Positions 1 through 64,000 of a stretch of 64,000 bases of DNA are shown piece after piece. The translations under genes and the position numbers were made by a program. Under the pieces are notes generated by a model. It searched no databases and had not been told where the DNA came from. It saw only the letters and a list, made by a program, of their open reading frames with translations. Numbering within the stretch: position 1 is the first letter of the stretch; every line of letters begins with the position of its first letter. Origin of the DNA: Escherichia phage T5_ev219; sequence record NC_134263.1; one strand, given 5' to 3'.

Positions 1-32
1 TACCCGTATTCTGCAAATTGAGAGGGAATTAG

Positions 33-350
33 ATGTTTAGTATTATAATTGCTTTTATTATCGGGGTACTTGCGGGAATTTTCGGAATGACTGCGGCTAT
101 TAACAAGCATCGTAAGTATACTGCGGAAGTATCGCGGGAGATTGCGGAAAGAGAGCGAAGGTTTGACGAGAAACGTGCGGAGTTTGAGCGGGAGTGGTCG
201 GATGGATCTCTTCCGCGACGCGGAAGAGATTCCGTGAGTTCAGACCAGAACACAGGTTTGATGATCCTTCTATGCGCTAATTGGGAAATCTCGAAATTTC
301 ATAAGATTACACATGGAGGTGTGCTCACTGCCCCGGGCGAAAATACTTAG
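33..350 (+). CDS. hypothetical small protein with hydrophobic N-terminus
   Basis: ORF track; N-terminal hydrophobic segment then charged region; followed by hairpin at 402-436. Confidence 0.4.
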   Translation: MFSIIIAFIIGVLAGIFGMTAAINKHRKYTAEVSREIAERERRFDEKRAEFEREWSDGSLPRRGRDSVSSDQNTGLMILLCANWEISKFHKITHGGVLTAPGENT

Positions 351-401
351 TCTGCTAACCGCCACCCCCGTTACTATTACCCTGCTAACTGTTTCACCCT
401 G

Positions 402-436
402 CAACCATTTTAATTGCAGGGTGAAACAATTTCAAC
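402..436. terminator. 13-bp-stem hairpin between convergent genes (possible bidirectional terminator)
   Basis: tttcaccctgcaa / ttgcagggtgaaa inverted repeat; flanking U-run weak. Confidence 0.4.
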
Positions 437-444
437 CTTAATTA

Positions 445-1179
445 TTATGCGACTTTTAGTTTCTCAATATATTGTTGCGGGCTGCAACTATATTCTGCGC
501 GTTCTTCCTCGGTCATACTTTCCCAACATAATTGCAGGCGGTCGGCTAGAAATTGATAATCATTATCATCCTCAAGAGATTCATCAATAAAGGTTTCACC
601 TATCAATGTAACCCCAATCGATAGAATATCGTTAATAGCTTGCGCGTCCAGCGTTTTAAATCCGTATGATGCCGCCGCTGATAGCACGCCTTTATGATCA
701 TCAATCATTGTAAAATCAGCGTTTGGATATAACTGTTTAAATAACTCAAAGTAATGGCTTTTATAAATAGCGTCTTTACTGTGGTATATCTCGCTAACTT
801 TATCAGCCTCAAAATATTTGTGTAGTGTATCGCGGGAAAACACGCGGATATTGCTTTTATCACGACCGCGCAGACCTTGTTTACGCAAATAATAATAGTC
901 CGACTTGCTCATTAGTCGAGCGGTACAAATAATGTTTAAAGTATTTGCGTCATTCATGCACTGGCGCATATATGTAACAAGGGGCAATAGTGTATCTTGC
1001 ATTATTAAATCATGTTTGCAGGCTTCATTTTTATACTTATTTAAATCTAAATTGCCCTCGCTATCAAAGCAAGGCGCTACACGATGAAACGAATTAATGA
1101 TAGTGCCGTCCAGATCCCAAATCATGACGCGGGAAATATGCGGGAAATTACGGGTAATATTCATTTTAACTTGATTCAT
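445..1179 (-). CDS. dmp: 5'-deoxyribonucleotidase (HAD-superfamily), T5 dmp-like
   Basis: 244 aa; HAD motif I DLDGTI near N-terminus; left-end position followed by A1-like gene as in T5. Confidence 0.8.
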   Translation of the reverse strand: MNQVKMNITRNFPHISRVMIWDLDGTIINSFHRVAPCFDSEGNLDLNKYKNEACKHDLIMQDTLLPLVTYMRQCMNDANTLNIICTARLMSKSDYYYLRKQGLRGRDKSNIRVFSRDTLHKYFEADKVSEIYHSKDAIYKSHYFELFKQLYPNADFTMIDDHKGVLSAAASYGFKTLDAQAINDILSIGVTLIGETFIDESLEDDNDYQFLADRLQLCWESMTEEERAEYSCSPQQYIEKLKVA

Positions 1180-1253
1180 TTTGTTACGTTCTCCATTAAA
1201 GGGATTAAATTAAATTAATCCAGCCCACTGGATGGGCTGGACTATTTCAGCTA

Positions 1254-1646
1254 TTAAAGACCATAAGCCAACGCATCAGCGATAAAACTAACATCTTCAC
1301 CCGATACACTGGAACGAATCCCCGCACAAGTATATACTTTTGCGCTGATCAATTGATCATCAAGACAAGCGGGGCAAGGCGCGACAACTGCAAAGGCTAG
1401 GCCGGATTTTACGGCGTCGATGATAATCGTTTCTTGTTTCACCGTGTCAACATAAACACCTTTTGCTTTAATATGGCTTGTCAGTTTGCCCTGCATATAT
1501 GCAAACGTTGTAACCTGCAAAGCGTCATTGAAATCTAATAATTCATCAATAACGTGCCCCGCCTCGACGTGGTAACGTTCGCCATTAGAATAAACCAGAA
1601 CAATGGAAGATTGAGCGCGATCGAATGGAATATTTTGCTTTTTCAT
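1254..1646 (-). CDS. hypothetical protein
   Basis: 130-aa ORF in pre-early block, same strand as neighbours. Confidence 0.5.
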   Translation of the reverse strand: MKKQNIPFDRAQSSIVLVYSNGERYHVEAGHVIDELLDFNDALQVTTFAYMQGKLTSHIKAKGVYVDTVKQETIIIDAVKSGLAFAVVAPCPACLDDQLISAKVYTCAGIRSSVSGEDVSFIADALAYGL

Positions 1647-1684
1647 ATTTATAAAACCCCAATTAGTTTAATAATGGATTTAAT

Positions 1685-1942
1685 TTATTTGATAATAATC
1701 TGCATCTGGTACGGCGTTAATTCACCGTTTACGGGTAAATTATTATCGCTTAGCCACTCATAAAAAGCGCCATCGTCATCAAAAGGAACAACATCATTAT
1801 CACGGGAATCGACGGAAATAATACCATCAGTATTAGTTTTAGCGGCTAGGATAGGCCCGAAGCTGTAAACTTTATCAGATTCCATTTCATCCGGTGAAAT
1901 GAATACTTTTTCGTCCAATGTTTTGGGTAATGTAACTTTCAT
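1685..1942 (-). CDS. hypothetical protein
   Basis: 85-aa ORF, compact spacing with neighbours. Confidence 0.5.
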   Translation of the reverse strand: MKVTLPKTLDEKVFISPDEMESDKVYSFGPILAAKTNTDGIISVDSRDNDVVPFDDDGAFYEWLSDNNLPVNGELTPYQMQIIIK

Positions 1943-1998
1943 TTTTTGTGACTCCTGTAATAGCGGCTATATTTCAAGCCGCTAGGGAAATAATTTAA

Positions 1999-3669
1999 TT
2001 ACGCAAAGAATTTACCGTTTTTAAAGTCGATCAAAGTGCGTTGACCGTTTGCATAGGTAATTAAATGCGTCTGCGTCCAACTTGACGCGCCAACGTTGTA
2101 GCCCATATCCAGACTACCAGCTACGCCAGCGGTATATACGCCGCCATAAATGCTGGCGGTATGGGTATGCCCCGTGTTTAACTTGCCCAATTTTTTAAAT
2201 TGTTTAGGATTGCCACGACTGCCGTTAATGCCATTGTGACCGTGTACGCCGCATTCAATGCCTGCAATCTTGAAAGATTGATCAGTGGTCAGGAAAATGG
2301 CGTTAAATTCACAACCTGCAACCTTGCGCAACGCATAATCTAGCACGTTAAACGTTTCGTCGTGTTCACCGATTGCCGCGTAAATTGCAGCATTCAGGCG
2401 GTGATATAACTCGGCGTTTGCTGGATCGTCTTTGATGTTAGCATTACGATCATCAAGCCAACGGGATAGCGCCAAATCGTGATTAGATTCAACAATGATT
2501 GTTTGACTAAAATCACGTTCCATTGATTCCAGCACGCGCCCCGTATCGATAAGATCATCCAGAACTTTATCACGTCCGGCGGCGTATTGTTTAGCTAGGA
2601 ATACACCGGATGCGCGGTTATGATGATTGCGGGATGTAAAATCGTGAACGTCATGCACAAACTGATATTTTGGTTTAAGAATATCTACTAGCCCATAAGT
2701 ATCACCATGCCCCCAAGATGCGGCGGCGCACTCCTCATCTAATTTTTCGGCGTGAATATCGCCATACTGCAAGCCTAAAACATGCCCCGATGTCTCATAG
2801 CATCCGGCAGGAGTAGCGCAAACGTTCAGATCATAAAACACCCCGCTTTCGTCCATTGTTTCAAGCTGGCGAACAAAAAATTCCCCGTCCTCATCGAACT
2901 CAACAATCAGCGCACCGAAGTTATGCAGCGCCTCGGCCTTTTGTCCTGCTTTCTGCTGAATGTAGTTTTTTAACGTTGCCGTTCCGGTTGAATACATACG
3001 GCGCACTACTTCACCTTTTAAAGCTGGCACGCTTTCAGCGGTAATTTTAGCGTGACCAATTGCCAGCCCCTCAATATTTAAAGCCGTTGCAGTCTCGGCG
3101 AATCCAGAAAGCGGATAATCTGCGGTTGGCAAAACATTAATTTCAGCCATGAAAGCAAAACGGCGATTATTCAAAAACACGTTTTTGCTGCAAATATATT
3201 TATCGAACGCGGAATCATATTTGATTCCATCCGCACCTTCCCCATTTTGGAATCCGTTTTTATTATAAATATACTTAGAAACAAGCAAATCAGCGCCGAT
3301 ATATTTAGCAAATTGCTCCAGTGAGGCTAAAAAGTTTTTATGCGGGAAAGTATTATTCTGAATCGAGGTAATAATAAAGCGTTTACCTTGTTTTACTTCC
3401 CATTGCTCCACCGTACTAGAAACAATCCCCGCCGCTTCTGGGCGTTCATCGTTTTTAATGGCTTTTGCTACTTTCGCCGCTTTCGGTTTCGCTGGTTTAT
3501 TTGCTTCCAGCCAGTCGCAGATAGCGGTCGAGTGTTTTGTAGTATCATAGACCGCTTTTGATATATCGTCGCAGACTTCCAGTTTAGTAGCGCGCAGACG
3601 TTTACCGTAGAAATTGAAGTCAGCGGCCATTTTCAGGATAACGGTTTGTTTTTCTGCGGAAATAATCAT
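1999..3669 (-). CDS. A1: pre-early A1 protein (calcineurin-like metallophosphoesterase motifs)
   Basis: Track ORF 561 aa; start at Met6 gives 556 aa with GGAG RBS 9 nt upstream; motifs GDIHAE, GHGD, SNHD. Confidence 0.8.
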   Translation of the reverse strand: MIISAEKQTVILKMAADFNFYGKRLRATKLEVCDDISKAVYDTTKHSTAICDWLEANKPAKPKAAKVAKAIKNDERPEAAGIVSSTVEQWEVKQGKRFIITSIQNNTFPHKNFLASLEQFAKYIGADLLVSKYIYNKNGFQNGEGADGIKYDSAFDKYICSKNVFLNNRRFAFMAEINVLPTADYPLSGFAETATALNIEGLAIGHAKITAESVPALKGEVVRRMYSTGTATLKNYIQQKAGQKAEALHNFGALIVEFDEDGEFFVRQLETMDESGVFYDLNVCATPAGCYETSGHVLGLQYGDIHAEKLDEECAAASWGHGDTYGLVDILKPKYQFVHDVHDFTSRNHHNRASGVFLAKQYAAGRDKVLDDLIDTGRVLESMERDFSQTIIVESNHDLALSRWLDDRNANIKDDPANAELYHRLNAAIYAAIGEHDETFNVLDYALRKVAGCEFNAIFLTTDQSFKIAGIECGVHGHNGINGSRGNPKQFKKLGKLNTGHTHTASIYGGVYTAGVAGSLDMGYNVGASSWTQTHLITYANGQRTLIDFKNGKFFA

Positions 3670-3758
3670 AGTATAAAACTCCATTAAAGGGATTAAGTTA
3701 ATAACGGCAATATTGCCAAATATAACGCCTATTATTCAAGGCGTTATAATTTGCAACA

Positions 3759-3956
3759 TTAATTTAAAGGCATAAGGCTAGAACTAACACCACAAGCAAC
3801 GGCAGCGATAAAACAAAGCAGACCTAAACGTTTTGCTAATTTAGATTTACGTTTAAAATAATATGAATCTAAATCATTTTGAAAATAAGCGAATAATAGG
3901 GAGGCCGCCATAATAAATAAGCCTAGAATTAAAGATTCAGTAGGGAAGAAAACCAT
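3759..3956 (-). CDS. small membrane protein
   Basis: 65-aa ORF, two hydrophobic segments. Confidence 0.4.
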   Translation of the reverse strand: MVFFPTESLILGLFIMAASLLFAYFQNDLDSYYFKRKSKLAKRLGLLCFIAAVACGVSSSLMPLN

Positions 3957-4046
3957 TTTTAAAACTCCTGATTTAAGGGAAGAAAATAACTATCGCTAAA
4001 CAGTTATATTATTGCCCCCTCACTAAAAGGGGGCAAGATATAACTA

Positions 4047-4454
4047 TTATTCGCCTGCGGCCTGTTTTACTTCATCGGCAACGCCTAACAATTGCGCTAC
4101 TGCGTCCAGCGTTTCAAGTTTTGCACTTTCAAGGCTTGCCAAATCATCGGCGTCTTTGATAATGCCGGAATCAATAGCATGTTTAGCGATAACGCGCACA
4201 TAGTGAGCTTTACGCACAGAGCTACCGCCGCCAACTTTACGCGGCTTATCGCTTTTTTGATAGGCTTTTGCACTGGTCAATTTTGAGCGAACGGATACGG
4301 GGGAGGCCGCGCCTACTGCTTTTGCAATCTCTTTCAGGCCGTCGCTATTTGCAAAATCTAAACCGTTTTCGTTGATTAACTGCTGGTACATGGTAACAGC
4401 TTTCTGAGTGTTTTCTTCATTCCATGCGAATTTTGCGGTTTTTGCGTTAGTCAT
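4047..4454 (-). CDS. pre-early protein, candidate A2 (small DNA-binding protein)
   Basis: 135-aa ORF immediately downstream of A1, Lys/Ala-rich; assignment by position only. Confidence 0.5.
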   Translation of the reverse strand: MTNAKTAKFAWNEENTQKAVTMYQQLINENGLDFANSDGLKEIAKAVGAASPVSVRSKLTSAKAYQKSDKPRKVGGGSSVRKAHYVRVIAKHAIDSGIIKDADDLASLESAKLETLDAVAQLLGVADEVKQAAGE

Positions 4455-4553
4455 GGTAAAAACTCCTATTAGTTTAATTTAAGGGATTTAATGATTAACC
4501 TAATGTTAATCGTTATATCCCCTTATTTCAGGGGATATAAAGTTAACACTAAT

Positions 4554-4805
4554 TTATAGTACAGCTTCCCATTTTTCGTTGCGTTGAACAACTTTTACAA
4601 CGTCGCCGGATTTAACGCGAACGCTAAAAACGGTTTTGCCGTTGTTACTACGTTCATTTTCAGCGTATACCGCGTCGATTGTATCAAACGGCATAAGCGC
4701 CGCACCTTTAATACGTTCGGCTTTTCCGGTTAGTTCATCCGTTTTAGTAACGAAAGGAATAAAAACGGATTGACCAATTTTAGGCGCGGTAATAACGTTT
4801 TTCAT
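4554..4805 (-). CDS. hypothetical protein
   Basis: 83-aa ORF. Confidence 0.45.
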   Translation of the reverse strand: MKNVITAPKIGQSVFIPFVTKTDELTGKAERIKGAALMPFDTIDAVYAENERSNNGKTVFSVRVKSGDVVKVVQRNEKWEAVL

Positions 4806-5032
4806 AATATAAACTCCTAGTTATTTGGGGATTGTTCCGCATTACCTGCTAGAAAGTAGCAGGTAATAAGCAACAATCCGCTCACCGCTATAATCAATTT
4901 AAAGAACTCCATGCAGGCCGCTATATCCCAGTTAGGGGGCGGGACACATTATGGTAAGTGCCGACCGTCAGATTTTATCAAGTTATCGCTCTTATCGAAC
5001 TGAGTACATCTTAAAGCCTATCGGCTAGGTTG

Positions 5033-5236
5033 TCAAACAATTTTTTGAGATTTTTTATGATTTTCTTTCAGGTCAATCATAATATTCCGCCAGATCATTT
5101 CTAAACCTTGCTGGCGACCTTTCTTGTACTGCGTGAATCGGTATTTTACCGATCTTTGCGCTATTGTCAACAATTTTTTAGTTTCGCTATCCAGTGCCTT
5201 GCTAGGTTTACCAGTGATCAATAAAGTTTGTTTCAT
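5033..5236 (-). CDS. hypothetical small basic protein flanked by 16-bp inverted repeats
   Basis: 67-aa ORF; perfect IR cttaaagcctatcggc at 5010-5025 and 5271-5286. Confidence 0.4.
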   Translation of the reverse strand: MKQTLLITGKPSKALDSETKKLLTIAQRSVKYRFTQYKKGRQQGLEMIWRNIMIDLKENHKKSQKIV

Positions 5237-5690
5237 ATCGTCGATTCCTTATATAATAGATAAGTTTATCGCCGATAGGCTTTAAGATATACCCAATTTT
5301 TAAAGAGCGCGGCGGTAAACTTTCCCGCCGTTGTAGTTCGTCATTGCCGCCCTACGAGATAAATAATAGCAAATGCCAAAAATGGCGCAACCTTATTTTT
5401 GTAAAGAAACGTAAAGACAAATGCCACCGGACACCGTGCGGCGACGGCCTAAAATTAAAAGAAACGGGCGCGCGAATACCACAAAACAAAGCAGATAGGC
5501 AAGTAATTTTTTCATTTATATTTGCTTCCCCTACTTGACAAAATCTAAAAAGCTCGTGGCAGCGATAAACGAGGGTAGGCAATGCAATGGCATGGCTAAA
5601 ACTTTCATCGCGTTCTAGGGCGTTTTAGGCGCCTTAAATTGGACTTAACAAATATTTAACAAAAGCAAAATTGAAAAATAGTTGAAAAAG

Positions 5691-5714
5691 GTCTTGACTT
5701 TTAAAAATCAAGAC
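5691..5714 (-). terminator. hairpin downstream of HNH gene
   Basis: gtcttga...tcaagac stem followed on minus strand by a T-run. Confidence 0.45.
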
Positions 5715-5739
5715 TAAATAAGTTAATTTAGTAAATAAA

Positions 5740-6258
5740 TTAATTGACAATTCCATATTCAGCTTTTTTAATTTCAAGCCATAATAATAACTCTTGTAAA
5801 TCATAACCAGACTTACTAACACGCTTGTTAGTAATAGGATTCTTAATTTGAGCAGTCAAATAGTCACGCCCGTAATTATCCCGGGGGCGAACTTTATTAA
5901 CGTAAATGTTTTTAGGGATACCATTAGCACGCTTACAGTTTTCATACTCACTAGGAGTGCGATTATAATTATTCTGCGAACTATCAACCGCGCGAAGATT
6001 CCAGATGTTATTATTACGAGTGTTACGATCAATATGGTCAATCATTAGCTCGCTATCTATACCGCCATTCATTATACAAAAGATAATTCTATGTACTTTG
6101 AATTGTCCCATGTCTAATAGTTCAACTTGCCAATAATTACCATTTAAACCACCTGCGATGGCGTGATCTTCTCGCCAACGTAAAAACGATAACGACGTTT
6201 CATCATAATAAAAGTAACTATTAAAAAGGTCATAATCTATATCTTTATATTTAGGCAT
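5740..6258 (-). CDS. HNH homing endonuclease
   Basis: 172 aa; HNH-like motif HRIIFCIMNG...DHIDRNTRNNNIWNLR. Confidence 0.65.
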   Translation of the reverse strand: MPKYKDIDYDLFNSYFYYDETSLSFLRWREDHAIAGGLNGNYWQVELLDMGQFKVHRIIFCIMNGGIDSELMIDHIDRNTRNNNIWNLRAVDSSQNNYNRTPSEYENCKRANGIPKNIYVNKVRPRDNYGRDYLTAQIKNPITNKRVSKSGYDLQELLLWLEIKKAEYGIVN

Positions 6259-6448
6259 CTAATTGTTTCCTTATGTTATTACTTTAATCTCTATTATATT
6301 ATATCAAAATGATTAGCAGACTAGCTAATGAGTTTTTCAGGTTTAATTAGCTGACTCATAATCACTATAAAAACCTATTAGCCAACTAACTATATTTTAC
6401 GATATAATAACTACATAAATTAGTTAGTGAGAATCACTATCATTTAAG

Positions 6449-6530
6449 TTATCCACAGACTTAATCACAGCACAAAATGATTTGACACGATAGGCGGCGA
6501 TATAAGCACTTATCCACAGACTTATCCACA
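6449..6530 (+). promoter_or_regulatory. cluster of three DnaA-box matches (TTATCCACA)
   Basis: Exact TTATCCACA at 6449-6457, 6510-6518, 6522-6530. Confidence 0.6.
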
Positions 6531-6536
6531 TGTTAT

Positions 6537-6556
6537 CCTACTGTATAAATATACAA
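6537..6556. promoter_or_regulatory. LexA-box-like palindrome, imperfect
   Basis: cctactgtataaatatacaa; CTGT-N8-ACAA, one mismatch from CTGT-N8-ACAG; inverted copy of 10066-10085. Confidence 0.4.
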
Positions 6557-6822
6557 GGTAGAAAGGTAGTGTTAACAACTGCAATCAATTTCAGGCGGCC
6601 TAAAACGCTTTCTAACGAGCTAAATGCGGTGGGGTAATATTAAAGTAAAGCCTTCACCCGTCGCCCTGGAGGCTCCGCCGTGTTTTGCTTTTTACTGCAC
6701 CGCTGCGCGGTTAGCATAAAACTAGGTGTTAGGCAAGGAAAATAAAAAGGTAAAATAATATTTGCCCCTAGAAAGAAAATACCTTTATCATTCTTCTACC
6801 GATTAACGAGGGAGGCCAACAA

Positions 6823-7815
6823 ATGAGGCTATATAAACCAGATAACGCAACCGTCTTAAAAGGTGCGCTGCGTAACCTGCTGGACGGTAGCAGAACAACC
6901 AGCATTAAACATTTTATTAACAAGGCTGAAACTATTCACCAAAACTTTTTTGATGATTATGATGCCTATGATATGGATAGTTTTCTACCATTATATAAGC
7001 AAGGGGCAACGCTAGTTTTATATAATCAGGAATCTCACTTGCTTACTAGTCGAGGGCCAGATACTGATTTTATTATAGTGAAAGGCAGTACAGTAAAAGC
7101 CTATGATGCGGGGGCGGGCTTAGAAGTTTTCTCGATAGAAAATTATGAGCCTTATGATAAGGATCTTTATGACGTAGAAAATTTTCTCGATTCATTTTGG
7201 CGTTATTTATCAATTGGGTGGAATCGGTCGGATTATGACGGGTATCGTTTTGCGGCTGTAATGGCTTTTGATGATAACGGTAATTTTTTGTTACCGTCGG
7301 AATTATACCCGTATGTATACAATGATTTAATAGAGGAGGCTGGTTTTACTTTCTGGAAAGATGAAGATCAGCCTATTGACAATATAGAAAACCATGCTGT
7401 AAATTCTAACACTCAAAGCGTTAACACTCAAATTACTGAAAACAAAGGAAAAAATACCATGACCAAGATCGCTAATATCGTTGCCGCTAATAAATCCGCT
7501 GTTGTAAATGCTGCAAAACTGGAGGCGGGTAAAATTGCATTAACTCAAATTACGAAAGTAGCGGCTAAAAAAGCACCATTCATGATCAAAGGTTATATCG
7601 ATACGCCTATTGGTCGAGTAGTGATTGCTAACCTGCTGAGTGTAGCGGTTGACCAATACGCCCCAAATAACCAAAAGGCGAAAGCGGTAGCAGGGGCGGC
7701 TATGGAAGCGGCAATGCTGGAAATGGTGCAAAGTTTTAACATCGCTGAAATGATTGATGAAATGGTGAAAGGTATTGATATTTCTACTTTTACCACTAGC
7801 ACCGAAATCGAGTAA
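6823..7815 (+). CDS. hypothetical protein
   Basis: 330-aa ORF with GGGAGG RBS; Ala/Lys-rich C-terminus. Confidence 0.6.
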   Translation: MRLYKPDNATVLKGALRNLLDGSRTTSIKHFINKAETIHQNFFDDYDAYDMDSFLPLYKQGATLVLYNQESHLLTSRGPDTDFIIVKGSTVKAYDAGAGLEVFSIENYEPYDKDLYDVENFLDSFWRYLSIGWNRSDYDGYRFAAVMAFDDNGNFLLPSELYPYVYNDLIEEAGFTFWKDEDQPIDNIENHAVNSNTQSVNTQITENKGKNTMTKIANIVAANKSAVVNAAKLEAGKIALTQITKVAAKKAPFMIKGYIDTPIGRVVIANLLSVAVDQYAPNNQKAKAVAGAAMEAAMLEMVQSFNIAEMIDEMVKGIDISTFTTSTEIE

Positions 7816-7880
7816 TAATATTTAGTGGGGATTATTTCCCCACTTTACTATTCCCTTGTTAATTAATAGGAGGATAATAA

Positions 7881-8375
7881 ATGGCTGAGGAAAAATACGG
7901 CTTCTCGCTAGGGGAAGTGAGCACGGCTAAACACGATATGATCATTTTGGTTGATTGTCATACGGGTTACTGCGGTGAAGGGAATACCGAAGAATATTTT
8001 GTTCCTGCTGGTACGGATCTCGACGCTTTCGCTCATGAAATGGCGGTTGATAATGCTTCTCGTTTTGGTAGCGATGGTTATGAAGATGAAGAAACTGGCG
8101 ATTGGTATGAGAATGATAATGTATATGCAAGCCTTTATCATTATCAATTAAGTAAATCCGGCACGTATGTAAACGGCGGCGATCCTATTAATTCCGTCAT
8201 GAAATTAATTATTAAATATGGTGGCGCTGAGATAATTGGTAACAAAGCGGTATTATACGCAAATCGATTAAAACAGCTTGTTTATATCCCTGATAGTACC
8301 CGATGGGAGGAATATGCTGTTTTGCATGACGAATTGAAACGATGTTTCAATATTGAATCCTTGCAGGTAGTCTAA
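7881..8375 (+). CDS. hypothetical protein
   Basis: 164-aa ORF with AGGAGG RBS. Confidence 0.6.
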   Translation: MAEEKYGFSLGEVSTAKHDMIILVDCHTGYCGEGNTEEYFVPAGTDLDAFAHEMAVDNASRFGSDGYEDEETGDWYENDNVYASLYHYQLSKSGTYVNGGDPINSVMKLIIKYGGAEIIGNKAVLYANRLKQLVYIPDSTRWEEYAVLHDELKRCFNIESLQVV

Positions 8376-8479
8376 TGTAAAGTTTTGTAAAGGTCGCCTT
8401 TTATGGTGGCCTTTTTTGTTATAATGCCTTTACACCAAAACGGTGGATTGAAAATTTCCCAAAAATTTGGAGGCTTAAA

Positions 8480-8710
8480 ATGGTTGCATACTCTTCTGCT
8501 AGTCATCTGTTCACCGCTCAAGGTTGGGTGTCTAATCGCGTAATCATTCATGAAATGGTGCAGGAGTTCGGCATTGCTAAAACTTATAACACCATCCAAG
8601 AACTATACAACGCCGATAAAATCGATCAGCAAACGGCGGGCTTTTTGCTGGACACGCTGAAAGCGGAACACTGTACTAAAAAACAAGCGGCAAAAATTGT
8701 TTTAATGTAA
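8480..8710 (+). CDS. hypothetical protein
   Basis: 76-aa ORF. Confidence 0.5.
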   Translation: MVAYSSASHLFTAQGWVSNRVIIHEMVQEFGIAKTYNTIQELYNADKIDQQTAGFLLDTLKAEHCTKKQAAKIVLM

Positions 8711-8910
8711 TTAATAACGGGGCGTTACTTTCGCCCCACTAACTAGGGGAGTATTACAAATGGTTATTTTTCGAGCTATTTTAGCTGGTATCTTGGGCGC
8801 TATTTTATCACTTTTTGCAATAGCTTTCGGCGTTCACGCGGTTATTATTGGTGCGGGTATCGCCGTTTTTTCTTATTTGCTGGGCTGCATGAGTAAAGGA
8901 GAATAAAAAA

Positions 8911-9123
8911 ATGATTCGTAACGTTTCCCTTGCACGTTCAAAGGGTTTTAAGCTGGTGGATGTAAACACGTTTGAGCGGGAGGATTGTAAAATTGAATAT
9001 GTAGCACGTAACAAAAATGCCTTTCGTGTTACCGAGAAAAAATTTGACAAGCGCGGCAACGTGGTCGCTGAAACAGTTAAACACTTTGCCACCTTTTACG
9101 CGGCTTTTCGTGGGGTGTTATAA
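8911..9123 (+). CDS. hypothetical protein
   Basis: 70-aa ORF with AGGAG RBS. Confidence 0.45.
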   Translation: MIRNVSLARSKGFKLVDVNTFEREDCKIEYVARNKNAFRVTEKKFDKRGNVVAETVKHFATFYAAFRGVL

Positions 9124-9124
9124 A

Positions 9125-9469
9125 ATGGTTATTTATGAGGGCAATCGTTTTGTTGCTAATTGCCGTCCGGCATTACTAGCAAACTATTTAAACCAGCTTT
9201 CCCCAGCTTACAAGGGCGTTATTAATATTTATGAGGGCAAGGCGCATTATAAAATTAATGCGGTCGTTGCCCGTGAACTAGCGTTTCAATTTTTGACCTT
9301 TGCATCTTGTGACGTTCAGGTTATGGGTGAAGCATTAATTGCGGAAAATGAAGATGATTTTATTAATATTTTCCGCAAGGTATGTACCGAGCGCCTGATA
9401 ATGAAAGGCGCATATATTCAATCCACTGCGGATAGTATTGAAACAGCGTTTCGAAAGGTGGCGCAATGA
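9125..9469 (+). CDS. hypothetical protein
   Basis: Track ORF 9017..9469 trimmed to Met at 9125, which abuts the stop of the upstream gene. Confidence 0.5.
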   Translation: MVIYEGNRFVANCRPALLANYLNQLSPAYKGVINIYEGKAHYKINAVVARELAFQFLTFASCDVQVMGEALIAENEDDFINIFRKVCTERLIMKGAYIQSTADSIETAFRKVAQ

Positions 9470-9494
9470 GATTATATAATAACGGAGCGTTATT

Positions 9495-9698
9495 ATGAGC
9501 AATAAAATTGTTGTAACCAAAATCAGTACAATGGTTGACGTTTTTTATGTGCCCGATACGCCGGAAAACCGACAAGCGGTCGAGCGGGGCGAATATGATA
9601 GCGTTATTTATGATGCCGATGGTTATTATCATCATTTGGTCGATTCCTATGGGGAAGAGGAGAAGATCACGCATCGACTACCCGAGGGGGATTTATGA
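9495..9698 (+). CDS. hypothetical protein
   Basis: 67-aa ORF. Confidence 0.45.
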   Translation: MSNKIVVTKISTMVDVFYVPDTPENRQAVERGEYDSVIYDADGYYHHLVDSYGEEEKITHRLPEGDL

Positions 9699-9849
9699 AA
9701 CGATGGTTTAATCACTGGTATAAGCGGTTTTTAGTACGCCGTCGCAAGTCTAGACAACAAGATGAGTGGCGGGAGTGGGCAAAGCGTAACGGTTGCCCAC
9801 TACTATAATAATAACGGGGCGCAACTATCAGGGAGTGCCCCCAATTCTC

Positions 9850-9870
9850 AAATGAGAATCATTCTCATTT
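9850..9870. repeat. 21-bp perfect palindrome
   Basis: aaatgagaatcattctcattt. Confidence 0.7.
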
Positions 9871-10065
9871 GACCGCGCCCGCGATGGTTAGCCTGCTAAT
9901 GATTAGGGTGTTACGTGTCGCCTTGTGTGATCGTTAGCGAGCTAACTAATTTTCAAGCCTCCTCCAATTTTGCCCTTGTTTTAGTATCCCCACCAAAATT
10001 AAACGCGTTAGAATGCGATCTAGGACGTTTTAACGCTATATTAGAACTATTCACTGCATAGGAAT

Positions 10066-10085
10066 ACTGTATATTTATACAGTAG
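10066..10085. promoter_or_regulatory. LexA (SOS) box consensus palindrome
   Basis: tactgtatatttatacagta contains CTGT-N8-ACAG; adjacent TTATCAACA-like motifs and a perfect DnaA box (ctgtggataa) at 10166-10175. Confidence 0.5.
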
Positions 10086-10189
10086 GATAAGCTGTTGATA
10101 AGTCTGTTGATAACGCTTCAAAATGGCTAGGATTCTGTCAAGTCAAATCGTGCTGTTAATAAGCCTGTGGATAACTTAAATAACAGTGT

Positions 10190-10370
10190 TTCTCATTCCC
10201 GTTTTTAAACGAGAATCATTATCATTCGCATTCCACTATCTAACTGATAATCATTCCACTTTTTAAATGAGAATCATTTCACTTCCTGAATAATTTTCAT
10301 TTCACTTTCTAAATGCAAATCATTATCATTCGCATTCCGCTTTTTAAATGCGAATGATTCTCATTTGTAT
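10190..10370. repeat. array of degenerate ~20-35-bp repeats
   Basis: tttttaaa(c/t)g(a/c)gaatcatt units at 10202, 10260, 10340; atcattatcattcgcattcc twice. Confidence 0.65.
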
Positions 10371-10408
10371 TAGCATTCAGGCGAGCAGGGCAATTGCCCT
10401 GCGCTTTT

Positions 10409-11010
10409 GTGCAAATCCGACATTTGCCCCCATGGATTACACGTGGGCGTGTATGTGCAAATCCGACAATTTTTGGTAGTGTGCAAATCCGACCCGAAAA
10501 ATTTTTATAGTGTGCGAATCCGACAATGAATTTTCCCAAAAACTCCAGCAATCACGAACTGCGTTCGAATCCTGTGGAATTAGCTAGAGTATGTGCAGAT
10601 CCGACATGAGTTTATTTGTGCGAATCCGACAAGATTTTTGTGACTTCGATTGGAGGGTGTGTGATTGTATAGGTTTGAGGAGAAGGTGAGAGAGCGAGAA
10701 AAATTTGGGAGGCTAGAAGGATGTGGGCGCAGGATTGGTGCGGAGCACCTGATTTGCGGGGATTTTGGGGAATAGTTGAGATAATTTGGGAAGATTTGAG
10801 ATAGGTGCAGAAAAAGTGAAATTTTATTAGCTAAACGGGGTAAAATAGCTTGACAAGTGAAAATTCTTGTGGCTCTAAAAACTCAGGCAATCATGGGCCT
10901 TCGGCCCGAAATAATGCTGCCATTTTCAGGGTTCCTAAAAACTTAGGAGACTCCTGTCATTGTGCAAATCCGACCATAAATTTCTAGAAACACAATGTGC
11001 AAATCCGACA
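10409..11010 (+). repeat. eight same-orientation copies of 14-bp motif GTGC(A/G)(A/G)ATCCGAC(A/C)
   Basis: Copies at 10409, 10455, 10480, 10512, 10593, 10618, 10962, 10997; ninth copy at 12851 inside an ORF. Confidence 0.7.
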
Positions 11011-11518
11011 GTAATTTCTGGAAATGTGTTTTCAAAAAATGTCTTCTAGAAATAACCGCCCTCCCTATAACCGCCCTGTATTAACCGCCTATTGCTGGAG
11101 TTTCTAGGAACATGAAAACCGCCTGAGTTGACTAGAGAAACAGATTTAAAGTTTAATGTAAACTCTAGAGTTAGTGCTCAACTATTCCTAGAAACTTAGG
11201 AATCTAGAAGAAAGTGTTGTGCCATCCTAGCAGATGAGCGGCAACAGGTGTATCATCTTGAACACAGATATTGCCTTTAAATATTTTTTAGTTATTTAAA
11301 AGTAAATATACCCCCATTTCATGAGAGCTTACTCGTGGGGCGCGTGAGTATTACGGAAGACTTAGTAATTAGATCTATACTCGTGCTGTCGCAACGTATA
11401 GACGTAATACTAAGTGTAATAATCATCGCCCCTAGAGTTCAAAACAAGAGTTGTTTTTAATCTATGAGATTATTATAACATGTGCCGCAATGAGTTGTCA
11501 AGAAGATTTTGTTAATGT

Positions 11519-11875
11519 TTATACATCTCCTTCGAAATTGGTATTGGGATCGTAAATCTTTTTGGCTCCTGTATTTAATAGGAATCGTTCTGCAAGTTGT
11601 GGGTGAATATCAAAGAACTCTGTACATCCTTCGAATCCCTTTAAATTACAGCGGTATTTCTTAAAGTAGATATGAGCAGCGGCTTCTAGATCTCTAGGGT
11701 TATGGGTTTCATAGATTCCATACACATATAAATCGTCAAAACCTCGATAGACTATCTTATCTAAGTTTAGAGTTTGAATCCTATTATGTGGATTCATGCT
11801 AATACCGATCTTTGTTCTCTTAGGGATCTTTGTCAGATCCCTGTTCGCAAGAATATATACTTTATATAGTGACAT
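11519..11875 (-). CDS. GIY-YIG-like domain protein
   Basis: 118 aa; YKVYILAN...KIGIS.NP..R motif pattern. Confidence 0.5.
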   Translation of the reverse strand: MSLYKVYILANRDLTKIPKRTKIGISMNPHNRIQTLNLDKIVYRGFDDLYVYGIYETHNPRDLEAAAHIYFKKYRCNLKGFEGCTEFFDIHPQLAERFLLNTGAKKIYDPNTNFEGDV

Positions 11876-12593
11876 TCTTTCTAGCCTTTAGATAGATTCC
11901 TTTAGATGCTAAATAAATATATGTAGCAAGGAATGAAGATGTAGATCCTGTTTCTTCAAGAGTAATAGATCCCTTTGCATAACGCTTGGTTCTAGGAGCC
12001 TGGTTAAGCACAAGCGCAGTGAGACTGCCTAATCCTAGAGCATCCATTAGACGTTTGAAGGAGTCCTTTTCATCATGGATAGCGTATAGAATATAATCTT
12101 CCGCTGTAGTAAGTTCTATGCCACGATGATGTGCCACTGCAATCCGTGCTACTACAGCTCCAATCGTTCTATAAATATCTTCAAACGTGATACTAGTTTC
12201 AAATGCTAACGCTGGAAGATGATCGAACTTACATTTCTTAGGCGGAATGTATAATTGTTCTGGATATGCTTCTAATGCTTCTCTAGCAGATGTTTCTCTA
12301 TAAGCCGGGAGAGGTTCATCAATGATAACATGAATATAGTTTCCCATGTGACCTTTAGCAGTGGGGTCTAAAGACTTGAGGAGTTTATTCATATCAACGT
12401 AAGAATAAGCAAGGTCAGCTTTTGCTGCTTTGTTATCATACTTAATCTTACCCCCCTCCCATCTAGCTGGGAACATTTCGCAAACAAACATTACTGCATG
12501 TTTCTCTTCAGTGGTTAAATCAGAGAAACAGCGATGATCAGCCCCCTTAGCGAGGGCTAGAATATTCTTAAACTTTACAGCCAAATCTTTCAT
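11862..12593 (-). CDS. hypothetical protein
   Basis: 243-aa ORF. Confidence 0.6.
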   Translation of the reverse strand: MKDLAVKFKNILALAKGADHRCFSDLTTEEKHAVMFVCEMFPARWEGGKIKYDNKAAKADLAYSYVDMNKLLKSLDPTAKGHMGNYIHVIIDEPLPAYRETSAREALEAYPEQLYIPPKKCKFDHLPALAFETSITFEDIYRTIGAVVARIAVAHHRGIELTTAEDYILYAIHDEKDSFKRLMDALGLGSLTALVLNQAPRTKRYAKGSITLEETGSTSSFLATYIYLASKGIYLKARKNVTI

Positions 12594-13207
12594 TAACTAC
12601 CTCTCTTATTCTCGTCAATAACAGCTCCCAATGCCTCCATAATAGTATCTTCTAAGCTTCCATGTTTACTAGGATTATTAAAATGAATAGTATAAACAGA
12701 GTTCCTAGAAACTCCAGCATCCGCAGGTGCTACGCTTCGCATATCAGATTCAAAAGCTTCTTGAGTATGTTTCAATTGCACAGAAGGGCCGTAATCTTCC
12801 CCAAACTTATATGACTTCGTACTACTTACCACACCCCCACAAGGAACATTGTGCAAATCCGACATTAATCTTTTATCGGAGTTATTCAGCATTGGGATTG
12901 TCCCTGACTGCCACGGATCTCTAATAGTCACTGGAGTACTGGGACGATTTACCTCAGTCTTCACAAGTTTGTATCCTGCATCGATCAGTGCATTAATCAG
13001 GTTATCAGCCGGGATGCGAGCCGTACCAAAAATCTTACGAGCATCTTCGAGCTTACCTTCAAGATCTTTGCAGGCTTTAAGGTCAGTGTGTGCAAATGTT
13101 AGCTTCATAGATTTGAATTGTACAGTAGCAGTTAAATCTTTAAAGCTATAATCCCATGTGTTCAGTTCATGGTCTGGTACTACTTGAATAGGTTGTTGTG
13201 TAAACAT
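12593..13207 (-). CDS. hypothetical protein
   Basis: 204-aa ORF; contains one copy of the 14-bp GTGCAAATCCGACA motif. Confidence 0.6.
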   Translation of the reverse strand: MFTQQPIQVVPDHELNTWDYSFKDLTATVQFKSMKLTFAHTDLKACKDLEGKLEDARKIFGTARIPADNLINALIDAGYKLVKTEVNRPSTPVTIRDPWQSGTIPMLNNSDKRLMSDLHNVPCGGVVSSTKSYKFGEDYGPSVQLKHTQEAFESDMRSVAPADAGVSRNSVYTIHFNNPSKHGSLEDTIMEALGAVIDENKRGS

Positions 13208-13392
13208 TATTTATTCTCCAGTTTGTCTAACAGTTTATGGGCTGCTAGGTTATATTGCTCAAGTTCACGATTAAGGATTTGGTTTTCACACTTTAGCTCT
13301 AGATTCTTATTATTAAGAATATTGCAGATCAGTAGAAGTGCTAATATAGCTAGCAAGGAACCTATGAGCATTAAAAGAAAAAGAGTTTCCAT
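13207..13392 (-). CDS. small membrane protein
   Basis: 61 aa, N-terminal TM helix; start/stop abut neighbours. Confidence 0.45.
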   Translation of the reverse strand: METLFLLMLIGSLLAILALLLICNILNNKNLELKCENQILNRELEQYNLAAHKLLDKLENK

Positions 13393-13625
13393 TATTTAAC
13401 TCCCATGTAACGTTTGAGATATATGATGAAGTCTTCTGCTGTATGCTCTACGCTACCTTGAGCTACAAATAGCTTGAGGGCTTCACGTTGTAGTTTAAGA
13501 GCAGCCAACTCACCACGTAATTTTATTAGATCTTCTGCTAGTTCTCTAGCTCTACGCATAATAGCAAAAGATACAAGTACTACGATGAATAACATAACTA
13601 CTAAAATAATTGCTATGATTTCCAT
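13392..13625 (-). CDS. small membrane protein
   Basis: 77 aa, N-terminal TM helix. Confidence 0.45.
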   Translation of the reverse strand: MEIIAIILVVMLFIVVLVSFAIMRRARELAEDLIKLRGELAALKLQREALKLFVAQGSVEHTAEDFIIYLKRYMGVK

Positions 13626-13903
13626 ATTAACATCCAGCTTTTATCCCACATTTGGGCATGATCTATCAGATCATTCATTGATGTATTGTTATCATAAATG
13701 CACTCTAGTATATACCTTCTGTCAAATTCGTCAACCAAATATTCTACATTATTTATTACTACTTTATACAGATCTGGGACTAGAGAGCATGTATTTGGTA
13801 TGGGTCGACTGCTTAAGTCTATTTCATTATAGCCCCATGTTGTTTTAAATAGTTTGTTACTAAGTGCTGCTAATGGATTTGACCATATAATATAGCTACT
13901 CAC
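13613..13903 (-). CDS. hypothetical protein
   Basis: 96-aa ORF. Confidence 0.5.
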   Translation of the reverse strand: MSSYIIWSNPLAALSNKLFKTTWGYNEIDLSSRPIPNTCSLVPDLYKVVINNVEYLVDEFDRRYILECIYDNNTSMNDLIDHAQMWDKSWMLIWKS

Positions 13904-14444
13904 TACTTATCTCCATTCTTAGCTTTGAAAACTTATTATACCAAACTATGTGATTATCGTCAATTACAAATTTATGATAACATGCTGGTACGGTATAAGT
14001 TCCATAATCCGTGACACGCTGCACAACCTTGTGTGCACACAGTCGACAACCGTGCCCTTCTAAATGAGATCTAGCAGTTTGCCAGTAATAACCATCATGG
14101 TCCGGGCAGTAGATCTCGACTTGCTGTTGCATTGTCTTATAATTTACACGTTCATACCCAAAGAAAGCTCCATGAACTGCAACAGCTTTCTTGATAAATA
14201 TAAGGTTTAGTGCTTCTTGTTGAAAGTCAGGATGTAGCTGCTTAATCTTAGTTCTATTAATAGATCCATCCGATTTAATGAATCTATTTATTGGAAAGTT
14301 GTTAGCTTCCTCGATTAATAATTCATTTACTTTTTCTCTCATATTAGATATTCTCACAGCTAAGGTAGAAACATTCGTAAGCATCACCAGTAAACTCTTT
14401 ATCTTGGAGTATACACTTAGCCTGGTCTTCTGGTACTCCAGCAT
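13896..14444 (-). CDS. hypothetical Cys/His-rich protein
   Basis: 182 aa; CPDHDG...HGCRLCAH...C cluster suggests metal binding. Confidence 0.5.
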   Translation of the reverse strand: MLEYQKTRLSVYSKIKSLLVMLTNVSTLAVRISNMREKVNELLIEEANNFPINRFIKSDGSINRTKIKQLHPDFQQEALNLIFIKKAVAVHGAFFGYERVNYKTMQQQVEIYCPDHDGYYWQTARSHLEGHGCRLCAHKVVQRVTDYGTYTVPACYHKFVIDDNHIVWYNKFSKLRMEISSE

Positions 14445-14603
14445 CTAATAATTGTTGTTTACTTGGCTTTTCAGCGAATACCTTTACAAAATATTCGCCA
14501 TCCTGATTATACTCATTTATATCTCTAGTAAGGACATACACTTGCATTTGAAGTTCCTTGAAAACATAAAAGGCCAGAACAATTAAGTCCTGGCCTCCTA
14601 AAA

Positions 14604-15041
14604 TTAATGAAGTTGTTTACCACTTCTTAACATAGTGGCCGTTTCCATAAGACCTAGTGTAGCATCACGCTTATTGATCTGTTTACCAAGTTCATCAGTA
14701 CGTTTACTGATGTAAGCATTAATAGCCATATTCATAGCTGTAGCGAGATCTTCTTTGGTTATCTCTTCATCGTCTAAAGCTAATTTAGCCAAAGAATCAA
14801 ATGTGCTAGAGAGTCCTATAAGATCTGAGGTTTCTCCAGCCAAAATAGGATTAATATTATCTACTGTTACTTCTAGCATGGAGTTAACAATATCTTCACC
14901 GTCTATTAGACCAAATTCAATATTACTCTCCCACTCCTTCATCTGTTCCAGCAATGGATTTTTCTTTTCTGTCATGGTAGAGGTTTCCTGTATCTGTGGG
15001 TAAGAAGGATGATTGCGTTTTAGGTGGATGTTGCTTAGCAA
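14604..15041 (-). CDS. hypothetical protein
   Basis: 145-aa ORF. Confidence 0.5.
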   Translation of the reverse strand: MLSNIHLKRNHPSYPQIQETSTMTEKKNPLLEQMKEWESNIEFGLIDGEDIVNSMLEVTVDNINPILAGETSDLIGLSSTFDSLAKLALDDEEITKEDLATAMNMAINAYISKRTDELGKQINKRDATLGLMETATMLRSGKQLH

Positions 15042-15384
15042 TCCAGTTAAGAATCAGCACGCGACTAGGAACAATATCGGTGTTATACCAAAAATCGTGA
15101 ACCCATTGACGAGCATCTTCAAACTTACCAAATTTATACGCTTTCTTAAACAATTCAAATCCAAAACAATCTGGTGTAAAGTCTACTTCGCGATACTGAA
15201 TTACTTTAGAACCTGTTAAGTCTTGAATCGCTGCATTAATTTCTGTATGTGAGAACTTTGTTTCATGAAACTTATTAAAGAATCGGTAATTGAAGCGTCC
15301 ATTCGTTTCGACAAATAACTGGATGAAGAGATCGTTAAATTGGTTATCAAACCAGTAATTCTGTAGTTGTTGTAGTGCTGTCAT
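14923..15384 (-). CDS. hypothetical protein
   Basis: 153-aa ORF; track N-terminus overlaps upstream gene, true start probably internal. Confidence 0.45.
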   Translation of the reverse strand: MTALQQLQNYWFDNQFNDLFIQLFVETNGRFNYRFFNKFHETKFSHTEINAAIQDLTGSKVIQYREVDFTPDCFGFELFKKAYKFGKFEDARQWVHDFWYNTDIVPSRVLILNWIAKQHPPKTQSSFLPTDTGNLYHDRKEKSIAGTDEGVGE

Positions 15385-15680
15385 TTACGAACCCCGTTAA
15401 TTGCCATAATGATGCCTTCGTACATAAAAGGAAGTAACCCAGAAGTATAGAATATATTTTCCGTTATTCCTAGATGTCGAAAAAGTATATTAAACAATGC
15501 TGTTAGAAATACAACCTGAGGCAGTAATACAAAATACTCAGTTACAATCTTTGGTGCCTGATAAACAAGACGTTTTACCATTGTTTTTAAGTCTCCTTAT
15601 TACTTTGGCCTGCTCCACAATAATGAAAACTGCGAGCACTAATAGTGCTATTAGCCCCGCAGTAATTGGTACTAAATCAA

Positions 15681-16025
15681 TCATGGGAGACGCCATACGT
15701 AATTAGCTGTCTGTAGAACTTCGGAAACATCATCATGTTGCATCACTACAGACGTTGGAGAGTAACTATTCGCCAGTTCTGTACGAACCATCTCACGTTC
15801 TTCTCCAGTTTCAATATTTTTAACAACCACCTTCATTTTGAGAGGTGTCAGTTCAGAGAGCGGTTTCCAAGAGCCCTCAATTTCAACCCCTACCTTTTTC
15901 TCGATTAACATGAGAACTTCTAGTGTATCATCTGGAATACTAATATTATTATTTACAAACTGTAACAGCTCATGCAAAGTATTTAATTCGTTAAAATTAA
16001 GTTTCATCTTTAAGAATATCCTCAA
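15681..16025 (-). CDS. hypothetical protein
   Basis: 114-aa ORF. Confidence 0.5.
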   Translation of the reverse strand: MRIFLKMKLNFNELNTLHELLQFVNNNISIPDDTLEVLMLIEKKVGVEIEGSWKPLSELTPLKMKVVVKNIETGEEREMVRTELANSYSPTSVVMQHDDVSEVLQTANYVWRLP

Positions 16026-16242
16026 TCATATTACAGGACTGTTGCAATTCGTCAGCAATGCGCTTAACATCTGTTTTTGTTACTTTACCGATTAACATCA
16101 CCAGTAACATAGAAAGTATAATAAGTGGAACTGGGATAACAAATAGTGCTACCTTAACTACATTCTTTGGTGCCCATGTATGGTACTTAGTAACTAGAAC
16201 TCCCACCACGATTAGATAAAATGCTAGAATAAACATCATCAT
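15997..16242 (-). CDS. small membrane protein
   Basis: 81 aa, two hydrophobic helices. Confidence 0.45.
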   Translation of the reverse strand: MMMFILAFYLIVVGVLVTKYHTWAPKNVVKVALFVIPVPLIILSMLLVMLIGKVTKTDVKRIADELQQSCNMIEDILKDET

Positions 16243-16520
16243 TTTTTAATCTCCGTGATTATCTGTGTACGCATTACTTTAGCGGGTAATTTATTATTCC
16301 CAATTATTGCTTCTATATTATTTAATTTTTCTTTAAGAATATCTGAGCGTCTTTGTGCTAATTCAATATCTTGCTCTTGCTCTAGCAAACGGTGGTGTAA
16401 TCCATCATTAGTAATGAGCATACTTTCCATGTTTTTTCGTGCGTTTACAATCCCAATAACTCCACCAATCGCTACTAGCGTAGTAAGAATTAGTAACCCA
16501 ATAAGAATTTCTGTAATCAT
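16239..16520 (-). CDS. small membrane-anchored protein
   Basis: 93 aa, N-terminal TM. Confidence 0.45.
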   Translation of the reverse strand: MITEILIGLLILTTLVAIGGVIGIVNARKNMESMLITNDGLHHRLLEQEQDIELAQRRSDILKEKLNNIEAIIGNNKLPAKVMRTQIITEIKK

Positions 16521-17053
16521 TTATTTAATTCCTCTAAAGTAGGTAAGGGTTTTGTATGATCAAAAGTTTCTATAACAGCGTTAGACCCATGTAGTTCTAA
16601 ACGTAGTTCATTAGCTCTTTGAACCGCTAATTCTAGATCTAAGAAATCAAAATACCCACCATGTACTAACTTTTTGTATGAATCTACAACCCTTACTTCC
16701 CATTTTTGCTTTTGTTTATGCCAAAAGATTCCCAAATACCCTGATTTGCTCCTTGCTGTTCTATTTCTAGAATTTTCTTGGTTGTTAGATTCTCTAAGGT
16801 TAGCCCACCTATTATCACTCCGTATACGATTTACGTGGTCTATTACTTCGGGAATATAACCTTCCATATAGAGGAAGGCTAGTCGATGTGCTTTGTAACC
16901 TACTTTATCTACTCTTATCTCTATATACCCAGTCTTTCTTAGACAGCCAGCAATACTACCAGCTTTTTGATTACCTATACTTACTAATCTAATAAACTCG
17001 CCCGTTTCCGGGCGGTATTCCAATAATTCTTTTAATCTTTCTTGTGTTATCAT
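16517..17053 (-). CDS. HNH homing endonuclease with AP2-like DNA-binding domain (paralog 1)
   Basis: 178 aa; HRLAFLYMEGY...DHVNRIRSDNRWANLRE plus SGYLGIFWHKQKQKWEVRV; paralog of 23957..24493 and 47203..47751. Confidence 0.75.
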   Translation of the reverse strand: MITQERLKELLEYRPETGEFIRLVSIGNQKAGSIAGCLRKTGYIEIRVDKVGYKAHRLAFLYMEGYIPEVIDHVNRIRSDNRWANLRESNNQENSRNRTARSKSGYLGIFWHKQKQKWEVRVVDSYKKLVHGGYFDFLDLELAVQRANELRLELHGSNAVIETFDHTKPLPTLEELNK

Positions 17054-17343
17054 TTTTTCTTTAATTGCTTAACTTCACGCTCAAAGCTAGCTGCTCGGCG
17101 TTCTGCCACTGCTTGATGCTCCTTAGCAAAGCGTGCCTCTTGTTTTGCTAAGTTAAAGGCCATAGCGTTCTTGTTAAGAGAATCGTACATCTTTTTCATT
17201 GCTGGGATGGACATTTTCATCAGTTGCCCCTCAAATCCTTGCATGTCGAGGAGAATTGCTAATACATTGGCCATTTCAGTCTTGGTAAGGTTAGAGGCGT
17301 CGAAGTCTTTAGTCATGTTTTCCATTAGAATTTCCTCTCTCAT
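17050..17343 (-). CDS. hypothetical protein
   Basis: 97-aa ORF. Confidence 0.5.
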   Translation of the reverse strand: MREEILMENMTKDFDASNLTKTEMANVLAILLDMQGFEGQLMKMSIPAMKKMYDSLNKNAMAFNLAKQEARFAKEHQAVAERRAASFEREVKQLKKK

Positions 17344-17403
17344 TAATTTATGAACTTATTATACGGAATTTTAAGGCTTAAAGCAACTGAATTTTTTAAT
17401 TAC

Positions 17404-17835
17404 TTACCAATCGTTAACAACGCCGGAGAACTCAGAAGCAAAAACTTTTTCAAATTTCTCTGCAATTTCAGGATGATCTTTGCAGATCAGCTCAATACAG
17501 GCTTCTGGAGCCATTCCTTCATCTTCAGGATCACCATAGTATTTATCCCAAAGATCATCAGGAATGATATGCTCCGCCAAATCTTGGAAAGATATTAACT
17601 GATAACGTTCTGCTTCCTCGGGGATAAGGATCTCACAAAGATCTTTATCTATATCGCTACGATAATCCGCAATTAATAAGGCATTGCAAGCATGACATTC
17701 CCAGACCATCAAACGTTCAGAGATAGGATTAGACTTATCCTGAACGTAGGACTGAAACAGGGTTCGGAAAGTAGCTTTAACTTGTTCAAACTTATCTGCT
17801 GCTGCGAAAACTAGGGCTTTATCAACTTTGTTCAT
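17404..17835 (-). CDS. hypothetical acidic protein
   Basis: 143-aa ORF behind a family promoter. Confidence 0.55.
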   Translation of the reverse strand: MNKVDKALVFAAADKFEQVKATFRTLFQSYVQDKSNPISERLMVWECHACNALLIADYRSDIDKDLCEILIPEEAERYQLISFQDLAEHIIPDDLWDKYYGDPEDEGMAPEACIELICKDHPEIAEKFEKVFASEFSGVVNDW

Positions 17836-17865
17836 TTTTATTCCTTCTCATCAATTTATAAAGTA

Positions 17866-17894
17866 ATTATACAGAAACTTAGGCATTTTAGCAA
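17866..17894 (-). promoter_or_regulatory. sigma70-type promoter of the conserved T5-early family
   Basis: Minus-strand TTGCTA -35, 17-bp spacer, TATAAT -10, AT-rich upstream. Confidence 0.6.
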
Positions 17895-18002
17895 ATAAAA
17901 CTTTTAATTAAAATGCCTAGTCCTGTACCAATAGCAATACAAATGATTATAAGTATTGCTATCGCCTGTATGATTCGTTTAATAATAACCTCAGCTATAT
18001 AC

Positions 18003-18596
18003 TTAGACATTTATATCGCCACGCAATACAGCAGCTACGTCTTCTCCTATTTGTAATACCTCGCCGGTAGTACAATTAACCACTCTATCGTAACTAGTAA
18101 ACTTACCAGACACAATATCCTCTAGTGGAATTGGAGTTCTACTCATTTCAAATGAGACATTAATATAACGTGGATCACGTAAAGAAGTAGTATGTACATG
18201 TCCGTGAATATTTAGTTTGCCACGAAGTTCATTAGGGTGCAAAGGGCAGTGAGATAGCCAAAACTTTTTGCCACCTCCAGTCTGTTTGCCTAGAGCTTGA
18301 ATACCGTCATAAACTTCCGCTAAGTCCCTAATACTCAGTCCTTGACGCTCCGCATCATGATTACCCATAATGAGTTGATTAGGGACATTGTGGATAACCG
18401 ACTTTAATTTGGCCAGACCTTCACGACCTACTGCAATATCTCCTAGCAAAATAAGTTTTGTTCGTTTACCAATATGCTTGGATAAAGTATCTAGAATATA
18501 CTCATCGTGCTCTTTCATGTTCTTAAACCACGGACGGAAACGTAGTGCTCCAGGGTGGTCTAAGTGCAAGTCTGACCAGAATTTAACCTTCATCAC
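18003..18596 (-). CDS. calcineurin-like metallophosphoesterase
   Basis: 197 aa; motifs DLHLDH, GDI, GNHD, GHVH. Confidence 0.65.
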   Translation of the reverse strand: MMKVKFWSDLHLDHPGALRFRPWFKNMKEHDEYILDTLSKHIGKRTKLILLGDIAVGREGLAKLKSVIHNVPNQLIMGNHDAERQGLSIRDLAEVYDGIQALGKQTGGGKKFWLSHCPLHPNELRGKLNIHGHVHTTSLRDPRYINVSFEMSRTPIPLEDIVSGKFTSYDRVVNCTTGEVLQIGEDVAAVLRGDINV

Positions 18597-18880
18597 TTAC
18601 TCCTTTTTTGTATTAAATTATCAATCCAGGTAGTTAATACTCTAGTTTTAAACTCCTCGGGAGTCTCTCCTTCCTTAAGGTCTACCTCATTAAGGTAGGT
18701 AGTAAGCCTTGTTTCTATCTCTATTTCAGCAGGAGAATTAAAACAAAAATTGACTGCTATTCCAGAATATATTACTCCGGTATCTCCTTTGACGAAAGCA
18801 TTAACTAATGCTCTCCAACGAAGGGCATCAATACGCATTGCTCGTAATTCTTCTTGTACTTCTTTCATTCTATCATTCAT
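18593..18880 (-). CDS. hypothetical protein
   Basis: 95-aa ORF. Confidence 0.5.
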   Translation of the reverse strand: MNDRMKEVQEELRAMRIDALRWRALVNAFVKGDTGVIYSGIAVNFCFNSPAEIEIETRLTTYLNEVDLKEGETPEEFKTRVLTTWIDNLIQKRSK

Positions 18881-19755
18881 TAAAGAATCCTCTGTACACC
18901 ACAGCTATCTTCTCGAAGCGTGGTAAATGTTGTGATTTTCCCAGTTTCATCATTAACTTGCGCAACCGTCAACCGCCCGTTGAAAACACCGCCAGTATCT
19001 AGGTAAACACGGTTTTTATAAAGAAGTGGGTAAGGTACTCCAGTATGCCCGTGAAACACGAAATCTACCCCTTTAACTTCTGGCACTTCTACCATGTATT
19101 TTTCTTTAAATCCTGCATAACGCTGGAAATACGGATGTTCCTCACCGTTTTTGGACAAGTAGAAACCTATTTCTTGGATTACATCTCGATCCCATAAGTA
19201 TGGTTCAACATGGTATCCAGGATGGTCGTGTGGGTCTTCCTTAGCTGCTTCTACTTGTGCAATAAGATTATCCCATACTGGGGTTTCTACTTCATTACCA
19301 CATTCTTTGTACGTAAAAGGTACACCACCATGAACAACACCAAACTTCTTACCACGATGTCTAACAGTTAGGAATACTGGCATTTTTTCAGCCATATCTT
19401 CGGCAATATTTTTAATGGTATCCGCGTCTAGCTCATTCATAGCCCACATACCGCCATTATACATCCAGTTAGCCCAATCTCCTACAATCATAAATTGGTC
19501 ATGATTACCACGAGCGCTACAGAAACGTGGATTATATAGGAATTTGGCTAGAACTTGTAGGTTCTGCGTGCCCCGATCAATTAAATCCCCCACGCATACA
19601 ACGCAATCTTTCTTGCCATTATAGCCAGCTAATTGTAGTGCATCTTCTAGTAAATCGTTGCATCCATGAATATCGCCAACAAAGAATAAGTTAACATCAT
19701 CAGGTACTACTAGTGTTTTATGCACATTAAATTCTTTTTTCATAATTATTCCCAA
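18880..19755 (-). CDS. Ser/Thr protein phosphatase (PPP family)
   Basis: 291 aa; motifs GDIHG, GDLIDRG, GNHD. Confidence 0.7.
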   Translation of the reverse strand: MGIIMKKEFNVHKTLVVPDDVNLFFVGDIHGCNDLLEDALQLAGYNGKKDCVVCVGDLIDRGTQNLQVLAKFLYNPRFCSARGNHDQFMIVGDWANWMYNGGMWAMNELDADTIKNIAEDMAEKMPVFLTVRHRGKKFGVVHGGVPFTYKECGNEVETPVWDNLIAQVEAAKEDPHDHPGYHVEPYLWDRDVIQEIGFYLSKNGEEHPYFQRYAGFKEKYMVEVPEVKGVDFVFHGHTGVPYPLLYKNRVYLDTGGVFNGRLTVAQVNDETGKITTFTTLREDSCGVQRIL

Positions 19756-19991
19756 ATAACATTTAAAATAGTTGTACCATAGTTATTAGATAGTTTGAGA
19801 GTATAACCCTCTTTATTGAGGGCTTTTATAGCTTCATAACTAATTTCGTCACGATTAAGCTGTACAAAAGAACCTCCAATCTCTACAGAAGATACTATCC
19901 TCCGCTTAACCCATCTATACGTTTTCTTTCGGCTCTTAAGGGACGCGGCTCTATTTATCCTAGCTAAACGTTTTGCTTGTTCTGCTAACAT
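19746..19991 (-). CDS. hypothetical protein
   Basis: 81-aa ORF. Confidence 0.45.
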   Translation of the reverse strand: MLAEQAKRLARINRAASLKSRKKTYRWVKRRIVSSVEIGGSFVQLNRDEISYEAIKALNKEGYTLKLSNNYGTTILNVIWE

Positions 19992-20018
19992 TTAATCCTC
20001 CTATCAATCTATACAAAT

Positions 20019-20047
20019 ATTATACCAAAATTTTTAGCAAAAAGCAA
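20019..20047 (-). promoter_or_regulatory. sigma70-type promoter of the conserved family
   Basis: Minus-strand TTGCTT, 17 bp, TATAAT. Confidence 0.55.
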
Positions 20048-20088
20048 GTAAAATAAAAGCCTGATCAGCTAAGATCAGGCTTTGTTTA

Positions 20089-20379
20089 TTAGTCTTCTGG
20101 ATTATCATCCAGGAAATTTTTAATAGCTTCGTGCATAGTTTCTTTACGAAGCTGACGTCCAATCAAAATATGGTTAGCTTCTACTCGACCATTAGGTAAG
20201 CGATCTGCCAGAACTACTACGGGAACTTGACGTACACCAAATTTCTGCATTAATTCTGTATTATCAGTCTCTTTATGGATTTCCAAATTATAGTCATTGA
20301 CTACTTTATCAAATACTGGCTCAAACATTTTGCAAGGATTGCAAGTAGAACCTTTCAATAGATATACTAATTTACTCAT
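20089..20379 (-). CDS. thioredoxin/glutaredoxin-like protein
   Basis: 96 aa; CNPC active-site-like motif near N-terminus. Confidence 0.5.
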   Translation of the reverse strand: MSKLVYLLKGSTCNPCKMFEPVFDKVVNDYNLEIHKETDNTELMQKFGVRQVPVVVLADRLPNGRVEANHILIGRQLRKETMHEAIKNFLDDNPED

Positions 20380-20803
20380 AGTTATTAATGGCCTCTAAGA
20401 AGTTTTTCATAGTTTTTACGGTTGCGGTGCTCAGATCAAGATTTACACCCAAACACTCGGTTAATGCTTCCTGATAAGGAGCCTTCAATCTGCCTTCCGG
20501 GACTTCTACCTTTTTATACTCTTTATTTTTGACCTTTTTAATCATAGTCTCTAGTACAAGAAGTGGTAATTTAGCACCTTCAATATCCGTACCCAAAAGT
20601 TCAGTTAAAATTTTATTAAGATCAAGACGAGTTAACTTTTTGCCCTTAGACATAGGTGCACCTACCTTTGTATCAATAGATTTTTCCGCTTTCTTTTCGA
20701 GCTTTTTGTACTCAGGAGAGTCATGATCACGGAGTGCAATGTTTAGCTCGTAATGTGGTATACGAAAATGTTCCGCCATTTGAGTGTAGAAACGATCAGA
20801 CAT
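20372..20803 (-). CDS. hypothetical protein
   Basis: 143-aa ORF. Confidence 0.5.
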   Translation of the reverse strand: MSDRFYTQMAEHFRIPHYELNIALRDHDSPEYKKLEKKAEKSIDTKVGAPMSKGKKLTRLDLNKILTELLGTDIEGAKLPLLVLETMIKKVKNKEYKKVEVPEGRLKAPYQEALTECLGVNLDLSTATVKTMKNFLEAINNYE

Positions 20804-20878
20804 AATATATACCTCTCTTAACTAATTTATGTATATATTATATAATAACTAGGGCTAAAAGTCAACTACTTTTTTATC

Positions 20879-21295
20879 TTAATCTACTGCATGTATAAAT
20901 CTTTTCCTAACTAGATACATAGTTATTGGATAAATTGAGTACATAAGTATCGGGGAGAAAAGGGTGAAATACGCTGTAACTCCCCCAGCTAACATCAAAG
21001 GTATTAATGCTAGAGTAAGGGCCATAAGAATCATACCGAATGAAACAGCCAAAGCTATGGATATAGGATTCTCTAGTTCCATCCATAACCAACAATATTT
21101 CGTATCTCTATGGCAATTGCATTTACAAACGCCGAATGAACCCATAATTATATACTCTAGTCCGTGAATAACCTTTATTAATAAGCTATTTCGGGTAGTT
21201 AATGCAAGGATAGTAAAGACTATCATTAAAACGAATACTACTAGACTTATTTTCCAGATACCTAGCAGCATCATAGTGAATAGTTCTGCAAACAT
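20879..21295 (-). CDS. integral membrane protein
   Basis: 138 aa, about four hydrophobic helices. Confidence 0.5.
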   Translation of the reverse strand: MFAELFTMMLLGIWKISLVVFVLMIVFTILALTTRNSLLIKVIHGLEYIIMGSFGVCKCNCHRDTKYCWLWMELENPISIALAVSFGMILMALTLALIPLMLAGGVTAYFTLFSPILMYSIYPITMYLVRKRFIHAVD

Positions 21296-21372
21296 GGCTT
21301 TCTCCTATCTTCAAAAATTATTAAAGCCCCCTTTGCCTAAAAAGGCGGGAATATTCCCGCCTCAGTTATTAA

Positions 21373-21786
21373 TTAAACTAGTTCGACATGACCGCCATCA
21401 TAGGTACCACGTTTTATTTCATCGTGATAATCTCCCGAAGCATTCCAATCAGCACCAAAGCGAAGTTTAATGCCTAGTTCTTTACCAGCTTGTTCAAAAG
21501 CCTTTTTAACTGCCCAAAATGCTTCTAAATCATTCCAATCAATTTTGCCATTAATGTATGGAGCAAAATCAAGGGCATCCCCAGTAATATGCTTGCTTTT
21601 ACTAGGATCTTTTAAAAATGAAGTACCATTAGCAATATTCTGGGCACTTTGTGCTACTGTACGAATACCCTGTACGATCGTGAAATCATATGGAGATAAT
21701 TCTAAAGCTCTACGAGCTACTTTTTGTAGCTCTGGCTTAACAGTAGCTAATTGTTTTTCGCTATTTTTACCAAATTTAAAACTCAT
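21373..21786 (-). CDS. lys: endolysin, L-alanyl-D-glutamate peptidase
   Basis: 137 aa; His/Asp metal ligands (H..D...GGH); directly downstream of holin-like gene. Confidence 0.8.
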   Translation of the reverse strand: MSFKFGKNSEKQLATVKPELQKVARRALELSPYDFTIVQGIRTVAQSAQNIANGTSFLKDPSKSKHITGDALDFAPYINGKIDWNDLEAFWAVKKAFEQAGKELGIKLRFGADWNASGDYHDEIKRGTYDGGHVELV

Positions 21787-22439
21787 ATTGATCTACCTAA
21801 AGATCTCTGTTGTGGGGAACAGAGCTTTGTTAAATACTCGTTAAATTTCTCAGAATCGGCTGCATCTACAGGATTATCTTTCCAAGCAATACCAATATAT
21901 CCAGCATAGATATTGTTTAGATTGAAATACGGACAAGTGTATATGTAATTAAAAGTAACGTTCTTAAACGCAGGTATATTTAACCCCATGTATTTATTTA
22001 CTTTTACACTTAAATCCGATGCGTAGTTAAAGCCTTCCAAGTGACGTCTATATAGCTCAGACGTTTTATTTACCGCTTTATCGGCCAAGTCAGCCCTATC
22101 TAATTGCGCATTGCTTTCCCATGCAATAATGTTAGAATAATCATTAATGGCATCGGGTTTATACTTGACGACAAAAACAGCATCCGCACCCGTTTGAGAA
22201 AAGAGTACCATGCTCTTCTCTCTAGCTACATTAGGAAAGTTATCTATCCTTTGAGTTTGAACATCCTGTAGAACCGCAGACGTGGAGAAAGTCTTTAAGA
22301 ATGACATCACCTCGCTAGTATTACTAACAAATAAGAAAATAATGACAGCAACTAAGATAGTTAGCAGACGTTTAAGAAGCGATGCTGGATCTTTCGCTTC
22401 TTGGAGCAGTACCGTTAATAATTGTAAGAACTTTTCCAA
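21783..22439 (-). CDS. hol: holin
   Basis: 218 aa, single N-terminal TM segment, overlaps endolysin start. Confidence 0.65.
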   Translation of the reverse strand: MEKFLQLLTVLLQEAKDPASLLKRLLTILVAVIIFLFVSNTSEVMSFLKTFSTSAVLQDVQTQRIDNFPNVAREKSMVLFSQTGADAVFVVKYKPDAINDYSNIIAWESNAQLDRADLADKAVNKTSELYRRHLEGFNYASDLSVKVNKYMGLNIPAFKNVTFNYIYTCPYFNLNNIYAGYIGIAWKDNPVDAADSEKFNEYLTKLCSPQQRSLGRSI

Positions 22440-22595
22440 TTGTAACCTCCTCTAACCAATACCATTATACTAATTTTGGAGGAAAATTACAATGTGTTTT
22501 TAAAGATCACTTCTGGAGCATAAAATTTTGTCGTTGTCAAGAAGAATTTTAGATAAAAGAAAAGCCAGGGTCGTTAAACCCTGGCTTAAAACTAC

Positions 22596-23195
22596 TTACT
22601 CTTCGTTGTGCTCCTCGAATTGAGGTAACTGGGCTTTATTATATTGCTCAGATCGATATTTTGCCAAGATTTCAATACGCTTATGGATTTCCTTGCTATC
22701 TAGATAGATATTTTTGTTGTCTTTTACCATCTCGTCGATTTCATCTATTGAGAAGAATGGATAGTAGACATCTAGCATCATATCTTCTACGAACTTGTTG
22801 TAAGATTCATAGGCTTTCTTGATTTCTTGACCTTTCTCACAGAATCCGCCAGAGAACGTGTGCCCCATTAGCGTAGCATGTGGATGTACTACCCATCCAT
22901 GACAAGATAGGAAAATTGTGCAGTAAGCAGAAGCACTAGGACCAATCAGGTGTCCTATAACTGTCCCACGGCAATTAGCAATTAAGTTAGATAACTGTGC
23001 GGCAGTATCAACATAACCACCAGGACCATTAATCATCAGATTAATTTCGTCGTCCTCATTTGCCTGCATAAGTACCATTGATAAATCACGGTATTCATCA
23101 GGTGGACCTAATTCTTCATCAAAGAAAAAGGTATACTCATTAGATTGGCGAATGGAGTGAAACAGGTTAGTCTTTTCTTCTTTTTTATTAGTCAT
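22596..23195 (-). CDS. ClpP-like serine protease
   Basis: 199 aa; INGPGG, GPSASAY (Ser) and HPHATLMGHTFSGG (His) align with ClpP catalytic motifs. Confidence 0.6.
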   Translation of the reverse strand: MTNKKEEKTNLFHSIRQSNEYTFFFDEELGPPDEYRDLSMVLMQANEDDEINLMINGPGGYVDTAAQLSNLIANCRGTVIGHLIGPSASAYCTIFLSCHGWVVHPHATLMGHTFSGGFCEKGQEIKKAYESYNKFVEDMMLDVYYPFFSIDEIDEMVKDNKNIYLDSKEIHKRIEILAKYRSEQYNKAQLPQFEEHNEE

Positions 23196-23207
23196 AGCGA
23201 TCCTTGA

Positions 23208-23960
23208 TTATCCAACTAGTGGTTCTAGCTCTAAGTCACAGAAGTTATAAACTTCTAGTTTAAGGTTATTGATACCATCGAATTTATTAACTAATTCGTG
23301 AGTAATATATTTTGCAGGAATACCACTTTCAGATGGATGATCTGATTTAATAGTGAACTTCTGCTCAGCGGGTACTACATTTACTATCAAAGAGTCCATA
23401 TCTAAATGGTTTGTTTCTCTGAGTAGCTCTCCTTCATTGGGGAATCTAACATCTGTTATTACGGCGACGTCTGGGTCGTCTTTAGCGATGGATTGCTCCA
23501 GAATTACGAGCCAAATGCGTTCATGCACCAGCTGCCTTCCTAGCTCTGTCCCTACGAGCTGTAACATTTTTCTCGGAGAAATAAATAAACTATAAAGTCC
23601 ATCTTCTTTAATCTCTGAGATAAGTTGTTGAGGATTAAGATATTTTTCCTCAAAAATAGGCCAAACGTACGAGAAGTCTTCAAACTTATCGATACCGTAC
23701 TTAAACCACACATCTCTGGCTCGCTCCAATTGAGATTGTGTGACCATAAACCATTGGTCAATCTCTTTTCCCTTGCGCTCTCCTAGAAACTCTGGAGTTA
23801 CACCGAGGATTACGGATGCAAGTTCATAAACGGGCTTAGCAAAACTATAACGACGGGGTAAACACGTTGGATACGTATCATTACACCAATCGATAATTAA
23901 TTTTGCAACGGTATCTTTTCCTGCACCTGCTTCGCCATGCAGACCCACTAGTACACTCAT
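23208..23960 (-). CDS. dnk: deoxynucleoside monophosphate kinase
   Basis: 250 aa; N-terminal P-loop GEAGAGKDT. Confidence 0.65.
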   Translation of the reverse strand: MSVLVGLHGEAGAGKDTVAKLIIDWCNDTYPTCLPRRYSFAKPVYELASVILGVTPEFLGERKGKEIDQWFMVTQSQLERARDVWFKYGIDKFEDFSYVWPIFEEKYLNPQQLISEIKEDGLYSLFISPRKMLQLVGTELGRQLVHERIWLVILEQSIAKDDPDVAVITDVRFPNEGELLRETNHLDMDSLIVNVVPAEQKFTIKSDHPSESGIPAKYITHELVNKFDGINNLKLEVYNFCDLELEPLVG

Positions 23961-24493
23961 TTATTAAGTTCCTCTAAAGTTGGTAAAGATTTTGTAGAAT
24001 CAAAAGTTTCTATAACAGCATTTTCACCGTGCAATTGTAAACGAAGTTCATTGGCTCTTTTAACGGCGGATCCTAGATATAGGTAATCAAAGTGACCTCC
24101 GTATATATTATTACCCTTAGAATTAGCAACGTTTACTTCCCACTTCTGGTCACGTTTCTTCCAGCTAACTCCTAGATAACCAGATTTACTTCTGGCAGCT
24201 TTATTTCTCTGGTTTTCTTGGTTATTGGACTCTCTAAGATTTAGCCAACGATTGTCACCACCTACGCGGTTTATGTGATCCACCATCTCAGGAAAATAGC
24301 CCTCCATATAAAGGAATGCTAGCTGATGTGCTAGGTAAGGTTTTCCATCTACCTTTATTTGTATATACCCATCTTTCCTAAGTGTACCTGCAATATTACC
24401 CGCTTTTTGATTACCAACACTCACTAATCTAGTAAATAATCCAGTATCAGGGGTATATTCAAGTAATTCCTTTAATCTTTCTTGTGTCACCAC
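23957..24493 (-). CDS. HNH homing endonuclease with AP2-like domain (paralog 2)
   Basis: 178 aa; near-identical termini to 16517..17053. Confidence 0.75.
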   Translation of the reverse strand: MVTQERLKELLEYTPDTGLFTRLVSVGNQKAGNIAGTLRKDGYIQIKVDGKPYLAHQLAFLYMEGYFPEMVDHINRVGGDNRWLNLRESNNQENQRNKAARSKSGYLGVSWKKRDQKWEVNVANSKGNNIYGGHFDYLYLGSAVKRANELRLQLHGENAVIETFDSTKSLPTLEELNK

Positions 24494-24494
24494 A

Positions 24495-24848
24495 TTAATC
24501 TTTCCTATTGTTAATTGGTGGATAATATACTAAACAACGTTTTTCTTGCAAATCTTGGCGATAGAAGCAAACCATACTTGTCAGTCGTGAAATATATGAA
24601 TATTCTGCCTCACGGCATTTTGCCAACATATTCCAATCTTTATATGGTACAACAACTACTACGCCATCTTCCCCATTTGTAGCTAATTTCTTTTCAAACT
24701 TAAAGTCAAAGCTACAAGGTTGAAGTCCTTTAGGCCAGTCTACATGAGCTGTTGGTAGCTCATGTGTGGGTTCTGACTCTATTTCTTGTGCACAGCCTGT
24801 GATTGTGATTGCGGCTGCGAGCAGTATTCCAAGTTTCCAGTTAAACAT
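24495..24848 (-). CDS. lipoprotein (possible o-spanin)
   Basis: 117 aa; signal peptide with lipobox ITGC; 5' end overlaps upstream TM/coiled-coil gene. Confidence 0.45.
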   Translation of the reverse strand: MFNWKLGILLAAAITITGCAQEIESEPTHELPTAHVDWPKGLQPCSFDFKFEKKLATNGEDGVVVVVPYKDWNMLAKCREAEYSYISRLTSMVCFYRQDLQEKRCLVYYPPINNRKD

Positions 24849-25228
24849 GCTAATCTTTCCTCGAACTCCTTACTCTGCTTTTTAGCAATTAATGTTACCA
24901 ATCCAGGCTTTGCGGCTATAATATCTTGGCGGTTAAGTGCTTTATCAAGCTGACCAATTTTCTTATCTAAGTCTGCTTGAGAAATATTGTTCATCGTGAA
25001 ATACTGATTCATTCTAGTCTCACGAAGTTCGCTTTCAGCTTTCACCTTGTTAAGGGAAGTCTCTAGAGAAGAGATCTTTTTAGTAGCTACCGCAAGATCT
25101 CCCGCCAAAGTCTCCACTTTATTTATTAAGTGATAAGCACCGAACCCGATGCCTATCGCTAGACCTGCTCCCAGGATATACCACTTACCGCGCCATATTC
25201 CTGAAAGAAGTTTTTGTATCAAATCCAT
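24779..25228 (-). CDS. membrane-anchored coiled-coil protein (possible i-spanin)
   Basis: 149 aa; N-terminal TM then coiled-coil region. Confidence 0.45.
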   Translation of the reverse strand: MDLIQKLLSGIWRGKWYILGAGLAIGIGFGAYHLINKVETLAGDLAVATKKISSLETSLNKVKAESELRETRMNQYFTMNNISQADLDKKIGQLDKALNRQDIIAAKPGLVTLIAKKQSKEFEERLACLTGNLEYCSQPQSQSQAVHKK

Positions 25229-25883
25229 GCGCTGCTAACCTGTCTTTATCTGATACTTTAATCATATCAGGCTCACCAGTTCCTAGTACACCGAAGATAT
25301 ACTGTTCGAGAACTTGGTGTAAACGGTATAAGTTACTTTCAATTTCCTGCCACGGAATACCTGACTGATGGAAACGAATGTTAGTCTGAATCACGAAGTT
25401 ACGAACATCATCGTTATCGTTCTTTTTAATACCTTTCACATATGCAATCGGTACACGCAGTTCGGATAAGATACGTTCTGCTTTAGGTTTTGCTTCAGCG
25501 AGCAAATCACGCATTGTTTCACGAACATCTCCGCGACTCTTATCCATTAAGTAAGAGCGAACATGCAATCCCATCTCTTCCATTTTATCGAACATAGTGT
25601 CGAGATTAAACGTTTTGAAGCTAAATGCTGGATGCCAGCAGTACAGCTCGTGTAACCAATAAACTTCACCTGCAACAAATAGTGGGTTTACAAAATATTC
25701 GAAATCACCACGGAAGGATAGCGAACCATCACGAAATACCTGGCGAGTATGCACAATGTTCTTTTCTGCATCATCGGTTACTTTGACCAGCAACTCTTCA
25801 GTTTTACGTTCCCAAACACGATCTGGGTCGAACAAACTGTTCTGCAAATCATAAACATCGGCGAACTTAGAAATAATCCTCAT
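25185..25883 (-). CDS. hypothetical protein
   Basis: 232-aa ORF behind a family promoter. Confidence 0.6.
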   Translation of the reverse strand: MRIISKFADVYDLQNSLFDPDRVWERKTEELLVKVTDDAEKNIVHTRQVFRDGSLSFRGDFEYFVNPLFVAGEVYWLHELYCWHPAFSFKTFNLDTMFDKMEEMGLHVRSYLMDKSRGDVRETMRDLLAEAKPKAERILSELRVPIAYVKGIKKNDNDDVRNFVIQTNIRFHQSGIPWQEIESNLYRLHQVLEQYIFGVLGTGEPDMIKVSDKDRLAAHGFDTKTSFRNMAR

Positions 25884-25914
25884 ATTTAATCCTCTTGCCT
25901 CAATCTATAAACAT

Positions 25915-25943
25915 ATTATACAAAAGTTTGGGCATCTAAGCAA
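25915..25943 (-). promoter_or_regulatory. sigma70-type promoter of the conserved family
   Basis: TTGCTT, 17 bp, TATAAT on minus strand. Confidence 0.55.
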
Positions 25944-26037
25944 CTAAAATTTTATTATAAAAATAGCCCAGTCGCAAAAGTGCAGGCTGGGCTTTGTCAT
26001 TATTTGCTTTTGCTAGTAAGTTGATTTAGTATCAATC

Positions 26038-26418
26038 TTATGTAATATTAGTTTCTCTGGCTTTGCGTAGTACCCCTGCATTTCTCCACAATTTGATGTC
26101 AGCAACTGTTTCTTTATATGGAGCAATGGTAGAACCAATTGGGCCAGCAACTAATAGTCCAAAGAACCCTACAATACGCATGTAGAACAAGCATTCTTTG
26201 GCTGTCATATTATTTACTGCTTTTTTCTGCTTTTCATCTTTAAACTTCTGTTCTTGATCATCAATACGTAGATACTTAACAAACCATTCAGCAGAGTATT
26301 CGTCCAAATGTCTAATAATAGCTATCGCATATACAGCACCGATTAAAAACCAAGTTGCAACAAGAATTAGTAATATAGTCATATTATCTCCAGTTAGGGC
26401 TAGCAGCCACCTCACCAC
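26038..26418 (-). CDS. membrane protein
   Basis: 126 aa, hydrophobic helices. Confidence 0.5.
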   Translation of the reverse strand: MVRWLLALTGDNMTILLILVATWFLIGAVYAIAIIRHLDEYSAEWFVKYLRIDDQEQKFKDEKQKKAVNNMTAKECLFYMRIVGFFGLLVAGPIGSTIAPYKETVADIKLWRNAGVLRKARETNIT

Positions 26419-26492
26419 TTACCGCACTAAGGGGCACGACTCCCTTATCCGTAACAGTTGCAGGTGACGCAACTCGGTCCTACGCGAGTTCT

Positions 26493-26777
26493 TTAGGTAT
26501 TCTGCATTTCAGCTTTAAATTTTTTCATATTACGAGTCTTTCTATAAAAGAAAAACACAGATGTTGGGCCTAGAAGAATATCCACAATAAATATCATAGA
26601 TCTAGCACATCTGAGTAATGTTTTATCATCAAGAGGAGGCAGATCTAACGGTCGAGTTTTATGTATAACGTATAATATTACATCTTTATTCTTAGAAATA
26701 TACAGATCATCAACCAAGCTGTAAATAGCTACTATAGATCCAATGACGAACCAAAGAGCAAATGGAGAGATAATCAT
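26493..26777 (-). CDS. small membrane protein
   Basis: 94 aa. Confidence 0.45.
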   Translation of the reverse strand: MIISPFALWFVIGSIVAIYSLVDDLYISKNKDVILYVIHKTRPLDLPPLDDKTLLRCARSMIFIVDILLGPTSVFFFYRKTRNMKKFKAEMQNT

Positions 26778-27112
26778 TTCAGATCCTTTTCATTAATTAG
26801 AATATTTGTAAACAGTGGAGTAAATCCTAGACTCATAGTAGGTCCAAACGTATTCATGGCTACCCACAATTGCATAGTGATCATCCCATCTTTAATCTCT
26901 GGATCTTTATATTCTTCGATACGTTTTTTGGCAAAGGCAACTACATCTGGGTTATTTTTATTTTTCTGGATATAGTCATGCCAAAACTGGGCATTCTCAC
27001 TACGTAGGAATGTTAAAATATCCTTAGTTGCTGGGATCTGCACTGTGCTATTAATATTTAGTCTTTTCACGTTCTTTTCCATGTTACTCTTCTCCTTCAA
27101 AGTCGCAATCAT
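26774..27112 (-). CDS. hypothetical protein
   Basis: 112-aa ORF. Confidence 0.5.
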   Translation of the reverse strand: MIATLKEKSNMEKNVKRLNINSTVQIPATKDILTFLRSENAQFWHDYIQKNKNNPDVVAFAKKRIEEYKDPEIKDGMITMQLWVAMNTFGPTMSLGFTPLFTNILINEKDLK

Positions 27113-27386
27113 AACGACAAGTAAAAGAATCAGAACTATTAGTACGTTGAGTGGTTATTTCACCGCGTTTGCTAATAGTAACGGCTGGAGTAGAGAAGTT
27201 TTTGTTAGTGTATATTTCTACTTTACCATTACGTTCCTTAACATCACGTACTTTACCATACTCGGTAATAATGCCGTTCTGTTGGACTTTAACATTACCA
27301 TTTTTCATAGAAACTTTGGTAGATGCCAGAGAACCGAAACTAACTGCGGAGATCATCAGTGCAATAATAAACTTATTCATCTTCAT
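27084..27386 (-). CDS. small secreted protein
   Basis: Track ORF trimmed to MKMNKF start, which overlaps the upstream stop; N-terminal signal-peptide-like segment. Confidence 0.45.
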   Translation of the reverse strand: MKMNKFIIALMISAVSFGSLASTKVSMKNGNVKVQQNGIITEYGKVRDVKERNGKVEIYTNKNFSTPAVTISKRGEITTQRTNSSDSFTCRYDCDFEGEE

Positions 27387-27654
27387 CCTCCCCACTACAA
27401 TCACGACATACATCATAATCGTTGAAAGAACGTTCGTGAGCTTCACCCCACCAAGAACAAGAATCGCAGAGGAACATTTCGGTTTTCTCAAGTGCTTGGC
27501 CTAAAAGATCATCAGCTTCCTCAGCAGTAATCTTCAATCCACATACATCTGCCACACGTTCTTTAATTAAGCGACCTGCCTCATGGTAAGACATACAGGT
27601 TCCAACAACACTATGCTCGACAACGTGAATAGCACAGTCTAGGCGATTTTTCAT
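27373..27654 (-). CDS. Cys-rich small protein (zinc-ribbon-like)
   Basis: 93 aa; CDSC...CRDC pairs. Confidence 0.5.
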   Translation of the reverse strand: MKNRLDCAIHVVEHSVVGTCMSYHEAGRLIKERVADVCGLKITAEEADDLLGQALEKTEMFLCDSCSWWGEAHERSFNDYDVCRDCSGEDEDE

Positions 27655-27683
27655 TTCAAACCTCTCTCATCAATTTATAAATA

Positions 27684-27712
27684 TATTATAGCAAGAAAAG
27701 AGAGGTTTAGCA
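27684..27712 (-). promoter_or_regulatory. sigma70-type promoter of the conserved family
   Basis: TTGCTA, 17 bp, TATAAT on minus strand. Confidence 0.55.
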
Positions 27713-27730
27713 AATGAATTATTTCAGAAT

Positions 27731-28078
27731 TTAGTCATAGCACCACCATAATCCACGCTTACGCATGTCATGATCGCGATTATAGTCGTAATTTTCTGGA
27801 TCTTTCATCACGCGGTGGAGTTCTTGACGATTCCCTTGACGAACCATTTTATTAGAGTGCCACTTAACATTCTTACTAATGGAATTCCAGTTATAACCAT
27901 CCTTTTTCTCATTACGAATGGTTGCTTCCTTCATTTCCTGTTCTACATCATCCCAGGATTTAGCATAAATAACACGAATCCAGTAGCCATTTTCTTTGAG
28001 GAAAGAATATTCTTGAGAGAATTGTTCTTTAGACTTCCACCACTGATCACCAGATTGTCTACGATAAGTACGGCTCAT
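27731..28078 (-). CDS. hypothetical protein
   Basis: 115-aa ORF, Trp-rich. Confidence 0.5.
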   Translation of the reverse strand: MSRTYRRQSGDQWWKSKEQFSQEYSFLKENGYWIRVIYAKSWDDVEQEMKEATIRNEKKDGYNWNSISKNVKWHSNKMVRQGNRQELHRVMKDPENYDYNRDHDMRKRGLWWCYD

Positions 28079-28199
28079 ATTACCTCCATTAAGTCTTTTA
28101 AATTAACCTAATGTGGATGAATTTTATTATACATAAACTATTTTCCTGTACACAGAAAAACCCCAGACTACTTATTCAATAGCTGGGGTTTGTTATTAA

Positions 28200-28514
28200 T
28201 TACAGATCGGGGCGTTCATCTTCGAAACAGCCTGAGCTAATTCCTTCTCCGAATCCTACAAAGCCATCAAATTCGTCATTTGAGATGCCCATAATCATTG
28301 CTTCCATTTTCCTAATTTCCGAGGTTTTCATACCTGCTTTACTATTCTTAAAGTGTTTGCGAGGGTTCCCACACATCCAACAAGAACAGATGCAAGGAGT
28401 AGTAGTGATAATACCTAACCGTTTAGGGCTTTCTTCATGTGGGAAGACTGTCCAATACTTCTTGCGGTTGTTCTTTACACGTTGCCGGTGATGGCGTCTT
28501 AATGCTCGATCCAC
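28200..28514 (-). CDS. hypothetical Cys-containing protein
   Basis: 104 aa; CICSCWMCGN cluster. Confidence 0.45.
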   Translation of the reverse strand: MDRALRRHHRQRVKNNRKKYWTVFPHEESPKRLGIITTTPCICSCWMCGNPRKHFKNSKAGMKTSEIRKMEAMIMGISNDEFDGFVGFGEGISSGCFEDERPDL

Positions 28515-28595
28515 ACATTTCTCCTAAAACTTGGGAGATAAATGGAGTTTGCTCGACTACCTTACGTAGTTCGTAGAAACCGTATCCAAGCCCCA

Positions 28596-28964
28596 TTACA
28601 TCGCCTGAGTAAATGTACGACTAATAACGTCGTTCTGCTGTTCACGCGTCAGTGAGTTAAAACGTACAGCATACCCTGAAACACGGATAGTTAATTGAGG
28701 GTATTTTTCAGGATGTTTCTGTGCATCCAAAAGCTGATCACGACTTAACACATTGACATTTAGGTGCTGACCACCTTCAATTTGAGGGGCGACTTCCACC
28801 TTGACTTCACGGAAGGATTCGGGGTCAAAATGGGGTGTGATACTTTCTAGATCCTCAACCAGAACTTTTTGTTTAAGTTCGCCATTTTTAGAGTACAGTT
28901 GAATAATCTGATTATCATGAACAAGATTAATTACGCCAGACTTAAGATTTTGATATGCTTTCAT
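28596..28964 (-). CDS. autonomous glycyl-radical cofactor, GrcA/YfiD-like
   Basis: 122 aa; C-terminal [11 protein letters not shown]...[23 protein letters not shown] matches the GrcA glycyl-radical domain as recalled. Confidence 0.7.
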
Positions 28965-29006
28965 TAGCTCTCCCCGATGTTAGAAATTGGCTCAGCTCTT
29001 TATTCT

Positions 29007-29201
29007 TTATAGTTTACCACGATATACAGAAACTGTCTTACCAGTTTGGTTCATAACGTATGCTACTTCATCTTCTTTTAAGAAGATTGCTTGATCTATT
29101 CCAGAAATAGCTATGCTTTTATTTCTGGGATTAAACCCTACGCTTTTACCAACATGAATCTGCTCACCACCATCAGTGGACATTATTTTAACTGTTAACA
29201 T
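29007..29201 (-). CDS. hypothetical protein
   Basis: 64-aa ORF. Confidence 0.4.
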   Translation of the reverse strand: MLTVKIMSTDGGEQIHVGKSVGFNPRNKSIAISGIDQAIFLKEDEVAYVMNQTGKTVSVYRGKL

Positions 29202-29238
29202 AATTGCTCCTATATTTAGCTATCTCTAGCTCTGTTAA

Positions 29239-29315
29239 TGGTAGTTAGTAGTGGATTTGAACCACTGTAGTCGCTCCGTATGAAGGAGGTGCATAACCAC
29301 TCTGCCAACTAACTA
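29239..29315 (-). tRNA. tRNA with CAT anticodon (Met, fMet or Ile-lysidine)
   Basis: Manual cloverleaf; loop TTCATAC; CCA encoded. Confidence 0.65.
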
Positions 29316-29409
29316 TTATGTTTTATTAGACTAAGTAAGTATTCTTTATACTCTATAGACCAATTAGCTTTTTTAAACTTTCCTGGACGCATAGTCTTAA
29401 TTCCTAAAT

Positions 29410-29486
29410 TTGGTACTCCGGGAGGGATTTAAACCCCCGATCTCTCGGTTATCAGCCGAGTGCTTTAGATCGCTAAGCTACCGAAG
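29410..29486 (-). tRNA. tRNA-Ile (GAT)
   Basis: Manual cloverleaf; anticodon loop CTGATAA; CCA encoded. Confidence 0.7.
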
Positions 29487-29502
29487 CATTAGAATATTTA
29501 CA

Positions 29503-29793
29503 TCATACACTGTCTAAATAAGAAGTATAATGGAATTTAGCTTCTCCAGTCTTATCTATTTCTACCTCAGTTCGTGGTACTTGACGAACTACACCATGAA
29601 TCATCTTATAGCGAATGCCTTTAGCTGGTTCATGATCTTTTGGAAATACCTGTTTAACCGTTACTACTTTATACTCTTCACGCGGTGTTAACACAACTAC
29701 TTGATCACCTTCTTTGATTTTCCAAGAAGATGGAAATTCATAGGTATATCTTTGACCACCAGTTTGGAATACTACAGAAAGATAACGCTTCAT
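29503..29793 (-). CDS. hypothetical protein
   Basis: 96-aa ORF between tRNA genes. Confidence 0.5.
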   Translation of the reverse strand: MKRYLSVVFQTGGQRYTYEFPSSWKIKEGDQVVVLTPREEYKVVTVKQVFPKDHEPAKGIRYKMIHGVVRQVPRTEVEIDKTGEAKFHYTSYLDSV

Positions 29794-29823
29794 TTGGTTT
29801 CCCTCTCATTAATTTATATAAAT

Positions 29824-29853
29824 ATTATAACAAGAAATAAGAGAGAAGGCAAA
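29824..29853 (-). promoter_or_regulatory. sigma70-type promoter of the conserved family
   Basis: TTGCCT, about 18 bp, TATAAT on minus strand. Confidence 0.5.
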
Positions 29854-29867
29854 TGAATTTTTAAATT

Positions 29868-29942
29868 TGGTGCTCCCACCAGGAATCGAACCCGGTTCAG
29901 ATGCTTACAAGGCAACTGCATCGCCAGCAATGCTTTAGGAGC
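29868..29942 (-). tRNA. tRNA-Thr (TGT)
   Basis: Manual cloverleaf; loop CTTGTAA. Confidence 0.65.
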
Positions 29943-29952
29943 GATAATCCCA

Positions 29953-30117
29953 TTATTTCAACGGGATTTCTTTTTCAATAACAGGAGACTTATCAGTCAT
30001 AACTGTCATTGCCATTTGTTGTAGAAATTCAAAGGTGAAGGCTACACGTTCTTCACCAATCTCTACTTCTACACGTTTCTTTTGTTTATCGATCTTGACT
30101 TTTAGGTTATCAGCCAT
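29953..30117 (-). CDS. small hypothetical protein
   Basis: 54-aa ORF below the track cutoff. Confidence 0.35.
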   Translation of the reverse strand: MADNLKVKIDKQKKRVEVEIGEERVAFTFEFLQQMAMTVMTDKSPVIEKEIPLK

Positions 30118-30361
30118 TAGAGAGTACAGTACTGGTAGTTGGCAATACTACAGATGAAGCAACAGTGTTTAAATGCTTTCTCCAGTCTAGGTTAAATTGT
30201 TTTCGAAACTCTTCATAAGGTTCTTCTGGATAAAAGCTAAAACCTCCTTTCTCGTCATTCAGGATAACAGAGCCGTCAGTTTGTTCGTATGCTCGGTATG
30301 TTTCTCCAATAACAATAATTCGTTTATCGGTACTTTTATTACGAAACTCAAAAACGTGCAT
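30110..30361 (-). CDS. hypothetical protein
   Basis: 83-aa ORF. Confidence 0.45.
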   Translation of the reverse strand: MHVFEFRNKSTDKRIIVIGETYRAYEQTDGSVILNDEKGGFSFYPEEPYEEFRKQFNLDWRKHLNTVASSVVLPTTSTVLSNG

Positions 30362-30377
30362 AATGTTTCCTTAAAGT

Positions 30378-30453
30378 TGGAGCGGCTAGAGGGAATCGAA
30401 CCCTACTCAGCGAGGCTTGGAAGGCCTGCGACACAACCCGTGTGCTTAACCGC
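30378..30453 (-). tRNA. tRNA-Gly (TCC), tentative
   Basis: Manual cloverleaf; good acceptor and T arm; anticodon assignment depends on stem register. Confidence 0.55.
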
Positions 30454-30461
30454 TTATTATT

Positions 30462-30537
30462 TGGCTGGAGAAGGAGGAATCGAACCTACCATTAACGGAG
30501 TCAAAGGCCGTTGTGCTAACCGTTACACTACTCTCCA
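30462..30537 (-). tRNA. tRNA-Gln (TTG)
   Basis: Manual cloverleaf; U1-A72; loop CTTTGAC. Confidence 0.65.
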
Positions 30538-30543
30538 ATAATT

Positions 30544-30619
30544 TGGCTGGGATGCCACGGATCGAACGTGGAACCTTCGGAGTCAGAGGCCGACGATCTG
30601 CCAATTGATCTACATCCCA
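30544..30619 (-). tRNA. tRNA-Gln (CTG)
   Basis: Manual cloverleaf with fully paired arms; loop CTCTGAC. Confidence 0.7.
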
Positions 30620-30632
30620 ATAATTCTTTACT

Positions 30633-30827
30633 CTATGGAAATAGAGTAACTGGCTCAGGTTCTTCAAGGCGCTTACCTTCATGATCTACTCGAATGACTC
30701 CGCATCCTTCGCAAACCACAACTGCACCATAACCTTCTTTGACTTCGGCTTCTGTAATCAGACCAGATAAGTCACCAGTATCTCTGCCCCACATATCAAT
30801 GGAGCATTGTTTGCAGAAATCAGCCAT
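30633..30827 (-). CDS. small Cys-rich protein (zinc-ribbon-like)
   Basis: 64 aa; CKQC...CEGC. Confidence 0.5.
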   Translation of the reverse strand: MADFCKQCSIDMWGRDTGDLSGLITEAEVKEGYGAVVVCEGCGVIRVDHEGKRLEEPEPVTLFP

Positions 30828-30852
30828 AGTTTATTTCCTATTTAAGTTAATT

Positions 30853-30929
30853 TGGGGTGGCTAGTGGAATTCGAATCCACATAGGCCTGATTCACAATCA
30901 GGATCATTAACCAATTATGATATAGCCAC
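30853..30929 (-). tRNA. tRNA-His (GTG)
   Basis: Manual cloverleaf, perfect stems; loop TTGTGAA. Confidence 0.75.
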
Positions 30930-31297
30930 AATTGAAAACTCGCAGGGTTAGCGAAACCATCCTCAATTAGCATGTTCTAGAATACTAATCAAGTTATCTC
31001 CTATTGCACGCAGCTCAAGACGAGTACGAATTTTCAATTGTGGCGGCTCTCAGAAACTCTTCTATTCTAGCCTCAGAAGCTTACCCCCGAACGCATGTCG
31101 GGAAAGTCTTTCCAAGAGCATCAAATAGCACCGTTACACTTTGAGCCATTGATGTATCAAGGAATAGAAGGGCTTGAACCTTCATGAGTTAGACCATTTA
31201 ACTCAACCGCTTTTAAGGTATATTTCTAGGAGTGGATGTTCCTAGTAAACCTATTCGGCAGTCCCGTCTACCAATTCCGGCATATTCCAAGAATTTT

Positions 31298-31471
31298 TTA
31301 TAAACCGGCAGAAGCCTCATTTAAAGCATCAACAATAGCTTCACGCTGGGTCATTCCATACCCGGTGGAGTCTAGGTGAGGCAAATAGGCTGCCCATCCA
31401 TTATCTGTTTCATGAAGGTATGCTTTAAATTTTTTACCATCCTTCATTGTTACAGTAACTGTTTTGCTCAT
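31298..31471 (-). CDS. small protein, HicB-antitoxin-like fold candidate
   Basis: 57-aa ORF with AGGAAT RBS; resemblance weak. Confidence 0.35.
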   Translation of the reverse strand: MSKTVTVTMKDGKKFKAYLHETDNGWAAYLPHLDSTGYGMTQREAIVDALNEASAGL

Positions 31472-31491
31472 AAGGATTCCTTATAGTTAAT

Positions 31492-31581
31492 TGGAGGAAG
31501 GTAATGGAGTCGAACCATCACCGTATCACTACAGCGGGCTAGTTTTCAAGACTAGTTGCGTACCACTACGCCCTACCTTCC
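31492..31581 (-). tRNA. tRNA-Ser (TGA), class II
   Basis: 90 nt; perfect acceptor; loop CTTGAAA; long variable arm. Confidence 0.75.
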
Positions 31582-31588
31582 ATTTGTT

Positions 31589-31679
31589 TGGCGGAAGAGG
31601 AGAGATTTGAACTCTCAAGCCGTTTTACCAGTCAGCCACTTTCCAAGCGGTTTTCGTCGCCAATTCGATTTGCTCTTCC
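31589..31679 (-). tRNA. class II tRNA, probably Ser (GGA)
   Basis: 91 nt; perfect acceptor and T arm; anticodon stem partly paired. Confidence 0.55.
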
Positions 31680-31791
31680 AATAATAAGATGATGCCTCTA
31701 TCATACCAGGCAGTTACGCCTCGCTGGGATTCGAACCCATTAAAACAGCTCAACCGAGATAGTAGGTTTAATTTACTCTGACCATCAAATT

Positions 31792-31868
31792 TGGTGCGTG
31801 ACAAGGGATTCGAACCCTCAAAACCCGACTTCTAAGGACGGTATGTATGCCAATTCCATCAATCACGC
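31792..31868 (-). tRNA. tRNA with TAG anticodon (Leu codon CUA) but short variable loop
   Basis: 77 nt; good acceptor, D, anticodon and T arms; 5-nt variable region. Confidence 0.55.
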
Positions 31869-31873
31869 GTATT

Positions 31874-31952
31874 TGGTGGAGGATAACGAATTCGAATCGT
31901 TCTGATGTCCTCGGTGCAAGCGAGGTGTCCACTCCCAGCAGACCCATCCCCC
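31874..31952 (-). tRNA. tRNA-Ala (TGC)
   Basis: Perfect anticodon stem; loop CTTGCAC. Confidence 0.7.
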
Positions 31953-32238
31953 AAATTCTTTAGTTTACTAAGGCTATTAGCTCGGCGTAACTACAGCACC
32001 TTCGCTTCGAGCGGAAGGAACTGCGTCATCTCGCAAACCCAATACACTATTCAGTTGCCGCTGAATCTAGTGGACTAATCTAGAACTTCTCCCAAATCGT
32101 AGGAATCGTGCTTTTTGGCAGCCAGTCCTAGGTCGAGCTAATACCTTAGTGAACTATGATGAGGATTTCTCCCCATCAATTTATATAAATATTATAACAA
32201 GAAATTAAGCATTAAGCAACTGCGTTTTTTCTTGAAAT

Positions 32239-32317
32239 TGGTAGATCGCCTGGGACTCGAACCCAGAACCTTCCGATTAAAAGTCGGATGCTACTAAACC
32301 TATTGAGCTAGCGACCT
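32239..32317 (-). tRNA. tRNA-Lys (TTT)
   Basis: Perfect anticodon stem; loop CTTTTAA. Confidence 0.7.
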
Positions 32318-32318
32318 A

Positions 32319-32486
32319 TTAGTAACCATTATATACTTCTTTAATAGAGTGGACTTTTAAATAGGGATGATTAGTATTAAACTCTACCATTACTTCATCC
32401 CAATTTTTACCATAATGGGCAAGTAAGGATTTTGATGTATTCTTACCTAAACGTTTGTCACTTACTACTAATCGAAATACTTTCAT
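32319..32486 (-). CDS. small hypothetical protein
   Basis: 55-aa ORF with GAGGAT RBS. Confidence 0.4.
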   Translation of the reverse strand: MKVFRLVVSDKRLGKNTSKSLLAHYGKNWDEVMVEFNTNHPYLKVHSIKEVYNGY

Positions 32487-32506
32487 TTCGAAATCCTCTA
32501 TTAAAA

Positions 32507-32584
32507 TGGAAGCGGGTGCAGGAATCGAACCTACCTCTTTCTAGCTTATGAGACTAGTGATCTCTACCAGAGATCTAACCCGCA
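32507..32584 (-). tRNA. tRNA with CAT anticodon, unpaired 1:72 (initiator-like)
   Basis: Loop CTCATAA; D stem GATC/GATC; U1-U72 mismatch. Confidence 0.6.
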
Positions 32585-32590
32585 ATTGTT

Positions 32591-32669
32591 TGGTCTCCGT
32601 GGGAGGATTTGAACCCCCGACCCTATCGCCCCAAACGAAACGCTCTGACCAAACTGAGCTACACGGAGA
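32591..32669 (-). tRNA. tRNA-Pro (TGG)
   Basis: Perfect acceptor; loop TTTGGGG. Confidence 0.65.
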
Positions 32670-32672
32670 ATA

Positions 32673-32831
32673 TTATTTCTTCAACCACAACAAAGATAAG
32701 CCCAGCATACTAAAGCCGCTAACTAATCCGATACCTTTTTCTTCTATAGTAAAAGTATCTAGATTAAATGCTGTTATAGCTATTGGCATACACCATAATG
32801 CCATAAAAACTTGAGCTATCTTGTGTTTCAT
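32673..32831 (-). CDS. small hydrophobic protein
   Basis: 52-aa ORF with GGAAGG RBS behind a family promoter. Confidence 0.4.
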   Translation of the reverse strand: MKHKIAQVFMALWCMPIAITAFNLDTFTIEEKGIGLVSGFSMLGLSLLWLKK

Positions 32832-33042
32832 TTTGCTTTCCTTCCCTTCACTTTATAAGATATATTATACAGAGAATTAAGCAGAATAGCAAATGAATTT
32901 TTAATAAATTTACTTATTGTGTAGGCCACCTGGAGGCTATGAACCCCACGGCTGACAAAGAAGTTTGCGAGACCTCTCTTAAATGCCAGAATAGACCCGC
33001 CGATCTATCGGAACCTACATAATAAGTAAACTTTATAGTGTC

Positions 33043-33162
33043 ATTCTAGACAGGATTCGAACCTGTTATCACTTGTGCGGACTTACGAGAACCATTCTTT
33101 CACTCGAATCGAACGAGCTTCTGCCCTCGCCAAGTTGGTTTCCCCATCAACCACGCTAGAAT
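33043..33162 (-). other. 120-nt tRNA-like structured element (two T-arm-like hairpins inside a 7-bp closing stem)
   Basis: CTAGAAT/ATTCTAG pair at the ends; internal GGTTCGAATCC-like and TTCGATT hairpins. Confidence 0.3.
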
Positions 33163-33284
33163 GTTTGATTGTTTTCAGTGCAAGAGTCCGAGTCTTGGAC
33201 ACGACCGCTTCGCAAGTACATAGGCAGCTTATCATGAGTCAGCACTTCCGAATTGCTAGCTCCGTGTTCTGCACTGAAATTTTA

Positions 33285-33641
33285 TTAGTTTAACCGTAAA
33301 GTATTATCTACTTCACCATTAATTGTTCGGCATTCCTCTGGGATTGCCGGGGTGGCCTTGTATTCCCACCACTCAGCACCATCATATTCCCCACGTTCTA
33401 GCCAAGTTCCATCGGCAAACCATACATTACCATAAAGTAATTGTCCACCGTATCCAGAATCATATTCAAAGTCTAGGTTATTAAGAAAATCCTCAATATC
33501 TTCTTCTGCATAACCTAAAGGTAATACCCAAACTTTTTTATCCCCATAATACCCGAATTCTATTTTAATACACTTAACTTCAGAATTAGTATTTTTTAAG
33601 GCAAGTAACAGCTCTTCTTTAGCATTACGCATATTACGCAT
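33285..33641 (-). CDS. hypothetical protein
   Basis: Track ORF 33285..33728 trimmed to Met30 because the N-terminal extension runs into tRNA-Asp. Confidence 0.5.
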   Translation of the reverse strand: MRNMRNAKEELLLALKNTNSEVKCIKIEFGYYGDKKVWVLPLGYAEEDIEDFLNNLDFEYDSGYGGQLLYGNVWFADGTWLERGEYDGAEWWEYKATPAIPEECRTINGEVDNTLRLN

Positions 33642-33666
33642 AATATATTCCCATACTGGATTAATT

Positions 33667-33743
33667 TGGCGCGACCGATGGGATTTGAACCCACATTCTC
33701 TCCCGTGACAGGGGAGTACCATTACCAAGCCAGCCCCGGTCGC
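33667..33743 (-). tRNA. tRNA-Asp (GTC)
   Basis: Perfect acceptor; loop CTGTCAC. Confidence 0.75.
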
Positions 33744-33752
33744 ATAATTTAT

Positions 33753-33938
33753 TTACTCAGCTTTGAGTTTTTCAATAGCTGCATTAAGTTCTTTAAGAAA
33801 CTCTTTTCGTACATTAAGACGATTGAGACTTACTAGTATATCATGTTTAAGTTCTTCGATGTATTTCTTTTCAACTTCAATATTGTTGATAGTGCTATCA
33901 CGATGAACTTCTAACTGTGCAATTACATTCTTGGACAT
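33753..33938 (-). CDS. hypothetical coiled-coil protein
   Basis: 61-aa ORF. Confidence 0.4.
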   Translation of the reverse strand: MSKNVIAQLEVHRDSTINNIEVEKKYIEELKHDILVSLNRLNVRKEFLKELNAAIEKLKAE

Positions 33939-34040
33939 GCTTGTTTCCTCAGTTATTAATGAAAATGGTATCTGTGGCTGAATTCGATGTCAGCAATGAT
34001 AGCTGGTTGGCTACCGGTTTACTTAACTCTACACAGAATT

Positions 34041-34118
34041 TGGCGGTTCCTGCTGGATTCGAACCAGCAACCCTCAACTTAACAAGATGCCGCTCTAACC
34101 AATTAGAGCTAAGGAACC
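34041..34118 (-). tRNA. tRNA-Asn (GTT), tentative
   Basis: Perfect acceptor, D and T arms; weak anticodon stem; loop TTGTTAA. Confidence 0.55.
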
Positions 34119-34613
34119 ATATAAGTCAGAACTAGAGTTAATACGTTCTAGATATTTACTAAGATCCCTAGAATTTATACTAAACCACTCATGTTCTTTT
34201 AAATCTTTGAAATACTGGTGAATTAGTTTTTCACCTTTTCGTTTGTCAAACCAAAAAGACCAATGCTCTAACTTATAATCCCTATAAGGGGAATAAGTCT
34301 GATATTGAGCTAATCTCTCTTTTGGATTTTGACTCATACCTATTTTATACTGATTTTTCCATGCAGGATTACTAATACAGTATACAAAACCTTCAGAAAT
34401 AGGAAGTTTATTTTCCTGCTTAAACTTTATAAAGGAAAGTGCAGCAAGTTTTCTCGAATACATAGTATTTGTATTCTTTTTGGTATTACCATTGGTTCCT
34501 GAAAGATTTATATATTCTTCCATAAATCTCTGGATTAGTTCTGCGGTTATATAGAAGGGCTCATTAGTAACAACGCCTTTCTTTACCAAACTATCAAAAA
34601 CTTTTGTATGCAC
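34095..34613 (-). CDS. GIY-YIG-like domain protein
   Basis: 172 aa; GFVYCISNP...YKIGMSQNP..R pattern; last 7 codons and stop overlap the 5' end of tRNA-Asn. Confidence 0.55.
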   Translation of the reverse strand: MHTKVFDSLVKKGVVTNEPFYITAELIQRFMEEYINLSGTNGNTKKNTNTMYSRKLAALSFIKFKQENKLPISEGFVYCISNPAWKNQYKIGMSQNPKERLAQYQTYSPYRDYKLEHWSFWFDKRKGEKLIHQYFKDLKEHEWFSINSRDLSKYLERINSSSDLYGSLALIG

Positions 34614-34633
34614 TACTTCTTTCCTTTAGTAAT

Positions 34634-34709
34634 TTGGACGACCGCATGAGATTTGAACTCACATAAAAAGGATTTGCAATCCTTCGCCTAAGCCATTCAG
34701 CCAACGGTC
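34634..34709 (-). tRNA. tRNA-Cys (GCA)
   Basis: Loop TGCAAAT. Confidence 0.65.
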
Positions 34710-34897
34710 GATTTATCTTGTTTTTCGAGATCTTCAAATTCTAAATCATTGAAGTTCCCTAGAGTACGGGAGTAGAACCCGTCTCCTGCGTCATAGCCTG
34801 ATTTGCCACAATCACACATTTTAAATTCACGAAGATGTGTGAAAATATGCTCAGAACCACAACACTTAAATCTAACTAATCGTTTCATTAGTTTCAT
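34697..34897 (-). CDS. small zinc-ribbon-like protein
   Basis: 66 aa; CCGSEH...CDCG; 3' end overlaps tRNA-Cys 5' end. Confidence 0.45.
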   Translation of the reverse strand: MKLMKRLVRFKCCGSEHIFTHLREFKMCDCGKSGYDAGDGFYSRTLGNFNDLEFEDLEKQDKSTVG

Positions 34898-34946
34898 TAG
34901 CTTCTCCAGTTCAATTTATATAATTATTATATAGAACTTTTGGAAA

Positions 34947-35231
34947 CTAAGCAACTACATTTTTTAAGAATTTGATGTCTTTCTTCTTCTTATATTTCCA
35001 CGTTAATGGATTCTGTCGATTGTGAACGCTTGAGATCTTCGTCTCGTCAAAGTTCTTCAATATCATGTAATCACAAGATAATTGTTCTAATGGAATGTGA
35101 TCACCGTCAAAAGCATATACATAAGGCTGTTGACTAGCACGATAATGATAGACTTTGTTAATTCTACGTTTCAGCGACTTATCAGCGCAGTAAATAAAGA
35201 AGTTTTCAGGATGCATCAGCATCTCCTTCAA
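34947..35231 (-). CDS. hypothetical protein
   Basis: 94-aa ORF. Confidence 0.45.
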   Translation of the reverse strand: MKEMLMHPENFFIYCADKSLKRRINKVYHYRASQQPYVYAFDGDHIPLEQLSCDYMILKNFDETKISSVHNRQNPLTWKYKKKKDIKFLKNVVA

Positions 35232-35233
35232 TT

Positions 35234-35308
35234 TGGTGCACCCTGTTCGTATCGAACGAACCTCTCAAGCTCTTCAGGCAAGCGCTAATCCATCTCAGCT
35301 AAAGGTGC
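35234..35308 (-). tRNA. tRNA-Phe (GAA), tentative
   Basis: Good acceptor and T arm; loop CTGAAGA; partial anticodon stem. Confidence 0.55.
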
Positions 35309-35315
35309 AAATTTT

Positions 35316-35391
35316 GGCAAACCTACTAGGACTCGAACCTAGACCGTACGGTTTTGGAGACCGACATGCTGTCCAGTAACACTCTAGGAAT
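35316..35391 (-). tRNA. tRNA-like, Trp (CCA) anticodon arm but unpaired acceptor stem (possible pseudogene)
   Basis: Good D, anticodon and T arms and 3' CCA; 5' and 3' acceptor strands not complementary. Confidence 0.35.
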
Positions 35392-35399
35392 GCAGAAAT

Positions 35400-35476
35400 T
35401 GGCGTCCTGTGCGGGGATCGAACCCGCAAATCCTACCTTGAAAGGGTAGTGACTTTACCAGTTTGTCTAACAGGAC
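35400..35476 (-). tRNA. tRNA-Glu (TTC)
   Basis: Perfect acceptor and anticodon stems; loop CTTTCAA. Confidence 0.7.
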
Positions 35477-35483
35477 TTAAATT

Positions 35484-35574
35484 TGGTGTTGGATGATGGA
35501 GTCGAACCACCCGAGACCCTTCCGAGTCGGCAGATTTACAGTCTGCTTCGCTACCTCTACGATACTAATCCAAC
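35484..35574 (-). tRNA. tRNA-Tyr (GTA), class II
   Basis: 91 nt; perfect acceptor; anticodon stem GCAGA/TCTGC; loop CTGTAAA. Confidence 0.7.
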
Positions 35575-35702
35575 ATATTTAAAAGTATTCAAATACTAGT
35601 TTAAACACTTTTAAATATGTTTCCGAATTAGATAACTATTATACCAAGTTTTAAGGCACTGAGCAAGTCAAATTTTAAAGAACTTGCTCAGTGCTGTATT
35701 AG

Positions 35703-35978
35703 TTAGTCGAACTTAGGAGTGACAGTTAAGGAGAACGGAAGTTCGAAAACTTCTTCGCCCTCATTACTAACGGTAACTACACGACCTTTAAGTTCAGACA
35801 TTAAAATATCAATATCAGCTTTTGCATCTGGAGCCATGCCAGCTTCAATACATTTAGCTTTAACTTCCGGTAAAAGCTCTACGTTATAGAGATAGAGCCA
35901 CTCAATCTCACCTTCCCAGTCTTCCCAGGATTTGCAGATTGCACTTTCAATACCAGTTGCTACAACACGATTTTGCAT
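35703..35978 (-). CDS. hypothetical protein
   Basis: 91-aa ORF behind a family promoter. Confidence 0.5.
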   Translation of the reverse strand: MQNRVVATGIESAICKSWEDWEGEIEWLYLYNVELLPEVKAKCIEAGMAPDAKADIDILMSELKGRVVTVSNEGEEVFELPFSLTVTPKFD

Positions 35979-36068
35979 TAATTAACTCCTTCATCAATTT
36001 ATATAACTATTATACCAGAAATTTAAAGTAAAAGGCAAGTACATTTTTAAAAATTCTGTTTGGAGGAG

Positions 36069-36275
36069 CTAAACTCCAGATTTTTCGGCCAAGTCTAGAC
36101 TAATAAGAGTTATAGCCATAATTGCTGCACCGTGTTCTTTTTCTCCGGTGTTTTTAGCAGAGTCTATAATATCCTTAATCTGTTCGTAATAACTTTTTAC
36201 TTCTTGTTCAATGCCTGCCTCGGCTATCATGCCTTTAGCCATGAATCGTTGCATGGTAATTTCAGGATTAGCCAT
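36069..36275 (-). CDS. hypothetical protein
   Basis: 68-aa ORF. Confidence 0.45.
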   Translation of the reverse strand: MANPEITMQRFMAKGMIAEAGIEQEVKSYYEQIKDIIDSAKNTGEKEHGAAIMAITLISLDLAEKSGV

Positions 36276-36450
36276 GTTGTTTCTCCAGTTTCATTTTTAA
36301 TAGTTTACAGATGAAATCAACGTCTTCATCTGTGCCTAAGTCTCTATCCTCAAGGGTCGCCTTGAAGTTTTTCGTCAATTCCATGAGGATGATTTCCCTA
36401 GAACGACGTGTTGGCGGAGGTGGATGTCTATACATCTTATTTCCTTAATT

Positions 36451-36527
36451 TGGTAGGGGTGGTGGGATTCGAACCCACAAAACCTGAATTTTAAGTCCAG
36501 TACCTATGCCAATTCGATTACACCCCC
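36451..36527 (-). tRNA. tRNA with TAA anticodon (Leu codon UUA) but short variable loop
   Basis: 77 nt; good acceptor, anticodon and T arms; D-loop AATTGGCATA shared with 31792..31868. Confidence 0.55.
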
Positions 36528-36628
36528 GTGTAATCAGTTTATTAGTTGATACATATTATAGCCTAAAGAAAACCCTACTACTAATCCTACTAACCAACCA
36601 ATATAATAATCTTTTAATTTCACGGGTG

Positions 36629-36814
36629 TCAACCTCGTTCAATATCTAGAGAAATACCACAGGTAGGATTAATGCCTGTGCCTTTGCACGTCGGACAAAC
36701 CCAGATATTACAGAATGTATCCCCTGCTTCTGCATCAGAACTTTCTCCAACTCCTAGACAGTCAGGACAGGCACATTCTTCTAGCTCTTGCTTGAGTTCT
36801 TGAAACTTAGACAT
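36629..36814 (-). CDS. small zinc-ribbon protein
   Basis: 61 aa; CACPDC...CPTCKG. Confidence 0.5.
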   Translation of the reverse strand: MSKFQELKQELEECACPDCLGVGESSDAEAGDTFCNIWVCPTCKGTGINPTCGISLDIERG

Positions 36815-36823
36815 ATAGTTTCC

Positions 36824-37012
36824 TTATTCAATTACTTTTGAGGCTTCAAGGGAGTCGATATAGTGTACGTTTTCTACCATAATCATATAATCTGCCACTT
36901 TATCCATAGCCTGAGCTTCAGAGGTAGCCCTGGCTAACCTATATCCTTTTTTATATTCATCCGGGTATTCCCTATCTGGAATAAACACAACATAAACTAG
37001 GTATAGTTCCAC
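36824..37012 (-). CDS. hypothetical protein
   Basis: 62-aa ORF. Confidence 0.4.
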   Translation of the reverse strand: MELYLVYVVFIPDREYPDEYKKGYRLARATSEAQAMDKVADYMIMVENVHYIDSLEASKVIE

Positions 37013-37033
37013 TTGTAACCCCTCTAATTAAAC

Positions 37034-37111
37034 TGGTGGCTCCCCGAGGATTCGAACCTACGTACCTTCCGGTTATGAGCCGGGTGCTCATACCATATGA
37101 GCTTGAGAACC
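37034..37111 (-). tRNA. tRNA with CAT anticodon, E. coli fMet-like anticodon arm
   Basis: Anticodon arm CCGG-CTCATAA-CCGG; D stem GCTC/GAGC; weak T stem. Confidence 0.5.
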
Positions 37112-37117
37112 AGAATT

Positions 37118-37206
37118 TGGCGGAAGAAGTGGGAATCGAACCCACAAGGCTATATTTCAAACCGACAGATTAGCAATCTGCTGCAATACCGTTATGCTAT
37201 TCTTCC
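37118..37206 (-). tRNA. tRNA-Ser (GCT), class II
   Basis: 89 nt; perfect acceptor; loop TTGCTAA. Confidence 0.65.
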
Positions 37207-37310
37207 GAATTTATAAGATATATTATATTAGAAATTTAGCTTCATAGCAAGAAAATTTTTCAAGTTTTCGGTAGACATCTCATCCACATCTACAGGAGAA
37301 ACAAATCCAT

Positions 37311-37745
37311 TTAATTGTCTAGCAAATTTTCACCAGCAGGATCATTATCCCCAACAGCTACCAATTTAAAAGGTAATAATTTCAGTTGCTTTAATAACGC
37401 TTTTCCTGGAGAAGAACCCAACATTGCTAGGGCTGGATAACCAGCGTTATGTAACGCAACTGCCTTAAATACAGATTCAGCGATCAATACTACTTTTTCA
37501 TCTCCATTGAGAGTTTCTAGTCCCCATACACACTGGGTAGTAGAATAAGTAAAATATTTAGCTTCAAAGGGACACTTACCATGACCTTTTGGAGCAGAAG
37601 GATTATAAGTTTGATAGCCCCTCAACATCCCAGAGAAGTCATACAACGGGACTGTTAGCCATCCTTCCGGACTTAACCAGCAATGATATTTTTCTGTATC
37701 AAATCCTCTAGATAAGAGGTGCTGTGTTAGCTCATCAACATTCAT
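37311..37745 (-). CDS. Toprim-domain protein (primase-like C-terminal fragment)
   Basis: Track ORF trimmed to Met18 because Met1 lies inside the promoter; LIAESV...ALHNAG...AMLGSS...VGDNDPAG resembles DnaG Toprim motifs. Confidence 0.45.
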   Translation of the reverse strand: MNVDELTQHLLSRGFDTEKYHCWLSPEGWLTVPLYDFSGMLRGYQTYNPSAPKGHGKCPFEAKYFTYSTTQCVWGLETLNGDEKVVLIAESVFKAVALHNAGYPALAMLGSSPGKALLKQLKLLPFKLVAVGDNDPAGENLLDN

Positions 37746-37920
37746 ATCTGGTTCCTCTCTCAAATTTATAGATATATTATACAGAGAATTTAGCATTCAA
37801 GCAATCAAATTTTTTAACTTTTTAGAGGAAAATCATAGGGCACTTAAGGGCAGCAGATAAGTGGTGAGGACCAAAATTTGTGACCCCACTAAAAATCCGG
37901 GGGCAATTTTTAAAGACCCT

Positions 37921-37949
37921 TTGACATTTTCGCCGGGGTAGTGTAAAGT
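37921..37949 (+). promoter_or_regulatory. sigma70-like promoter for the plus-strand cassette
   Basis: TTGACA, 17-bp spacer, TAAAGT. Confidence 0.45.
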
Positions 37950-38011
37950 ATATGTTATGGATGAGTGATCAAAGAGACACACATTTTCTATATACTAGGA
38001 GGTGTCAAAAA

Positions 38012-38992
38012 ATGACAGAAGAAGTAGCTAAGAGTCCTGAGACCGTCGCTAGCGTAGCAGCAGAACTGCATCGTCACGAGGAATCAGATAAGAAAAAGTG
38101 GGAGAAGGTCAGAGCCTACGAAGAAGAACATCGTGAACACGATGATAAAGATGAAGAAGATGACGATGATGTACGTTGTCATAAATATGGAAAATATAAA
38201 ATGCAAGAACCAGTAAACGTATTTACTAACGGCTTCCCTGGCATGGGTGCATTCCCAGCTAACGCAAGTGCTTTCGGTGGAGAAGGTATGGGTCTATTCG
38301 GAGCTATCCTAATCGGTGCTCTATTAACCGGCGGATTTGGTGGTTTTGGTGGTTTTGGTCGTGGTGCTGGCGTTGCCGCTGAAGGAACCGCTGTGGACGC
38401 GATCCTTTCTAACCAGGATACTGCAAGTATTCTAGCTGCAATCAATACTACTCGTACAGAAGCTAACCAGGGCACTGGGGCTGTTCTAAGTGCAGTAAAC
38501 GGTGTGGGAGCTGCTCAAGCTGCTAGCACTCAGCAAGTTCTGACTACTATCTACGGTACAGGTGCTAATCTGTCAAACCAGATCTGTGCTGAAACTCGTA
38601 ACGTTATTCAGGGTCAGTTCGATCTTTCTCGTCAGATGGATCAATCTTTCGCTGCTAACCAGATAGCACGTGCTCAAGATAAGTTTGACTCTGCTCAGAT
38701 TGCTTTCCAGCAGTCTATTCAGACCAACAACCAGTTTGCCGCTGTTCAGGCTCAGATGTGCGCTAACCAGAACGCTATCGAACGTCAGCTTGCTGAATGT
38801 TGCTGTGAGCTTCAGACTGCGATCGCTGGTGTAACTACTGCACGTATCCAGGACGAACTGAATGAATGCCGTCTGCGCGAAGCAATCGCTGCAGGTAGCG
38901 GTGCAAATGGTCAGGTAATCAACCAAATCGCTGTAAGTCTTGGTGCTATCACTCAGACTCTGGCTGGTCTGCAGGCTAAACTGCCGGCTTAA
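38012..38992 (+). CDS. Gly/Ala/Gln/Asn-rich low-complexity protein with central hydrophobic Gly-rich segment
   Basis: Track ORF trimmed to MTEEVAK with AGGAGG RBS; acidic N-terminus, GMGLFGAILIGALLTGGFGGFGGFG segment, Q/A/N-rich C-terminus with ECCCEL. Confidence 0.6.
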   Translation: MTEEVAKSPETVASVAAELHRHEESDKKKWEKVRAYEEEHREHDDKDEEDDDDVRCHKYGKYKMQEPVNVFTNGFPGMGAFPANASAFGGEGMGLFGAILIGALLTGGFGGFGGFGRGAGVAAEGTAVDAILSNQDTASILAAINTTRTEANQGTGAVLSAVNGVGAAQAASTQQVLTTIYGTGANLSNQICAETRNVIQGQFDLSRQMDQSFAANQIARAQDKFDSAQIAFQQSIQTNNQFAAVQAQMCANQNAIERQLAECCCELQTAIAGVTTARIQDELNECRLREAIAAGSGANGQVINQIAVSLGAITQTLAGLQAKLPA

Positions 38993-39013
38993 AATTAAGG
39001 GGAGGAGCCCATT

Positions 39014-39430
39014 ATGAGTAAATATGGTTTTGTGAACAACGGATTTAATCAACCAATGGGCTCCCAGCAGCCCGTTCCGGGTCTGGATAATCCTTACCTA
39101 CAACAGTTGCAACAGCGTTTAGCAGAAGCGCAACAGATGCAGCAACAACTCCAGCAAAACCCTGGAAGTGTGAGTCCTATGCAAATGATGCAGCAAATGA
39201 GCGGGCAGTCGCAAATGCCTCAACAAATGCATCAACAGGTGACTCAGCAGCAAGTTCAGCAGCAAACCCAACAACCGCAGGTTTCTGCGGAAGGACAGGC
39301 AGTACTAGCCCTTTTCGAAGACTTCGCAAAGACAGAGGATGGGAAGCAGCTTGTATCACTTATGGGTAAGTTTAATAGCTTCTGCCAAAGCCAAATTGCA
39401 AAAGCTCAAAATAGCGGTAATAACTCCTAA
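39014..39430 (+). CDS. glutamine-rich low-complexity protein
   Basis: 138 aa; GGGAGG RBS; poly-Q/QQ-rich middle. Confidence 0.55.
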   Translation: MSKYGFVNNGFNQPMGSQQPVPGLDNPYLQQLQQRLAEAQQMQQQLQQNPGSVSPMQMMQQMSGQSQMPQQMHQQVTQQQVQQQTQQPQVSAEGQAVLALFEDFAKTEDGKQLVSLMGKFNSFCQSQIAKAQNSGNNS

Positions 39431-39439
39431 GGAGGAATT

Positions 39440-39634
39440 ATGTGTTGCAGAAAATCTGTTTCGTGCTGCCCAATGCCTGTAGCACGTTGTTGCTCTCCAG
39501 CAATGTTTACGCAAATACCGGCGTTCAATCCGTTTGCCTTTAAGCCTACTCTTATCCTGCCCCCTAGAGTAGATTTTCAGTCAAGATTGGCCTCCCGTAT
39601 GGGTGGTTGCTGTAACAAGAGTATATGGTTCTAA
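39440..39634 (+). CDS. Cys-rich small protein with four CC doublets
   Basis: 64 aa; AAGGAGG RBS; MCCRK..SCCP..RCCSP...GGCCNK. Confidence 0.5.
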   Translation: MCCRKSVSCCPMPVARCCSPAMFTQIPAFNPFAFKPTLILPPRVDFQSRLASRMGGCCNKSIWF

Positions 39635-39649
39635 GGAACCAAACAATAA

Positions 39650-39686
39650 AGCCCCTAGTCGAAAGACTTAGGGGCTTTTCTTTTAT
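39650..39686 (+). terminator. rho-independent terminator of the plus-strand cassette
   Basis: GC-rich hairpin followed by TTTTCTTTT. Confidence 0.7.
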
Positions 39687-39687
39687 C

Positions 39688-39735
39688 TTAAATACAGAAA
39701 AGCCCTGCGCTCTCCAGGGAACGCAGGGCTTACTT
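39688..39735 (-). terminator. rho-independent terminator downstream of SPFH gene
   Basis: 8-bp stem gccctgcg/cgcagggc then U-run on minus strand. Confidence 0.65.
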
Positions 39736-39754
39736 CGAATATTACGTGTGGGTA

Positions 39755-40702
39755 TTACTTGTTACGCATATCCATAATCATCTGGCCATCGTAACCAGTG
39801 CCAACCACAGTCTGCGGTACGCCACCTTGATATTTCTGAGCACGAATCATCTCAACTTCCAGTTGTTTCCAACGAATCATCTCAGGAGTAATGGTACGTT
39901 GCAGTGCGGCGTTAGCTTCAGCTTCTTTCTTAGCTGCGTACAGTTTAGCATCTGCGTCACGTTCATTAGCGATAGCTTGGTTGTTGCGAGCTTCACGATC
40001 TGCTTCTGCTTGTTTAACTTTTTGCTGTGCTTCCTGTTCAACACGAGCTAATTCAGCTTTAGCAGCATTAACCTGTTCTTCACGAACTTTGGTATTCTGT
40101 ACCTGTTCCATGATTACCGGTGGCAAAGTAATATCCTGAAGGAATACCTGCTTAACTGTGTAACCATATGGGCGTGCATACTCTTCAACTTCCTGTTGAA
40201 TTGCAGTTTGCAATTGAGCCTGAATTTTAGCATCAAACAAATCTTGTGCTTTAGGTACAGACTTACCAAACTCACGAATAGTAGACAGTAATTTTTCAGT
40301 TACATACTTGTCTAGTGCCTGATCCTGAGTACCTGCATTAATACGGTTAATCGGTGCCTTAGAACCATCAAACTGCAACATAACAGTCAGGTCAACAGTG
40401 GATTTAAACTTATCCTGACTAGGAACCTGAAGTTTATCTAATTTTACAGCAATATCTTTTGTACTGAAAGTATCGAAAGATGCAAACGGGTTTACAATAT
40501 GGAAACCAGGTAATACTGGATTAGGGTCTACTTTACCCAGGAATGTTTGAGTTTTAACCGTACCATCAGAAACAATAGTATATGAATTAAAAGCTAGGAT
40601 TAAACCTGCTAAACCAACTACAGCACCAATCCCCCAACGTTTAATAGTACGAATTACTTTCTGCTCAGAAGTTAGTTCTTTCATATTTTTAGTATTAAAC
40701 AT
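39755..40702 (-). CDS. SPFH/band-7 (prohibitin/HflC-like) membrane protein
   Basis: 315 aa; N-terminal TM, SPFH-like core, long Ala/Glu/Gln-rich coiled-coil tail; AAGGAA RBS. Confidence 0.65.
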   Translation of the reverse strand: MFNTKNMKELTSEQKVIRTIKRWGIGAVVGLAGLILAFNSYTIVSDGTVKTQTFLGKVDPNPVLPGFHIVNPFASFDTFSTKDIAVKLDKLQVPSQDKFKSTVDLTVMLQFDGSKAPINRINAGTQDQALDKYVTEKLLSTIREFGKSVPKAQDLFDAKIQAQLQTAIQQEVEEYARPYGYTVKQVFLQDITLPPVIMEQVQNTKVREEQVNAAKAELARVEQEAQQKVKQAEADREARNNQAIANERDADAKLYAAKKEAEANAALQRTITPEMIRWKQLEVEMIRAQKYQGGVPQTVVGTGYDGQMIMDMRNK

Positions 40703-40736
40703 ATATTTCCTTTGTTTTAGTTACAGTTAATAAAAT

Positions 40737-40811
40737 TGGCCGAGGTGACAGGATTCGAACCTGCATAAAGGAATTTAGAAGACTCCTGCCTCTCCCTTAG
40801 ACTACACCCCG
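40737..40811 (-). tRNA. tRNA-Arg (TCT)
   Basis: Anticodon stem GGAGT/ATTCC; loop CTTCTAA; CCA encoded. Confidence 0.65.
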
Positions 40812-41313
40812 TTTAAGTATTTTTAAGAACTCTCGTAAAAACTCTTAAAAATACAGACGATACCGGGAGAGTCATAAGTCTCACTCATTAAGTATTTCAA
40901 GACAAAATACAGTAACGTCTATTATTTTCCAGTTTAAGTCAGGGTGACTTAGTGGTTATGTCCTGCGGTATATTGAGGACTCGGTTAGGCTTGGGGTCAT
41001 GACTTCCCGCCTTTTGCTGCTACTCAACAGGAGTTATCGCGAATTACCTGTGCTATTGTGCACCATTAGTGACATCTCTCATGTCAGCATTTCCCACTTT
41101 GTGGATAGCTTGAAAAACTACTCCGATATGGAGAAAGAACTTCACTATCCTAGAATACCTTCTAAAGTTCTTCTTTAGCCTGGACATAGTTAAATCGTAA
41201 TAAAACTATTCAGCAGACTGGTTGGTTAGTCTGGAACCAACTACCGCGTGGTTTAGGCAGTGCGCAACTAACCTCGGAAGCTTTTACGTTAAAAGCATCA
41301 GTTATCCAGTTCT

Positions 41314-41385
41314 TACCGACCGTAGGATTCGAACCTACATCTTCCACCAGTTACGGCTTGGTAATACCAATTATACTAGGACGGC
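41314..41385 (-). tRNA. tRNA-like element (no encoded CCA; possible pseudogene)
   Basis: T arm GTAGG-TTCGAAT-CCTAC; acceptor with one mismatch; non-canonical anticodon loop. Confidence 0.3.
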
Positions 41386-41645
41386 AGTGTTACTACATAA
41401 GTGATTTCCACACCCCACTATTTATAAATTAGAGAAGAGTTTAGGGGAGAGGTTTCAGACGCCCCATTTTACACGTTCTAGCCACTAACCGGGATTGCCG
41501 CCCCCTGTGTACTAGTTTTCCAACTAACCCACCGACTCTATTCAATGCGCTCCGGTTGGGATTCTGCACTCAGCGTAATCGGCTCGCTGTTCTCTAATTT
41601 ATGAATATATTATACAGAATTTATAGGCATTTAGCAAATAAATTT

Positions 41646-42089
41646 TTAATTAAATTCGCCAGCAATCTGAGCAGCAGTACCACCATCATAACGCCCAGGA
41701 AATTCTTCCTTAATCGCTTTCATCAGCATACCTTTTGTAATTCCAGGGTTTAGCTTAACTAATTCTGCAAAGTATTTACGAATCTCAGTATCAGATAACT
41801 GAGGAGGCAGATACTCCTGCAACCACTTATTTAGAATGTATTCATACTGAGCGGACTGCAAGCTATAACTATCAAGATCTTGACCATGAAGTTTAGCTTT
41901 CATCTGGTTAATGCTTTTTAGTTGAGCTTTGAGATAAGACACAAATTGTTCAGAAGTGATGAAATCTTTATCAATACGCTGAAGATCCCCGATTATGGTC
42001 TGATAGCTTTTAGCGACTTCTTTATCAGAACCATTAAACTTAGAATCCTGCAAAGCTCTACGCAAAACATCTAAAATATTCTCTTCCAT
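41646..42089 (-). CDS. GatB/YqeY-domain protein
   Basis: 147 aa; C-terminal GITKGMLMKAIKEEFPGRYDGGTAAQIAGEF resembles YqeY C-terminus. Confidence 0.5.
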   Translation of the reverse strand: MEENILDVLRRALQDSKFNGSDKEVAKSYQTIIGDLQRIDKDFITSEQFVSYLKAQLKSINQMKAKLHGQDLDSYSLQSAQYEYILNKWLQEYLPPQLSDTEIRKYFAELVKLNPGITKGMLMKAIKEEFPGRYDGGTAAQIAGEFN

Positions 42090-42260
42090 TATTTCATTCC
42101 TAACGCTTGGTTAAAAGATTGTTCTGTCATAACTGCTGAGACTTTGGCGAAATCAAACTTTTTAGGGTTCGTAGTGATCTCAGCAACGTTGGAAGTTTTA
42201 ACAGTTTTCGTAGTACGAATACCGCGAGTATTAACACCAATAATTACAACTGATTTCATA
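42090..42260 (-). CDS. small hypothetical protein
   Basis: 56-aa ORF; stop overlaps downstream start (TAATG). Confidence 0.4.
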
Positions 42261-42327
42261 TTTCGCTTCCTCTCATTAATTTATGAAAGTATTATACAGA
42301 AGTTTAAGTATTTAAGCAAATAAATTT

Positions 42328-42795
42328 TTAAGTTTTAGTGACAACAGGCTTATAAAATGTATGTCCCTTAATCTTAGTTGTTTTCTTAAACTTCTTTGTC
42401 CAGTATGGTTTATCTTTACCACTATGGAAGTATAAAGCTCCATGTGTAGGATCTTGTGGTAAATCAACGTAGTATATCACTCTAGCTAAATTCTTGGCGG
42501 TTTGCCAAGCCTCATCAGTTTTATCAACTTTTGGTCTCTTAGATACCCAAGAGAACTGGTTAGACTGATATACTACTTTACAGTAGGAATCTGGGAATTT
42601 ACCGGAGTTTACACGGTTTTTAGTAACATGTGCAATCGCCGTCATTCCCTTTATGCCCTCACCACGACTTTCGAAATAGATATTTTTAGCAATGCAATCT
42701 ATTTCTTTTGCATCGTGCGATGCCTGACTACTAAAGCTGAAGGTAAGGGCAGCTACTAAAAGCAAAGCTGCCTTCATTCTTTTTACTCCTGCCAA
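42328..42795 (-). CDS. secreted cell-wall hydrolase, SleB/CwlJ-like
   Basis: 155 aa; N-terminal signal peptide; CIAKNIYFESRGE...AIAHVTKNR...GALYFH pattern. Confidence 0.6.
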   Translation of the reverse strand: MAGVKRMKAALLLVAALTFSFSSQASHDAKEIDCIAKNIYFESRGEGIKGMTAIAHVTKNRVNSGKFPDSYCKVVYQSNQFSWVSKRPKVDKTDEAWQTAKNLARVIYYVDLPQDPTHGALYFHSGKDKPYWTKKFKKTTKIKGHTFYKPVVTKT

Positions 42796-43100
42796 TCATA
42801 TTCAACACGATTGGGATTTTCTTTATACCCTAAGTCAAGCAAATCATTACGCATAGTTTGCTTAGCTACGGGATTCGAGGTTACTAGTACCACTTTCTTT
42901 GGTCTCTGCCCAAATTCTAAGAGTAAACGAAGAATTTGATAACCTTCCATACCATCTACAGCCAAGTCATTATCCATATAAACAAAGTGGCCTGTGGTAT
43001 CAGTTTTATTCAGAAACTCGACAGCGGCTTCTGGGGTTCGAATGATAATGTCCATTCCGTGAAGATTACGCACATCATCAATCAAAATATGAAAAGTCAT
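42783..43100 (-). CDS. stand-alone CheY-like receiver-domain protein
   Basis: 105 aa; ILIDDV acidic pair, YMDNDLAVDGMEG phospho-acceptor region, VVLVTS, downstream Lys. Confidence 0.5.
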   Translation of the reverse strand: MTFHILIDDVRNLHGMDIIIRTPEAAVEFLNKTDTTGHFVYMDNDLAVDGMEGYQILRLLLEFGQRPKKVVLVTSNPVAKQTMRNDLLDLGYKENPNRVEYDWQE

Positions 43101-43542
43101 AATAGCCTCGTTTCATCAATTTAAAAATATATTATACAGATAACTTAATAAATTAGCAAATACATTTTTAAATTGTGAAACTAGTAAACCGATAAACAGC
43201 CTAGAGGCGCCACAGGCCATATCTTATGAGCCATGTACCTTTGATCTAGGGTTTGAATCATCAACGAATACTTTGCATCTTTTAGCTTTAGAAGTTTAGA
43301 AGTTTGAGTTCTTTAAACTTTTCAGCTTTCATACTTAAATGTTGATCTTTGAAGTTGTGTCGGTAATATCAACGACGCTTTGTTCTTACGTGTCAGCTTA
43401 AAAGGCTGGTGTAATAAACATAATCTCCAATAGATTATACTTTATAGTATGGTCAGCGGTCTTATTTAACCTCGTATTTCAACCGCTGCTGCGAGGTAAG
43501 ATGCTTGGGCTTTCGTCTACCGATTTACTAGCTTTTAAATTA

Positions 43543-44181
43543 TTACTCTACTTCAATGAAGGTAGAGGCGTTAGACTCGGACAGAACAAAGTCAACATTT
43601 GTTGCAAAGTCCTGATATTCCTCGTCATGCTGCTTAATCAGCTTCTCCAGTTCCAGCGGATCAATCAAGAATGGAGTATTCTTGAGTTCCAGCAGGTTGA
43701 GCTGCATTTTAACTTCATCTTCGGAAGTTTTCTTATCGCGGGTAGCCATGCTATCCTGCAAACGCTCATATTTAGCATCAAACTGTGCTTTCTGCGTATT
43801 AAACTTAACCGTAGCGGCATGGAACTGCTTACGCATGTTAGCCAGTAGCTGAGCTTTAAGCTCCATAGAACGCTTAGCTTCAATTGCTTCCGCAACAGTC
43901 ATCTTACGAGAGCCAATCTCAACGATTGTTTCCGCATTGCTCTTAATCAGAGCAGCTTTGATACAATCACGCTGGGACATCATATCTAGGAGAGATTGGA
44001 AATCTGCCTTAATACGAGCAGATAGATCGTCTACTTCGATTGCAGCGCCAACTACAACCTTATTTTTATCCTTACCTTCACCAACAGCGATCAGAAGCTG
44101 TTGTTCAGTAGCTTTACGGATTTTAGCTTCCAGAGATTTGATAGTTGCCAGAGCGCGAGTTTTAGAAATACGAGTAGTCAT
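43543..44181 (-). CDS. hypothetical coiled-coil protein
   Basis: 212-aa ORF. Confidence 0.55.
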   Translation of the reverse strand: MTTRISKTRALATIKSLEAKIRKATEQQLLIAVGEGKDKNKVVVGAAIEVDDLSARIKADFQSLLDMMSQRDCIKAALIKSNAETIVEIGSRKMTVAEAIEAKRSMELKAQLLANMRKQFHAATVKFNTQKAQFDAKYERLQDSMATRDKKTSEDEVKMQLNLLELKNTPFLIDPLELEKLIKQHDEEYQDFATNVDFVLSESNASTFIEVE

Positions 44182-44234
44182 TATTTGCTTCCTTATATGA
44201 AGTTTGAGATTTGAATTTGTTTAAATTTGATCTA

Positions 44235-44417
44235 TTACAGACCAATTGCCAGCAGAGTGCGCAGAACAGTATCATTACTGTTATCAATTTTAGGATTAGC
44301 ACGATTTAACAGATCAAAGATTTTCTGGATACCTGATTGACGTTCAGCCATACGACGAATACCCAGATTACGAGTAGCTTTCTTAGCATTTTTACGAACA
44401 TTTTTAGATACTGGCAT
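44235..44417 (-). CDS. small basic protein
   Basis: 60 aa, Lys/Arg-rich. Confidence 0.4.
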   Translation of the reverse strand: MPVSKNVRKNAKKATRNLGIRRMAERQSGIQKIFDLLNRANPKIDNSNDTVLRTLLAIGL

Positions 44418-44487
44418 ATTTGTTTTCCTTTTATTGTTTTCTCAAATTTATGAATATATTATACAGAATTTTGGAGCCGGAAGCAAA

Positions 44488-45189
44488 TCAAATTTTGATT
44501 TTTTCGACCATAGCTGCAACACAATAGCTCTCAACTAAGGCATCAAATGCTGGGTCGTGCTTAACCGGATAGATCCCATAACGAATGGTGTCCATCTTCT
44601 CCATTTTAGCTATTGCCCAGCTAATACCTTCGGTCTCTAGAGCTTTATAACTATATCCAGCTTGCATCCAGAGATTACGAAGAGATCGAACATTACCCAA
44701 GTTCCAGAATTTCCACGGAACTATTTCTTCATTGGTTCCAGCATGGAAAGTGTTTGCAGAGTAGATAGTCATATCAAACTCTGGGCCGTTGCCATAATAC
44801 AAAGCATTCTCTCCTAGAGCCAACTCCATAATATTTTGAGCCATAGAGTAAGCAGCATAGTTAGAGCCGAGTTTATTAGTACAATGATGTTTACCGTTTT
44901 GGAATGCAATCAGCTTTGGATTACGATCGTTCATAGCTTCCATAATGTGGAGGGCAGACGGACTATTCTTAGCTTGACCCATCCAGAATGCTAGAGTAGA
45001 TGCTGTAACTTTAGCACCAGAGTTAAACTGATCTTGCACATCCAAAGTAACAAATACTAGATCAGGGTCTTTATCAATCCCATGCATAGCCACAAAAGCG
45101 AAAGAAGGCATTGCGATATGAGTAGTACCACAATCTCCTGGAGTTCCTAGAGATTCAATATCTAGCATACCAAATGGTTTTACTTTCAT
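44488..45189 (-). CDS. DnaQ-like 3'-5' exonuclease (DEDDh)
   Basis: 233 aa; motif I LDIESLG, C-terminal H-x4-D (KHDPAFDA). Confidence 0.6.
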   Translation of the reverse strand: MKVKPFGMLDIESLGTPGDCGTTHIAMPSFAFVAMHGIDKDPDLVFVTLDVQDQFNSGAKVTASTLAFWMGQAKNSPSALHIMEAMNDRNPKLIAFQNGKHHCTNKLGSNYAAYSMAQNIMELALGENALYYGNGPEFDMTIYSANTFHAGTNEEIVPWKFWNLGNVRSLRNLWMQAGYSYKALETEGISWAIAKMEKMDTIRYGIYPVKHDPAFDALVESYCVAAMVEKIKI

Positions 45190-45217
45190 AACTTATCCTT
45201 TATTGTGTAGAAAACTA

Positions 45218-45454
45218 TTAAAGAGCTGTCTCTTTAATAGACTCCCACTTCTTGGGGTCTTTAAAACCAGGAAGCATATCTTCACTAACATCCCAGTTTT
45301 CTTCCATAGAAAAGTCTGGCCATTCATTCCAGTTATCTTCCAGCTCTTCATAACAGGTATCCATTACCTCATGACTAGAAAGTCGTGTATAATCTCTAGC
45401 GGACTTATGAGTGCTAGCACGGTTAAAATCATTCTTTGCTACAAAATTACGCAT
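45218..45454 (-). CDS. hypothetical acidic protein
   Basis: 78-aa ORF. Confidence 0.4.
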   Translation of the reverse strand: MRNFVAKNDFNRASTHKSARDYTRLSSHEVMDTCYEELEDNWNEWPDFSMEENWDVSEDMLPGFKDPKKWESIKETAL

Positions 45455-45495
45455 AGTTTCTCCAAATAAGAGGGGCTTTCGCCCCCTGATTTAAA

Positions 45496-45711
45496 TTACT
45501 TGCCCAGCAGTTTAAGGATATTTTCCATAATAGTTTGGGCAGATTTTTCACTCTTGTTGGTTTCAGCCAACTTTAAAGCGAGTTCTTCCTGCTGTTTCTG
45601 AATATCCGCAGCAATTTTTTGATCAGCCTCAATACGAGCTTGAAGCTCATCAGTGATAATGGTAAAGGAAGCAACGATTTCAGTAACGGAACGTGGTTTC
45701 TTAGAGAACAT
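45496..45711 (-). CDS. hypothetical coiled-coil protein
   Basis: 71-aa ORF. Confidence 0.45.
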   Translation of the reverse strand: MFSKKPRSVTEIVASFTIITDELQARIEADQKIAADIQKQQEELALKLAETNKSEKSAQTIMENILKLLGK

Positions 45712-45775
45712 AAAAAATATCCTTGATTAGTTAGAGAATCAGTAGATTGTAGGGGCTCTCGCCCCTATTTATCTA

Positions 45776-46291
45776 TTACTTCGCTTTACGCTTGCGAGCT
45801 GGTTTAGCAGATTTACGAGCAGAATCACCCGTGAACTTAATACCTACACCGTAACACAGAGCACGAACATTATCTTTACTATACTCTACGCCAAAGATAT
45901 TTGGCTTAACAGAACCAAACTGTCCACGAGTATCACGCAATACATCTGCTGTTGGTTTACGCTTCTGGTTAACTGCCTTCTCATAGTCTTTCATAGACAT
46001 ACCATTACGAGAGAACAATTCAGCCCCAGCGTTGAAGCTCAGAGAAACTGGGACAGATTTGTGGCCATAACCCTGTACATAGGTCACAAGGCGGGCTACA
46101 GAACGAGTAGCATTCTTAGCCTTCGGCTTTTGACGAATCGGAGCCGGACGATTCAGTGCCTGTGCAGCTTGAGCATCAGTAGGGTGCTTGCGCAGGTGGC
46201 GTTCCAGACGAGCTTTGCGGTTAGCCTCAGTCTGCGGGAAAGTTTTAACTGTAGTAGCTGCTTGAGTTTTTGCGTTTTTCTGCTTAGCCAT
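45776..46291 (-). CDS. hypothetical basic protein
   Basis: 171 aa, Lys/Arg/Ala-rich. Confidence 0.55.
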   Translation of the reverse strand: MAKQKNAKTQAATTVKTFPQTEANRKARLERHLRKHPTDAQAAQALNRPAPIRQKPKAKNATRSVARLVTYVQGYGHKSVPVSLSFNAGAELFSRNGMSMKDYEKAVNQKRKPTADVLRDTRGQFGSVKPNIFGVEYSKDNVRALCYGVGIKFTGDSARKSAKPARKRKAK

Positions 46292-46374
46292 TATTTGTTT
46301 TCCTTTTTGTTTATCAATTTATGAAGTATATTATACGAGAATTTGAAGCGTTTAGCAAATGAATTTTTTAAAAA

Positions 46375-46653
46375 TTATCTACCAACCATCTTAGCTTGTT
46401 CGGCATCTGAGACATATTGATACGCCCCTTTATTATACGCTGGAGCAGTACACATTTTCTTACGCTCAATCTCTTCTTGAGCTTTTCTTTCGCGTTCAGC
46501 TAATTCTTCGTCCAGGTAAACTAAACGTTGTTCTGGGGGAGGTGGAAGACGTGTTTCTGGCTCACCAATATTAGCCTTTCTTATTTGACGAGGTGATTGT
46601 GCACGTTTTCTCAATGGTTTAAATCCTAATGAATTTGAGTTATAAATTCGCAT
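46375..46653 (-). CDS. hypothetical protein
   Basis: 92-aa ORF. Confidence 0.5.
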   Translation of the reverse strand: MRIYNSNSLGFKPLRKRAQSPRQIRKANIGEPETRLPPPPEQRLVYLDEELAERERKAQEEIERKKMCTAPAYNKGAYQYVSDAEQAKMVGR

Positions 46654-46729
46654 AAAGCCCTCCTCACTTTCAATACGAATATTATACTAAATTAGAGGGC
46701 TTTAAGCAAGAAAATTTTTAATTTATTTA

Positions 46730-47206
46730 TCACATCTCAGCCATTTCAGCTTCAGTAATAACTGTGTTACACAGTGCATCTACAGCTTCATTACCACTAA
46801 TACCAGAATGTCCTTTAACCTTAATAAAGGTAGGATTAGTATTATGAAAGTTGATATACTGCTGTGTTAATTTAAATGCTTCCTGCCAAAGTTCTAGATT
46901 AAGAGGAACTTCACCATCTGCTTTCTTCCAGCCTTTCCTTTGCCAAGAAAACATCCAACTTTCCATACCATTTTTGCAATAAGCAGAATCAGTATAGATA
47001 GCAATTGGTCTATTATCTTTTTTAACGGACCAACGTAGAGCTTCTACAATAGCTGTGAGTTCCATCTCATTATTTGTAGTTTTAGGATTATAACCAGATT
47101 TAGAACCTAAACGATCGTCGTTATCATCATAGACAATAAAACCCCAAGCACCTGGACCTGGATTAGATTTACAAGCACCATCTGTGTAAATGTGGAAAAC
47201 GCTCAC
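46730..47206 (-). CDS. rnhA: ribonuclease HI
   Basis: 158 aa; IYTDGACKSNPGPGAWG, NNEMEL, IYTDSAYC, KVKGHSG motifs. Confidence 0.8.
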   Translation of the reverse strand: MSVFHIYTDGACKSNPGPGAWGFIVYDDNDDRLGSKSGYNPKTTNNEMELTAIVEALRWSVKKDNRPIAIYTDSAYCKNGMESWMFSWQRKGWKKADGEVPLNLELWQEAFKLTQQYINFHNTNPTFIKVKGHSGISGNEAVDALCNTVITEAEMAEM

Positions 47207-47751
47207 TTATTAAGTTCCTCTATTGGTGGGTAATAGTTGGTATAGAAATCTTCTATAACTGCTTCGCTACCATGAAGTGTTTTTCTTAGTTTATTAGCCT
47301 TTATGACCGCACTTTCTAGGTCTAAGTAGTCAAAAACACCCCCGTAAATATTTTTACCATTATTATCAATCACCTGTACTTGCCATTTCTGTAGTTGTTT
47401 GTTCCAGTGTACACCTAGATATCCAGATTTACTCGATGTGGTACAATTTCTGTTATTAGACTGGCTTGTAGCTTCTCTTAGATTTATCCACCTATTATCT
47501 GACCTAATTCTATTTTTGTGGTCTATTAAATCAGGTATTGATCCTGTCATATATAGAAAGGCTAACCTATGCGCTAAATAATCTATTTTATCTATCTTAA
47601 TAGTTATATATCCGTCTTTTCTTAGGTATCCAGCTGGCGAACCTGCTTTTCCTCCCCTACCACGACTTACCTTATTAGTAAATATACCAGTATCTGGATC
47701 ATAGATTAGTAGTTCTTTTAATCTTTCTTGGCTAGGTAACTTTTTACTCAT
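47203..47751 (-). CDS. HNH homing endonuclease with AP2-like domain (paralog 3)
   Basis: 182 aa; shares ERLKELL...YLAHRLAFLYM...DH.NRIRSDNRW.NLRE...SGYLGV and C-terminal EELNK with the other two. Confidence 0.75.
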   Translation of the reverse strand: MSKKLPSQERLKELLIYDPDTGIFTNKVSRGRGGKAGSPAGYLRKDGYITIKIDKIDYLAHRLAFLYMTGSIPDLIDHKNRIRSDNRWINLREATSQSNNRNCTTSSKSGYLGVHWNKQLQKWQVQVIDNNGKNIYGGVFDYLDLESAVIKANKLRKTLHGSEAVIEDFYTNYYPPIEELNK

Positions 47752-48127
47752 CTAACCATCCTATGTCTATACTAAGTAATGCTTTTATTCCTGTAATACC
47801 TGTACCATAAGTATTATATCGAATAGCACTTCTGCTCTTTACTTCAAGTATATTTTCATGCTCTGTATTTTCTAGAATTTCTGTAGATATACCTAAATAT
47901 CCTAATTGATCTTCCTCGTCCCAACCCATATCTTCTAGAAGATTTAGACGTAACTCTACCTTCTCATCTCCATTGCCTACAGAGTAGTAGTCTTCTAAAG
48001 TCCTGAATTTAGAAGTGATAGAGTCTAGTATTAATAATACCTGTTCCTTAGTAACAGTTTCTTTATCACTCTGCAAGTAATTGGAGTAACTCAGAAGGGC
48101 TTGTTCTAATTCAATTTCTTTACTCAT
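47744..48127 (-). CDS. hypothetical acidic protein
   Basis: Track ORF trimmed to Met25 with AAAGGA RBS. Confidence 0.45.
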   Translation of the reverse strand: MSKEIELEQALLSYSNYLQSDKETVTKEQVLLILDSITSKFRTLEDYYSVGNGDEKVELRLNLLEDMGWDEEDQLGYLGISTEILENTEHENILEVKSRSAIRYNTYGTGITGIKALLSIDIGWLDE

Positions 48128-48227
48128 TTTATTATCCTTTTTGTACTTATTGAGTATATTATATTTGAAATTGTACTTAATAAGCAAATACAATTTCAAA
48201 TATAATAGCCCCGAAGGGCTATTTAAG

Positions 48228-49067
48228 TTAAGAGGACATTTTAGCTTTAAGAGCTGGGTGAGGATCGTACCCCTCTAAATGGAATGACCAAGCTGCCGTA
48301 TTATTTTCTAGTAAGTCGTAAAGATCTACAAACTCTGGCATTACTAGAGTTGGTAAAGCACGAGGTTTACGTTTTACCTGTTCTTCTACCTGTTCCATAT
48401 GGTCATTATAGATATGAGTATCACCACCACTAAAGATAAGATAACGAGGTTTTAATCCTGTCAGTTTTGCTAATATATGCGTTAATAAAGCATAACTAGC
48501 AATATTGAAAGGTAAACCGAGGAAACAATCTACAGAACGTTGTGTCCATTTAAGATCTAGGTATCCATCGTTACTTACATAACACTGGAAGCCGTAGTGA
48601 CAAGGTGGTAATGCCATTTTATCAAGTTCAGCTACGTTCCACGCAGAAACTAGATGTCTGCGGCCATGAGGATTATTCTTGAGTCCTTCAATAAGTTCTA
48701 GAATCTGATCTCGCCCACCAAAGTTACGCCACTGTTTACCATATACCGGTCCTAGATTACCCTTATCATACCCCATACTTATAGCTTGGTCTTCATAATT
48801 TGGAGTCCAGATGGTCCACTGTCCTTCGTCACGCCCAAATGTGAATACACGTAGATCATGAAGATTTGTGGAACCAGACAAGAACCATAAAAGTTCTCCT
48901 ACTACTGATTTCCAGGCCAGGCGTTTAGTAGTTACAGCCGGGAACCCTTCACGTAGATCGAACTTAGCATAGGAATCAAAAATTGAAACTGTGCCTGTTC
49001 CTGTACGGTCATTACGGGGTTCACCTAATAAAATTACATCTGTCAAAATTTTTAAGTATTGTTGCAT
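48228..49067 (-). CDS. thyA: thymidylate synthase
   Basis: 279 aa; N-terminal RNDRTGTGT..F, central LPPCH...Q, C-terminal region typical of ThyA. Confidence 0.85.
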   Translation of the reverse strand: MQQYLKILTDVILLGEPRNDRTGTGTVSIFDSYAKFDLREGFPAVTTKRLAWKSVVGELLWFLSGSTNLHDLRVFTFGRDEGQWTIWTPNYEDQAISMGYDKGNLGPVYGKQWRNFGGRDQILELIEGLKNNPHGRRHLVSAWNVAELDKMALPPCHYGFQCYVSNDGYLDLKWTQRSVDCFLGLPFNIASYALLTHILAKLTGLKPRYLIFSGGDTHIYNDHMEQVEEQVKRKPRALPTLVMPEFVDLYDLLENNTAAWSFHLEGYDPHPALKAKMSS

Positions 49068-49600
49068 TAATAAGTAACCAATTCCTGTACAAATCGCAGG
49101 CTGTTATCACTGTTTGCGCCAACTGCATAGACTAATCGAGTGGATTCATAGTTATAATCCAGTATCATACTATCTAGGTGTATATCTGCCTCTAGCTTCT
49201 GTTCGCTAAAGATTGTAGATACAAAAGCACTTTCTATATGCCCATGTTGGTACATTTCTAGAAGAAGATTAGCTCCACCTAGAACTACTGTTTGCTGATT
49301 TTTTAGAAAGGTAGGTAGTGTATCACCTATCATTGATATGGGAGTGTAAATATCATGTGTAATATCGTCTGGCAATGGACGATCAGCACGAATAAATAAG
49401 TCAGAAGCTCCAATCATACGTTCCCTAACGGCATATGGAAGAGCTAAATAAGTACCTGCCCCAATAATAATATTATCAGGATTTAGTACATCTAATTGTG
49501 AATAAAAAGCATCTAGTTCTTCTTTAAAAGAACCCCAGGGAAGCTTACCCTGGAGGCCGAACTCCCCATTCGGCCCAACTGCATACATTGCTGTAATCAT
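49067..49600 (-). CDS. frd: dihydrofolate reductase
   Basis: 177 aa; between thyA and nrdB; N-terminal MITAMYAVGPNGEFG...LPW pattern. Confidence 0.65.
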   Translation of the reverse strand: MITAMYAVGPNGEFGLQGKLPWGSFKEELDAFYSQLDVLNPDNIIIGAGTYLALPYAVRERMIGASDLFIRADRPLPDDITHDIYTPISMIGDTLPTFLKNQQTVVLGGANLLLEMYQHGHIESAFVSTIFSEQKLEADIHLDSMILDYNYESTRLVYAVGANSDNSLRFVQELVTY

Positions 49601-50742
49601 AGGAAATCTCCAAATTCATTGCCCAGATCTTTCAGAGTATCAGTAGAGGTCTCAGTTACCTGACCTACACGGTAGGCTGCACCAATCTGGATTTCTTGTG
49701 GAGCAGGCTGTAGAGAAGTAGTATCCAACCAGTTCATAATCCACGGAATAGGGTTTTTGGTGATTACTGGTAAATGACCAGGCCATTCTACACCGATGTG
49801 CATAAATGCATTACGCCCCACAAAGTATAGGTATTCTTCTAGAAGTTCTGCATTCAAGCCAATCAGACTACGACCTTTGAAAATGAAATGACCCCATTCA
49901 ATTTCAGTTTTCAGAGTTTTCAAGAGCTGTGCTGGTGCTTTAGCCACTGCTTCATCTACCAGATCTTTGTCAAACTGCTGGAACATGATCTGGATGATTG
50001 CTTTAGACATCTGGGTGTGTAGAGCTTCATCTTTAGCGATTAATTGCAGATTTTTAGCAATACCTTGCAGAATATCGTTCTCTGCTAATGCAAAGGTACA
50101 TGCAAAGGATGCGTAAAACTGCATTGCTTCCAGACCATAGATCGCAAAGTAAGCGTCTAATAGTTTAGCCTGAGTTTCACGTTTAACTTCAGGGAACTCA
50201 GTTTCTGGATATGTATTGTCGCCACGATGATCGCGTACTGCGATGAAATACTGACCTAACTGGTACAGTTCATCGAATAGTTCAACAGAATCAGCGATGC
50301 GCGCGAATGCTTCTTGGTTTTTGGTTACAGAATCAATAAATTCTGCTGGATCAGTCAGCACATTACGAATAATATTACTATATGCACGGCTATGCAGATC
50401 TTCGAAGTAGCTCCACTGCTTGAGCATACCTTCCAATTCTGGGCGACTTACAAGTGGCATAATAGCTGCTTCAGGAGCACGACTGATAAAGGAATCAGTT
50501 TGAGTTTGCCATGCTAAGTTCAGGAGTGTAATTTCCTGAATTTCTCGTGGGAGATTAGGCCATTGTTTCTTATCTGCTTCCAGACTGATTTCAGTTTCAG
50601 TCCAAAATTGAGAGCGTTGCAGAAGTGCCAGACGTTCTAGTTCTGGATGTGCTACACGTACATAATCTGCGATACCGAGAGAATCTCCCAGGAAAAGGTC
50701 AGCGTTAGTATGATCCCAATTCAGGTTTAATAAAGTAGTCAT
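49597..50742 (-). CDS. nrdB: ribonucleotide reductase class Ia beta subunit
   Basis: 381 aa; di-iron ligand region; directly downstream of nrdA. Confidence 0.8.
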   Translation of the reverse strand: MTTLLNLNWDHTNADLFLGDSLGIADYVRVAHPELERLALLQRSQFWTETEISLEADKKQWPNLPREIQEITLLNLAWQTQTDSFISRAPEAAIMPLVSRPELEGMLKQWSYFEDLHSRAYSNIIRNVLTDPAEFIDSVTKNQEAFARIADSVELFDELYQLGQYFIAVRDHRGDNTYPETEFPEVKRETQAKLLDAYFAIYGLEAMQFYASFACTFALAENDILQGIAKNLQLIAKDEALHTQMSKAIIQIMFQQFDKDLVDEAVAKAPAQLLKTLKTEIEWGHFIFKGRSLIGLNAELLEEYLYFVGRNAFMHIGVEWPGHLPVITKNPIPWIMNWLDTTSLQPAPQEIQIGAAYRVGQVTETSTDTLKDLGNEFGDFL

Positions 50743-50848
50743 TGATTTTCCTCTTTCTCACTATTTCAGGAATATTATAGCAAATCTGGTAGTGATTAGC
50801 AAGTAAAATTTCAAAGAAAAAGGAGACCCGAAGATCTCCTTGTTTTTA

Positions 50849-53179
50849 TTATAACTGGCAACCACCAGAAGCACAACCCGCTGCTTCTTCACCAGCTCCT
50901 CCACCATTCGCAGTGTTAAAGTTAGCATAATACCAAGTTTTTATACCGTACTTAACAGCAGTCATGAAATCACGAACTACTACTGGGCCAGGGATGATTT
51001 CATTCTCGAATTTAGAGTAATCATAATACATCTGGAAACTTGATGACTGATTCAAGAATTTTTGGTAAACGGCGTTCCACTTGATCCACTCAGTGCGATC
51101 AATATCATAGGCCAGTTTATAGCTCATGAGAGTATCCCAATCAGTTGCACCTGGAGCAATTGCAATTACTTTATTCACTGCACTACCCTTGATAGATACA
51201 ATCTTACGAGGTGGTTCAATAGAGTTAGTAACCCCTAACAGAACGGAAGAACTTTCTCCTGGCATCTGCGCAGTCAGAACAGAGTTACGCATACCGTATT
51301 TCAGAATATCTGCACGCAGAGATTCCCAATCCATTTCTAGACCTACGGATACCAGCTCATCAACAGTTTTCTTATACGTGTCGATTACCAGAGTTCCTTT
51401 AGATGGTTTAGTACGATCGAACCATTCACATGCACCTTGCTCTTTGGCTAGACGTACAGAGGCTTTATGCAGGAAGTAAGACAGTTTTTCAGCTTCACGA
51501 TGGATCCAGTTACGTGCTTCAATACCTTCGTAAGCCAGACCTTCTGCTGCCATTGCACCTGCTGCGTTCATAAGGCCAATACCAACGTTACGACGTTTCT
51601 TAGCTGTGTATTCCATAGTTGGGAACGGATAGTCCTGAATTTCAATGATGGTATCAACGAATTTCAGAAGAATATAGCAAGTCTTTTCCCACTCAGCCAG
51701 AGATTCCATGCGTCCAAGTACAACACCACCTAAGTTACACAGAGATACTTCACCAATATCCTCCGGCTTCATTTGATCAAGTTGTTCTTTCGTTTTATAC
51801 AGTTCCGTGATATGATGGAACGGGCGTGTAGGCTGAGTAATTTCAACACAAAGGTTTGTCATACGGATCGGATCAAGGAAGTTACCGTGACGATTAGATT
51901 CCCCGATGTGGTGAGCATACATACGTCCTGTTTCCATTCGGATACGTAGCCAAGTATCTAGGATTTCTTTTGCAGAGACTTTAGGAGCTGCTGGAACTGT
52001 TTTTCCTTCGTGGTCGATCTTTGTAAGAGATGCCACACGTTTCTCCGCTGCCACATAGATTTCTTCAAATTTAGCCTCGTCATCACTATAAAACGCTTCA
52101 TGAACTTCTGGAGCATAGAAGTATGACATTAGCGTAATATCTTCATTTTTCAGATAACGTTTTAACAAAAGATTGTTGAAGCTCAGAGAATAATCCATCT
52201 TATCGATTTTATTCTCATCTGTAGCACGTTGCTGCTTAACCTGCATCAATTGAATGATTTCAGGGTCAAAGTATGGATAAGACACTGTAGCAGAACCACC
52301 ACGAGTTTGCTGAGTATTGGCCTTTACTGAGCGGTCAATGTGTCGATAATATGGCAGTTTTCCGGAATGCGGGAATGCCCCATTTCGCACCGGATCAGCA
52401 ATTGATCGGCTTTCAAGATGATACCCGATTCCCGCTCTGGCTGCGACCATTTTGAAGACGATGTGCTCGGCTGTGTCGATTGAATCCAATGTGTCAGTGG
52501 AATCCACGAGGCAACAACTAGCAAATCCACGATCACTAGAGCGCAAGCCAACCAATGGCGGCGTAGGAATGTTGATTTTGTGTAGCGACATTGCGTTGTA
52601 GAGGTCGATTGCATCTAGAATTGTCCAATTAGGTTGAGATAACATCGCCATTGCCATACCCATATAGGCGAATTGCGGGGTTTCGTAAATTTCGCCAGTT
52701 GCGATATTACGACGGGAATACTTATCAAAGAATTGTTTCAATCCTCCGCTAGTGAAAAGACGGTCGCGATCATGGTCGATAACCTGATTCAGAGCTTCAA
52801 ATTGCTCATCGGTAATCCATGCACTCATGTCTTCCCATGCACCTACACTAACCATATGATCGTGGAAGAAGCGTAGAGAAGGTGGTTCGAAGGAATCATA
52901 AAGGCGTTTACGCATTTGCGCAAGACGTAATTCCTTTGCTGGCACGTCGTATGCTGGATTATCTTTGATAAGACTTTCAGCAGCCTTAATTAAAGCATCC
53001 ATCAGAGTGTCGGAATCTACAACCCCTTTAGGCAGAGTTTTTTGAGCAGCCATAGTAATGGCAGACCAACTTACATCAACTGTTTTGCAACCATACTCTG
53101 CCCAACCATTGAGTTTTTCAGGAGCAAAGTCTTCTACAGTACCGTCACGTTTAATTACTTTTTCAATGCGATGGCTCAT
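50849..53179 (-). CDS. nrdA: ribonucleotide reductase class Ia alpha subunit
   Basis: Track ORF trimmed to MSHRIEK (ATP cone) with AAGGAAAG RBS; NLCVEITQP active-site region. Confidence 0.85.
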   Translation of the reverse strand: MSHRIEKVIKRDGTVEDFAPEKLNGWAEYGCKTVDVSWSAITMAAQKTLPKGVVDSDTLMDALIKAAESLIKDNPAYDVPAKELRLAQMRKRLYDSFEPPSLRFFHDHMVSVGAWEDMSAWITDEQFEALNQVIDHDRDRLFTSGGLKQFFDKYSRRNIATGEIYETPQFAYMGMAMAMLSQPNWTILDAIDLYNAMSLHKINIPTPPLVGLRSSDRGFASCCLVDSTDTLDSIDTAEHIVFKMVAARAGIGYHLESRSIADPVRNGAFPHSGKLPYYRHIDRSVKANTQQTRGGSATVSYPYFDPEIIQLMQVKQQRATDENKIDKMDYSLSFNNLLLKRYLKNEDITLMSYFYAPEVHEAFYSDDEAKFEEIYVAAEKRVASLTKIDHEGKTVPAAPKVSAKEILDTWLRIRMETGRMYAHHIGESNRHGNFLDPIRMTNLCVEITQPTRPFHHITELYKTKEQLDQMKPEDIGEVSLCNLGGVVLGRMESLAEWEKTCYILLKFVDTIIEIQDYPFPTMEYTAKKRRNVGIGLMNAAGAMAAEGLAYEGIEARNWIHREAEKLSYFLHKASVRLAKEQGACEWFDRTKPSKGTLVIDTYKKTVDELVSVGLEMDWESLRADILKYGMRNSVLTAQMPGESSSVLLGVTNSIEPPRKIVSIKGSAVNKVIAIAPGATDWDTLMSYKLAYDIDRTEWIKWNAVYQKFLNQSSSFQMYYDYSKFENEIIPGPVVVRDFMTAVKYGIKTWYYANFNTANGGGAGEEAAGCASGGCQL

Positions 53180-53300
53180 TTGGCTTTCCTTTTTATAGTT
53201 ATCAGGATTTAAGGAATATTCTACTTTATTATTGGTCATTAGGCAAATAAAATTTTCTGATAGAAAAGGCCCGAGTATTTTCATACCCAGGCCTTATGTA

Positions 53301-53543
53301 TTACCAGTCTAGCTTTTTAGCTTGTTCAATTACTTTAGCTCTAGCTACTTCTTTTAATAGAATATCTATGGAAGTGCTTAACTCATTATAGTTGAACGGT
53401 TTATTTGGATTTGAGGTTATAATTTTCCACGCTAGGGTTGTCTTAGGACTTTCTTCCCCTTCCTTACGTGTAATCATATTAGCAGCACTCAGTGAAGTAC
53501 GATGTATTTTAGTTTTACGGTGTAGATGTACGACGTTTCCCAT
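53301..53543 (-). CDS. hypothetical protein
   Basis: Track ORF trimmed to Met at 53543, which overlaps the phoH stop. Confidence 0.4.
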   Translation of the reverse strand: MGNVVHLHRKTKIHRTSLSAANMITRKEGEESPKTTLAWKIITSNPNKPFNYNELSTSIDILLKEVARAKVIEQAKKLDW

Positions 53544-53544
53544 A

Positions 53545-54297
53545 TTACACCTTCCCCATGTCTTTAAAAATATCGTAGAATGCTTTAGACTCAACAGAAC
53601 GAACGTTATCAATTAATTCGATCATTGAGAACGGAGCATTTTCATATTTCTCATAGACTTCCATAAGGAGTGCTAGACCTGAGTCACCTTTAATGTCTTT
53701 CTGAGCTATATCTCCGCAGATAATTAAACGGCAGTCTTGTCCTACACGAGTTAGGAGACAAATCATTGCCTCAACGGAAATATTCTGAGCTTCATCGACA
53801 ATTACATAGGAGTTGTTGAAAGTTCTGCCACGAGCATGTTCTACAGCCAAAAATTTAATTTTCTGACGTTCGACATATCCCTTATAGGCATGATCACCGA
53901 TGGCCCATTTCATACCATCAGCTATTGGCTCTAACCAAGGCTCTAGCTTTTCCGCTAGATCACCAGGAAGCATACCAAGAGACTTACCTAGAGGTTCATT
54001 AGGACGTACGAGGATCACTTGCTCAATATCTGAGTGAATGTCTACGAGTTCCTGAGCTGCAAGAACAGACGGAATAAAGGTTTTACCTGTACCTGGCTCA
54101 CCAATACCCACAGTCACTGTGTTGTTCTTGATCATATTGATATATGATTTTTGCTCGCGGTTTTTACCTACTAGGGATTTAGCAACTGGGTTAGCGTAAT
54201 CATTAGAAAAATCAGCCTGAATTACGTTATTCTCATACTTGTTGCCACGCTTTCTTGAACCATTGCGGTTCTCTCTTTTTTGACGTGCTTTTCCCAT
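53545..54297 (-). CDS. phoH: PhoH-like ATPase
   Basis: P-loop GEPGTGKTF; start set at MGKARQ with GGAG RBS. Confidence 0.8.
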   Translation of the reverse strand: MGKARQKRENRNGSRKRGNKYENNVIQADFSNDYANPVAKSLVGKNREQKSYINMIKNNTVTVGIGEPGTGKTFIPSVLAAQELVDIHSDIEQVILVRPNEPLGKSLGMLPGDLAEKLEPWLEPIADGMKWAIGDHAYKGYVERQKIKFLAVEHARGRTFNNSYVIVDEAQNISVEAMICLLTRVGQDCRLIICGDIAQKDIKGDSGLALLMEVYEKYENAPFSMIELIDNVRSVESKAFYDIFKDMGKV

Positions 54298-54591
54298 AAA
54301 TAACACTCCTATAGTGTACTTCGCTAACAGAGGATCAACAAAAAGATCTTGTTTATCAACTTACAAATATATTATACCAATATATACAGTAAAAAGCAAC
54401 TACAATTTTAAATAAGCCTATGATATTGCATTTAAATAAAAAATTTGCTTGCTTTTAACGTGAGATGTGTGATACTAGATAATCATTTTATATCGCGTGC
54501 ACGAGTGCGTGATTATACAATTTTTAATAGAGATTGGCAAATAAAATTTTTTGACTCAGATCATGTTACAGAACTTTATAGTAAAATATTG

Positions 54592-54620
54592 TTGACATCC
54601 GCCCTCGAATGAGTTATAAT
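54592..54620 (+). promoter_or_regulatory. consensus sigma70 promoter for nrdD
   Basis: TTGACA, 17 bp, TATAAT; GAAGGAG RBS before ATG at 54650. Confidence 0.7.
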
Positions 54621-54649
54621 AGTAGTCTTAGTTAGAGAAGGAGAGTATA

Positions 54650-56524
54650 ATGAATCGCAATGAAGAACTAAAGTATAAAGAAATGCAGGCGTTAATTAGA
54701 AACTGCAAAGAGATTATCGAAGGGTCAGCAGATGAAGAGCTGCTGTTTAATAATGCCAATAAACCCTCAGAACGTTTCCCTACACAAAGGGATATGCTTG
54801 CAGGTGAATTGAGTAAGTATCTGATTCTAGAAGAAATGCCAATTCAGATTCGAAATGCTCATATGATTGGGGATATTCATTTCCATGATGCTGATTATGC
54901 TGCATTAGGTATGACTAACTGTTGTCTGGTAGCTTTGGAAGATATGTTGAAGAATGGTATGAAGGTTGGTAATGCTGAAATTAGCACTCCAAACTCTATC
55001 ACTACTGCGGCGGCTATTACTGCTCAGATTATCACTCAGGTTAGCTCCCACCAGTATGGTGGTACTTCTGTAGATCGTCTTGATGAAGTATTGGCTCCTT
55101 ATGTTCGTAAGTCTTATGATAAGAATCATGCGTTTGCAAAACGTTGGACTAAGGATGAAGCCAAAGCATCAGTAATGGCTACTGAGATGACTGAAAAAGA
55201 AGTCTATGATGCTTGTCAGGGTCTAGAGTATGAAATCAATACGATGTTCAACTCTAATGGTCAGAGTCCATTTATTACCTTTGGTTTTGGTCTAGGAACT
55301 TCTTGGGAAGCACGTCTAGTACAGAAAGCAATACTGAAAGTACGTATGGATGGTTTAGGTATCAATAAACGTACAGCTATCTTTCCGAAACTGGTGTTTG
55401 TTCTGCGTGATGGCGTAAATATGAAGCCAGGAGATGTTAATTATGACGTCAAGAAGTTAGCTATGAAATGTACTGCTGAACGTATGTATCCAGATTATAT
55501 CAGCTATGATAAGGTTGTGGAAGTTACTGGGGACTATAAAGTTTCTATGGGCTGCCGTTCATTCCTAGCTGCTACAGAAGATGGTGAAACTGCCGGTCGT
55601 AATAACTTAGGTGTTGTTTCTGTAAACTTGCCTAGAATTGCTATCGAAGCTGAAGGAAATATTGACCTATTCTTTGATTTGCTTGAGCTACGTGTAGATA
55701 CAGCATTAAAAGCGTTGGAGTGGAGAGTTGATCGCTTAAAATACATTCAAGCTAAAGCTGCACCCATCCTCTATATGTCAGGAGCCTTTGGGTTACGCTT
55801 GGAGCCTGATGAATATGTATTCGATCATTTCTATAACCGTGCTTCTGTATCTCTAGGGTATATTGGTTGCCATGAAATGCTACAGTTCATGTTTGGCAAA
55901 GATGTAGACACAATGTCCGAGACCTGCATCAAGTTTGTTCAGCGTGTATTGCAGTACATGCGGGATAGAGTCGATCAGAAGAAGGAAGAAACTAAGTTAG
56001 GTTATAGCCTGTATGCTACACCATCAGAATCCCTATGTGATCGTTTTTGTCGTCTAGACCGTGAATATTTCCCGGAGCATGAAGATATTCTGTCTAAAGG
56101 ATACTACACTAACTCGCACCACCTTGATGTAGAACGCAAAGTTGCTCCCAATGTGAAATTTGATTATGAATCTAATTTTACTCCGATTGCTTCTGGTGGG
56201 TGCATTTCCTATGTAGAACTACCAGATATGAAACGATTCCCAGATGCACTGGAATGGGTTATTAATTATGCTGCTAGTAAAGTTCATTACTTCGGTATTA
56301 ATACTCCAGTGGATTCTTGTAGTAAATGTGGATTCTTAGGTGAAACAATAGCATCCGAAGATGGATTTAAGTGCCCTATCTGTGGTAATCATGACCCCGA
56401 AACTCTTGAAGTAACTCGTCGAGTTTGTGGGTATCTTGGAAATCCGGGTGCTCGTCCATTTAACCCCGGCAAACAGCACGAGGTGATGGGCAGAGTGAAA
56501 CATCAGGATATTCGAGCTAAATAA
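54650..56524 (+). CDS. nrdD: anaerobic ribonucleoside-triphosphate reductase (class III)
   Basis: 624 aa; C-terminal glycyl-radical motif RVCGYLGNP; Cys pairs CSKCG...CPICG. Confidence 0.85.
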   Translation: MNRNEELKYKEMQALIRNCKEIIEGSADEELLFNNANKPSERFPTQRDMLAGELSKYLILEEMPIQIRNAHMIGDIHFHDADYAALGMTNCCLVALEDMLKNGMKVGNAEISTPNSITTAAAITAQIITQVSSHQYGGTSVDRLDEVLAPYVRKSYDKNHAFAKRWTKDEAKASVMATEMTEKEVYDACQGLEYEINTMFNSNGQSPFITFGFGLGTSWEARLVQKAILKVRMDGLGINKRTAIFPKLVFVLRDGVNMKPGDVNYDVKKLAMKCTAERMYPDYISYDKVVEVTGDYKVSMGCRSFLAATEDGETAGRNNLGVVSVNLPRIAIEAEGNIDLFFDLLELRVDTALKALEWRVDRLKYIQAKAAPILYMSGAFGLRLEPDEYVFDHFYNRASVSLGYIGCHEMLQFMFGKDVDTMSETCIKFVQRVLQYMRDRVDQKKEETKLGYSLYATPSESLCDRFCRLDREYFPEHEDILSKGYYTNSHHLDVERKVAPNVKFDYESNFTPIASGGCISYVELPDMKRFPDALEWVINYAASKVHYFGINTPVDSCSKCGFLGETIASEDGFKCPICGNHDPETLEVTRRVCGYLGNPGARPFNPGKQHEVMGRVKHQDIRAK

Positions 56525-56554
56525 GCTAATCAGCCGGGTTGCTAGTCGACCTGG

Positions 56555-56600
56555 CTTTTATTTTATTTGCTTTCAGCCAAAAATTTATATATAATAGATT
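56555..56600 (+). promoter_or_regulatory. T5 early promoter, PN25 family
   Basis: TTGCTT, 17 bp, TATAAT; near-identical architecture to the promoter at 63225-63270. Confidence 0.7.
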
Positions 56601-56623
56601 TATAAATTTGAGAGGAGAAAGCT

Positions 56624-56905
56624 ATGAGCGAGTTGCTTCCTAAAGTAGATGTCTCCCATCTTGGAGAGCCTAGTGAAGAACGTAAGGCTCTAGATTGGTT
56701 GGGTGGATTTGATTATCGTCGTGTTGTTGCAACATGGAATGTTAAGAAAGTTAAGAAGTTTCGGGTACATTATGTAGGTAAAGACAAGTGGCTCTGGATT
56801 GATTATGAAGAATCAAAGGGGTCTACTAAGGCTGTGAAAATTTATCGTATGTATGGGTATTATTATGCTCACTGTGACAAGAATGAATTTACAGTACAGA
56901 ACTAA
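56624..56905 (+). CDS. hypothetical protein
   Basis: 93-aa ORF with GAGAGGAG RBS. Confidence 0.6.
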   Translation: MSELLPKVDVSHLGEPSEERKALDWLGGFDYRRVVATWNVKKVKKFRVHYVGKDKWLWIDYEESKGSTKAVKIYRMYGYYYAHCDKNEFTVQN

Positions 56906-56914
56906 GGAACAAGA

Positions 56915-57118
56915 ATGAAAAACGTAAAACATCTTAAATATCGCTTAATTTACAACGGACGTATGGAAACAGAAGACCTGGCCCAGTTAGCTATTAATTC
57001 TAATGAGGTTACAGTGCGTGCGCTGGCAATTGAAAAGTTGCGTGCTTCTTATGAAAATCGTGTTATGGAACTAGAGGAGAAACTTTATGGACTTCTTGAA
57101 TCAGAATCTAAAAAGTAA
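56915..57118 (+). CDS. hypothetical protein
   Basis: 67-aa ORF. Confidence 0.45.
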   Translation: MKNVKHLKYRLIYNGRMETEDLAQLAINSNEVTVRALAIEKLRASYENRVMELEEKLYGLLESESKK

Positions 57119-57281
57119 TCCAGAAAACATACTTATTGAGCAATGGAACTTTGGTTATAATGCTGGTGTAGCTACTTGTATTGCTAGATTGGATATGCTT
57201 ATTAAGCAAGAAAAGGTGCGTCCGGAGGAAGCAATTTTACTCCGAAATATTATCGAAGGATTTAAGCAAGGAATCGTATAG
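57087..57281 (+). CDS. hypothetical protein
   Basis: 64-aa ORF. Confidence 0.45.
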   Translation: MDFLNQNLKSNPENILIEQWNFGYNAGVATCIARLDMLIKQEKVRPEEAILLRNIIEGFKQGIV

Positions 57282-58105
57282 TGCGTAGATTAATTATTAT
57301 TAGCGGTGCGGGTTTGAGTGTTGAAAGTGGTGTACGAGCTTTTCGTACTGATACTGCTAGTGGTAAAGCATTGTGGGATGATTATGATCTAGAAGAAGTA
57401 TGTAATATTCATGCCTTTCGTGGTAATTTTTACCATAAAACCCATATGTTTTACAACAAGCGACGTGAAGAGCTAGAAACTGTTGAACCTAACCTTGCGC
57501 ATCTTCGTATTGGTGAGTGGTATAAGAAATATCCGGGTCAAGTAGTAAATTTGACTACTAATGTTGATGACCTTATTGAGCGTGCTGGTGTTCCTCATAA
57601 TGATATTCTCCACATTCATGGATACTTAAAGGAGGTTGTTGTAGCTGATAGCTACAATAGTAGTAATAAACGAATTATTGATGTTGGGTATAACTCTATT
57701 GACCCAGATGATTATAAATGGGCTAAACCTAATGTAATCTTCTTTGGTGAGCATGCTCCAGCGTACGCAGAAATGTACAATATTTTTGATGGTATTACTA
57801 GTCAAGATATGATCGTTGTAGTTGGTTGCTCTAATCAAGTAATTAATTTCTACTGGGAATTATTTCCTGTTCTTAATTTGACTGCTGCTAAACTTATGGT
57901 TGTTAACTACTACGATAGTGCCCTAGCGGCAGAACCAGGCTATCAAGGTATGACTCGTAGTGATATGTACCAGTTGGAAGAACGGGGTATTCCTTACTGG
58001 AGTAAAGGTGCGGTAGATGCTTTCAGTGATCCTGGTTTTATCGCTCGTATAGAAGCTCATCTAGAGGGTAGACCTTATATGCAGGGGGAACAGACATGTC
58101 CATAG
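57281..58105 (+). CDS. Sir2-family (sirtuin-like) protein lacking the zinc ribbon
   Basis: 274 aa; GAGLSVESGVRAFR, TTNVDDL, LHIHG motifs; no CxxC...CxxC. Confidence 0.6.
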   Translation: MRRLIIISGAGLSVESGVRAFRTDTASGKALWDDYDLEEVCNIHAFRGNFYHKTHMFYNKRREELETVEPNLAHLRIGEWYKKYPGQVVNLTTNVDDLIERAGVPHNDILHIHGYLKEVVVADSYNSSNKRIIDVGYNSIDPDDYKWAKPNVIFFGEHAPAYAEMYNIFDGITSQDMIVVVGCSNQVINFYWELFPVLNLTAAKLMVVNYYDSALAAEPGYQGMTRSDMYQLEERGIPYWSKGAVDAFSDPGFIARIEAHLEGRPYMQGEQTCP

Positions 58106-58278
58106 TTAAATCTGTGTATACACATCCAGATGATATATTTGTATGGGCGGATGGTAGTTGGTGCTATCGATGTGAGTTATGGGAAATGGACTATAAATCT
58201 GAGGACTATGGTGTCATATATGTTGATACGGTTGAGTATGATACGTTCTTAGAAAGGGACAAAAATGGAAATAAGTAA
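58096..58278 (+). CDS. hypothetical protein
   Basis: 60-aa ORF overlapping both neighbours. Confidence 0.4.
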   Translation: MSIVKSVYTHPDDIFVWADGSWCYRCELWEMDYKSEDYGVIYVDTVEYDTFLERDKNGNK

Positions 58279-58771
58279 TACTCCAATTATTTTTCTAGAC
58301 ATTGATGGGGTGCTTAATTCTAGCATCTCCCACCATCATGCACCTGATGATGAAAAGATTTTCTTTGGAAGTGACTGGGTTTTTAAACCGCTTCTCAAGG
58401 CTTTTCAGGACTTTATTCGTCCTTCTCCAATAATGATTGTTGGGGTATCTTCATGGTTCTCTGTCAGGAATGAGATGGAGAACGTTCAGATTATGACCGG
58501 ATTAGATCTTATCGATCGTTTTCTTGGTACAACGGATTTTACTGGTGGTGGGCTATCTAGGGGTAATTCTGTTCTTCGCTTCGTTGAAAAGCATAAGCTC
58601 AAACATTGGTGTGTGCTGGATGATGCTGGTGCTATGATGTATCAGTATCCAACGGTTATAGTCAACGGTAGAACCGGAATAAATCTTCAAGATTTAAGAG
58701 CTGTTAGCTATATGTTAGAATTTAGTCCAGATCTTGAAATGTGTAAAGCCCTACAAAAATTTAAGGTGTAA
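58265..58771 (+). CDS. HAD-superfamily phosphatase
   Basis: 168 aa; motif I FLDIDGVL, later VLDDAG. Confidence 0.55.
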   Translation: MEISNTPIIFLDIDGVLNSSISHHHAPDDEKIFFGSDWVFKPLLKAFQDFIRPSPIMIVGVSSWFSVRNEMENVQIMTGLDLIDRFLGTTDFTGGGLSRGNSVLRFVEKHKLKHWCVLDDAGAMMYQYPTVIVNGRTGINLQDLRAVSYMLEFSPDLEMCKALQKFKV

Positions 58772-58773
58772 AT

Positions 58774-59202
58774 ATGTTCAATAATATACTCTCTAAAGAG
58801 GCTAACCCGATATTGGTTAATTTTTGGCGTACTCTTCCAGCCAACCTGTACAATGAGGCTATTAATGATCTGAAAATATGGTGTGAGAATAATGAAATCT
58901 CCTTTGCTTTTAAGGGTGAGATTGAAGAAGCTCCCTGTATTGGTTTAATTGTGCAGGTAGAGGATGGTCTGGAAGAGATTGTCGGCTGGAAAGAGTTGGA
59001 TGAAATGGGGTTGGTTTTTGCATTAAACTATAAGCTATTTATGCCCAATAAACACCGTATTGTTGTTAATTATAAAACCAGTGAATCTCCTGGTTTTCAA
59101 GTTAATGAACACTACGGTTGGTCTTACTCACCGGAAGAAGTAAATGATGGTATCCAAAAACTTCGTCGTTTTGGTTATCAAATTCCCGGTTTAACTGCCT
59201 AA
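58774..59202 (+). CDS. hypothetical protein, paralog A of a tandem pair
   Basis: 142 aa; shares motifs with 59212..59604 (C[IV]G, W.EL, GL[IV].ALN..LF.P, GY.[IV]PGL). Confidence 0.55.
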   Translation: MFNNILSKEANPILVNFWRTLPANLYNEAINDLKIWCENNEISFAFKGEIEEAPCIGLIVQVEDGLEEIVGWKELDEMGLVFALNYKLFMPNKHRIVVNYKTSESPGFQVNEHYGWSYSPEEVNDGIQKLRRFGYQIPGLTA

Positions 59203-59211
59203 GGGGGCACA

Positions 59212-59604
59212 ATGGAACAAGTATATTGGCGTCAGATTGATCCTAGTTTGGTGAAGCGTGCTGAGAAGCTGCTACAACGTTGGTTGGGGGTAAGACAAGC
59301 CTCCTTCACTTTTCCGGAGCAGCAAATAGACGATCCCTGTGTTGGTGTTTTTCTATCAGGCTACGCTGGGGAATGGGAATTGGATTGGAATGAATTGTCT
59401 GCTATAGGTCTAATTGTTGCCCTAAATTTCTCTTTGTTCCATCCACGTGGTTTGGCCATATGTCGTGTGCCTGATGACGGTTGTTCGCCCTATCTTTTAC
59501 AGGTGGAAGATGATATTTGGGAGTACACTCCAGATATTCTCAAAGAAGCCAAAGAACAATTAAACCGTGTTGGGATCTATGTTCCGGGGCTAAATGATAA
59601 ATGA
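59212..59604 (+). CDS. hypothetical protein, paralog B of a tandem pair
   Basis: 130 aa; see paralog A. Confidence 0.55.
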   Translation: MEQVYWRQIDPSLVKRAEKLLQRWLGVRQASFTFPEQQIDDPCVGVFLSGYAGEWELDWNELSAIGLIVALNFSLFHPRGLAICRVPDDGCSPYLLQVEDDIWEYTPDILKEAKEQLNRVGIYVPGLNDK

Positions 59605-59625
59605 TTTTTATTAGTTGACCTCTGA

Positions 59626-59655
59626 TTACCGAGTCATTTTGGCTCGGTTTTCTCT
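59626..59655 (+). terminator. candidate rho-independent terminator
   Basis: accgag...ctcggt hairpin then TTTTCTC. Confidence 0.45.
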
Positions 59656-59695
59656 ATGCTCAAAGACACTGATAGCACCATCCGGAAAATTTTAC

Positions 59696-59724
59696 TTGCA
59701 GGATGCCCAAAATCTTGATATAAT
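59696..59724 (+). promoter_or_regulatory. sigma70 promoter with extended -10
   Basis: TTGCAG, 17 bp, TGaTATAAT. Confidence 0.55.
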
Positions 59725-60221
59725 ATTTATATTGAATTGAGAGACATTAGTAAAAATTGATTTTGCTAATTTTTCTTGTTTACAATCCGCGATACGGAAC
59801 AGTTAGGCTGCCCCATTAAGGGTTGTTTTAACTATTACTAGTGTTTATATTGCATTAGTTAATCTTCAATTAAGTGATCTGTGTACCCTGAATTCGGAAA
59901 GGTAAATCCAAACCGTGCATATTTAGCTCGTTATATAGGCAGAGTTTTATATGGGGGTGCGAACGAAAAGAGCAGCGAATGGCGGCACGTACAGTAGTCA
60001 CCTACCAATAGGATAGTGAGGACAAATAGAATCGGCTTAGCGGCCAATGACCTAGGTTCTATTCTGTATATGAGCGAAGAGAGCACAGCACTGAGATATG
60101 ATAACTTATTCATATTGTTTGATGATAATTGATGTTTACGTAAATAGTAGTAATAGTTGTTCTATTCTTTCTGAATAGTCCTAAAGAAAAGATTTCGATT
60201 AACCAACACAGGAGTATTGTT

Positions 60222-63011
60222 GTGTTTTCTATCCTCCAAGGTCACGCCGGATTTTCTCGTGATTTAGCAACAGGTATTTGGCGAGAAATCAAAGCGGAAG
60301 ATTATACCTTTGCCAAGCGATTCTCGAAAGAGCATCCAGAAGGTAAACCAGCTTCTATGCCCTTCAAATTTGATGTAATAGAAGAGCACGACCCACAAAG
60401 CCTTGCCGAAATGTTACCCCTTATGAGACGTTTAACGTCTGACCCTCATATCGTTGCGGTACGAGGTCGATGTCTTGCACCTAAAAATAATGTGCGACGT
60501 AAGAAAGGTAACTTTAATGTATCTAATCCTAGTAATATTATTGCTATGGACGTGGATGGTATCCTAGATACCGGTGGGTATGACAAATTTAATCTTGTTG
60601 GTATGGCCCGCCACATTATTAAGATGTTGAATAGTATTAGTGAGGACATGTTCCCTCTTGATGCAGGCTTTATAGCTCATGCATCGTCTTCGGCTGGGCT
60701 TAAACCAGGTATCCGAATGCACTTAATGCTAGAATCTAACGTCAAGGTAACTCAGGGTCAGCTAAAGTTCTTATTTACATCTATCAACGATAGTAGTAAG
60801 CAAAAATTTGGTTTTGATATTGCCGACCTAGCTTATTATTCATCTGTCCAGCTCCACTATTTTGCCGACCCCTTATTTAGCGATGGTATTGTTGATCCGT
60901 TTAAAGCGGAGAGTAAGCCACGTCTGGTGTATGTTAAAGGTTCGAAAGTAAATTTGCCCAATAATCTAGTTGACTATGAAACAACTAGAGGGGAGTTTAA
61001 GGAAGAGTTTTATTCTTTACTTGATCAAATTAAAGGCAAAAAGATTGCTTCTGATAAAGTAGAAGAAACCATCAGCGAGTTAGAAGAGGCTGATGATGGA
61101 GTGTATTTGCGTATTATCCCCAAACTATACCATAGAGCATTAGAGGATGGTGTTGATTTTGCATGGCTAGAACGTGAGATTAAACCAGCTTTATCCGAAT
61201 ATATTGCAACTAAAGATAACAGTCGTAATATTCAAGATTACTTTAATAACGGTCGTAAGCAGGCTCTCAAAGCGTTTGTTAATAATTCTAAACGTGAGAT
61301 TCCATTAAATCTGAAAGGTGTTCCACTTAAGAAATTAGAAGTGGATTCTCCACCAGAAGTTCCATACCTGAAGATTAACATTGTGCCCCCAAAAGGCCAT
61401 ATAACATTTGTTAAGGCAAGTCTTGGTACGGGTAAAACTACGGCAGTAACTAAATGGCTGGACGCAGGTGTTCTTCCGGGCAACTTTTTAGCAGTTACAA
61501 ATACTAGAGCACTGGTATCTTCAAATGCCAAGAAATTTAGTGCAGGACAATACGATAAGTCTGTAGATATGCTCAACTTTAAACGTGGGGCTATTGATCG
61601 TATGTCCACAACTATTCACTCTTTGCATAAGTTCAAAAGTTTTATTGGTCAAATAGACACCATTTTTATTGACGAATGTGACGCTGTAATGAATGACCTA
61701 TTATTCGCCCCTGTTGTTAAACAACGTCGCGAGTGTATTCAAGTTCTACGTGACATCCTCATGACAGCTAAAACTGTAATCTTATCCGATGGTGATATTA
61801 GTGCTGAGACTATTGAAGCATATGGTTCTCTAATTGATTTTGATAAACCGGTTGCATTTTATAATCATCATCGTAAGATGCTGTCAAAAGCTCATGCTTA
61901 TGAGTTCCCTGATGAGTCCAGTATTTGGGTTGCACTTCAAACATCTCTAGAGATGGGTGAAAAATCTATTCTAGTATCTGATTGTGGCCCTGATGAGCTG
62001 AATGAGAAGGGTATGGCACTACGTCGTAATACTGGTGCATTAGTTAAGGAAATCCATTCAAACTCCACATCTGATGTGGATATTAGACGTATTCTGGATT
62101 ACACAACTAATGAGCTAATTGATCAACAAATTGATTGCTTATTATGTAGTCCATCCGTAACGAGTGGAGTTGACTTCAACTACTTCGATAACGTATTTGT
62201 TATTACGAGAACTAGTAATCAAGCGCCAAACATGCGTTTTCAAGCAATCAGGCGCGACCGTGGTGCTCAGAATATCTATTATTTTATTGATAAATCCACT
62301 AGTGGGTTCTCCGCAGGTTCTGAACAATATAATATTGATGAAGGTTGGCTGGAGTTAGCACAGCAATTATACGCACGTCGCAGGGAGCTGGAATCTAGGA
62401 ACTATACTAGTACTTTACGTTATTACTTGCTTGATCAAGGTGCAACTATTGATATTTTCAGCGAAAGCTGGGGAACTATTGAAGGTGCTGGTAAAGAGTA
62501 CACAGAAGAGCGAATCAAAGCTATTCTACATTCAACTCCTGATTATTGTGCCCCACGTCATGCGGATGCGTATGAAGCTAAGCTACTTCTTGTTCGCTAT
62601 TATCATCTTGAGTCTATTAAAGATGTAACAGTTGAGCATGTTGAACAATATATCAAAGATAAGCCAAATGATCGAGCTGCATTCTTCCATAAGATGCACG
62701 AGATGTTCTGGGAGGATATTAAGAAGTGTTCAAATGTGACCATTAAACCATTCATAGAGGCTCTGAAAGGTAAGAAAAAGGACTTCTTCCTTAAAACAGG
62801 CCAGAGTGCGAACCCAAAATATGCAAGAATGTACCTCGGTATGATGGGTATTGGTAAGGATATGAACACTGAAAATATCGTAGACTGGTATAGAACCTAT
62901 TGTAAAATCGAGTGTATGCCAATTCCTTATAAGTTTATGACTGATGAGGAGAAACATATGCATGATGAAGCAATGTCAGAACTAGGTGCTAGAAATGACA
63001 GTGAAGAATAA
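60222..63011 (+). CDS. SF2 helicase-like P-loop NTPase, putative replication-origin-binding protein
   Basis: 929 aa; GTG start with ACAGGAG RBS; Walker A SLGTGKTT, Walker B FIDECDAV. Confidence 0.65.
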   Translation: MFSILQGHAGFSRDLATGIWREIKAEDYTFAKRFSKEHPEGKPASMPFKFDVIEEHDPQSLAEMLPLMRRLTSDPHIVAVRGRCLAPKNNVRRKKGNFNVSNPSNIIAMDVDGILDTGGYDKFNLVGMARHIIKMLNSISEDMFPLDAGFIAHASSSAGLKPGIRMHLMLESNVKVTQGQLKFLFTSINDSSKQKFGFDIADLAYYSSVQLHYFADPLFSDGIVDPFKAESKPRLVYVKGSKVNLPNNLVDYETTRGEFKEEFYSLLDQIKGKKIASDKVEETISELEEADDGVYLRIIPKLYHRALEDGVDFAWLEREIKPALSEYIATKDNSRNIQDYFNNGRKQALKAFVNNSKREIPLNLKGVPLKKLEVDSPPEVPYLKINIVPPKGHITFVKASLGTGKTTAVTKWLDAGVLPGNFLAVTNTRALVSSNAKKFSAGQYDKSVDMLNFKRGAIDRMSTTIHSLHKFKSFIGQIDTIFIDECDAVMNDLLFAPVVKQRRECIQVLRDILMTAKTVILSDGDISAETIEAYGSLIDFDKPVAFYNHHRKMLSKAHAYEFPDESSIWVALQTSLEMGEKSILVSDCGPDELNEKGMALRRNTGALVKEIHSNSTSDVDIRRILDYTTNELIDQQIDCLLCSPSVTSGVDFNYFDNVFVITRTSNQAPNMRFQAIRRDRGAQNIYYFIDKSTSGFSAGSEQYNIDEGWLELAQQLYARRRELESRNYTSTLRYYLLDQGATIDIFSESWGTIEGAGKEYTEERIKAILHSTPDYCAPRHADAYEAKLLLVRYYHLESIKDVTVEHVEQYIKDKPNDRAAFFHKMHEMFWEDIKKCSNVTIKPFIEALKGKKKDFFLKTGQSANPKYARMYLGMMGIGKDMNTENIVDWYRTYCKIECMPIPYKFMTDEEKHMHDEAMSELGARNDSEE

Positions 63012-63224
63012 AAAATGGGAAACAAGGAAGTTTCCAGTAAAAGAACGTAAAGTTCCTGTTTATGATACTTCGGAAAAGCTATGTAGGGTGGTTCCGCACA
63101 GATTAGCTGGCATCCCTAACATATCCGAGTGGTTACTTAAACAACGGAGGACTAACGTATCTCTTCGCATAGGGTTTGAGTTAGATAAAGTATATGCTGA
63201 ACTTTCTTCTTTGCTCAAGGAATC

Positions 63225-63270
63225 GTAAAAATTTATTTGCTTTCAGGAAAATTTTTCTGTATAATAGATT
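63225..63270 (+). promoter_or_regulatory. T5 early promoter PN25
   Basis: aaatttatttgctttcaggaaaatttttctgtataatagattcataaatttgagagaggagtttaaat matches PN25 as recalled; TTGCTT, 17 bp, TATAAT. Confidence 0.8.
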
Positions 63271-63296
63271 CATAAATTTGAGAGAGGAGTTTAAAT

Positions 63297-64000
63297 ATGG
63301 CTGGTTCTCGCAGAAAGAAACATATCCATGAAATCCCTGATGAAGTCTTTAAAAAAGTTATAGAGCATCTGGAGAACGGTGGTACTAAGAAAGCAGCATG
63401 TGAGATGCTCGGCGTATCATCCAATCCGACTATGGAAAGGATGATAGAAGAGTGGCAAGATCGCCAAATTCAGGTTGCCGAGATGAAGAAAAAGAAACGT
63501 GGTACACTCATTGAAGGTATTGAGTTGGCCAACGTTATTGAACAGTATCTATCTGGTGATTCTTTTGAAGAGATTGCCGATCGTAACTACCGCTCTGTAG
63601 CAATGGTTAAATCTGTTCTAGAACGATATGGTGCTCTACTTCGTTTGAACGATATTGTAGACCCCTTGAATCCTCCAATTATTCCTGACGATGCTGTAGC
63701 AGAAGAATTTGAGGTTGGAGAACTTGTTTGGGTTCCTGGATACCAGTGTATCGGTGAAATCAAAAAAGCAATGGATAACCCTGTTGGTTGTTATCGAGTC
63801 TGGTTACTATCGGAAGGCAAACAACAGAACGTTCATTATATGAATTACGAGCTGGCTTCTGTTAAACATCTGGAAAAGTTAGGGGTTGACGTAAAATCTC
63901 TGGGGTACAAGTGGACTCGTGAAGAAGTTATTACGTTGATTAACGAAGCTGTTAAGGCTGCCTTGAAACTTGATAAAGAAAAAGGAAAACGCCGTGAGTA
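63297..64000 (+). CDS. hypothetical protein (3' partial at window end)
   Basis: Open frame from ATG at 63297 (MAGSRRKKHIHEIPDE...) to window end; driven by the PN25-like promoter. Confidence 0.6.
   Translation, partial: MAGSRRKKHIHEIPDEVFKKVIEHLENGGTKKAACEMLGVSSNPTMERMIEEWQDRQIQVAEMKKKKRGTLIEGIELANVIEQYLSGDSFEEIADRNYRSVAMVKSVLERYGALLRLNDIVDPLNPPIIPDDAVAEEFEVGELVWVPGYQCIGEIKKAMDNPVGCYRVWLLSEGKQQNVHYMNYELASVKHLEKLGVDVKSLGYKWTREEVITLINEAVKAALKLDKEKGKRRE

What the first reader, a model, noticed from the sequence alone, without database searches (positions are those of the whole stretch)
41646..42089. GatB/YqeY-domain protein near the tRNA genes
YqeY-like domains are tRNA-associated in bacteria; a phage copy close to a large tRNA cluster suggests a role in tRNA use or modification.
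Basis: inference. Interest (0 to 1): 0.35.

Follow-up and report, generated by a model that had tools for sequence, protein, structure and literature searches.

The report
Stand-alone YqeY protein of T5-like phage
The gene is real and encodes a small helper-type protein of the YqeY family (ortholog of phage T5 gene T5.081) beside transfer-RNA genes; it is already in the databases, it is not an enzyme, and its job is still unknown.

Summary
Observation confirmed. Window 41646..42089 (- strand) is a 147-aa ORF in a T5-like phage (Tequintavirus, about 99% identical to published genomes). It is the ortholog of T5.081.

YqeY membership is secure:
- Pfam YqeY scores just under threshold (25.4 vs 27 bits).
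- A profile of the phage family links to bona fide YqeY proteins at 99.9% hhalign probability.

The protein has no GatB catalytic domain, so the common label 'tRNA amidotransferase' is over-annotation.

The tRNA interpretation is partly supported. In 34 other phage loci, 14 have a tRNA within 2 kb, and tRNA density falls six-fold with distance from the gene. But 7 of 9 annotated phages from other lineages have no tRNA within 10 kb, although several carry tRNA-repair or processing genes nearby. No function has been shown for any free YqeY.

The most likely role is a non-enzymatic tRNA/RNA-binding accessory.

Extra observations:
- A phage-type G-x-Y-D-G-K signature.
- The gene is a sharp divergence island (50% aa identity to T5 inside 90-100% identical flanks).

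Already known; modest interest.

The parts
41646..42089 (-). YqeY-family CDS (147 aa plus stop), ortholog of T5.081
41805..42089 (-). N-terminal helical domain (codons 1-95); hypervariable between T5-like phages
   Evidence: 30-49% aa identity between allele classes. 38-50% nt identity to T5 inside 90-100% identical flanks. Helices 5-18, 23-39, 46-66, 77-93 in the model.
41649..41804 (-). C-terminal three-helix bundle (codons 96-147), equivalent of YqeY-C / the GatB tail. Carries the G120-x-x-M123...G132-R-Y134-D-G136 motif.
   Evidence: 67-87% aa identity between allele classes. The Pfam match covers residues 90-142. Motif aligned to 1ng6 MGKVMGAIMPKVKGKADG. Helices 100-113, 119-129, 136-145.
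42089..42259 (-). 56-aa DUF7616 gene (T5.082 homolog). Its stop codon overlaps the yqeY start (TAATG), so the two are probably translationally coupled.
   Evidence: Pfam DUF7616 E=4.7e-33; sequence.
42291..42319 (-). Sigma-70 promoter (-35 TTGCTT, 17-nt spacer, -10 TATAAT, A/T-rich upstream), equivalent of T5 promoter P-D/E 33. Drives DUF7616-yqeY.
   Evidence: Sequence; T5 annotation.
41609..41637 (-). Sigma-70 promoter (TTGCTA-17-TATAAT) starting 9 nt after the yqeY stop, equivalent of T5 promoter P16-17. Drives RNAX and tRNA-Arg.
40812..41600 (-). RNAX-like non-coding region (T5 'stable RNA with unknown functions'), containing a tRNA-like element at 41313..41386
   Evidence: T5, DT57C and BF23 annotation. 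About 95% nt identity to T5 apart from two indels. Rfam tRNA 37.9 bits. ARAGORN 'Ser(act)'.
40737..40811 (-). tRNA-Arg(UCU)
42783..43100 (-). First gene of the transcription unit: cREC (cyclic-phosphate-processing receiver-like) domain protein, T5.084 homolog
   Evidence: Pfam PF20274 E=1.4e-14. The family is predicted, not shown, to act in RNA repair or ADPr processing (PMC7824862, PMC9503650).
42328..42777 (-). SleB-type cell wall hydrolase (T5.083 homolog)
   Evidence: Pfam Hydrolase_2 E=2.4e-25. The same hydrolase-yqeY adjacency is seen in a distant metagenomic relative.
29239..37206 (-). Main cluster of 21 tRNA genes, same strand

Best explanation
The ORF encodes a stand-alone YqeY-family protein, the ortholog of T5.081. 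It has two all-helical domains: a variable N-terminal domain and a conserved C-terminal three-helix bundle homologous to the tRNA-binding tail of GatB.

It is an early gene. It is transcribed with the DUF7616 gene from a strong sigma-70 promoter. No terminator is predicted before the RNAX / tRNA-Arg unit that follows it.

It is not an amidotransferase, because it has no catalytic domain and its enterobacterial hosts make Gln-tRNA and Asn-tRNA directly.

Most likely (inferred, not shown) it is a non-enzymatic RNA-binding accessory. It would use the conserved C-terminal pocket (G120, M123, G132, Y134, D135, G136) to contact the elbow or D-loop region of tRNAs. In that role it would assist the charging, maturation, repair or protection of phage-encoded and host tRNAs, in a host reported to lack yqeY.

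Confidence in the identity is about 0.97. Confidence in the tRNA-accessory mechanism is about 0.35-0.4. The figure given is for the whole statement.
For: Identity.

Purifying selection.

Transcription context.

tRNA link by homology:
- The GatB/GatE tail binds the tRNA D-loop through a hydrophobic pocket (V449, M452, G457, A459, P461) (PMC2811023).
- The equivalent motif is the most conserved part of the phage protein.
- The YqeY domain raises the tRNA affinity of D. radiodurans GlnRS (PMC1865053).

tRNA link by context:
- yqeY lies inside or flush with tRNA clusters in Ralstonia phage RSP15, Vibrio phage Hades, two metagenomic lineages and 12 of the 23 non-redundant IMG/VR contigs found with a motif pattern. 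pf16 gp65 shows the same (PMC5587285).
- tRNA density is 0.68/kb within 500 nt and falls to 0.11/kb at 5-10 kb.
- Where tRNA genes are absent, neighbours include tRNA nucleotidyltransferase, peptidyl-tRNA hydrolase, RNA ligases and a ribosome hibernation factor.
- The window's own transcription unit starts with a cREC gene.

Against: - No free YqeY has a demonstrated function.
- In the only biochemical test, the isolated YqeY domain bound tRNA very weakly and did not work in trans (PMC1865053).
- The protein is mildly acidic (pI 5.5; C-domain pI 6.8). It lacks the Lys-rich KXGKXK motif and extra helix of GatB that add tRNA affinity.
- 7 of 9 annotated phages of other lineages have no tRNA within 10 kb of yqeY.
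- All YqeY-positive complete phage genomes listed are 100 kb or larger, where tRNA genes are common anyway.
- The loci in the density analysis are not phylogenetically independent, and no control gene was run.
Confidence: 0.4

Rival explanations
1. Ribosome- or translation-initiation-associated factor. Like bacterial YqeY, which is usually encoded with ribosomal protein bS21, it acts on the 30S subunit or on mRNA selection rather than on tRNA, and so biases translation towards phage messages.
For: The yqeY-rpsU operon linkage is widespread and co-regulated (PMC1865053; PMC13374519). In Yersinia phage fHe-Yen9-04 a ribosome hibernation factor gene lies 2.3 kb upstream of yqeY.
Against: No bS21 gene lies next to the phage yqeY, either here or in the 9 annotated phages examined. 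The recurrent neighbours are tRNA genes and tRNA-processing enzymes. No ribosome binding by YqeY has been published.
Confidence: 0.18
2. Binder of another structured RNA, or a protein-protein adaptor. The helical fold is used to hold the adjacent stable RNA of unknown function (RNAX) or a host protein. The hypervariable N-terminal domain would track a variable partner.
Against: RNAX is about 95% identical between the window and T5 while their YqeY N-domains share only 35% aa identity, so the two do not co-vary. Most other phage lineages with yqeY have no RNAX. The conserved part of the protein is the GatB-tail-like domain.
Confidence: 0.15
3. Counter-defence factor. It shields tRNAs from host anticodon nucleases or similar tRNA-targeting immunity, or acts as a decoy for them. 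This would explain both the tRNA linkage and the allelic diversity.
For: Linkage to tRNA clusters, and to RNA-repair-type genes (cREC, RNA ligases, Pth, Nudix/macro) in several phages. Deeply diverged alleles are exchanged inside a conserved backbone, as is seen for many conflict genes.
Against: Purely contextual. There is no PADLOC match, and no known anti-defence homolog appeared in the searches run. The elevated synonymous divergence points to recombination of old alleles rather than demonstrable positive selection. Within an allele class, dN/dS is low.
Confidence: 0.12
4. Genuine subunit of a tRNA-dependent amidotransferase, as the label 'tRNA amidotransferase' in RefSeq and PHROGs implies.
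For: Only the name of PHROG 1460 and the propagated annotations.
Against: The protein is 147 aa with no match to the GatB catalytic (GatB_N) or GatB_Yqey models, even at E<=10. The fold equals stand-alone YqeY. E. coli and Salmonella use GlnRS and AsnRS and have no GatCAB (established knowledge). No GatA or GatC appears in the annotated T5 region examined.
Confidence: 0.02

Closest known systems
Bacterial stand-alone YqeY (Pfam PF09424, COG1610; structures 1NG6 B. subtilis, 8XJE C. jejuni, 8XJG V. parahaemolyticus)
   Different: - Encoded by a virulent phage, with no rpsU (bS21) neighbour.
- Tyr replaces the Ala/Val of the bacterial K-G-K-A-D-G motif, giving a phage-type G-x-Y-D-G-K signature.
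- Only 13-22% identity to the crystal structures.
- The single-sequence Pfam score is just under the gathering threshold.
T5.081 and its homologs in Demerecviridae (PHROG 1460)
   Same: Same position and gene order (cREC - SleB hydrolase - DUF7616 - yqeY - RNAX - tRNA-Arg - SPFH lipoprotein) and the same promoters. 100% identical protein in several published phages.
   Different: The window carries the 147-aa allele, only 50% identical to T5's 144-aa allele although the flanks are 90-100% identical.
C-terminal helical + tail domains of GatB/GatE, and the YqeY appendix of D. radiodurans GlnRS
   Same: Homologous helical bundle. The pocket-forming motif that contacts the tRNA D-loop is the best conserved part (PMC2811023, PMC1865053).
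   Different: - No catalytic cradle domain.
- No Lys-rich KXGKXK motif and no extra helix alpha14.
- Free-standing, so it would have to act in trans. The GlnRS YqeY domain could not do so.
Other phage YqeY genes (pf16 gp65, Aeh1 ORF245c, phiCbK gp150, RSP15 ORF100, Vibrio phage 2.275.O gp360)
   Same: Same subfamily signature. Large phage genomes (all listed complete genomes are 100 kb or more). Often sit in tRNA or tRNA-repair neighbourhoods.
   Different: 25-41% identity. tRNA adjacency is present in only some of them.

Membership tests
YqeY (PF09424 / COG1610) | Significant match to the family profile | tested here: met
   A single sequence gives 25.4 bits, E=1.7e-5, against a gathering score of 27, so it is formally just below. 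14 of 24 close homologs and 45 of 52 profile-search relatives match PF09424, best 3.5e-27. hhalign of the T5-like profile against the intermediate group gives 99.9%, E=1.5e-33 over 144 columns. That group hits PDB YqeY at 3e-21.
YqeY (PF09424 / COG1610) | Stand-alone protein of about 145-150 aa with an N-terminal helical domain plus a C-terminal three-helix bundle | tested here: met
YqeY (PF09424 / COG1610) | Conserved C-terminal motif G-x-x-M-x(8)-G-x-[AV]-D-G | tested here: inconclusive
   G120, M123, G132, D135 and G136 are present, but Tyr134 replaces Ala/Val. This is a subfamily signature shared with other phage YqeYs.
YqeY (PF09424 / COG1610) | Operon linkage with rpsU (bS21); typical of the family but not defining | tested here: not met
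   Neighbours are DUF7616, SleB hydrolase, cREC, RNAX and tRNA-Arg.
GatB subunit of tRNA-dependent amidotransferase | N-terminal catalytic cradle domain (GatB_N) and the GatB_Yqey helical/tail module in a protein of about 475 aa | tested here: not met
   The protein is 147 aa, and no GatB_N or GatB_Yqey match appears even at E<=10.
GatB subunit of tRNA-dependent amidotransferase | Lys-rich KXGKXK motif and helix alpha14 in the tail domain | tested here: not met
   The loop between helices 100-113 and 119-129 is LNPGITKG, with no extra helix. Motif definition from PMC2811023.
GatB subunit of tRNA-dependent amidotransferase | Partner subunits GatA and GatC, and transamidation activity | not tested
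   None is annotated in the 22 kb of T5 examined. The whole window was not scanned for GatA/GatC, and activity cannot be tested here.
tRNA-binding protein (functional class) | Direct binding to tRNA | not testable with these tools
   Only homology and gene context are available.

The most novel reading that the evidence does not exclude
The phage-type YqeY proteins (G-x-Y-D-G-K signature) form a distinct, largely viral subfamily of trans-acting tRNA-elbow binders. They belong to a phage 'tRNA maintenance' toolkit together with phage tRNAs, CCA-adding enzyme, peptidyl-tRNA hydrolase, RNA ligases and cREC. In T5-like phages the variable N-terminal domain is an exchangeable cassette that tracks a variable host partner or defence. 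If so, T5.081 would give the first tractable phenotype for the long-orphan YqeY family.
Probability: 0.2. Interest if true: 0.6.

Novelty: already known. Interest (0 to 1): 0.3.

Why it matters
YqeY is a widespread protein family (bacteria, mitochondria, large phages) with crystal structures since 2003 and still no assigned function. A virulent, genetically tractable phage that brings its own YqeY into a host reported to lack one (E. coli) is a convenient system for finding that function.

The gene itself, however, is already catalogued (T5.081, PHROG 1460). Some GenBank records already label it YqeY-like, and its proximity to tRNA genes has been remarked on before for phage pf16.

The practical gains are two. 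First, the labels 'tRNA amidotransferase' and 'recombination related exonuclease' should not be trusted. Second, the tRNA linkage is a real statistical tendency but is not universal.

Tried and rejected
- NCBIfam gave no match, and PADLOC gave none for YqeY, cREC or DUF7616.
- The search for related loci with the diverse alignments A2 and A3 failed because they are too divergent. I replaced it with a degenerate DNA pattern for M-K-x2-K-x2-Y-x-G-x-Y-D-G-K-x-A, which returned 25 IMG/VR loci.
- Literature searches for T5.081 or 'tRNA amidotransferase' in T5-like phages found nothing functional. The 2024 structural paper on the C. jejuni and V. parahaemolyticus YqeY proteins is not in the library.
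- Amidotransferase reading: rejected, because there is no catalytic domain.
- Spurious ORF: rejected, because dN/dS is 0.05-0.13 and the protein is conserved in more than 450 genomes.
- Positive selection as the cause of the divergent N-domain: not supported. Synonymous divergence across the whole gene is also near or beyond saturation (about 1 in the C-domain, not computable in the N-domain) while neighbours have dS 0.07-0.25, so exchange of old alleles is the better reading.
- Specific link to tRNA-Gln or tRNA-Asn, as for GatB: the nearest tRNAs differ from locus to locus (Leu, Val, Phe, Cys, Arg, Asn, Trp, Thr), so no specificity is visible.
- The 148-nt segment of the RNAX region that T5 lacks (41442..41592) folds no better than shuffles (z=0.39) and has no Rfam match above noise.

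Full report
**What the window is**

The 3 kb around the finding is 98-99% identical to many published T5-like phages (Salmonella phage MET_P1_100_107, VSe12, Escherichia phages OSYSP and ESCO40), all genus Tequintavirus, family Demerecviridae. The window carries 23 tRNA or tRNA-like genes at 29239..41386, all on the - strand.

**The observation**

A 147-aa ATG-to-stop ORF lies exactly at 41646..42089 on the - strand.
- Its start overlaps the stop of an upstream 56-aa ORF (TAATG).
- That upstream ORF is preceded by a strong sigma-70 promoter: TTGCTT at 42319-42314, a 17-nt spacer, then TATAAT at 42296-42291. It corresponds to T5 promoter P-D/E 33.
- The gene is the positional and sequence ortholog of T5.081.
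- GenBank records call it 'YqeY-like protein', 'GatB domain containing protein', 'tRNA amidotransferase', 'recombination related exonuclease' or 'hypothetical protein'.

The gene is under purifying selection. dN/dS is 0.05-0.13 against phages carrying the same allele class, similar to or lower than the neighbouring genes.

**Is it a YqeY protein?**

- The single sequence matches Pfam PF09424 at E=1.7e-5 and 25.4 bits, just under the 27-bit cut-off, and only over residues 90-142.
- It matches PHROG 1460 at 3e-47. NCBIfam gives nothing.
- A profile of 24 T5-like homologs (A1) puts B. subtilis YqeY (1NG6) first in the PDB, collinear over residues 15-139 (E=0.0023).
- The same profile, searched against 1.8 billion representative proteins, finds 792 proteins at E<=1e-3. 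Nearly all are 135-155 aa and match over their full length.
- 45 of 52 sampled proteins hit PF09424, best 3.5e-27.
- hhalign between the T5-like profile and 38 of these more distant proteins gives 99.9% probability, E=1.5e-33, over 144 aligned columns.
- That distant group hits the three solved YqeY structures at 3e-21, 4e-19 and 1e-16.
- The AlphaFold2 model (pLDDT 89.2, eight helices) finds only YqeY structures at the top of Foldseek.

Membership of the YqeY family is therefore secure.

**What it is not**

There is no match to the GatB catalytic domain or to the GatB_Yqey model, even at E<=10. The protein is one third the length of GatB. Its C-terminal bundle has three helices, without the extra helix and Lys-rich motif that characterise GatB tails. 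The hosts use GlnRS and AsnRS directly (established knowledge). 'tRNA amidotransferase' is an over-annotation, and 'recombination related exonuclease' has no support at all.

**Anatomy and conservation**

- Among divergent T5-like alleles the C-terminal domain (residues 96-147) keeps 67-87% identity. The N-terminal 95 residues keep only 30-49%.
- Positions nearly invariant across the wider family are R/K17, P95, G120, M123, K127, Y134, D135, G136 and A139.
- The stretch G120..M123..G132-R-Y134-D135-G136 aligns with B. subtilis M-G-K-V-M...K-G-K-A-D-G. [quoted passage not shown]
- The phage proteins and their metagenomic relatives carry an almost invariant Tyr where the three crystallised bacterial YqeYs have Ala or Val. 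This gives a G-x-Y-D-G-K signature for a phage-type subfamily.
- The protein is mildly acidic (pI 5.5).

**Does the tRNA neighbourhood mean anything?**

I looked at yqeY homologs outside the Tequintavirus/Epseptimavirus group.

Nine annotated phages of different lineages:
- Two have yqeY flush with or inside a large tRNA cluster: Ralstonia RSP15 (19 tRNAs, the last 669 nt upstream) and Vibrio phage Hades (embedded among 23 tRNAs).
- Seven have no tRNA within 10 kb: Pseudomonas 30-2, Vibrio 2.275.O, Caulobacter phiCbK, Aeromonas Aeh1, Yersinia fHe-Yen9-04, Sinorhizobium phiN3 and Escherichia phage muut.
- Four of those seven carry tRNA or translation maintenance genes close by:
  - Vibrio 2.275.O: tRNA nucleotidyltransferase and peptidyl-tRNA hydrolase.
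  - fHe-Yen9-04: tRNA nucleotidyltransferase 750 nt upstream, a ribosome hibernation factor and an RNA ligase.
  - phiN3: aminoacyl-tRNA hydrolase and an RNA ligase.
  - Aeh1: RNA ligase 2.

Metagenomic and IMG/VR loci:
- Two metagenomic representatives sit in tRNA clusters, with a tRNA 12 nt and 250 nt from the gene.
- A degenerate DNA pattern for the subfamily motif retrieved 25 IMG/VR stretches. 13 of them contain tRNAs, always on the yqeY strand.

Pooling 34 non-redundant loci:
- 14 have a tRNA within 2 kb and 16 within 5 kb.
- tRNA density falls from 0.68 per kb within 500 nt to 0.11 per kb at 5-10 kb.

So the linkage is a real and recurrent tendency, but it is not universal. The loci are not phylogenetically independent, I ran no control gene, and every YqeY-positive complete genome listed is 100 kb or larger. 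The pf16 authors noted the same adjacency (PMC5587285).

**Local context in the window**

All genes below are on the - strand.
- The transcription unit begins with a promoter at 43159-43131.
- It then encodes, in order:
  - a cREC-domain protein (PF20274, E=1.4e-14). This family is predicted, but not shown, to resolve 2',3'-cyclic phosphates in RNA repair or ADP-ribose derivatives (PMC7824862 and PMC9503650);
  - a SleB-type cell wall hydrolase;
  - DUF7616;
  - YqeY.
- Nine nucleotides after the yqeY stop comes a promoter equivalent to T5 P16-17 (41637-41609).
- Next is the about 800-nt RNAX region ('stable RNA with unknown functions' in T5, DT57C and BF23). It holds a tRNA-like element at 41313..41386.
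- Then come tRNA-Arg(UCU) and an SPFH lipoprotein gene.
- No terminator is predicted between yqeY and RNAX.

**Mechanism**

What is established for the fold:
- The GatB/GatE tail is needed for tRNA binding and is placed on the D-loop (PMC2811023).
- The YqeY appendix of D. radiodurans GlnRS lowers Km and raises kcat for tRNA-Gln. It does so only in cis, and the free domain binds tRNA very weakly (PMC1865053).
- Bacterial yqeY is usually co-operonic and co-regulated with rpsU.
- There is preliminary evidence for binding to OLE RNA.
- The fungal homolog is a structural bridge in complex I.
- yqeY is described as absent from E. coli.

From this and the context, I consider a non-enzymatic tRNA-directed accessory role the most likely (about 0.35-0.4). 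The alternatives are ribosome-linked, other-RNA or adaptor, and counter-defence roles. None of these is shown.

**Unexpected feature: a divergence island**

- Between the window and T5 the flanking DNA is 90-100% identical. Identity drops to 38-50% across the N-terminal two thirds of yqeY and to 82-83% across its C-terminal third. The boundaries are sharp and fall at the gene ends.
- The proteins are 50% identical.
- Synonymous divergence across the whole gene is about 1 or saturated, against 0.07-0.25 in the adjacent genes.
- At least three allele classes exist: 333 phage records at 80% identity or more to the window protein (329 of them at 90% or more), 5 at 60-80% and 118 below 60%.
- The classes do not follow host. 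T5 (an E. coli phage) and Salmonella phage Shivani are both about 50% identical to the window protein.
- This looks like exchange of old alleles within a conserved backbone. The reason is unknown.

**Verdict**

The gene and its family are already catalogued, and the functional inference is reasonable but unproven. Interest is modest.

Noticed in passing
window 41646..42089 compared with T5 (L003 11618..12052): The yqeY gene is a sharp divergence island. Flanks are 90-100% nt identical to T5. The N-terminal 95 codons are 38-50% nt (35% aa) identical and the C-terminal domain 82% nt identical. Synonymous divergence is about 1 or saturated, against 0.07-0.25 in the neighbours. At least three allele classes circulate among T5-like phages.
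   Followed up: partly
window 40812..41600 (- strand): An ORF-poor stretch of about 800 nt that corresponds to T5 'RNAX', a stable RNA of unknown function with its own strong promoter (41637-41609). It is about 95% identical to T5 apart from a 148-nt segment present here (and in BF23 and Salmonella phage 5) and an 87-nt segment present only in T5.
   Followed up: partly
window 41313..41386 (- strand): A tRNA-like element inside RNAX. ARAGORN calls it tRNA-Ser with the unusual anticodon ACT, and Rfam tRNA scores 37.9 bits. Other records annotate it as tRNA-OTHER, tRNA-Ser-ACT or tRNA-SeC(tca). It is probably a tRNA-like or pseudo-tRNA rather than a decoding tRNA.
   Followed up: no
window 42783..43100 (- strand): A 105-aa protein (T5.084 homolog) with a cREC 'cyclic-phosphate processing receiver' domain (PF20274, E=1.4e-14). 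The family is predicted to act in RNA repair or ADP-ribose-derivative processing and is experimentally uncharacterised. It is the first gene of the unit that contains yqeY.
   Followed up: partly
window 42089..42259 (- strand): A 56-aa DUF7616 protein (E=4.7e-33), translationally coupled to yqeY (TAATG overlap) and 93-100% identical between the window, T5 and DT57C although yqeY is not. Function unknown.
   Followed up: no
window 42328..42777 (- strand); L004 435..872: A SleB-type cell wall hydrolase (Hydrolase_2) lies just upstream of yqeY. RefSeq labels it 'endolysin'. The hydrolase-yqeY adjacency is kept in a distant metagenomic relative.
   Followed up: no
public annotations of this gene: Many GenBank, UniRef and RefSeq records call this protein 'recombination related exonuclease' or 'tRNA amidotransferase'. 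Neither label is supported by the sequence, and both look like propagated annotation errors.
   Followed up: yes
L014 1..3241; L015 2100..2565; L027; L031: In metagenomic and IMG/VR phage contigs, yqeY genes sit 12-25 nt from tRNA genes inside dense tRNA arrays. One example is five tRNAs (Cys plus four Leu isoacceptors) 250 nt downstream. All are on the same strand, which suggests co-transcription.
   Followed up: partly
window 37311..37796 (- strand): A 161-aa ORF (T5.076 homolog, labelled 'DNA primase') has only a weak Toprim_2 match (E=0.0017, below threshold). It lies directly next to tRNA-Ser(GCU).
   Followed up: no

What the first reader, a model, noticed from the sequence alone, without database searches (positions are those of the whole stretch)
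42783..43100. Stand-alone CheY-like receiver-domain protein in a lytic phage
The 105-aa product has the receiver signature set in order (acidic pair, phospho-acceptor Asp region with DGMEG, conserved Thr, downstream Lys) and no output domain. A single-domain receiver could act as a phosphate sink or decoy for a host two-component system.
Basis: partly seen in the sequence, partly recalled or inferred. Interest (0 to 1): 0.5.

Follow-up and report, generated by a model that had tools for sequence, protein, structure and literature searches.

The report
Receiver-like cREC protein of T5-like phage
This small gene of a T5-type phage encodes a stripped-down relative of bacterial 'receiver' signalling domains; it belongs to an already catalogued but never tested phage family (cREC) that is predicted to process phosphate ends on RNA or nucleotides, not to intercept host signalling.

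Summary
The ORF is real: window 42783-43100, minus strand, 105 aa, with a GAGG ribosome-binding site and a sigma-70-like promoter. The window is a T5-like phage (Tequintavirus), and the gene is the ortholog of T5.084.

Helices alpha1 and alpha5 are missing. Alpha1 is the histidine-kinase docking helix. The "downstream Lys" is neither conserved nor at the K109 position. Across 173 relatives the conserved residues are D8, D9, R11, D17, R21, D43-x-D45, G53, T/S74 and N76. That pattern fits a catalytic Asp-based phosphoesterase.

The family is described in the literature (Iyer/Aravind 2021, 2022) as never linked to histidine kinases and as experimentally uncharacterised.

In related phages the gene often lies next to or inside tRNA gene arrays (10 of 22 lineages) and near RtcB in two lineages. 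This supports an RNA or tRNA end-processing role.

Verdict: a known family, with the decoy interpretation unsupported. Interest is modest.

The parts
42783..43100 (-). cREC (cyclic-phosphate processing receiver-like) protein CDS, 105 aa; ortholog of phage T5 gene T5.084
43106..43109 (-). Ribosome-binding site GAGG, 5 nt upstream of the ATG
   Evidence: Read directly from the sequence.
43131..43159 (-). Sigma-70-like promoter TTGCTA-17-TATAAT just upstream of the gene
   Evidence: Consensus scan, 10/12 matches. T5 annotates a promoter at the equivalent place upstream of T5.084. The scan alone is not above the shuffle expectation.
42328..42777 (-). Downstream neighbour: SleB-like cell-wall hydrolase with a signal peptide, starting 5 nt after the cREC stop. 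Probably co-transcribed; probably not functionally coupled.
   Evidence: Pfam Hydrolase_2, E = 2.4e-25. The adjacency is broken by inserted genes in vB_EcoS_Ace and KKP_3711 and is lost in My1.
29239..41386 (-). Context (inferred link): array of 23 tRNA genes on the same strand, beginning 1.4-2.0 kb downstream of the cREC gene. Candidate substrates or functional partners.
   Evidence: ARAGORN. Rfam tRNA hits at 40740-40811 and 41314-41385. Family-wide tRNA-array association.
44488..45189 (-). Context (inferred link): Rv2179c-like 3'-5' exoribonuclease, 1.4 kb upstream in the same transcription direction
   Evidence: Pfam PF16473, E = 6.5e-8. PHROG 255 exonuclease.
57281..58771 (+). Context (inferred link): SIR2-family gene (57281-58105) followed by a HAD_SAK_2 'Swiss-army-knife' RNA-repair phosphatase gene (58265-58771). 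This is a predicted NAD-dependent RNA-end clean-up pair in the same genome, 14 kb away.
   Evidence: Pfam SIR2, E = 9e-24, and HAD_SAK_2, E = 1.8e-20. The pairing in T5-like phages is described in PMC9503650.

Best explanation
The gene encodes a member of the cREC family (Pfam PF20274), and is the ortholog of T5.084.

**Structure.** It is a minimal receiver-fold protein with five or six strands and three helices. It lacks receiver helices alpha1 and alpha5.

**Active centre.** It keeps the receiver/HAD-type acidic centre:
- D8/D9 after strand 1, in the positions of the receiver Mg2+ ligands.
- D43 after strand 3, at the position of the CheY D57 nucleophile.
- D45 two residues later, at the position of the general acid/base in HAD phosphatases.
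- T74 and N76 after strand 4.
- Conserved R11 and R21 may replace the missing Lys as phosphate clamps.

**Most likely function.** It acts as a small phosphoesterase through an aspartyl-phosphate-type intermediate. Likely substrates are phosphate ends of RNA (2',3'-cyclic phosphate or 2'/3'-phosphate, most plausibly on tRNA) or related ADP-ribose cyclic phosphates. It would be expressed early in infection as part of the phage's RNA or tRNA maintenance and counter-defence functions. Other components in the same genome could be the large tRNA array, a 3'-5' exoribonuclease and the SIR2 plus HAD_SAK phosphatase pair.

**Shown here:** gene reality, family membership, fold, conserved-residue pattern and genomic associations.

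**Inferred:** catalysis, metal use, substrate and biological role.
For: - **Family membership.** PF20274 scores 54.9 bits (cutoff 27), while PF00072 scores only 12.4. All 37 relatives match PF20274. Public records already name close homologs 'cyclic-phosphate processing receiver domain-containing protein'.
- **Residues.** D8, D9, R11, D17, R21, D43, D45, G53, T/S74 and N76 are each conserved in 155-172 of 173 divergent relatives. The alignment to CheY gives D43=D57, D45=N59, T74=T87, N76=E89 and Y92=Y106.
- **tRNA context.** In 22 lineages of HMM-verified homologs, 10 have tRNA genes within 6 kb, all on the same strand. Four lineages have the gene inside an array of at least 10 tRNAs. The ThyA control gives 2/14 to 2/23, with Fisher p = 0.006-0.055.
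- **Other context.** RtcB RNA ligase lies 2.3 kb downstream in two lineages. The window itself holds 23 tRNAs, an Rv2179c-like exoribonuclease and SIR2 plus HAD_SAK_2.
- **Literature.** The family was defined by linkage to RNA ligases, Nudix, sirtuins and NAD/ADP-ribose enzymes (PMC7824862, PMC9503650).
Against: - No member of the family has been tested biochemically. PMC9503650 calls it 'experimentally uncharacterized'. No solved structure is close.
- In this phage the gene is not in an operon with an RNA ligase, Nudix or sirtuin gene. SIR2/HAD_SAK is 14 kb away on the other strand. T5-likes appear to lack their own RNA ligase in the annotated region.
- Its immediate neighbours are a cell-wall hydrolase and proteins of unknown function.
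- The tRNA-array association is only moderately significant. It could partly reflect clustering of accessory early genes.
- The residue equivalences to CheY rest on a weak profile alignment (hhalign probability 11%) plus the position of each residue after a predicted strand. Model coordinates could not be inspected.
- RtcB does not need a separate cyclic phosphodiesterase.
Confidence: 0.5

Rival explanations
1. Counter-signalling enzyme or sponge. The protein hydrolyses or sequesters low-molecular-weight immune messengers (cADPR isomers, ADPR cyclic phosphate, cyclic mono- or oligonucleotides) made by host Thoeris, CBASS, Pycsar or type III CRISPR systems, rather than acting on RNA ends.
For: - The papers that defined the family offer cADPr or 1''-2'' cyclic ADPR phosphate as alternative substrates and report Nudix fusions.
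- It is a small, stand-alone, early-expressed phage protein with its own promoter, as known anti-signalling proteins are.
- It has the same conserved catalytic-looking residues.
Against: - There is no hit in PADLOC and no linkage to known anti-defence genes here.
- The associations I measured are with tRNA arrays and RtcB, which point to RNA.
- No literature links T5.084 or PF20274 to any defence system.
Confidence: 0.17
2. A stand-alone CheY-like receiver takes phosphate from a host histidine kinase (or acetyl phosphate) and acts as a phosphate sink or decoy for a host two-component system.
For: - Receiver fold.
- The acidic pair, the Asp at the acceptor position and the Thr are present and conserved, so aspartyl phosphorylation by small donors is chemically plausible.
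Against: - PF00072 is below its cutoff in the query and matches 0/37 relatives.
- Helix alpha1, the kinase-docking helix, and alpha5 are absent. Only 5-9 residues lie between the DDxR motif and strand 2 in the family alignment.
- The K109 equivalent is absent.
- Homologs occur in phages of very different hosts and in CPR bacteria, without neighbouring kinases.
- The literature states the family is never found with histidine kinases.
Confidence: 0.05
3. Non-catalytic adaptor (pseudo-receiver). The fold is used only to bind a host or phage macromolecule such as a ribosome, a translation factor or RNA polymerase. The acidic pocket serves as a ligand or metal site for regulation.
For: - Many receiver-like domains are protein-interaction modules.
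- An L7/L12 C-terminal-domain-like ORF overlaps the cREC stop codon in two or three metagenomic lineages.
- Loss of alpha1 and alpha5 exposes one face of the sheet, a possible interface.
Against: Near-absolute conservation of three Asp, a Thr/Ser, an Asn and two Arg across proteins that otherwise share only about 30% identity is typical of an active site. Pseudo-receivers usually lose these residues.
Confidence: 0.13
4. Nucleotide phosphatase in deoxynucleotide metabolism. The protein is a small acid-phosphatase-like enzyme acting on free (d)NMPs or similar metabolites, as part of the phage's nucleotide-precursor block.
For: - In T5-likes and My1 the gene sits in the early block with ThyA, DHFR, RNR and RNase H.
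- ThyA lies within 6 kb in 4 of 22 lineages.
- The chemistry would be HAD-like.
Against: - ThyA loci in general do not share the tRNA association.
- Linkage to ThyA is seen in only 4 lineages.
- The literature contexts are RNA-repair and NAD/ADPR systems.
Confidence: 0.1

Closest known systems
cREC / cRec domain family (Pfam PF20274 cREC_REC; Iyer, Anantharaman, Krishnan, Burroughs, Aravind, Viruses 2021;13:63; Viruses 2022;14:1977)
   Same: - The Pfam score is above the gathering cutoff.
- Same length, about 100 aa, and stand-alone.
- Same conserved aspartates.
- Mostly in phages, with no histidine-kinase partners.
- Close homologs are already named this way in UniProt and GenBank.
   Different: - Nothing excludes it from the family.
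- In this phage the gene is not next to the RNA ligase, Nudix or sirtuin genes that were used to define the family.
- The T5 clade has W instead of the K/R found at alignment column 103 in 128/173 members.
- The passages I read do not mention the tRNA-array association I measured.
Canonical two-component receiver domains (CheY; Pfam PF00072 Response_reg)
   Same: - Acidic pair after strand 1, Asp after strand 3, Thr after strand 4, the 'M-D/E-G' turn and an aromatic residue at the Y106 position.
   Different: - Helices alpha1 and alpha5 are missing and there is no Lys at the K109 position.
- Invariant Asp at D+2 and Asn at T+2, and extra invariant Arg residues (R11, R21).
- It scores below the PF00072 cutoff.
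- There is no kinase, Hpt or output partner.
HAD / DxDxT acylphosphatases, e.g. the 3'-phosphatase domain of T4 polynucleotide kinase-phosphatase and the HAD_SAK RNA-repair phosphatases
   Same: Works-like comparison, from established knowledge of receiver/HAD active-site equivalence:
- A Rossmann-like sheet with an Asp nucleophile.
- An Asp two residues downstream.
- A Ser/Thr on the next strand and an acidic pair for Mg2+.
- The proposed substrates, 2',3'-cyclic or 3'-phosphate RNA ends, are those of T4 Pnkp.
   Different: - There is no sequence match to HAD families.
- The D-x-D lies after strand 3, not strand 1, and no Thr follows at +4.
- There are no cap, squiggle or flap elements.
- It is not a member; the resemblance is an analogy only.
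2H phosphoesterases (LigT, Acb1-like)
   Same: The literature predicts overlapping substrates: 2',3'-cyclic phosphates, ADPR>P and cyclic oligonucleotides. Both occur in phage RNA-repair and counter-defence contexts.
   Different: The fold and chemistry are unrelated. 2H enzymes use two H-x-T/S motifs and no Asp nucleophile.

Membership tests
cREC_REC (Pfam PF20274) | Score above the Pfam gathering cutoff over the whole domain | tested here: met
   54.9 bits against a cutoff of 27, covering residues 4-87 and model positions 2-86 of 88. All 37 relatives match.
cREC_REC (Pfam PF20274) | Conserved receiver-type aspartates retained | tested here: met
   D8, D9, D43 and D45 are each conserved in 170-172 of 173 relatives.
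cREC_REC (Pfam PF20274) | Never associated with histidine kinases; mostly in phages or prophages | tested here: met
   492 phage records and 60 IMG/VR loci. No kinase appears in the Pfam-annotated neighbourhoods. Only some neighbourhoods were annotated domain by domain.
cREC_REC (Pfam PF20274) | Operonic linkage to RNA ligases or to NAD/ADP-ribose-processing enzymes (Nudix, sirtuin, Macro) | tested here: inconclusive
   Not met for the immediate neighbours in this window. SIR2 plus HAD_SAK_2 are present 14 kb away. RtcB lies 2.3 kb downstream in 2 of 22 other lineages.
cREC_REC (Pfam PF20274) | Cyclic-phosphate phosphoesterase activity (the predicted function that names the family) | not testable with these tools
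   No experimental data exist for any member (PMC9503650).
Canonical receiver domain (PF00072, CheY-like) | Score above the Pfam gathering cutoff | tested here: not met
   12.4 bits against a cutoff of 30.2. 0/37 relatives match at E <= 0.01.
Canonical receiver domain (PF00072, CheY-like) | Complete (beta-alpha)5 fold, including alpha1 (kinase docking) and alpha5 | tested here: not met
   The AF2 model has three helices. Strand 1 (4-7) connects to strand 2 (18-20) by a 10-residue loop, and a beta-hairpin replaces alpha5. In the family alignment only 5-9 residues lie between DDxR and strand 2. This rests on a predicted, not solved, structure.
Canonical receiver domain (PF00072, CheY-like) | Acidic pair after strand 1, phospho-acceptor Asp after strand 3, Thr/Ser after strand 4 | tested here: met
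   D8/D9, D43 (=D57) and T74 (=T87).
Canonical receiver domain (PF00072, CheY-like) | Conserved Lys after strand 5 (CheY K109) | tested here: not met
   The aligned position is N95. Lys occurs in only 21/173 relatives at that column, and K93 in 36/173.
Canonical receiver domain (PF00072, CheY-like) | Phosphorylation by a cognate histidine kinase or small phosphodonor | not testable with these tools
   Needs in vitro phosphotransfer assays.
HAD / DxDxT acylphosphatases | Motif I DxDxT at the end of strand 1, plus a match to a HAD-family profile | tested here: not met
   No HAD family appears among the Pfam hits at E <= 10. The D-x-D (D43-N-D45-L-A) lies after strand 3 and has no Thr at +4.

The most novel reading that the evidence does not exclude
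cREC proteins would be a new class of RNA 3'-end healing enzyme built on the receiver fold. They would work through an aspartyl-phosphate intermediate. Large virulent phages would place them inside or beside their tRNA gene arrays to restore tRNAs, phage or host, whose ends were damaged by tRNA-targeting host defences. In T5-like phages the protein would act with the SIR2/HAD_SAK pair, the 3'-5' exoribonuclease and host CCA-adding or RtcB enzymes.
Probability: 0.25. Interest if true: 0.6.

Novelty: already known. Interest (0 to 1): 0.3.

Why it matters
- The family is a comparative-genomics prediction that nobody has tested. T5 is a classical, genetically tractable phage with known interplay between its tRNA genes and tRNA-cleaving host defences.
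- If T5.084 is a phosphoesterase acting on RNA or nucleotide cyclic phosphates, it would add an enzymatic use of the receiver fold outside two-component signalling. It would also add a new component of phage RNA repair or counter-defence.
- For genome annotation the practical point is narrower. Such genes should not be read as two-component receivers or as evidence that phages tap host phosphorelays.

Tried and rejected
- **PDB sequence searches.** The single sequence found nothing meaningful. The family profile gave apparently strong hits to TALE repeat proteins (E down to 6e-18). Each repeat scores only 4-6 bits on the 'P..VV.V.SN.g' stretch and the scores add up over 15-20 repeats. I rejected these as a repeat artefact. 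True receiver chains appear only at E about 1.
- **Structure libraries.** Foldseek against the PDB found no close solved relative (best E = 4e-3, TM 0.57). The afdb50 library was unavailable.
- **Other protein libraries.** PADLOC and NCBIfam gave no hit for the protein.
- **Literature.** Searches for PF20274, T5.084, YP_006912 and KVP40.0304, and for receiver-like anti-defence proteins, found no experimental work.
- **Functional coupling to the SleB-like hydrolase 5 nt downstream.** Rejected, because the adjacency is interrupted or lost in vB_EcoS_Ace, KKP_3711 and My1.
- **Locus searches.** The search for related loci with the 37-sequence alignment failed because no conserved stretch was long enough. 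A 10-sequence subset worked.
- **RNase H as a second control for tRNA proximity.** It retrieved almost only Demerecviridae and was dropped.
- **Rfam scan of 40600-44300.** It found only the two tRNA-type matches. The snoR83 and Hrs13 hits are far below gathering score, so they are chance.

Full report
**1. The observation**

It runs from 42783 to 43100, starts with ATG and encodes 105 aa. The sequence is MTFHILIDDVRNLHGMDIIIRTPEAAVEFLNKTDTTGHFVYMDNDLAVDGMEGYQILRLLLEFGQRPKKVVLVTSNPVAKQTMRNDLLDLGYKENPNRVEYDWQE.

GAGG lies 5 nt upstream of the ATG. A TTGCTA-17-TATAAT site lies at 43159-43131 on the same strand. That scan as a whole is not above shuffle expectation, but phage T5 annotates a promoter at the equivalent position.

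The window is a T5-like virulent phage (Tequintavirus, Demerecviridae), 98% identical to chee24/OSYSP over 5 kb. The protein is the ortholog of T5.084 ('hypothetical protein, similar to KVP40.0304'). By tblastn it occurs in 492 of 50,697 phage records. These are T5-like phages at 90-100% identity, more distant Demerecviridae at 50-56%, and KVP40-like Vibrio phages at about 36%.

**2. What it is**

Family assignment:
- Pfam places it in PF20274 cREC_REC, 'cyclic-phosphate processing receiver domain' (54.9 bits, cutoff 27, E = 1.4e-14).
- The canonical receiver model PF00072 reaches only 12.4 bits against a cutoff of 30.2.
- All 37 diverse relatives match PF20274 and none matches PF00072.
- PHROG 1479 has no assigned function.
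- An exhaustive search of 1.84 billion cluster representatives gives 217 relatives at E <= 0.001. Nearly all of the 150 listed are stand-alone proteins of about 100 aa.
- Several public records already call close homologs 'cyclic-phosphate processing receiver domain-containing protein'.

Predicted structure:
- An AlphaFold2 model built on a 37-sequence alignment is confident (pLDDT 94.4, pTM 0.86).
- It has strands at 4-7, 18-20, 39-42, 69-72, 93-94 and 100-102, and helices at 23-32, 53-62 and 77-89.
- Foldseek agrees but weakly (best E = 4e-3, TM 0.57).
- So the protein is a true but divergent receiver-superfamily member with no close solved relative.

**3. How it differs from a CheY-like receiver**

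Conservation over 173 relatives:

| Position | Conservation |
|---|---|
| D8 | 170 |
| D9 | 170 |
| R11 | 159 (+8 K) |
| D17 | 155 |
| R21 | 167 |
| D43 | 171 |
| Position 44 | H or N |
| D45 | 172 |
| G53 | 172 |
| P67 | 163 |
| T/S74 | 172 |
| N76 | 170 |
| Aromatic at 92 | 173 |

A profile alignment to E. coli CheY gives D43=D57, D45=N59, E52-G53=D64-G65, T74=T87, N76=E89, Y92=Y106 and N95=K109. That alignment is weak (hhalign probability 11%). It is consistent with each conserved residue lying just after a predicted strand.

- The acidic pair, the acceptor-position Asp and the Thr are right.
- The acceptor equivalent is D43, not the D49 of 'DGMEG'. Only E52-G53 of that motif is meaningful.
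- The 'downstream Lys' fails. K93 and N95 lie in non-conserved columns, with Lys in 36 and 21 of 173 relatives.

Structural differences:
- Only 10 residues link strand 1 to strand 2, and in the family alignment only 5-9 residues lie between DDxR and strand 2. There is no room for helix alpha1.
- A short beta-hairpin replaces alpha5.
- Alpha1 and the beta5-alpha5 region are the surfaces through which receivers dock onto histidine-kinase DHp domains (established knowledge). Their absence argues directly against the phosphate-sink or decoy idea.

The invariant Asp two residues after the nucleophile-position Asp reproduces the D-x-D arrangement of HAD/DxDxT phosphatases. Their active-site geometry is known to match that of receivers, and there the second Asp is the general acid/base. 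Together with the invariant Asn at T+2 and the extra invariant arginines, this reads as an enzyme active site. This step is inference.

**4. Literature**

The family was defined by the Aravind group in a jumbo-phage survey (PMC7824862) and a survey of viral NAD/ADP-ribose systems (PMC9503650). According to those papers:
- It is never found with histidine kinases.
- It occurs mostly in phages or prophages.
- It is linked or fused to RNA ligases, Nudix, sirtuin, 2H and nucleotide kinase genes.
- It is predicted to open 2',3'-cyclic phosphates on RNA or 1''-2'' cyclic ADPR phosphate.
- It is 'experimentally uncharacterized'.

I found no later experimental work.

**5. Context in the window**

The gene lies in the early region, which is transcribed leftward.

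Upstream:
- RNase H.
- An Rv2179c-like 3'-5' exoribonuclease at 44488-45189.
- Two proteins of unknown function.

Downstream:
- A SleB-like secreted hydrolase, 5 nt away.
- A 56-aa protein.
- A YqeY-like protein.
- 23 tRNA genes on the same strand at 29239-41386.

The hydrolase adjacency is not conserved in more distant Demerecviridae, so I do not treat it as functional. The window also carries a SIR2 gene followed by a HAD_SAK_2 'Swiss-army-knife' RNA-repair phosphatase at 57281-58771. PMC9503650 lists this pair for T5-like phages as a predicted NAD-dependent RNA-end clean-up system.

**6. Context in relatives**

I retrieved 60 IMG/VR loci and verified each cREC ORF with a family HMM (E <= 2.6e-13). 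They fall into 22 lineages at 60% identity.

tRNA association:
- Ten lineages have tRNA genes within 6 kb. All 98 tRNAs are on the cREC strand.
- Eight lineages have a tRNA within 2 kb.
- In four lineages the gene sits inside an array of 10-21 tRNAs. In L047, for example, it starts 76 nt after tRNA-Asn and ends 140 nt before tRNA-Lys.
- In L069 it starts 26 nt after a tRNA-Leu.

Controls:
- Loci found with ThyA, another early gene that lies 5 kb from cREC in T5, have any tRNA within 6 kb in only 2 of 14 lineages (60% clusters) or 2 of 23 (75% clusters). None holds an array.
- Fisher p values range from 0.006 to 0.055, depending on the clustering.
- I regard this as suggestive, not proven. Accessory early genes may cluster near tRNA arrays for other reasons.

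Other recurrent neighbours:
- RtcB RNA ligase (Pfam E about 1e-114) lies 2.3 kb downstream in two lineages.
- Metallophosphatase-like genes recur, and so does an L7/L12 C-terminal-domain-like ORF that overlaps the cREC stop.

Cellular genomes:
- The scan of 185,579 species genomes, with one narrow pattern, found three hits, all in CPR metagenome-assembled genomes.
- One lies on a 565-kb Falkowbacteria contig between a dinB-like gene and fmt/def, with two NYN RNase genes nearby and no kinase.

**7. Most likely mechanism and rivals**

Best explanation (confidence about 0.5): a small receiver-fold phosphoesterase that uses D43 as nucleophile, D45 as acid/base, D8/D9 as probable metal ligands, and T74, N76 and R11/R21 for phosphate binding. 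It would act on cyclic or terminal phosphates of RNA, most plausibly tRNA, or on ADP-ribose derivatives during early infection.

Rivals:

| Rival | Confidence |
|---|---|
| Degradation or sequestration of nucleotide immune messengers | 0.17 |
| Non-catalytic adaptor | 0.13 |
| Nucleotide phosphatase in dNTP metabolism | 0.10 |

Family membership, fold and residue pattern are shown here. Chemistry, substrate and role are inferred.

**8. Novelty and score**

The family, its phage distribution and its predicted role are published, and this very protein family is already labelled in public databases. The finding is therefore already known.

What remains open is the experimental function. T5 would be a convenient system to test it, and the tRNA-array association gives a concrete hypothesis. 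Interest: 0.3.

Noticed in passing
window 41313-41386 (minus strand): ARAGORN calls a tRNA-like gene here as tRNA-Ser with anticodon ACT, and it scores 37.9 bits on Rfam tRNA (gathering 29). It lies in the stretch that the T5 record annotates as 'RNA X, stable RNA with unknown functions'. ACT-anticodon tRNA-Ser calls also appear in the tRNA arrays next to cREC in L064-L071.
   Followed up: partly
window 43101-43542: A stretch of about 440 nt without a convincing ORF lies between the 212-aa upstream gene and the cREC gene. It holds the promoter-like site. There is no Rfam match, and the T5 record annotates only a promoter here.
   Followed up: partly
window 57281-58771 (plus strand): A SIR2-family gene is followed by a HAD_SAK_2 'Swiss-army-knife' RNA-repair phosphatase gene, and then by two paralogous DUF7415 genes (58774-59604). 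Some public records annotate the HAD gene as a second 'Sir2'.
   Followed up: partly
protein P0062 (Kenya-K44 / JLBYU43 / Shivani-type T5-like phages); L008 4323-4847: Homing endonucleases target this spot. In some T5-like phages an HNH_3 endonuclease is fused in frame to the N-terminus of the cREC domain (273 aa, with no Met at the junction). In vB_EcoS_Ace a homing endonuclease gene is inserted between the cREC and hydrolase genes.
   Followed up: partly
window 47203-48199 (minus strand): An HNH_3 homing-endonuclease ORF (182 aa) and a 151-aa ORF lie between RNase H and thymidylate synthase. The close relative chee24 has only a 93-aa gene there, so this is a local insertion polymorphism.
   Followed up: no
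L039 6303-6665, L046 6317-6874, L005 6306-6659: In two or three metagenomic phage lineages, an ORF with a ribosomal L7/L12 C-terminal-domain match overlaps the stop codon of the cREC gene.
   Followed up: partly
L038 7579-8895 and L059 3007-4107: Adenylosuccinate-synthetase-like genes (possibly PurZ-type) lie near cREC in two phage lineages, paired with an unannotated gene of about 300 aa.
   Followed up: no
L065 731-1135: ARAGORN calls a permuted tmRNA-like gene at the edge of a phage tRNA array, 0.9 kb upstream of the cREC gene.
   Followed up: no
window 43543-44181, 45496-45711, 44488-45189: Public annotations of these early-region genes look unreliable. The 212-aa protein is called 'tail fiber protein' and a 71-aa protein is called 'tail length tape-measure protein'. 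The 233-aa protein is called 'metallopeptidase' or 'recombination exonuclease', but it matches the Rv2179c-like 3'-5' exoribonuclease family.
   Followed up: partly
L183 (Candidatus Falkowbacteria MAG, 565-kb contig) 4980-5267: A cellular cREC homolog (Pfam E = 1.2e-20) lies in a CPR bacterium between a dinB-like polymerase gene and fmt/def, with two NYN-domain RNase genes 2 kb away. The family is therefore not strictly viral.
   Followed up: partly

What the first reader, a model, noticed from the sequence alone, without database searches (positions are those of the whole stretch)
42328..42795. Second, secreted peptidoglycan hydrolase distinct from the endolysin
A signal-peptide-bearing SleB/CwlJ-like hydrolase is encoded far from the lysis cassette. 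A periplasmic hydrolase made from within could remodel the wall early or act at superinfection.
Basis: partly seen in the sequence, partly recalled or inferred. Interest (0 to 1): 0.4.

Follow-up and report, generated by a model that had tools for sequence, protein, structure and literature searches.

The report
T5's second, secreted wall hydrolase
This is the already annotated phage T5 gene T5.083: a small, probably exported SleB-like cell-wall enzyme that sits 20 kb from the lysis genes, is strongly conserved, and has no experimentally known job.

Summary
The window is a T5-like phage (Tequintavirus). The ORF on the minus strand is the ortholog of T5.083. Its real start is most likely ATG 42777 (149 aa), not the TTG at 42795.

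- **Export:** it has a typical Sec signal sequence ending SQA|S. Divergent homologs keep that signal.
- **Location:** the holin and M15 endolysin lie about 20 kb away, at 21373-22439.
- **Selection:** dN/dS is 0.10-0.21 among T5-like phages.

None of this is new. T5-like genome papers of 2012 and 2024 already note the SleB-domain hydrolase far from the holin. The same signal-bearing enzyme occurs as an extra hydrolase in Vequintavirinae, Pakpunavirus and Chaseviridae. In Chaseviridae it sits next to the holin, and the M15 peptidase lies elsewhere.

My best reading is an exported glycan-strand-cleaving accessory to the holin-dependent peptidase endolysin. Its physiological role is still untested.

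The parts
42328..42777 (-). Coding sequence of the Hydrolase_2 (SleB/CwlJ-like) peptidoglycan hydrolase, 149 aa; ortholog of T5.083
   Evidence: ORF. Pfam PF07486 E 2.2e-25. T5 record annotation. AF2 pLDDT 91 and SleB fold. dN/dS 0.10-0.21.
42721..42777 (-). Codons 1-19, predicted Sec signal peptide MKAALLLVAALTFSFSSQA, with predicted cleavage before Ser20
   Evidence: Hydropathy and the -3/-1 rule. A hydrophobic N-terminus with a small-x-Ala motif is kept in divergent homologs while the sequence itself drifts.
42670..42672 (-). Codon of Glu36, the predicted catalytic glutamate in the YFESRGE motif
   Evidence: Invariant in 34 homologs. Aligned to the ESRGE motif of SleB 4F55/4FET. The SleB groove residues E203, R222, Y278 and H301 are named in PMC13556211.
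42786..42790 (-). Shine-Dalgarno AGGAG, 8 nt upstream of ATG 42777, inside the last codons of the upstream gene
   Evidence: Sequence read.
42783..43100 (-). Upstream co-oriented gene (ortholog of T5.084, cREC_REC receiver-like domain). It stops 5 nt before the hydrolase start and is probably co-transcribed.
   Evidence: Pfam PF20274 E 1.4e-14. T5 annotation. The adjacency is not conserved outside Markadamsvirinae, and HNH genes interrupt it in S113 and Kenya-K36.
43131..43159 (-). Sigma-70 promoter-like site TTGCTA-17-TATAAT upstream of the cREC-hydrolase pair
   Evidence: Scan. Sequence. A promoter is annotated at the equivalent place in T5.
42291..42319 (-). Next promoter, TTGCTT-17-TATAAT, starting 9 nt after the hydrolase stop codon. 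Its sequence is identical to the T5 promoter annotated 'P-D/E 33', and it drives the downstream DUF7616 and YqeY-like genes.
   Evidence: Sequence comparison with L001. T5 annotation. No terminator-like site in 41400..43600.
21373..22439 (-). Comparator: the canonical lysis cassette, with T-type holin at 21783..22439 and M15 L-alanyl-D-glutamate peptidase endolysin at 21373..21786
   Evidence: Pfam PF11031 E 8e-114 and PF13539. T5 lys and holin annotation.

Best explanation
The gene encodes a small single-domain peptidoglycan hydrolase of the Hydrolase_2 (SleB/CwlJ catalytic domain) family.

Proposed pathway:
1. It is transcribed with the upstream cREC-domain gene from a T5 early-type sigma-70 promoter.
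2. It is translated from ATG 42777.
3. It is exported by Sec and cut by signal peptidase I after Ala19.
4. The product is a basic periplasmic enzyme of about 14.9 kDa, probably stabilised by a Cys28-Cys66 disulfide.
5. With Glu36 as the acid catalyst, it cleaves the glycan strands of ordinary Gram-negative murein. By analogy with SleB this is most likely a lytic-transglycosylase reaction.

I propose that it is an accessory wall-degrading enzyme. It would complement the cytoplasmic, holin-dependent M15 peptidase endolysin, which cuts the peptide stems. Together they would dismantle the sacculus faster or more completely at lysis.

Shown here: gene, family, fold, catalytic residues, signal-like N-terminus, conservation and genomic placement. 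Inferred: export and cleavage, the disulfide, bond specificity, timing and role.
For: Family and fold:
- Pfam E 2.2e-25.

Active site:
- E36, R55 and H139 are invariant, and Y116 is aligned to SleB.
- The E36-R55 spacing of 19 residues equals the E203-R222 spacing in B. subtilis SleB.

Export:
- The sequence has n, h and c regions and SQA|S.
- Of the 33 aligned homologs, 32 have a hydrophobic N-terminus, usually followed by a small-x-Ala motif.
- In S113 the signal region is replaced (pN 0.44) while the mature part is conserved (pN 0.05).
- Cys28 and Cys66 are conserved in the phage and proteobacterial clade but absent from Bacillus SleB.

Functional constraint:
- dN/dS is 0.10-0.21, and 0.07-0.10 for the mature part.
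- 434 phage records carry the hydrolase at 80% identity or more. 407 carry the T5 endolysin at 90% or more.

Link to lysis:
- In Chaseviridae (ST32, Fougasse) the signal-bearing Hydrolase_2 gene lies directly downstream of the holin, while an M15 peptidase 39% identical to T5 Lys lies elsewhere.
- The CB7 paper (PMC7344957) describes the CB7 homolog as having a signal peptide and as toxic in E. coli (data not shown). It also cites earlier work implicating the CR3 homolog in host lysis.
Against: - There are no experimental data for this protein or any T5-like ortholog: no activity, export, timing or deletion phenotype.
- An active exported muralytic enzyme made from an early promoter should threaten premature lysis. 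Some restraint is needed and I found none encoded nearby.
- SleB itself needs muramic-delta-lactam, which E. coli murein lacks. Activity on ordinary murein is therefore assumed.
- In T5-like phages, Vequintavirus, Pakpunavirus and the metagenomic phages, the gene sits among early or nucleotide-metabolism genes, not lysis genes. That fits a non-lysis role equally well.
- No signal-peptide predictor was run.
Confidence: 0.55

Rival explanations
1. Non-lytic periplasmic role. The exported hydrolase would remodel the sacculus during the early phase, or act in superinfection exclusion or against competing phages, rather than contributing to lysis.
For: The gene lies behind an early-type promoter, 20 kb from the holin. 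In Pakpunavirus PaoP5 and in metagenomic large-phage contigs the homolog lies among nucleotide-metabolism genes. In Vequintavirus BP9 it overlaps the start of rIIA.
Against: The T5 lysis cassette is also in the early region, so position does not discriminate. No mechanism links a murein hydrolase to exclusion. Chaseviridae place the homolog next to the holin.
Confidence: 0.2
2. Signal-anchor-release (SAR) type enzyme. The N-terminal segment would not be cleaved. It would tether the enzyme inactive to the inner membrane until the holin collapses the membrane potential.
For: The segment is rich in Ala, Ser and Thr. Residues 3-20 form an 18-residue uncharged stretch. The catalytic Glu36 lies only 17 residues beyond it. 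AlphaFold draws one continuous helix over residues 2-37. This reading would solve the premature-lysis problem.
Against: The hydrophobic core is only 13 residues, A3-F15. From my own knowledge, that is short for a membrane span. A small-x-Ala site at the same place is kept in most divergent homologs, as expected for signal peptidase I processing.
Confidence: 0.15
3. Redundant stand-alone endolysin. The exported enzyme could lyse the cell on its own (Sec-dependent, holin-independent access), backing up the M15 peptidase.
For: The Chaseviridae arrangement places the homolog beside the holin. The CB7 homolog is reported as toxic in E. coli.
Against: T5-like phages keep a complete holin, endolysin and spanin set as well. 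Infected cells do not lyse early.
Confidence: 0.07
4. Inactive or decaying passenger gene, or a murein-binding protein without catalysis.
For: There is no functional data. The known viable T5 deletions were never tested for it.
Against: Purifying selection is strong. The catalytic residues are invariant. Conservation across T5-like records is near-universal.
Confidence: 0.03

Closest known systems
Phage T5 gene T5.083 (YP_006911.1) and its orthologs in Tequintavirus and Epseptimavirus
   Same: Same gene: 450 nt, same neighbours and promoters, 4 amino-acid differences from T5. It is labelled cell wall hydrolase, SleB or endolysin in hundreds of records and noted in PMC3326045 and PMC11180984.
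   Different: Nothing material. The window copy differs from T5 at pN 0.011.
Bacillus SleB / CwlJ spore cortex-lytic enzymes (PDB 4F55, 4FET)
   Different: - It lacks the N-terminal peptidoglycan-binding domain.
- It scores 50 bits against the 236.5 cutoff of the SleB equivalog model.
- It has a Cys pair that SleB lacks.
- Its host has no spore cortex or muramic-delta-lactam, so the substrate must differ.
SleB-like signal-peptide hydrolases of Vequintavirinae (CB7_83, CR3_087, P7_95) and other large virulent phages of Gram-negative hosts (Pakpunavirus, Menderavirus)
   Same: Same domain at about 35-41% identity, same N-terminal signal, encoded apart from a classical lysis cassette, and co-occurring with another endolysin type.
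   Different: Different phage lineages and neighbours: rIIA/rIIB in Vequintavirus, DNA ligase and dCMP deaminase in PaoP5. These homologs are slightly longer.
Chaseviridae endolysin (ST32 gp78; Erwinia phage Fougasse / Y2 type)
   Same: Signal-bearing Hydrolase_2 enzyme. The phage also carries a T5-Lys-like M15 peptidase.
   Different: There the Hydrolase_2 gene lies directly downstream of the holin and the M15 gene lies in the early region. That is the reverse of T5. Those annotations state 'no experimental evidence'.
Secreted and SAR endolysins (Oenococcus phage fOg44 Lys44; P1 Lyz, phage 21 R21). This comparison rests on my own knowledge.
   Same: Muralytic phage enzymes that reach the wall through Sec, without needing holin holes.
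   Different: Those are the phage's sole endolysin and belong to other catalytic families. Whether T5.083 is restrained by membrane potential is unknown.

Membership tests
Pfam Hydrolase_2 (PF07486, SleB/CwlJ catalytic domain) | Profile match above the gathering score over the whole domain | tested here: met
   89.7 bits against 27, profile positions 1-100 of 100, E 2.2e-25.
Pfam Hydrolase_2 (PF07486, SleB/CwlJ catalytic domain) | SleB catalytic-domain fold | tested here: met
Pfam Hydrolase_2 (PF07486, SleB/CwlJ catalytic domain) | Catalytic glutamate and groove residues (Glu, Arg, Tyr, His) | tested here: met
   E36, R55 and H139 are invariant in 34 homologs, and Y116 is aligned to SleB. The SleB residues are taken from PMC13556211.
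Pfam Hydrolase_2 (PF07486, SleB/CwlJ catalytic domain) | Muralytic activity | not testable with these tools
   Needs a zymogram or muropeptide analysis.
SleB proper (NCBIfam TIGR02869, spore cortex-lytic enzyme equivalog) | Full-length match above the curated cutoff, including the N-terminal peptidoglycan-binding domain | tested here: not met
   50.3 bits against a cutoff of 236.5. Only profile positions 79-201 are matched.
SleB proper (NCBIfam TIGR02869, spore cortex-lytic enzyme equivalog) | Dependence on muramic-delta-lactam and on the YpeB partner | not testable with these tools
   E. coli murein has no delta-lactam (established knowledge). I did not look for a YpeB-like gene.
Sec (signal peptidase I) secreted protein | Positive n-region, hydrophobic h-region of 7-15 residues, and small residues at -3 and -1 | tested here: met
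   K2; A3-F15; S17-Q-A19|S20. The feature is conserved in homologs. I applied the rule by hand, not with a trained predictor.
Sec (signal peptidase I) secreted protein | Demonstrated export and cleavage | not testable with these tools
   Needs fusions or the N-terminus of the mature protein.
SAR endolysin | N-terminal weakly hydrophobic membrane span of about 20 residues without a cleavage site | tested here: inconclusive
   The composition is Ala/Ser/Thr-rich, but the core is only 13 residues and a conserved small-x-Ala site follows it.
Canonical endolysin of a holin-endolysin cassette | Encoded adjacent to the holin and spanins | tested here: not met
   The holin and M15 endolysin are at 21373..22439 and the hydrolase is at 42328..42777. 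The neighbours are a cREC-domain gene and a DUF7616 gene.

The most novel reading that the evidence does not exclude
Large virulent phages of Gram-negative bacteria (Demerecviridae, Vequintavirinae, Pakpunavirus and others) may share a conserved class of Sec-exported SleB-like glycan-cleaving enzymes made before lysis. The job of this class would not be lysis itself. It might instead pre-condition or remodel the sacculus, or modify the envelope against competitors. It would be kept harmless by a control mechanism that has not yet been identified.
Probability: 0.2. Interest if true: 0.55.

Novelty: already known. Interest (0 to 1): 0.22.

Why it matters
The gene matters little as a discovery. 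It has been annotated since the T5 genome was published and is repeatedly mentioned in genome papers.

The open point is functional. A model phage, and several unrelated phage groups, keep an exported glycan-cleaving enzyme under strong purifying selection in addition to a complete holin, endolysin and spanin set. Nobody has shown what it does, or how an exported wall hydrolase is kept from lysing the cell early.

A clean deletion and timing study in T5 would be cheap. It would also inform the use of these enzymes as antibacterials, because they reach the wall of Gram-negative cells from inside through Sec.

Tried and rejected
Searches that found nothing:
- A literature search for 'T5.083' found nothing.
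- The CRISPRi-ART preprint covers T5 genome-wide, but neither the text nor the one supplement held as text mentions this gene.
- The supplements of the phiR2-01 proteogenomics paper are not held, so I could not check virion or lysate detection.
- The BF23 paper does not mention the hydrolase.
- The SleB structure paper PMC3415495 is not held. I took the SleB groove residues from PMC13556211 instead.

Things I could not do:
- AF2 model coordinates are not exposed to scripts, so the Cys28-Cys66 distance could not be measured.

Ideas considered and rejected:
- **TTG 42795 as the start.** It overlaps the upstream gene by 13 nt, has no Shine-Dalgarno, and is not used in any annotation.
- **Functional coupling to the upstream cREC gene.** The adjacency is absent in My1 and in Klebsiella T5-like phages. 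HNH homing endonucleases interrupt it in S113 and Kenya-K36.
- **A lipoprotein.** There is no lipobox.
- **Loss in known viable T5 deletions.** These remove 29191-32442 and 30661-38625, and T5.083 is at 42290-42739. Dispensability is therefore unknown.

No intrinsic terminator was found around the gene.

Full report
**What the window is.** A 4-kb stretch around the finding is 98% identical to Escherichia phages vB_EcoS_ESCO40 and OSYSP. It matches 448 T5-like phage records. Against the T5 reference NC_005859, the ORF is the ortholog of T5.083 (YP_006911.1, 42290-42739), which RefSeq labels 'endolysin'. The window therefore covers the left arm of a Tequintavirus genome: pre-early region, early region with the tRNA cluster, and the start of the replication genes.

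**The observation.**
- The ORF list gives 42328..42795 on the minus strand, starting at a TTG.
- That TTG overlaps the upstream gene. The sixth codon after it is ATG at 42777.
- AGGAG lies at 42790..42786, 8 nt upstream of that ATG, inside the last codons of the upstream gene. That gene's TAA is at 42785..42783.
- The T5 record uses the same 450-nt reading frame.
- The product is 149 aa and 16.9 kDa. Residues 20-149 are 14.9 kDa with pI 9.7.

**Family.**
- Pfam Hydrolase_2 (PF07486) matches over the whole profile, with E 2.2e-25 and 89.7 bits against a cutoff of 27.
- PHROGs places it in phrog_938, labelled 'endolysin'.
- The only significant solved-structure relatives by sequence are the SleB catalytic domains 4F55 and 4FET. 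The YFESRGE motif aligns to YGESRGE.
- An AlphaFold model built on 34 homologs has mean pLDDT 91.
- Foldseek gives SleB at probability 1.0 and TM 0.71-0.79.
- B. subtilis SleB's catalytic groove is E203, R222, Y278 and H301 (PMC13556211). Here E36, R55 and H139 are invariant in the homolog alignment, and Y116 aligns to the SleB tyrosine. The Glu-Arg spacing of 19 residues is identical.
- The protein is not SleB proper. It scores 50 bits against the 236.5-bit cutoff of the SleB equivalog model and lacks the N-terminal peptidoglycan-binding domain.
- The family is very large. There are 14,485 clusters at 50% identity with E up to 1e-3, mostly small single-domain proteins with a short N-terminal extension.

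**Signal sequence.**
- MK (positive n-region), A3-F15 (13-residue hydrophobic core) and SSQA|S (small residues at -3 and -1) form a textbook signal peptidase I substrate.
- Of the 33 aligned homologs, 32 have a hydrophobic N-terminus. Most have a small-x-Ala motif at the equivalent place, although the sequence itself is not conserved.
- In Salmonella phage S113 the signal region has been replaced (pN 0.44) while the mature part is nearly unchanged (pN 0.05).
- Cys28 and Cys66 are conserved throughout the phage and proteobacterial clade. They are Leu and Ser in Bacillus SleB. That fits a periplasmic disulfide, but I could not measure the distance.
- A SAR-type anchor is not excluded. The segment is rich in Ala, Ser and Thr, and the uncharged stretch is 18 residues long. 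The short core and the conserved cleavage motif make a cleaved signal peptide more likely.

**Placement and expression signals.**
- The holin (T4 T-type, PF11031, E 8e-114) and the M15 peptidase endolysin are at 21373..22439. In T5 the spanin-like genes T5.044 and T5.045 lie a few genes further on.
- The hydrolase is about 20 kb away on the same strand.
- It follows, at a 5-nt gap, a 105-aa gene with a cREC_REC receiver-like domain.
- A TTGCTA-17-TATAAT site at 43159..43131 precedes that gene. It coincides with a promoter annotated in T5.
- Nine bases after the hydrolase stop codon comes the next promoter, TTGCTT-17-TATAAT at 42319..42291. It is identical to T5's 'P-D/E 33'.
- No terminator-like site was found.
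- Both the hydrolase and the lysis cassette lie in what T5-like papers call the early region (PMC3326045).

**Conservation.**
- Pairwise dN/dS among eight Demerecviridae orthologs is 0.10-0.21 wherever dS is not saturated. For the mature part it is 0.07-0.10.
- 434 phage records carry the protein at 80% identity or more. That compares with 407 records carrying the T5 endolysin at 90% or more. These are approximate counts from two separate searches. They suggest the gene is close to universal in Markadamsvirinae.
- It is also present in Pectobacterium My1, Serratia Slocum and Klebsiella T5-like phages, in the same region but with different immediate neighbours. The cREC gene is therefore not an obligate partner.
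- Known viable T5 deletions (29191-32442 and 30661-38625; PMC11464382) do not reach the gene. Its dispensability is unknown.

**Relatives elsewhere.**
- The tblastn search found 1,277 phage records, almost all from Gram-negative hosts.
- **Chaseviridae (ST32, Erwinia phage Fougasse).** A signal-bearing Hydrolase_2 protein lies directly downstream of a holin. ST32 additionally carries a 138-aa M15 peptidase, 39% identical to the window's endolysin, in its early region. This is the T5 pair with the positions swapped.
- **Vequintavirinae.** Papers report a SleB-like hydrolase with a signal peptide plus an M15 peptidase. The CB7 homolog was toxic in E. coli (data not shown), and the CB7 paper cites earlier work implicating the CR3 homolog in host lysis (PMC7344957, PMC11370258, PMC9769974). 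In Vequintavirus BP9 the gene overlaps the start of rIIA.
- **Phapecoctavirus.** Hydrolase_2 is paired with a GH24 lysozyme (PMC10793346).
- **Pakpunavirus PaoP5 and three metagenomic large-phage contigs.** The gene lies among nucleotide-metabolism genes.
- **Cellular genomes.** Homologs at 30-43% identity occur in diverse Proteobacteria, again with hydrophobic N-termini.

**Interpretation.** Identity is secure. This is an intact, selected Hydrolase_2 enzyme with a signal-like N-terminus. Export, cleavage at Ala19, the disulfide and glycan-strand cleavage are inferences from sequence rules and from SleB.

For the role, I favour an accessory wall-degrading enzyme that complements the peptide-cutting, holin-dependent endolysin. 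The reasons are the recurrent pairing with a second hydrolase of different bond specificity, the holin adjacency in Chaseviridae, and the reported toxicity of a homolog.

The weak point is control. An active exported hydrolase made from an early promoter should be dangerous, and nothing in the locus explains how it is restrained.

**Novelty.** The gene and its SleB label are in the T5 annotation. The AKFV33 paper lists 'cell wall hydrolase SleB' beside the lysozyme and holin in the early region (2012). A 2024 paper explicitly points out that T5-like Salmonella phages have an endolysin near the holin (M15) and a second one 'far from holin' with the SleB domain, and says further study is needed. 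The finding is therefore a correct re-discovery of a known, functionally uncharacterised gene.

Noticed in passing
window 21373..21786 and 42328..42777; L002 2510..3423; L079 10607..11023: The same pair of enzymes recurs in unrelated phage groups with the positions swapped. The pair is a T5-Lys-like M15 peptidase of about 138 aa without a signal, plus a signal-bearing Hydrolase_2. In T5-like phages the M15 gene is next to the holin. In Chaseviridae ST32 the Hydrolase_2 gene is next to the holin and the M15 gene (39% identical, E 3e-28) is in the early region.
   Followed up: partly
L008 2036..2941 (Salmonella phage Kenya-K36); L010 972..1950 (S113): HNH homing endonuclease genes are inserted between the cREC gene and the hydrolase gene. 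The Kenya-K36 hydrolase looks chimeric: its N-terminal two thirds are diverged while its last ~40 residues are identical to T5. S113 has a replaced signal peptide. Both suggest homing-associated recombination at this spot.
   Followed up: partly
window 42783..43100 (-): The upstream gene (T5.084 ortholog) has a cREC_REC 'cyclic-phosphate processing receiver' domain (PF20274, E 1.4e-14). It lies close to the tRNA cluster and a YqeY-like gene. Its function in T5 is unknown.
   Followed up: no
window 41313..41386 (-): ARAGORN calls a tRNA-Ser with anticodon ACT inside the stretch that T5 annotates as stable 'RNAX'. Some related records annotate 'tRNA-OTHER' here.
   Followed up: no
window 43543..44181 (-): The T5.085 ortholog is labelled 'tail fiber protein' through phrog_1491. 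However, it lies in the early region, has no Pfam hit, and has only a weak chance-level NCBIfam hit. The label looks doubtful.
   Followed up: no
L011 2402..4881 (Escherichia phage BP9, Vequintavirus): The CwlJ/SleB-like hydrolase gene overlaps the start of rIIA by 4 nt and is followed by rIIB. That links it positionally to genes associated with lysis control in T4-like phages.
   Followed up: no
phage collection hits H26, H49, H51, H52: Records named 'Listeria phage LM 4-11-1' and 'Campylobacter phage A142 / D# / A147' carry T5-like or rV5-like hydrolase genes that are typical of enterobacterial phages. The host labels are probably wrong or reflect contamination.
   Followed up: no
window 39755..40702 (-): A 315-aa SPFH/Band-7 protein (PF01145), annotated 'lipoprotein' in T5 (T5.080), is another envelope-directed early-region product near the hydrolase.
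   Followed up: no
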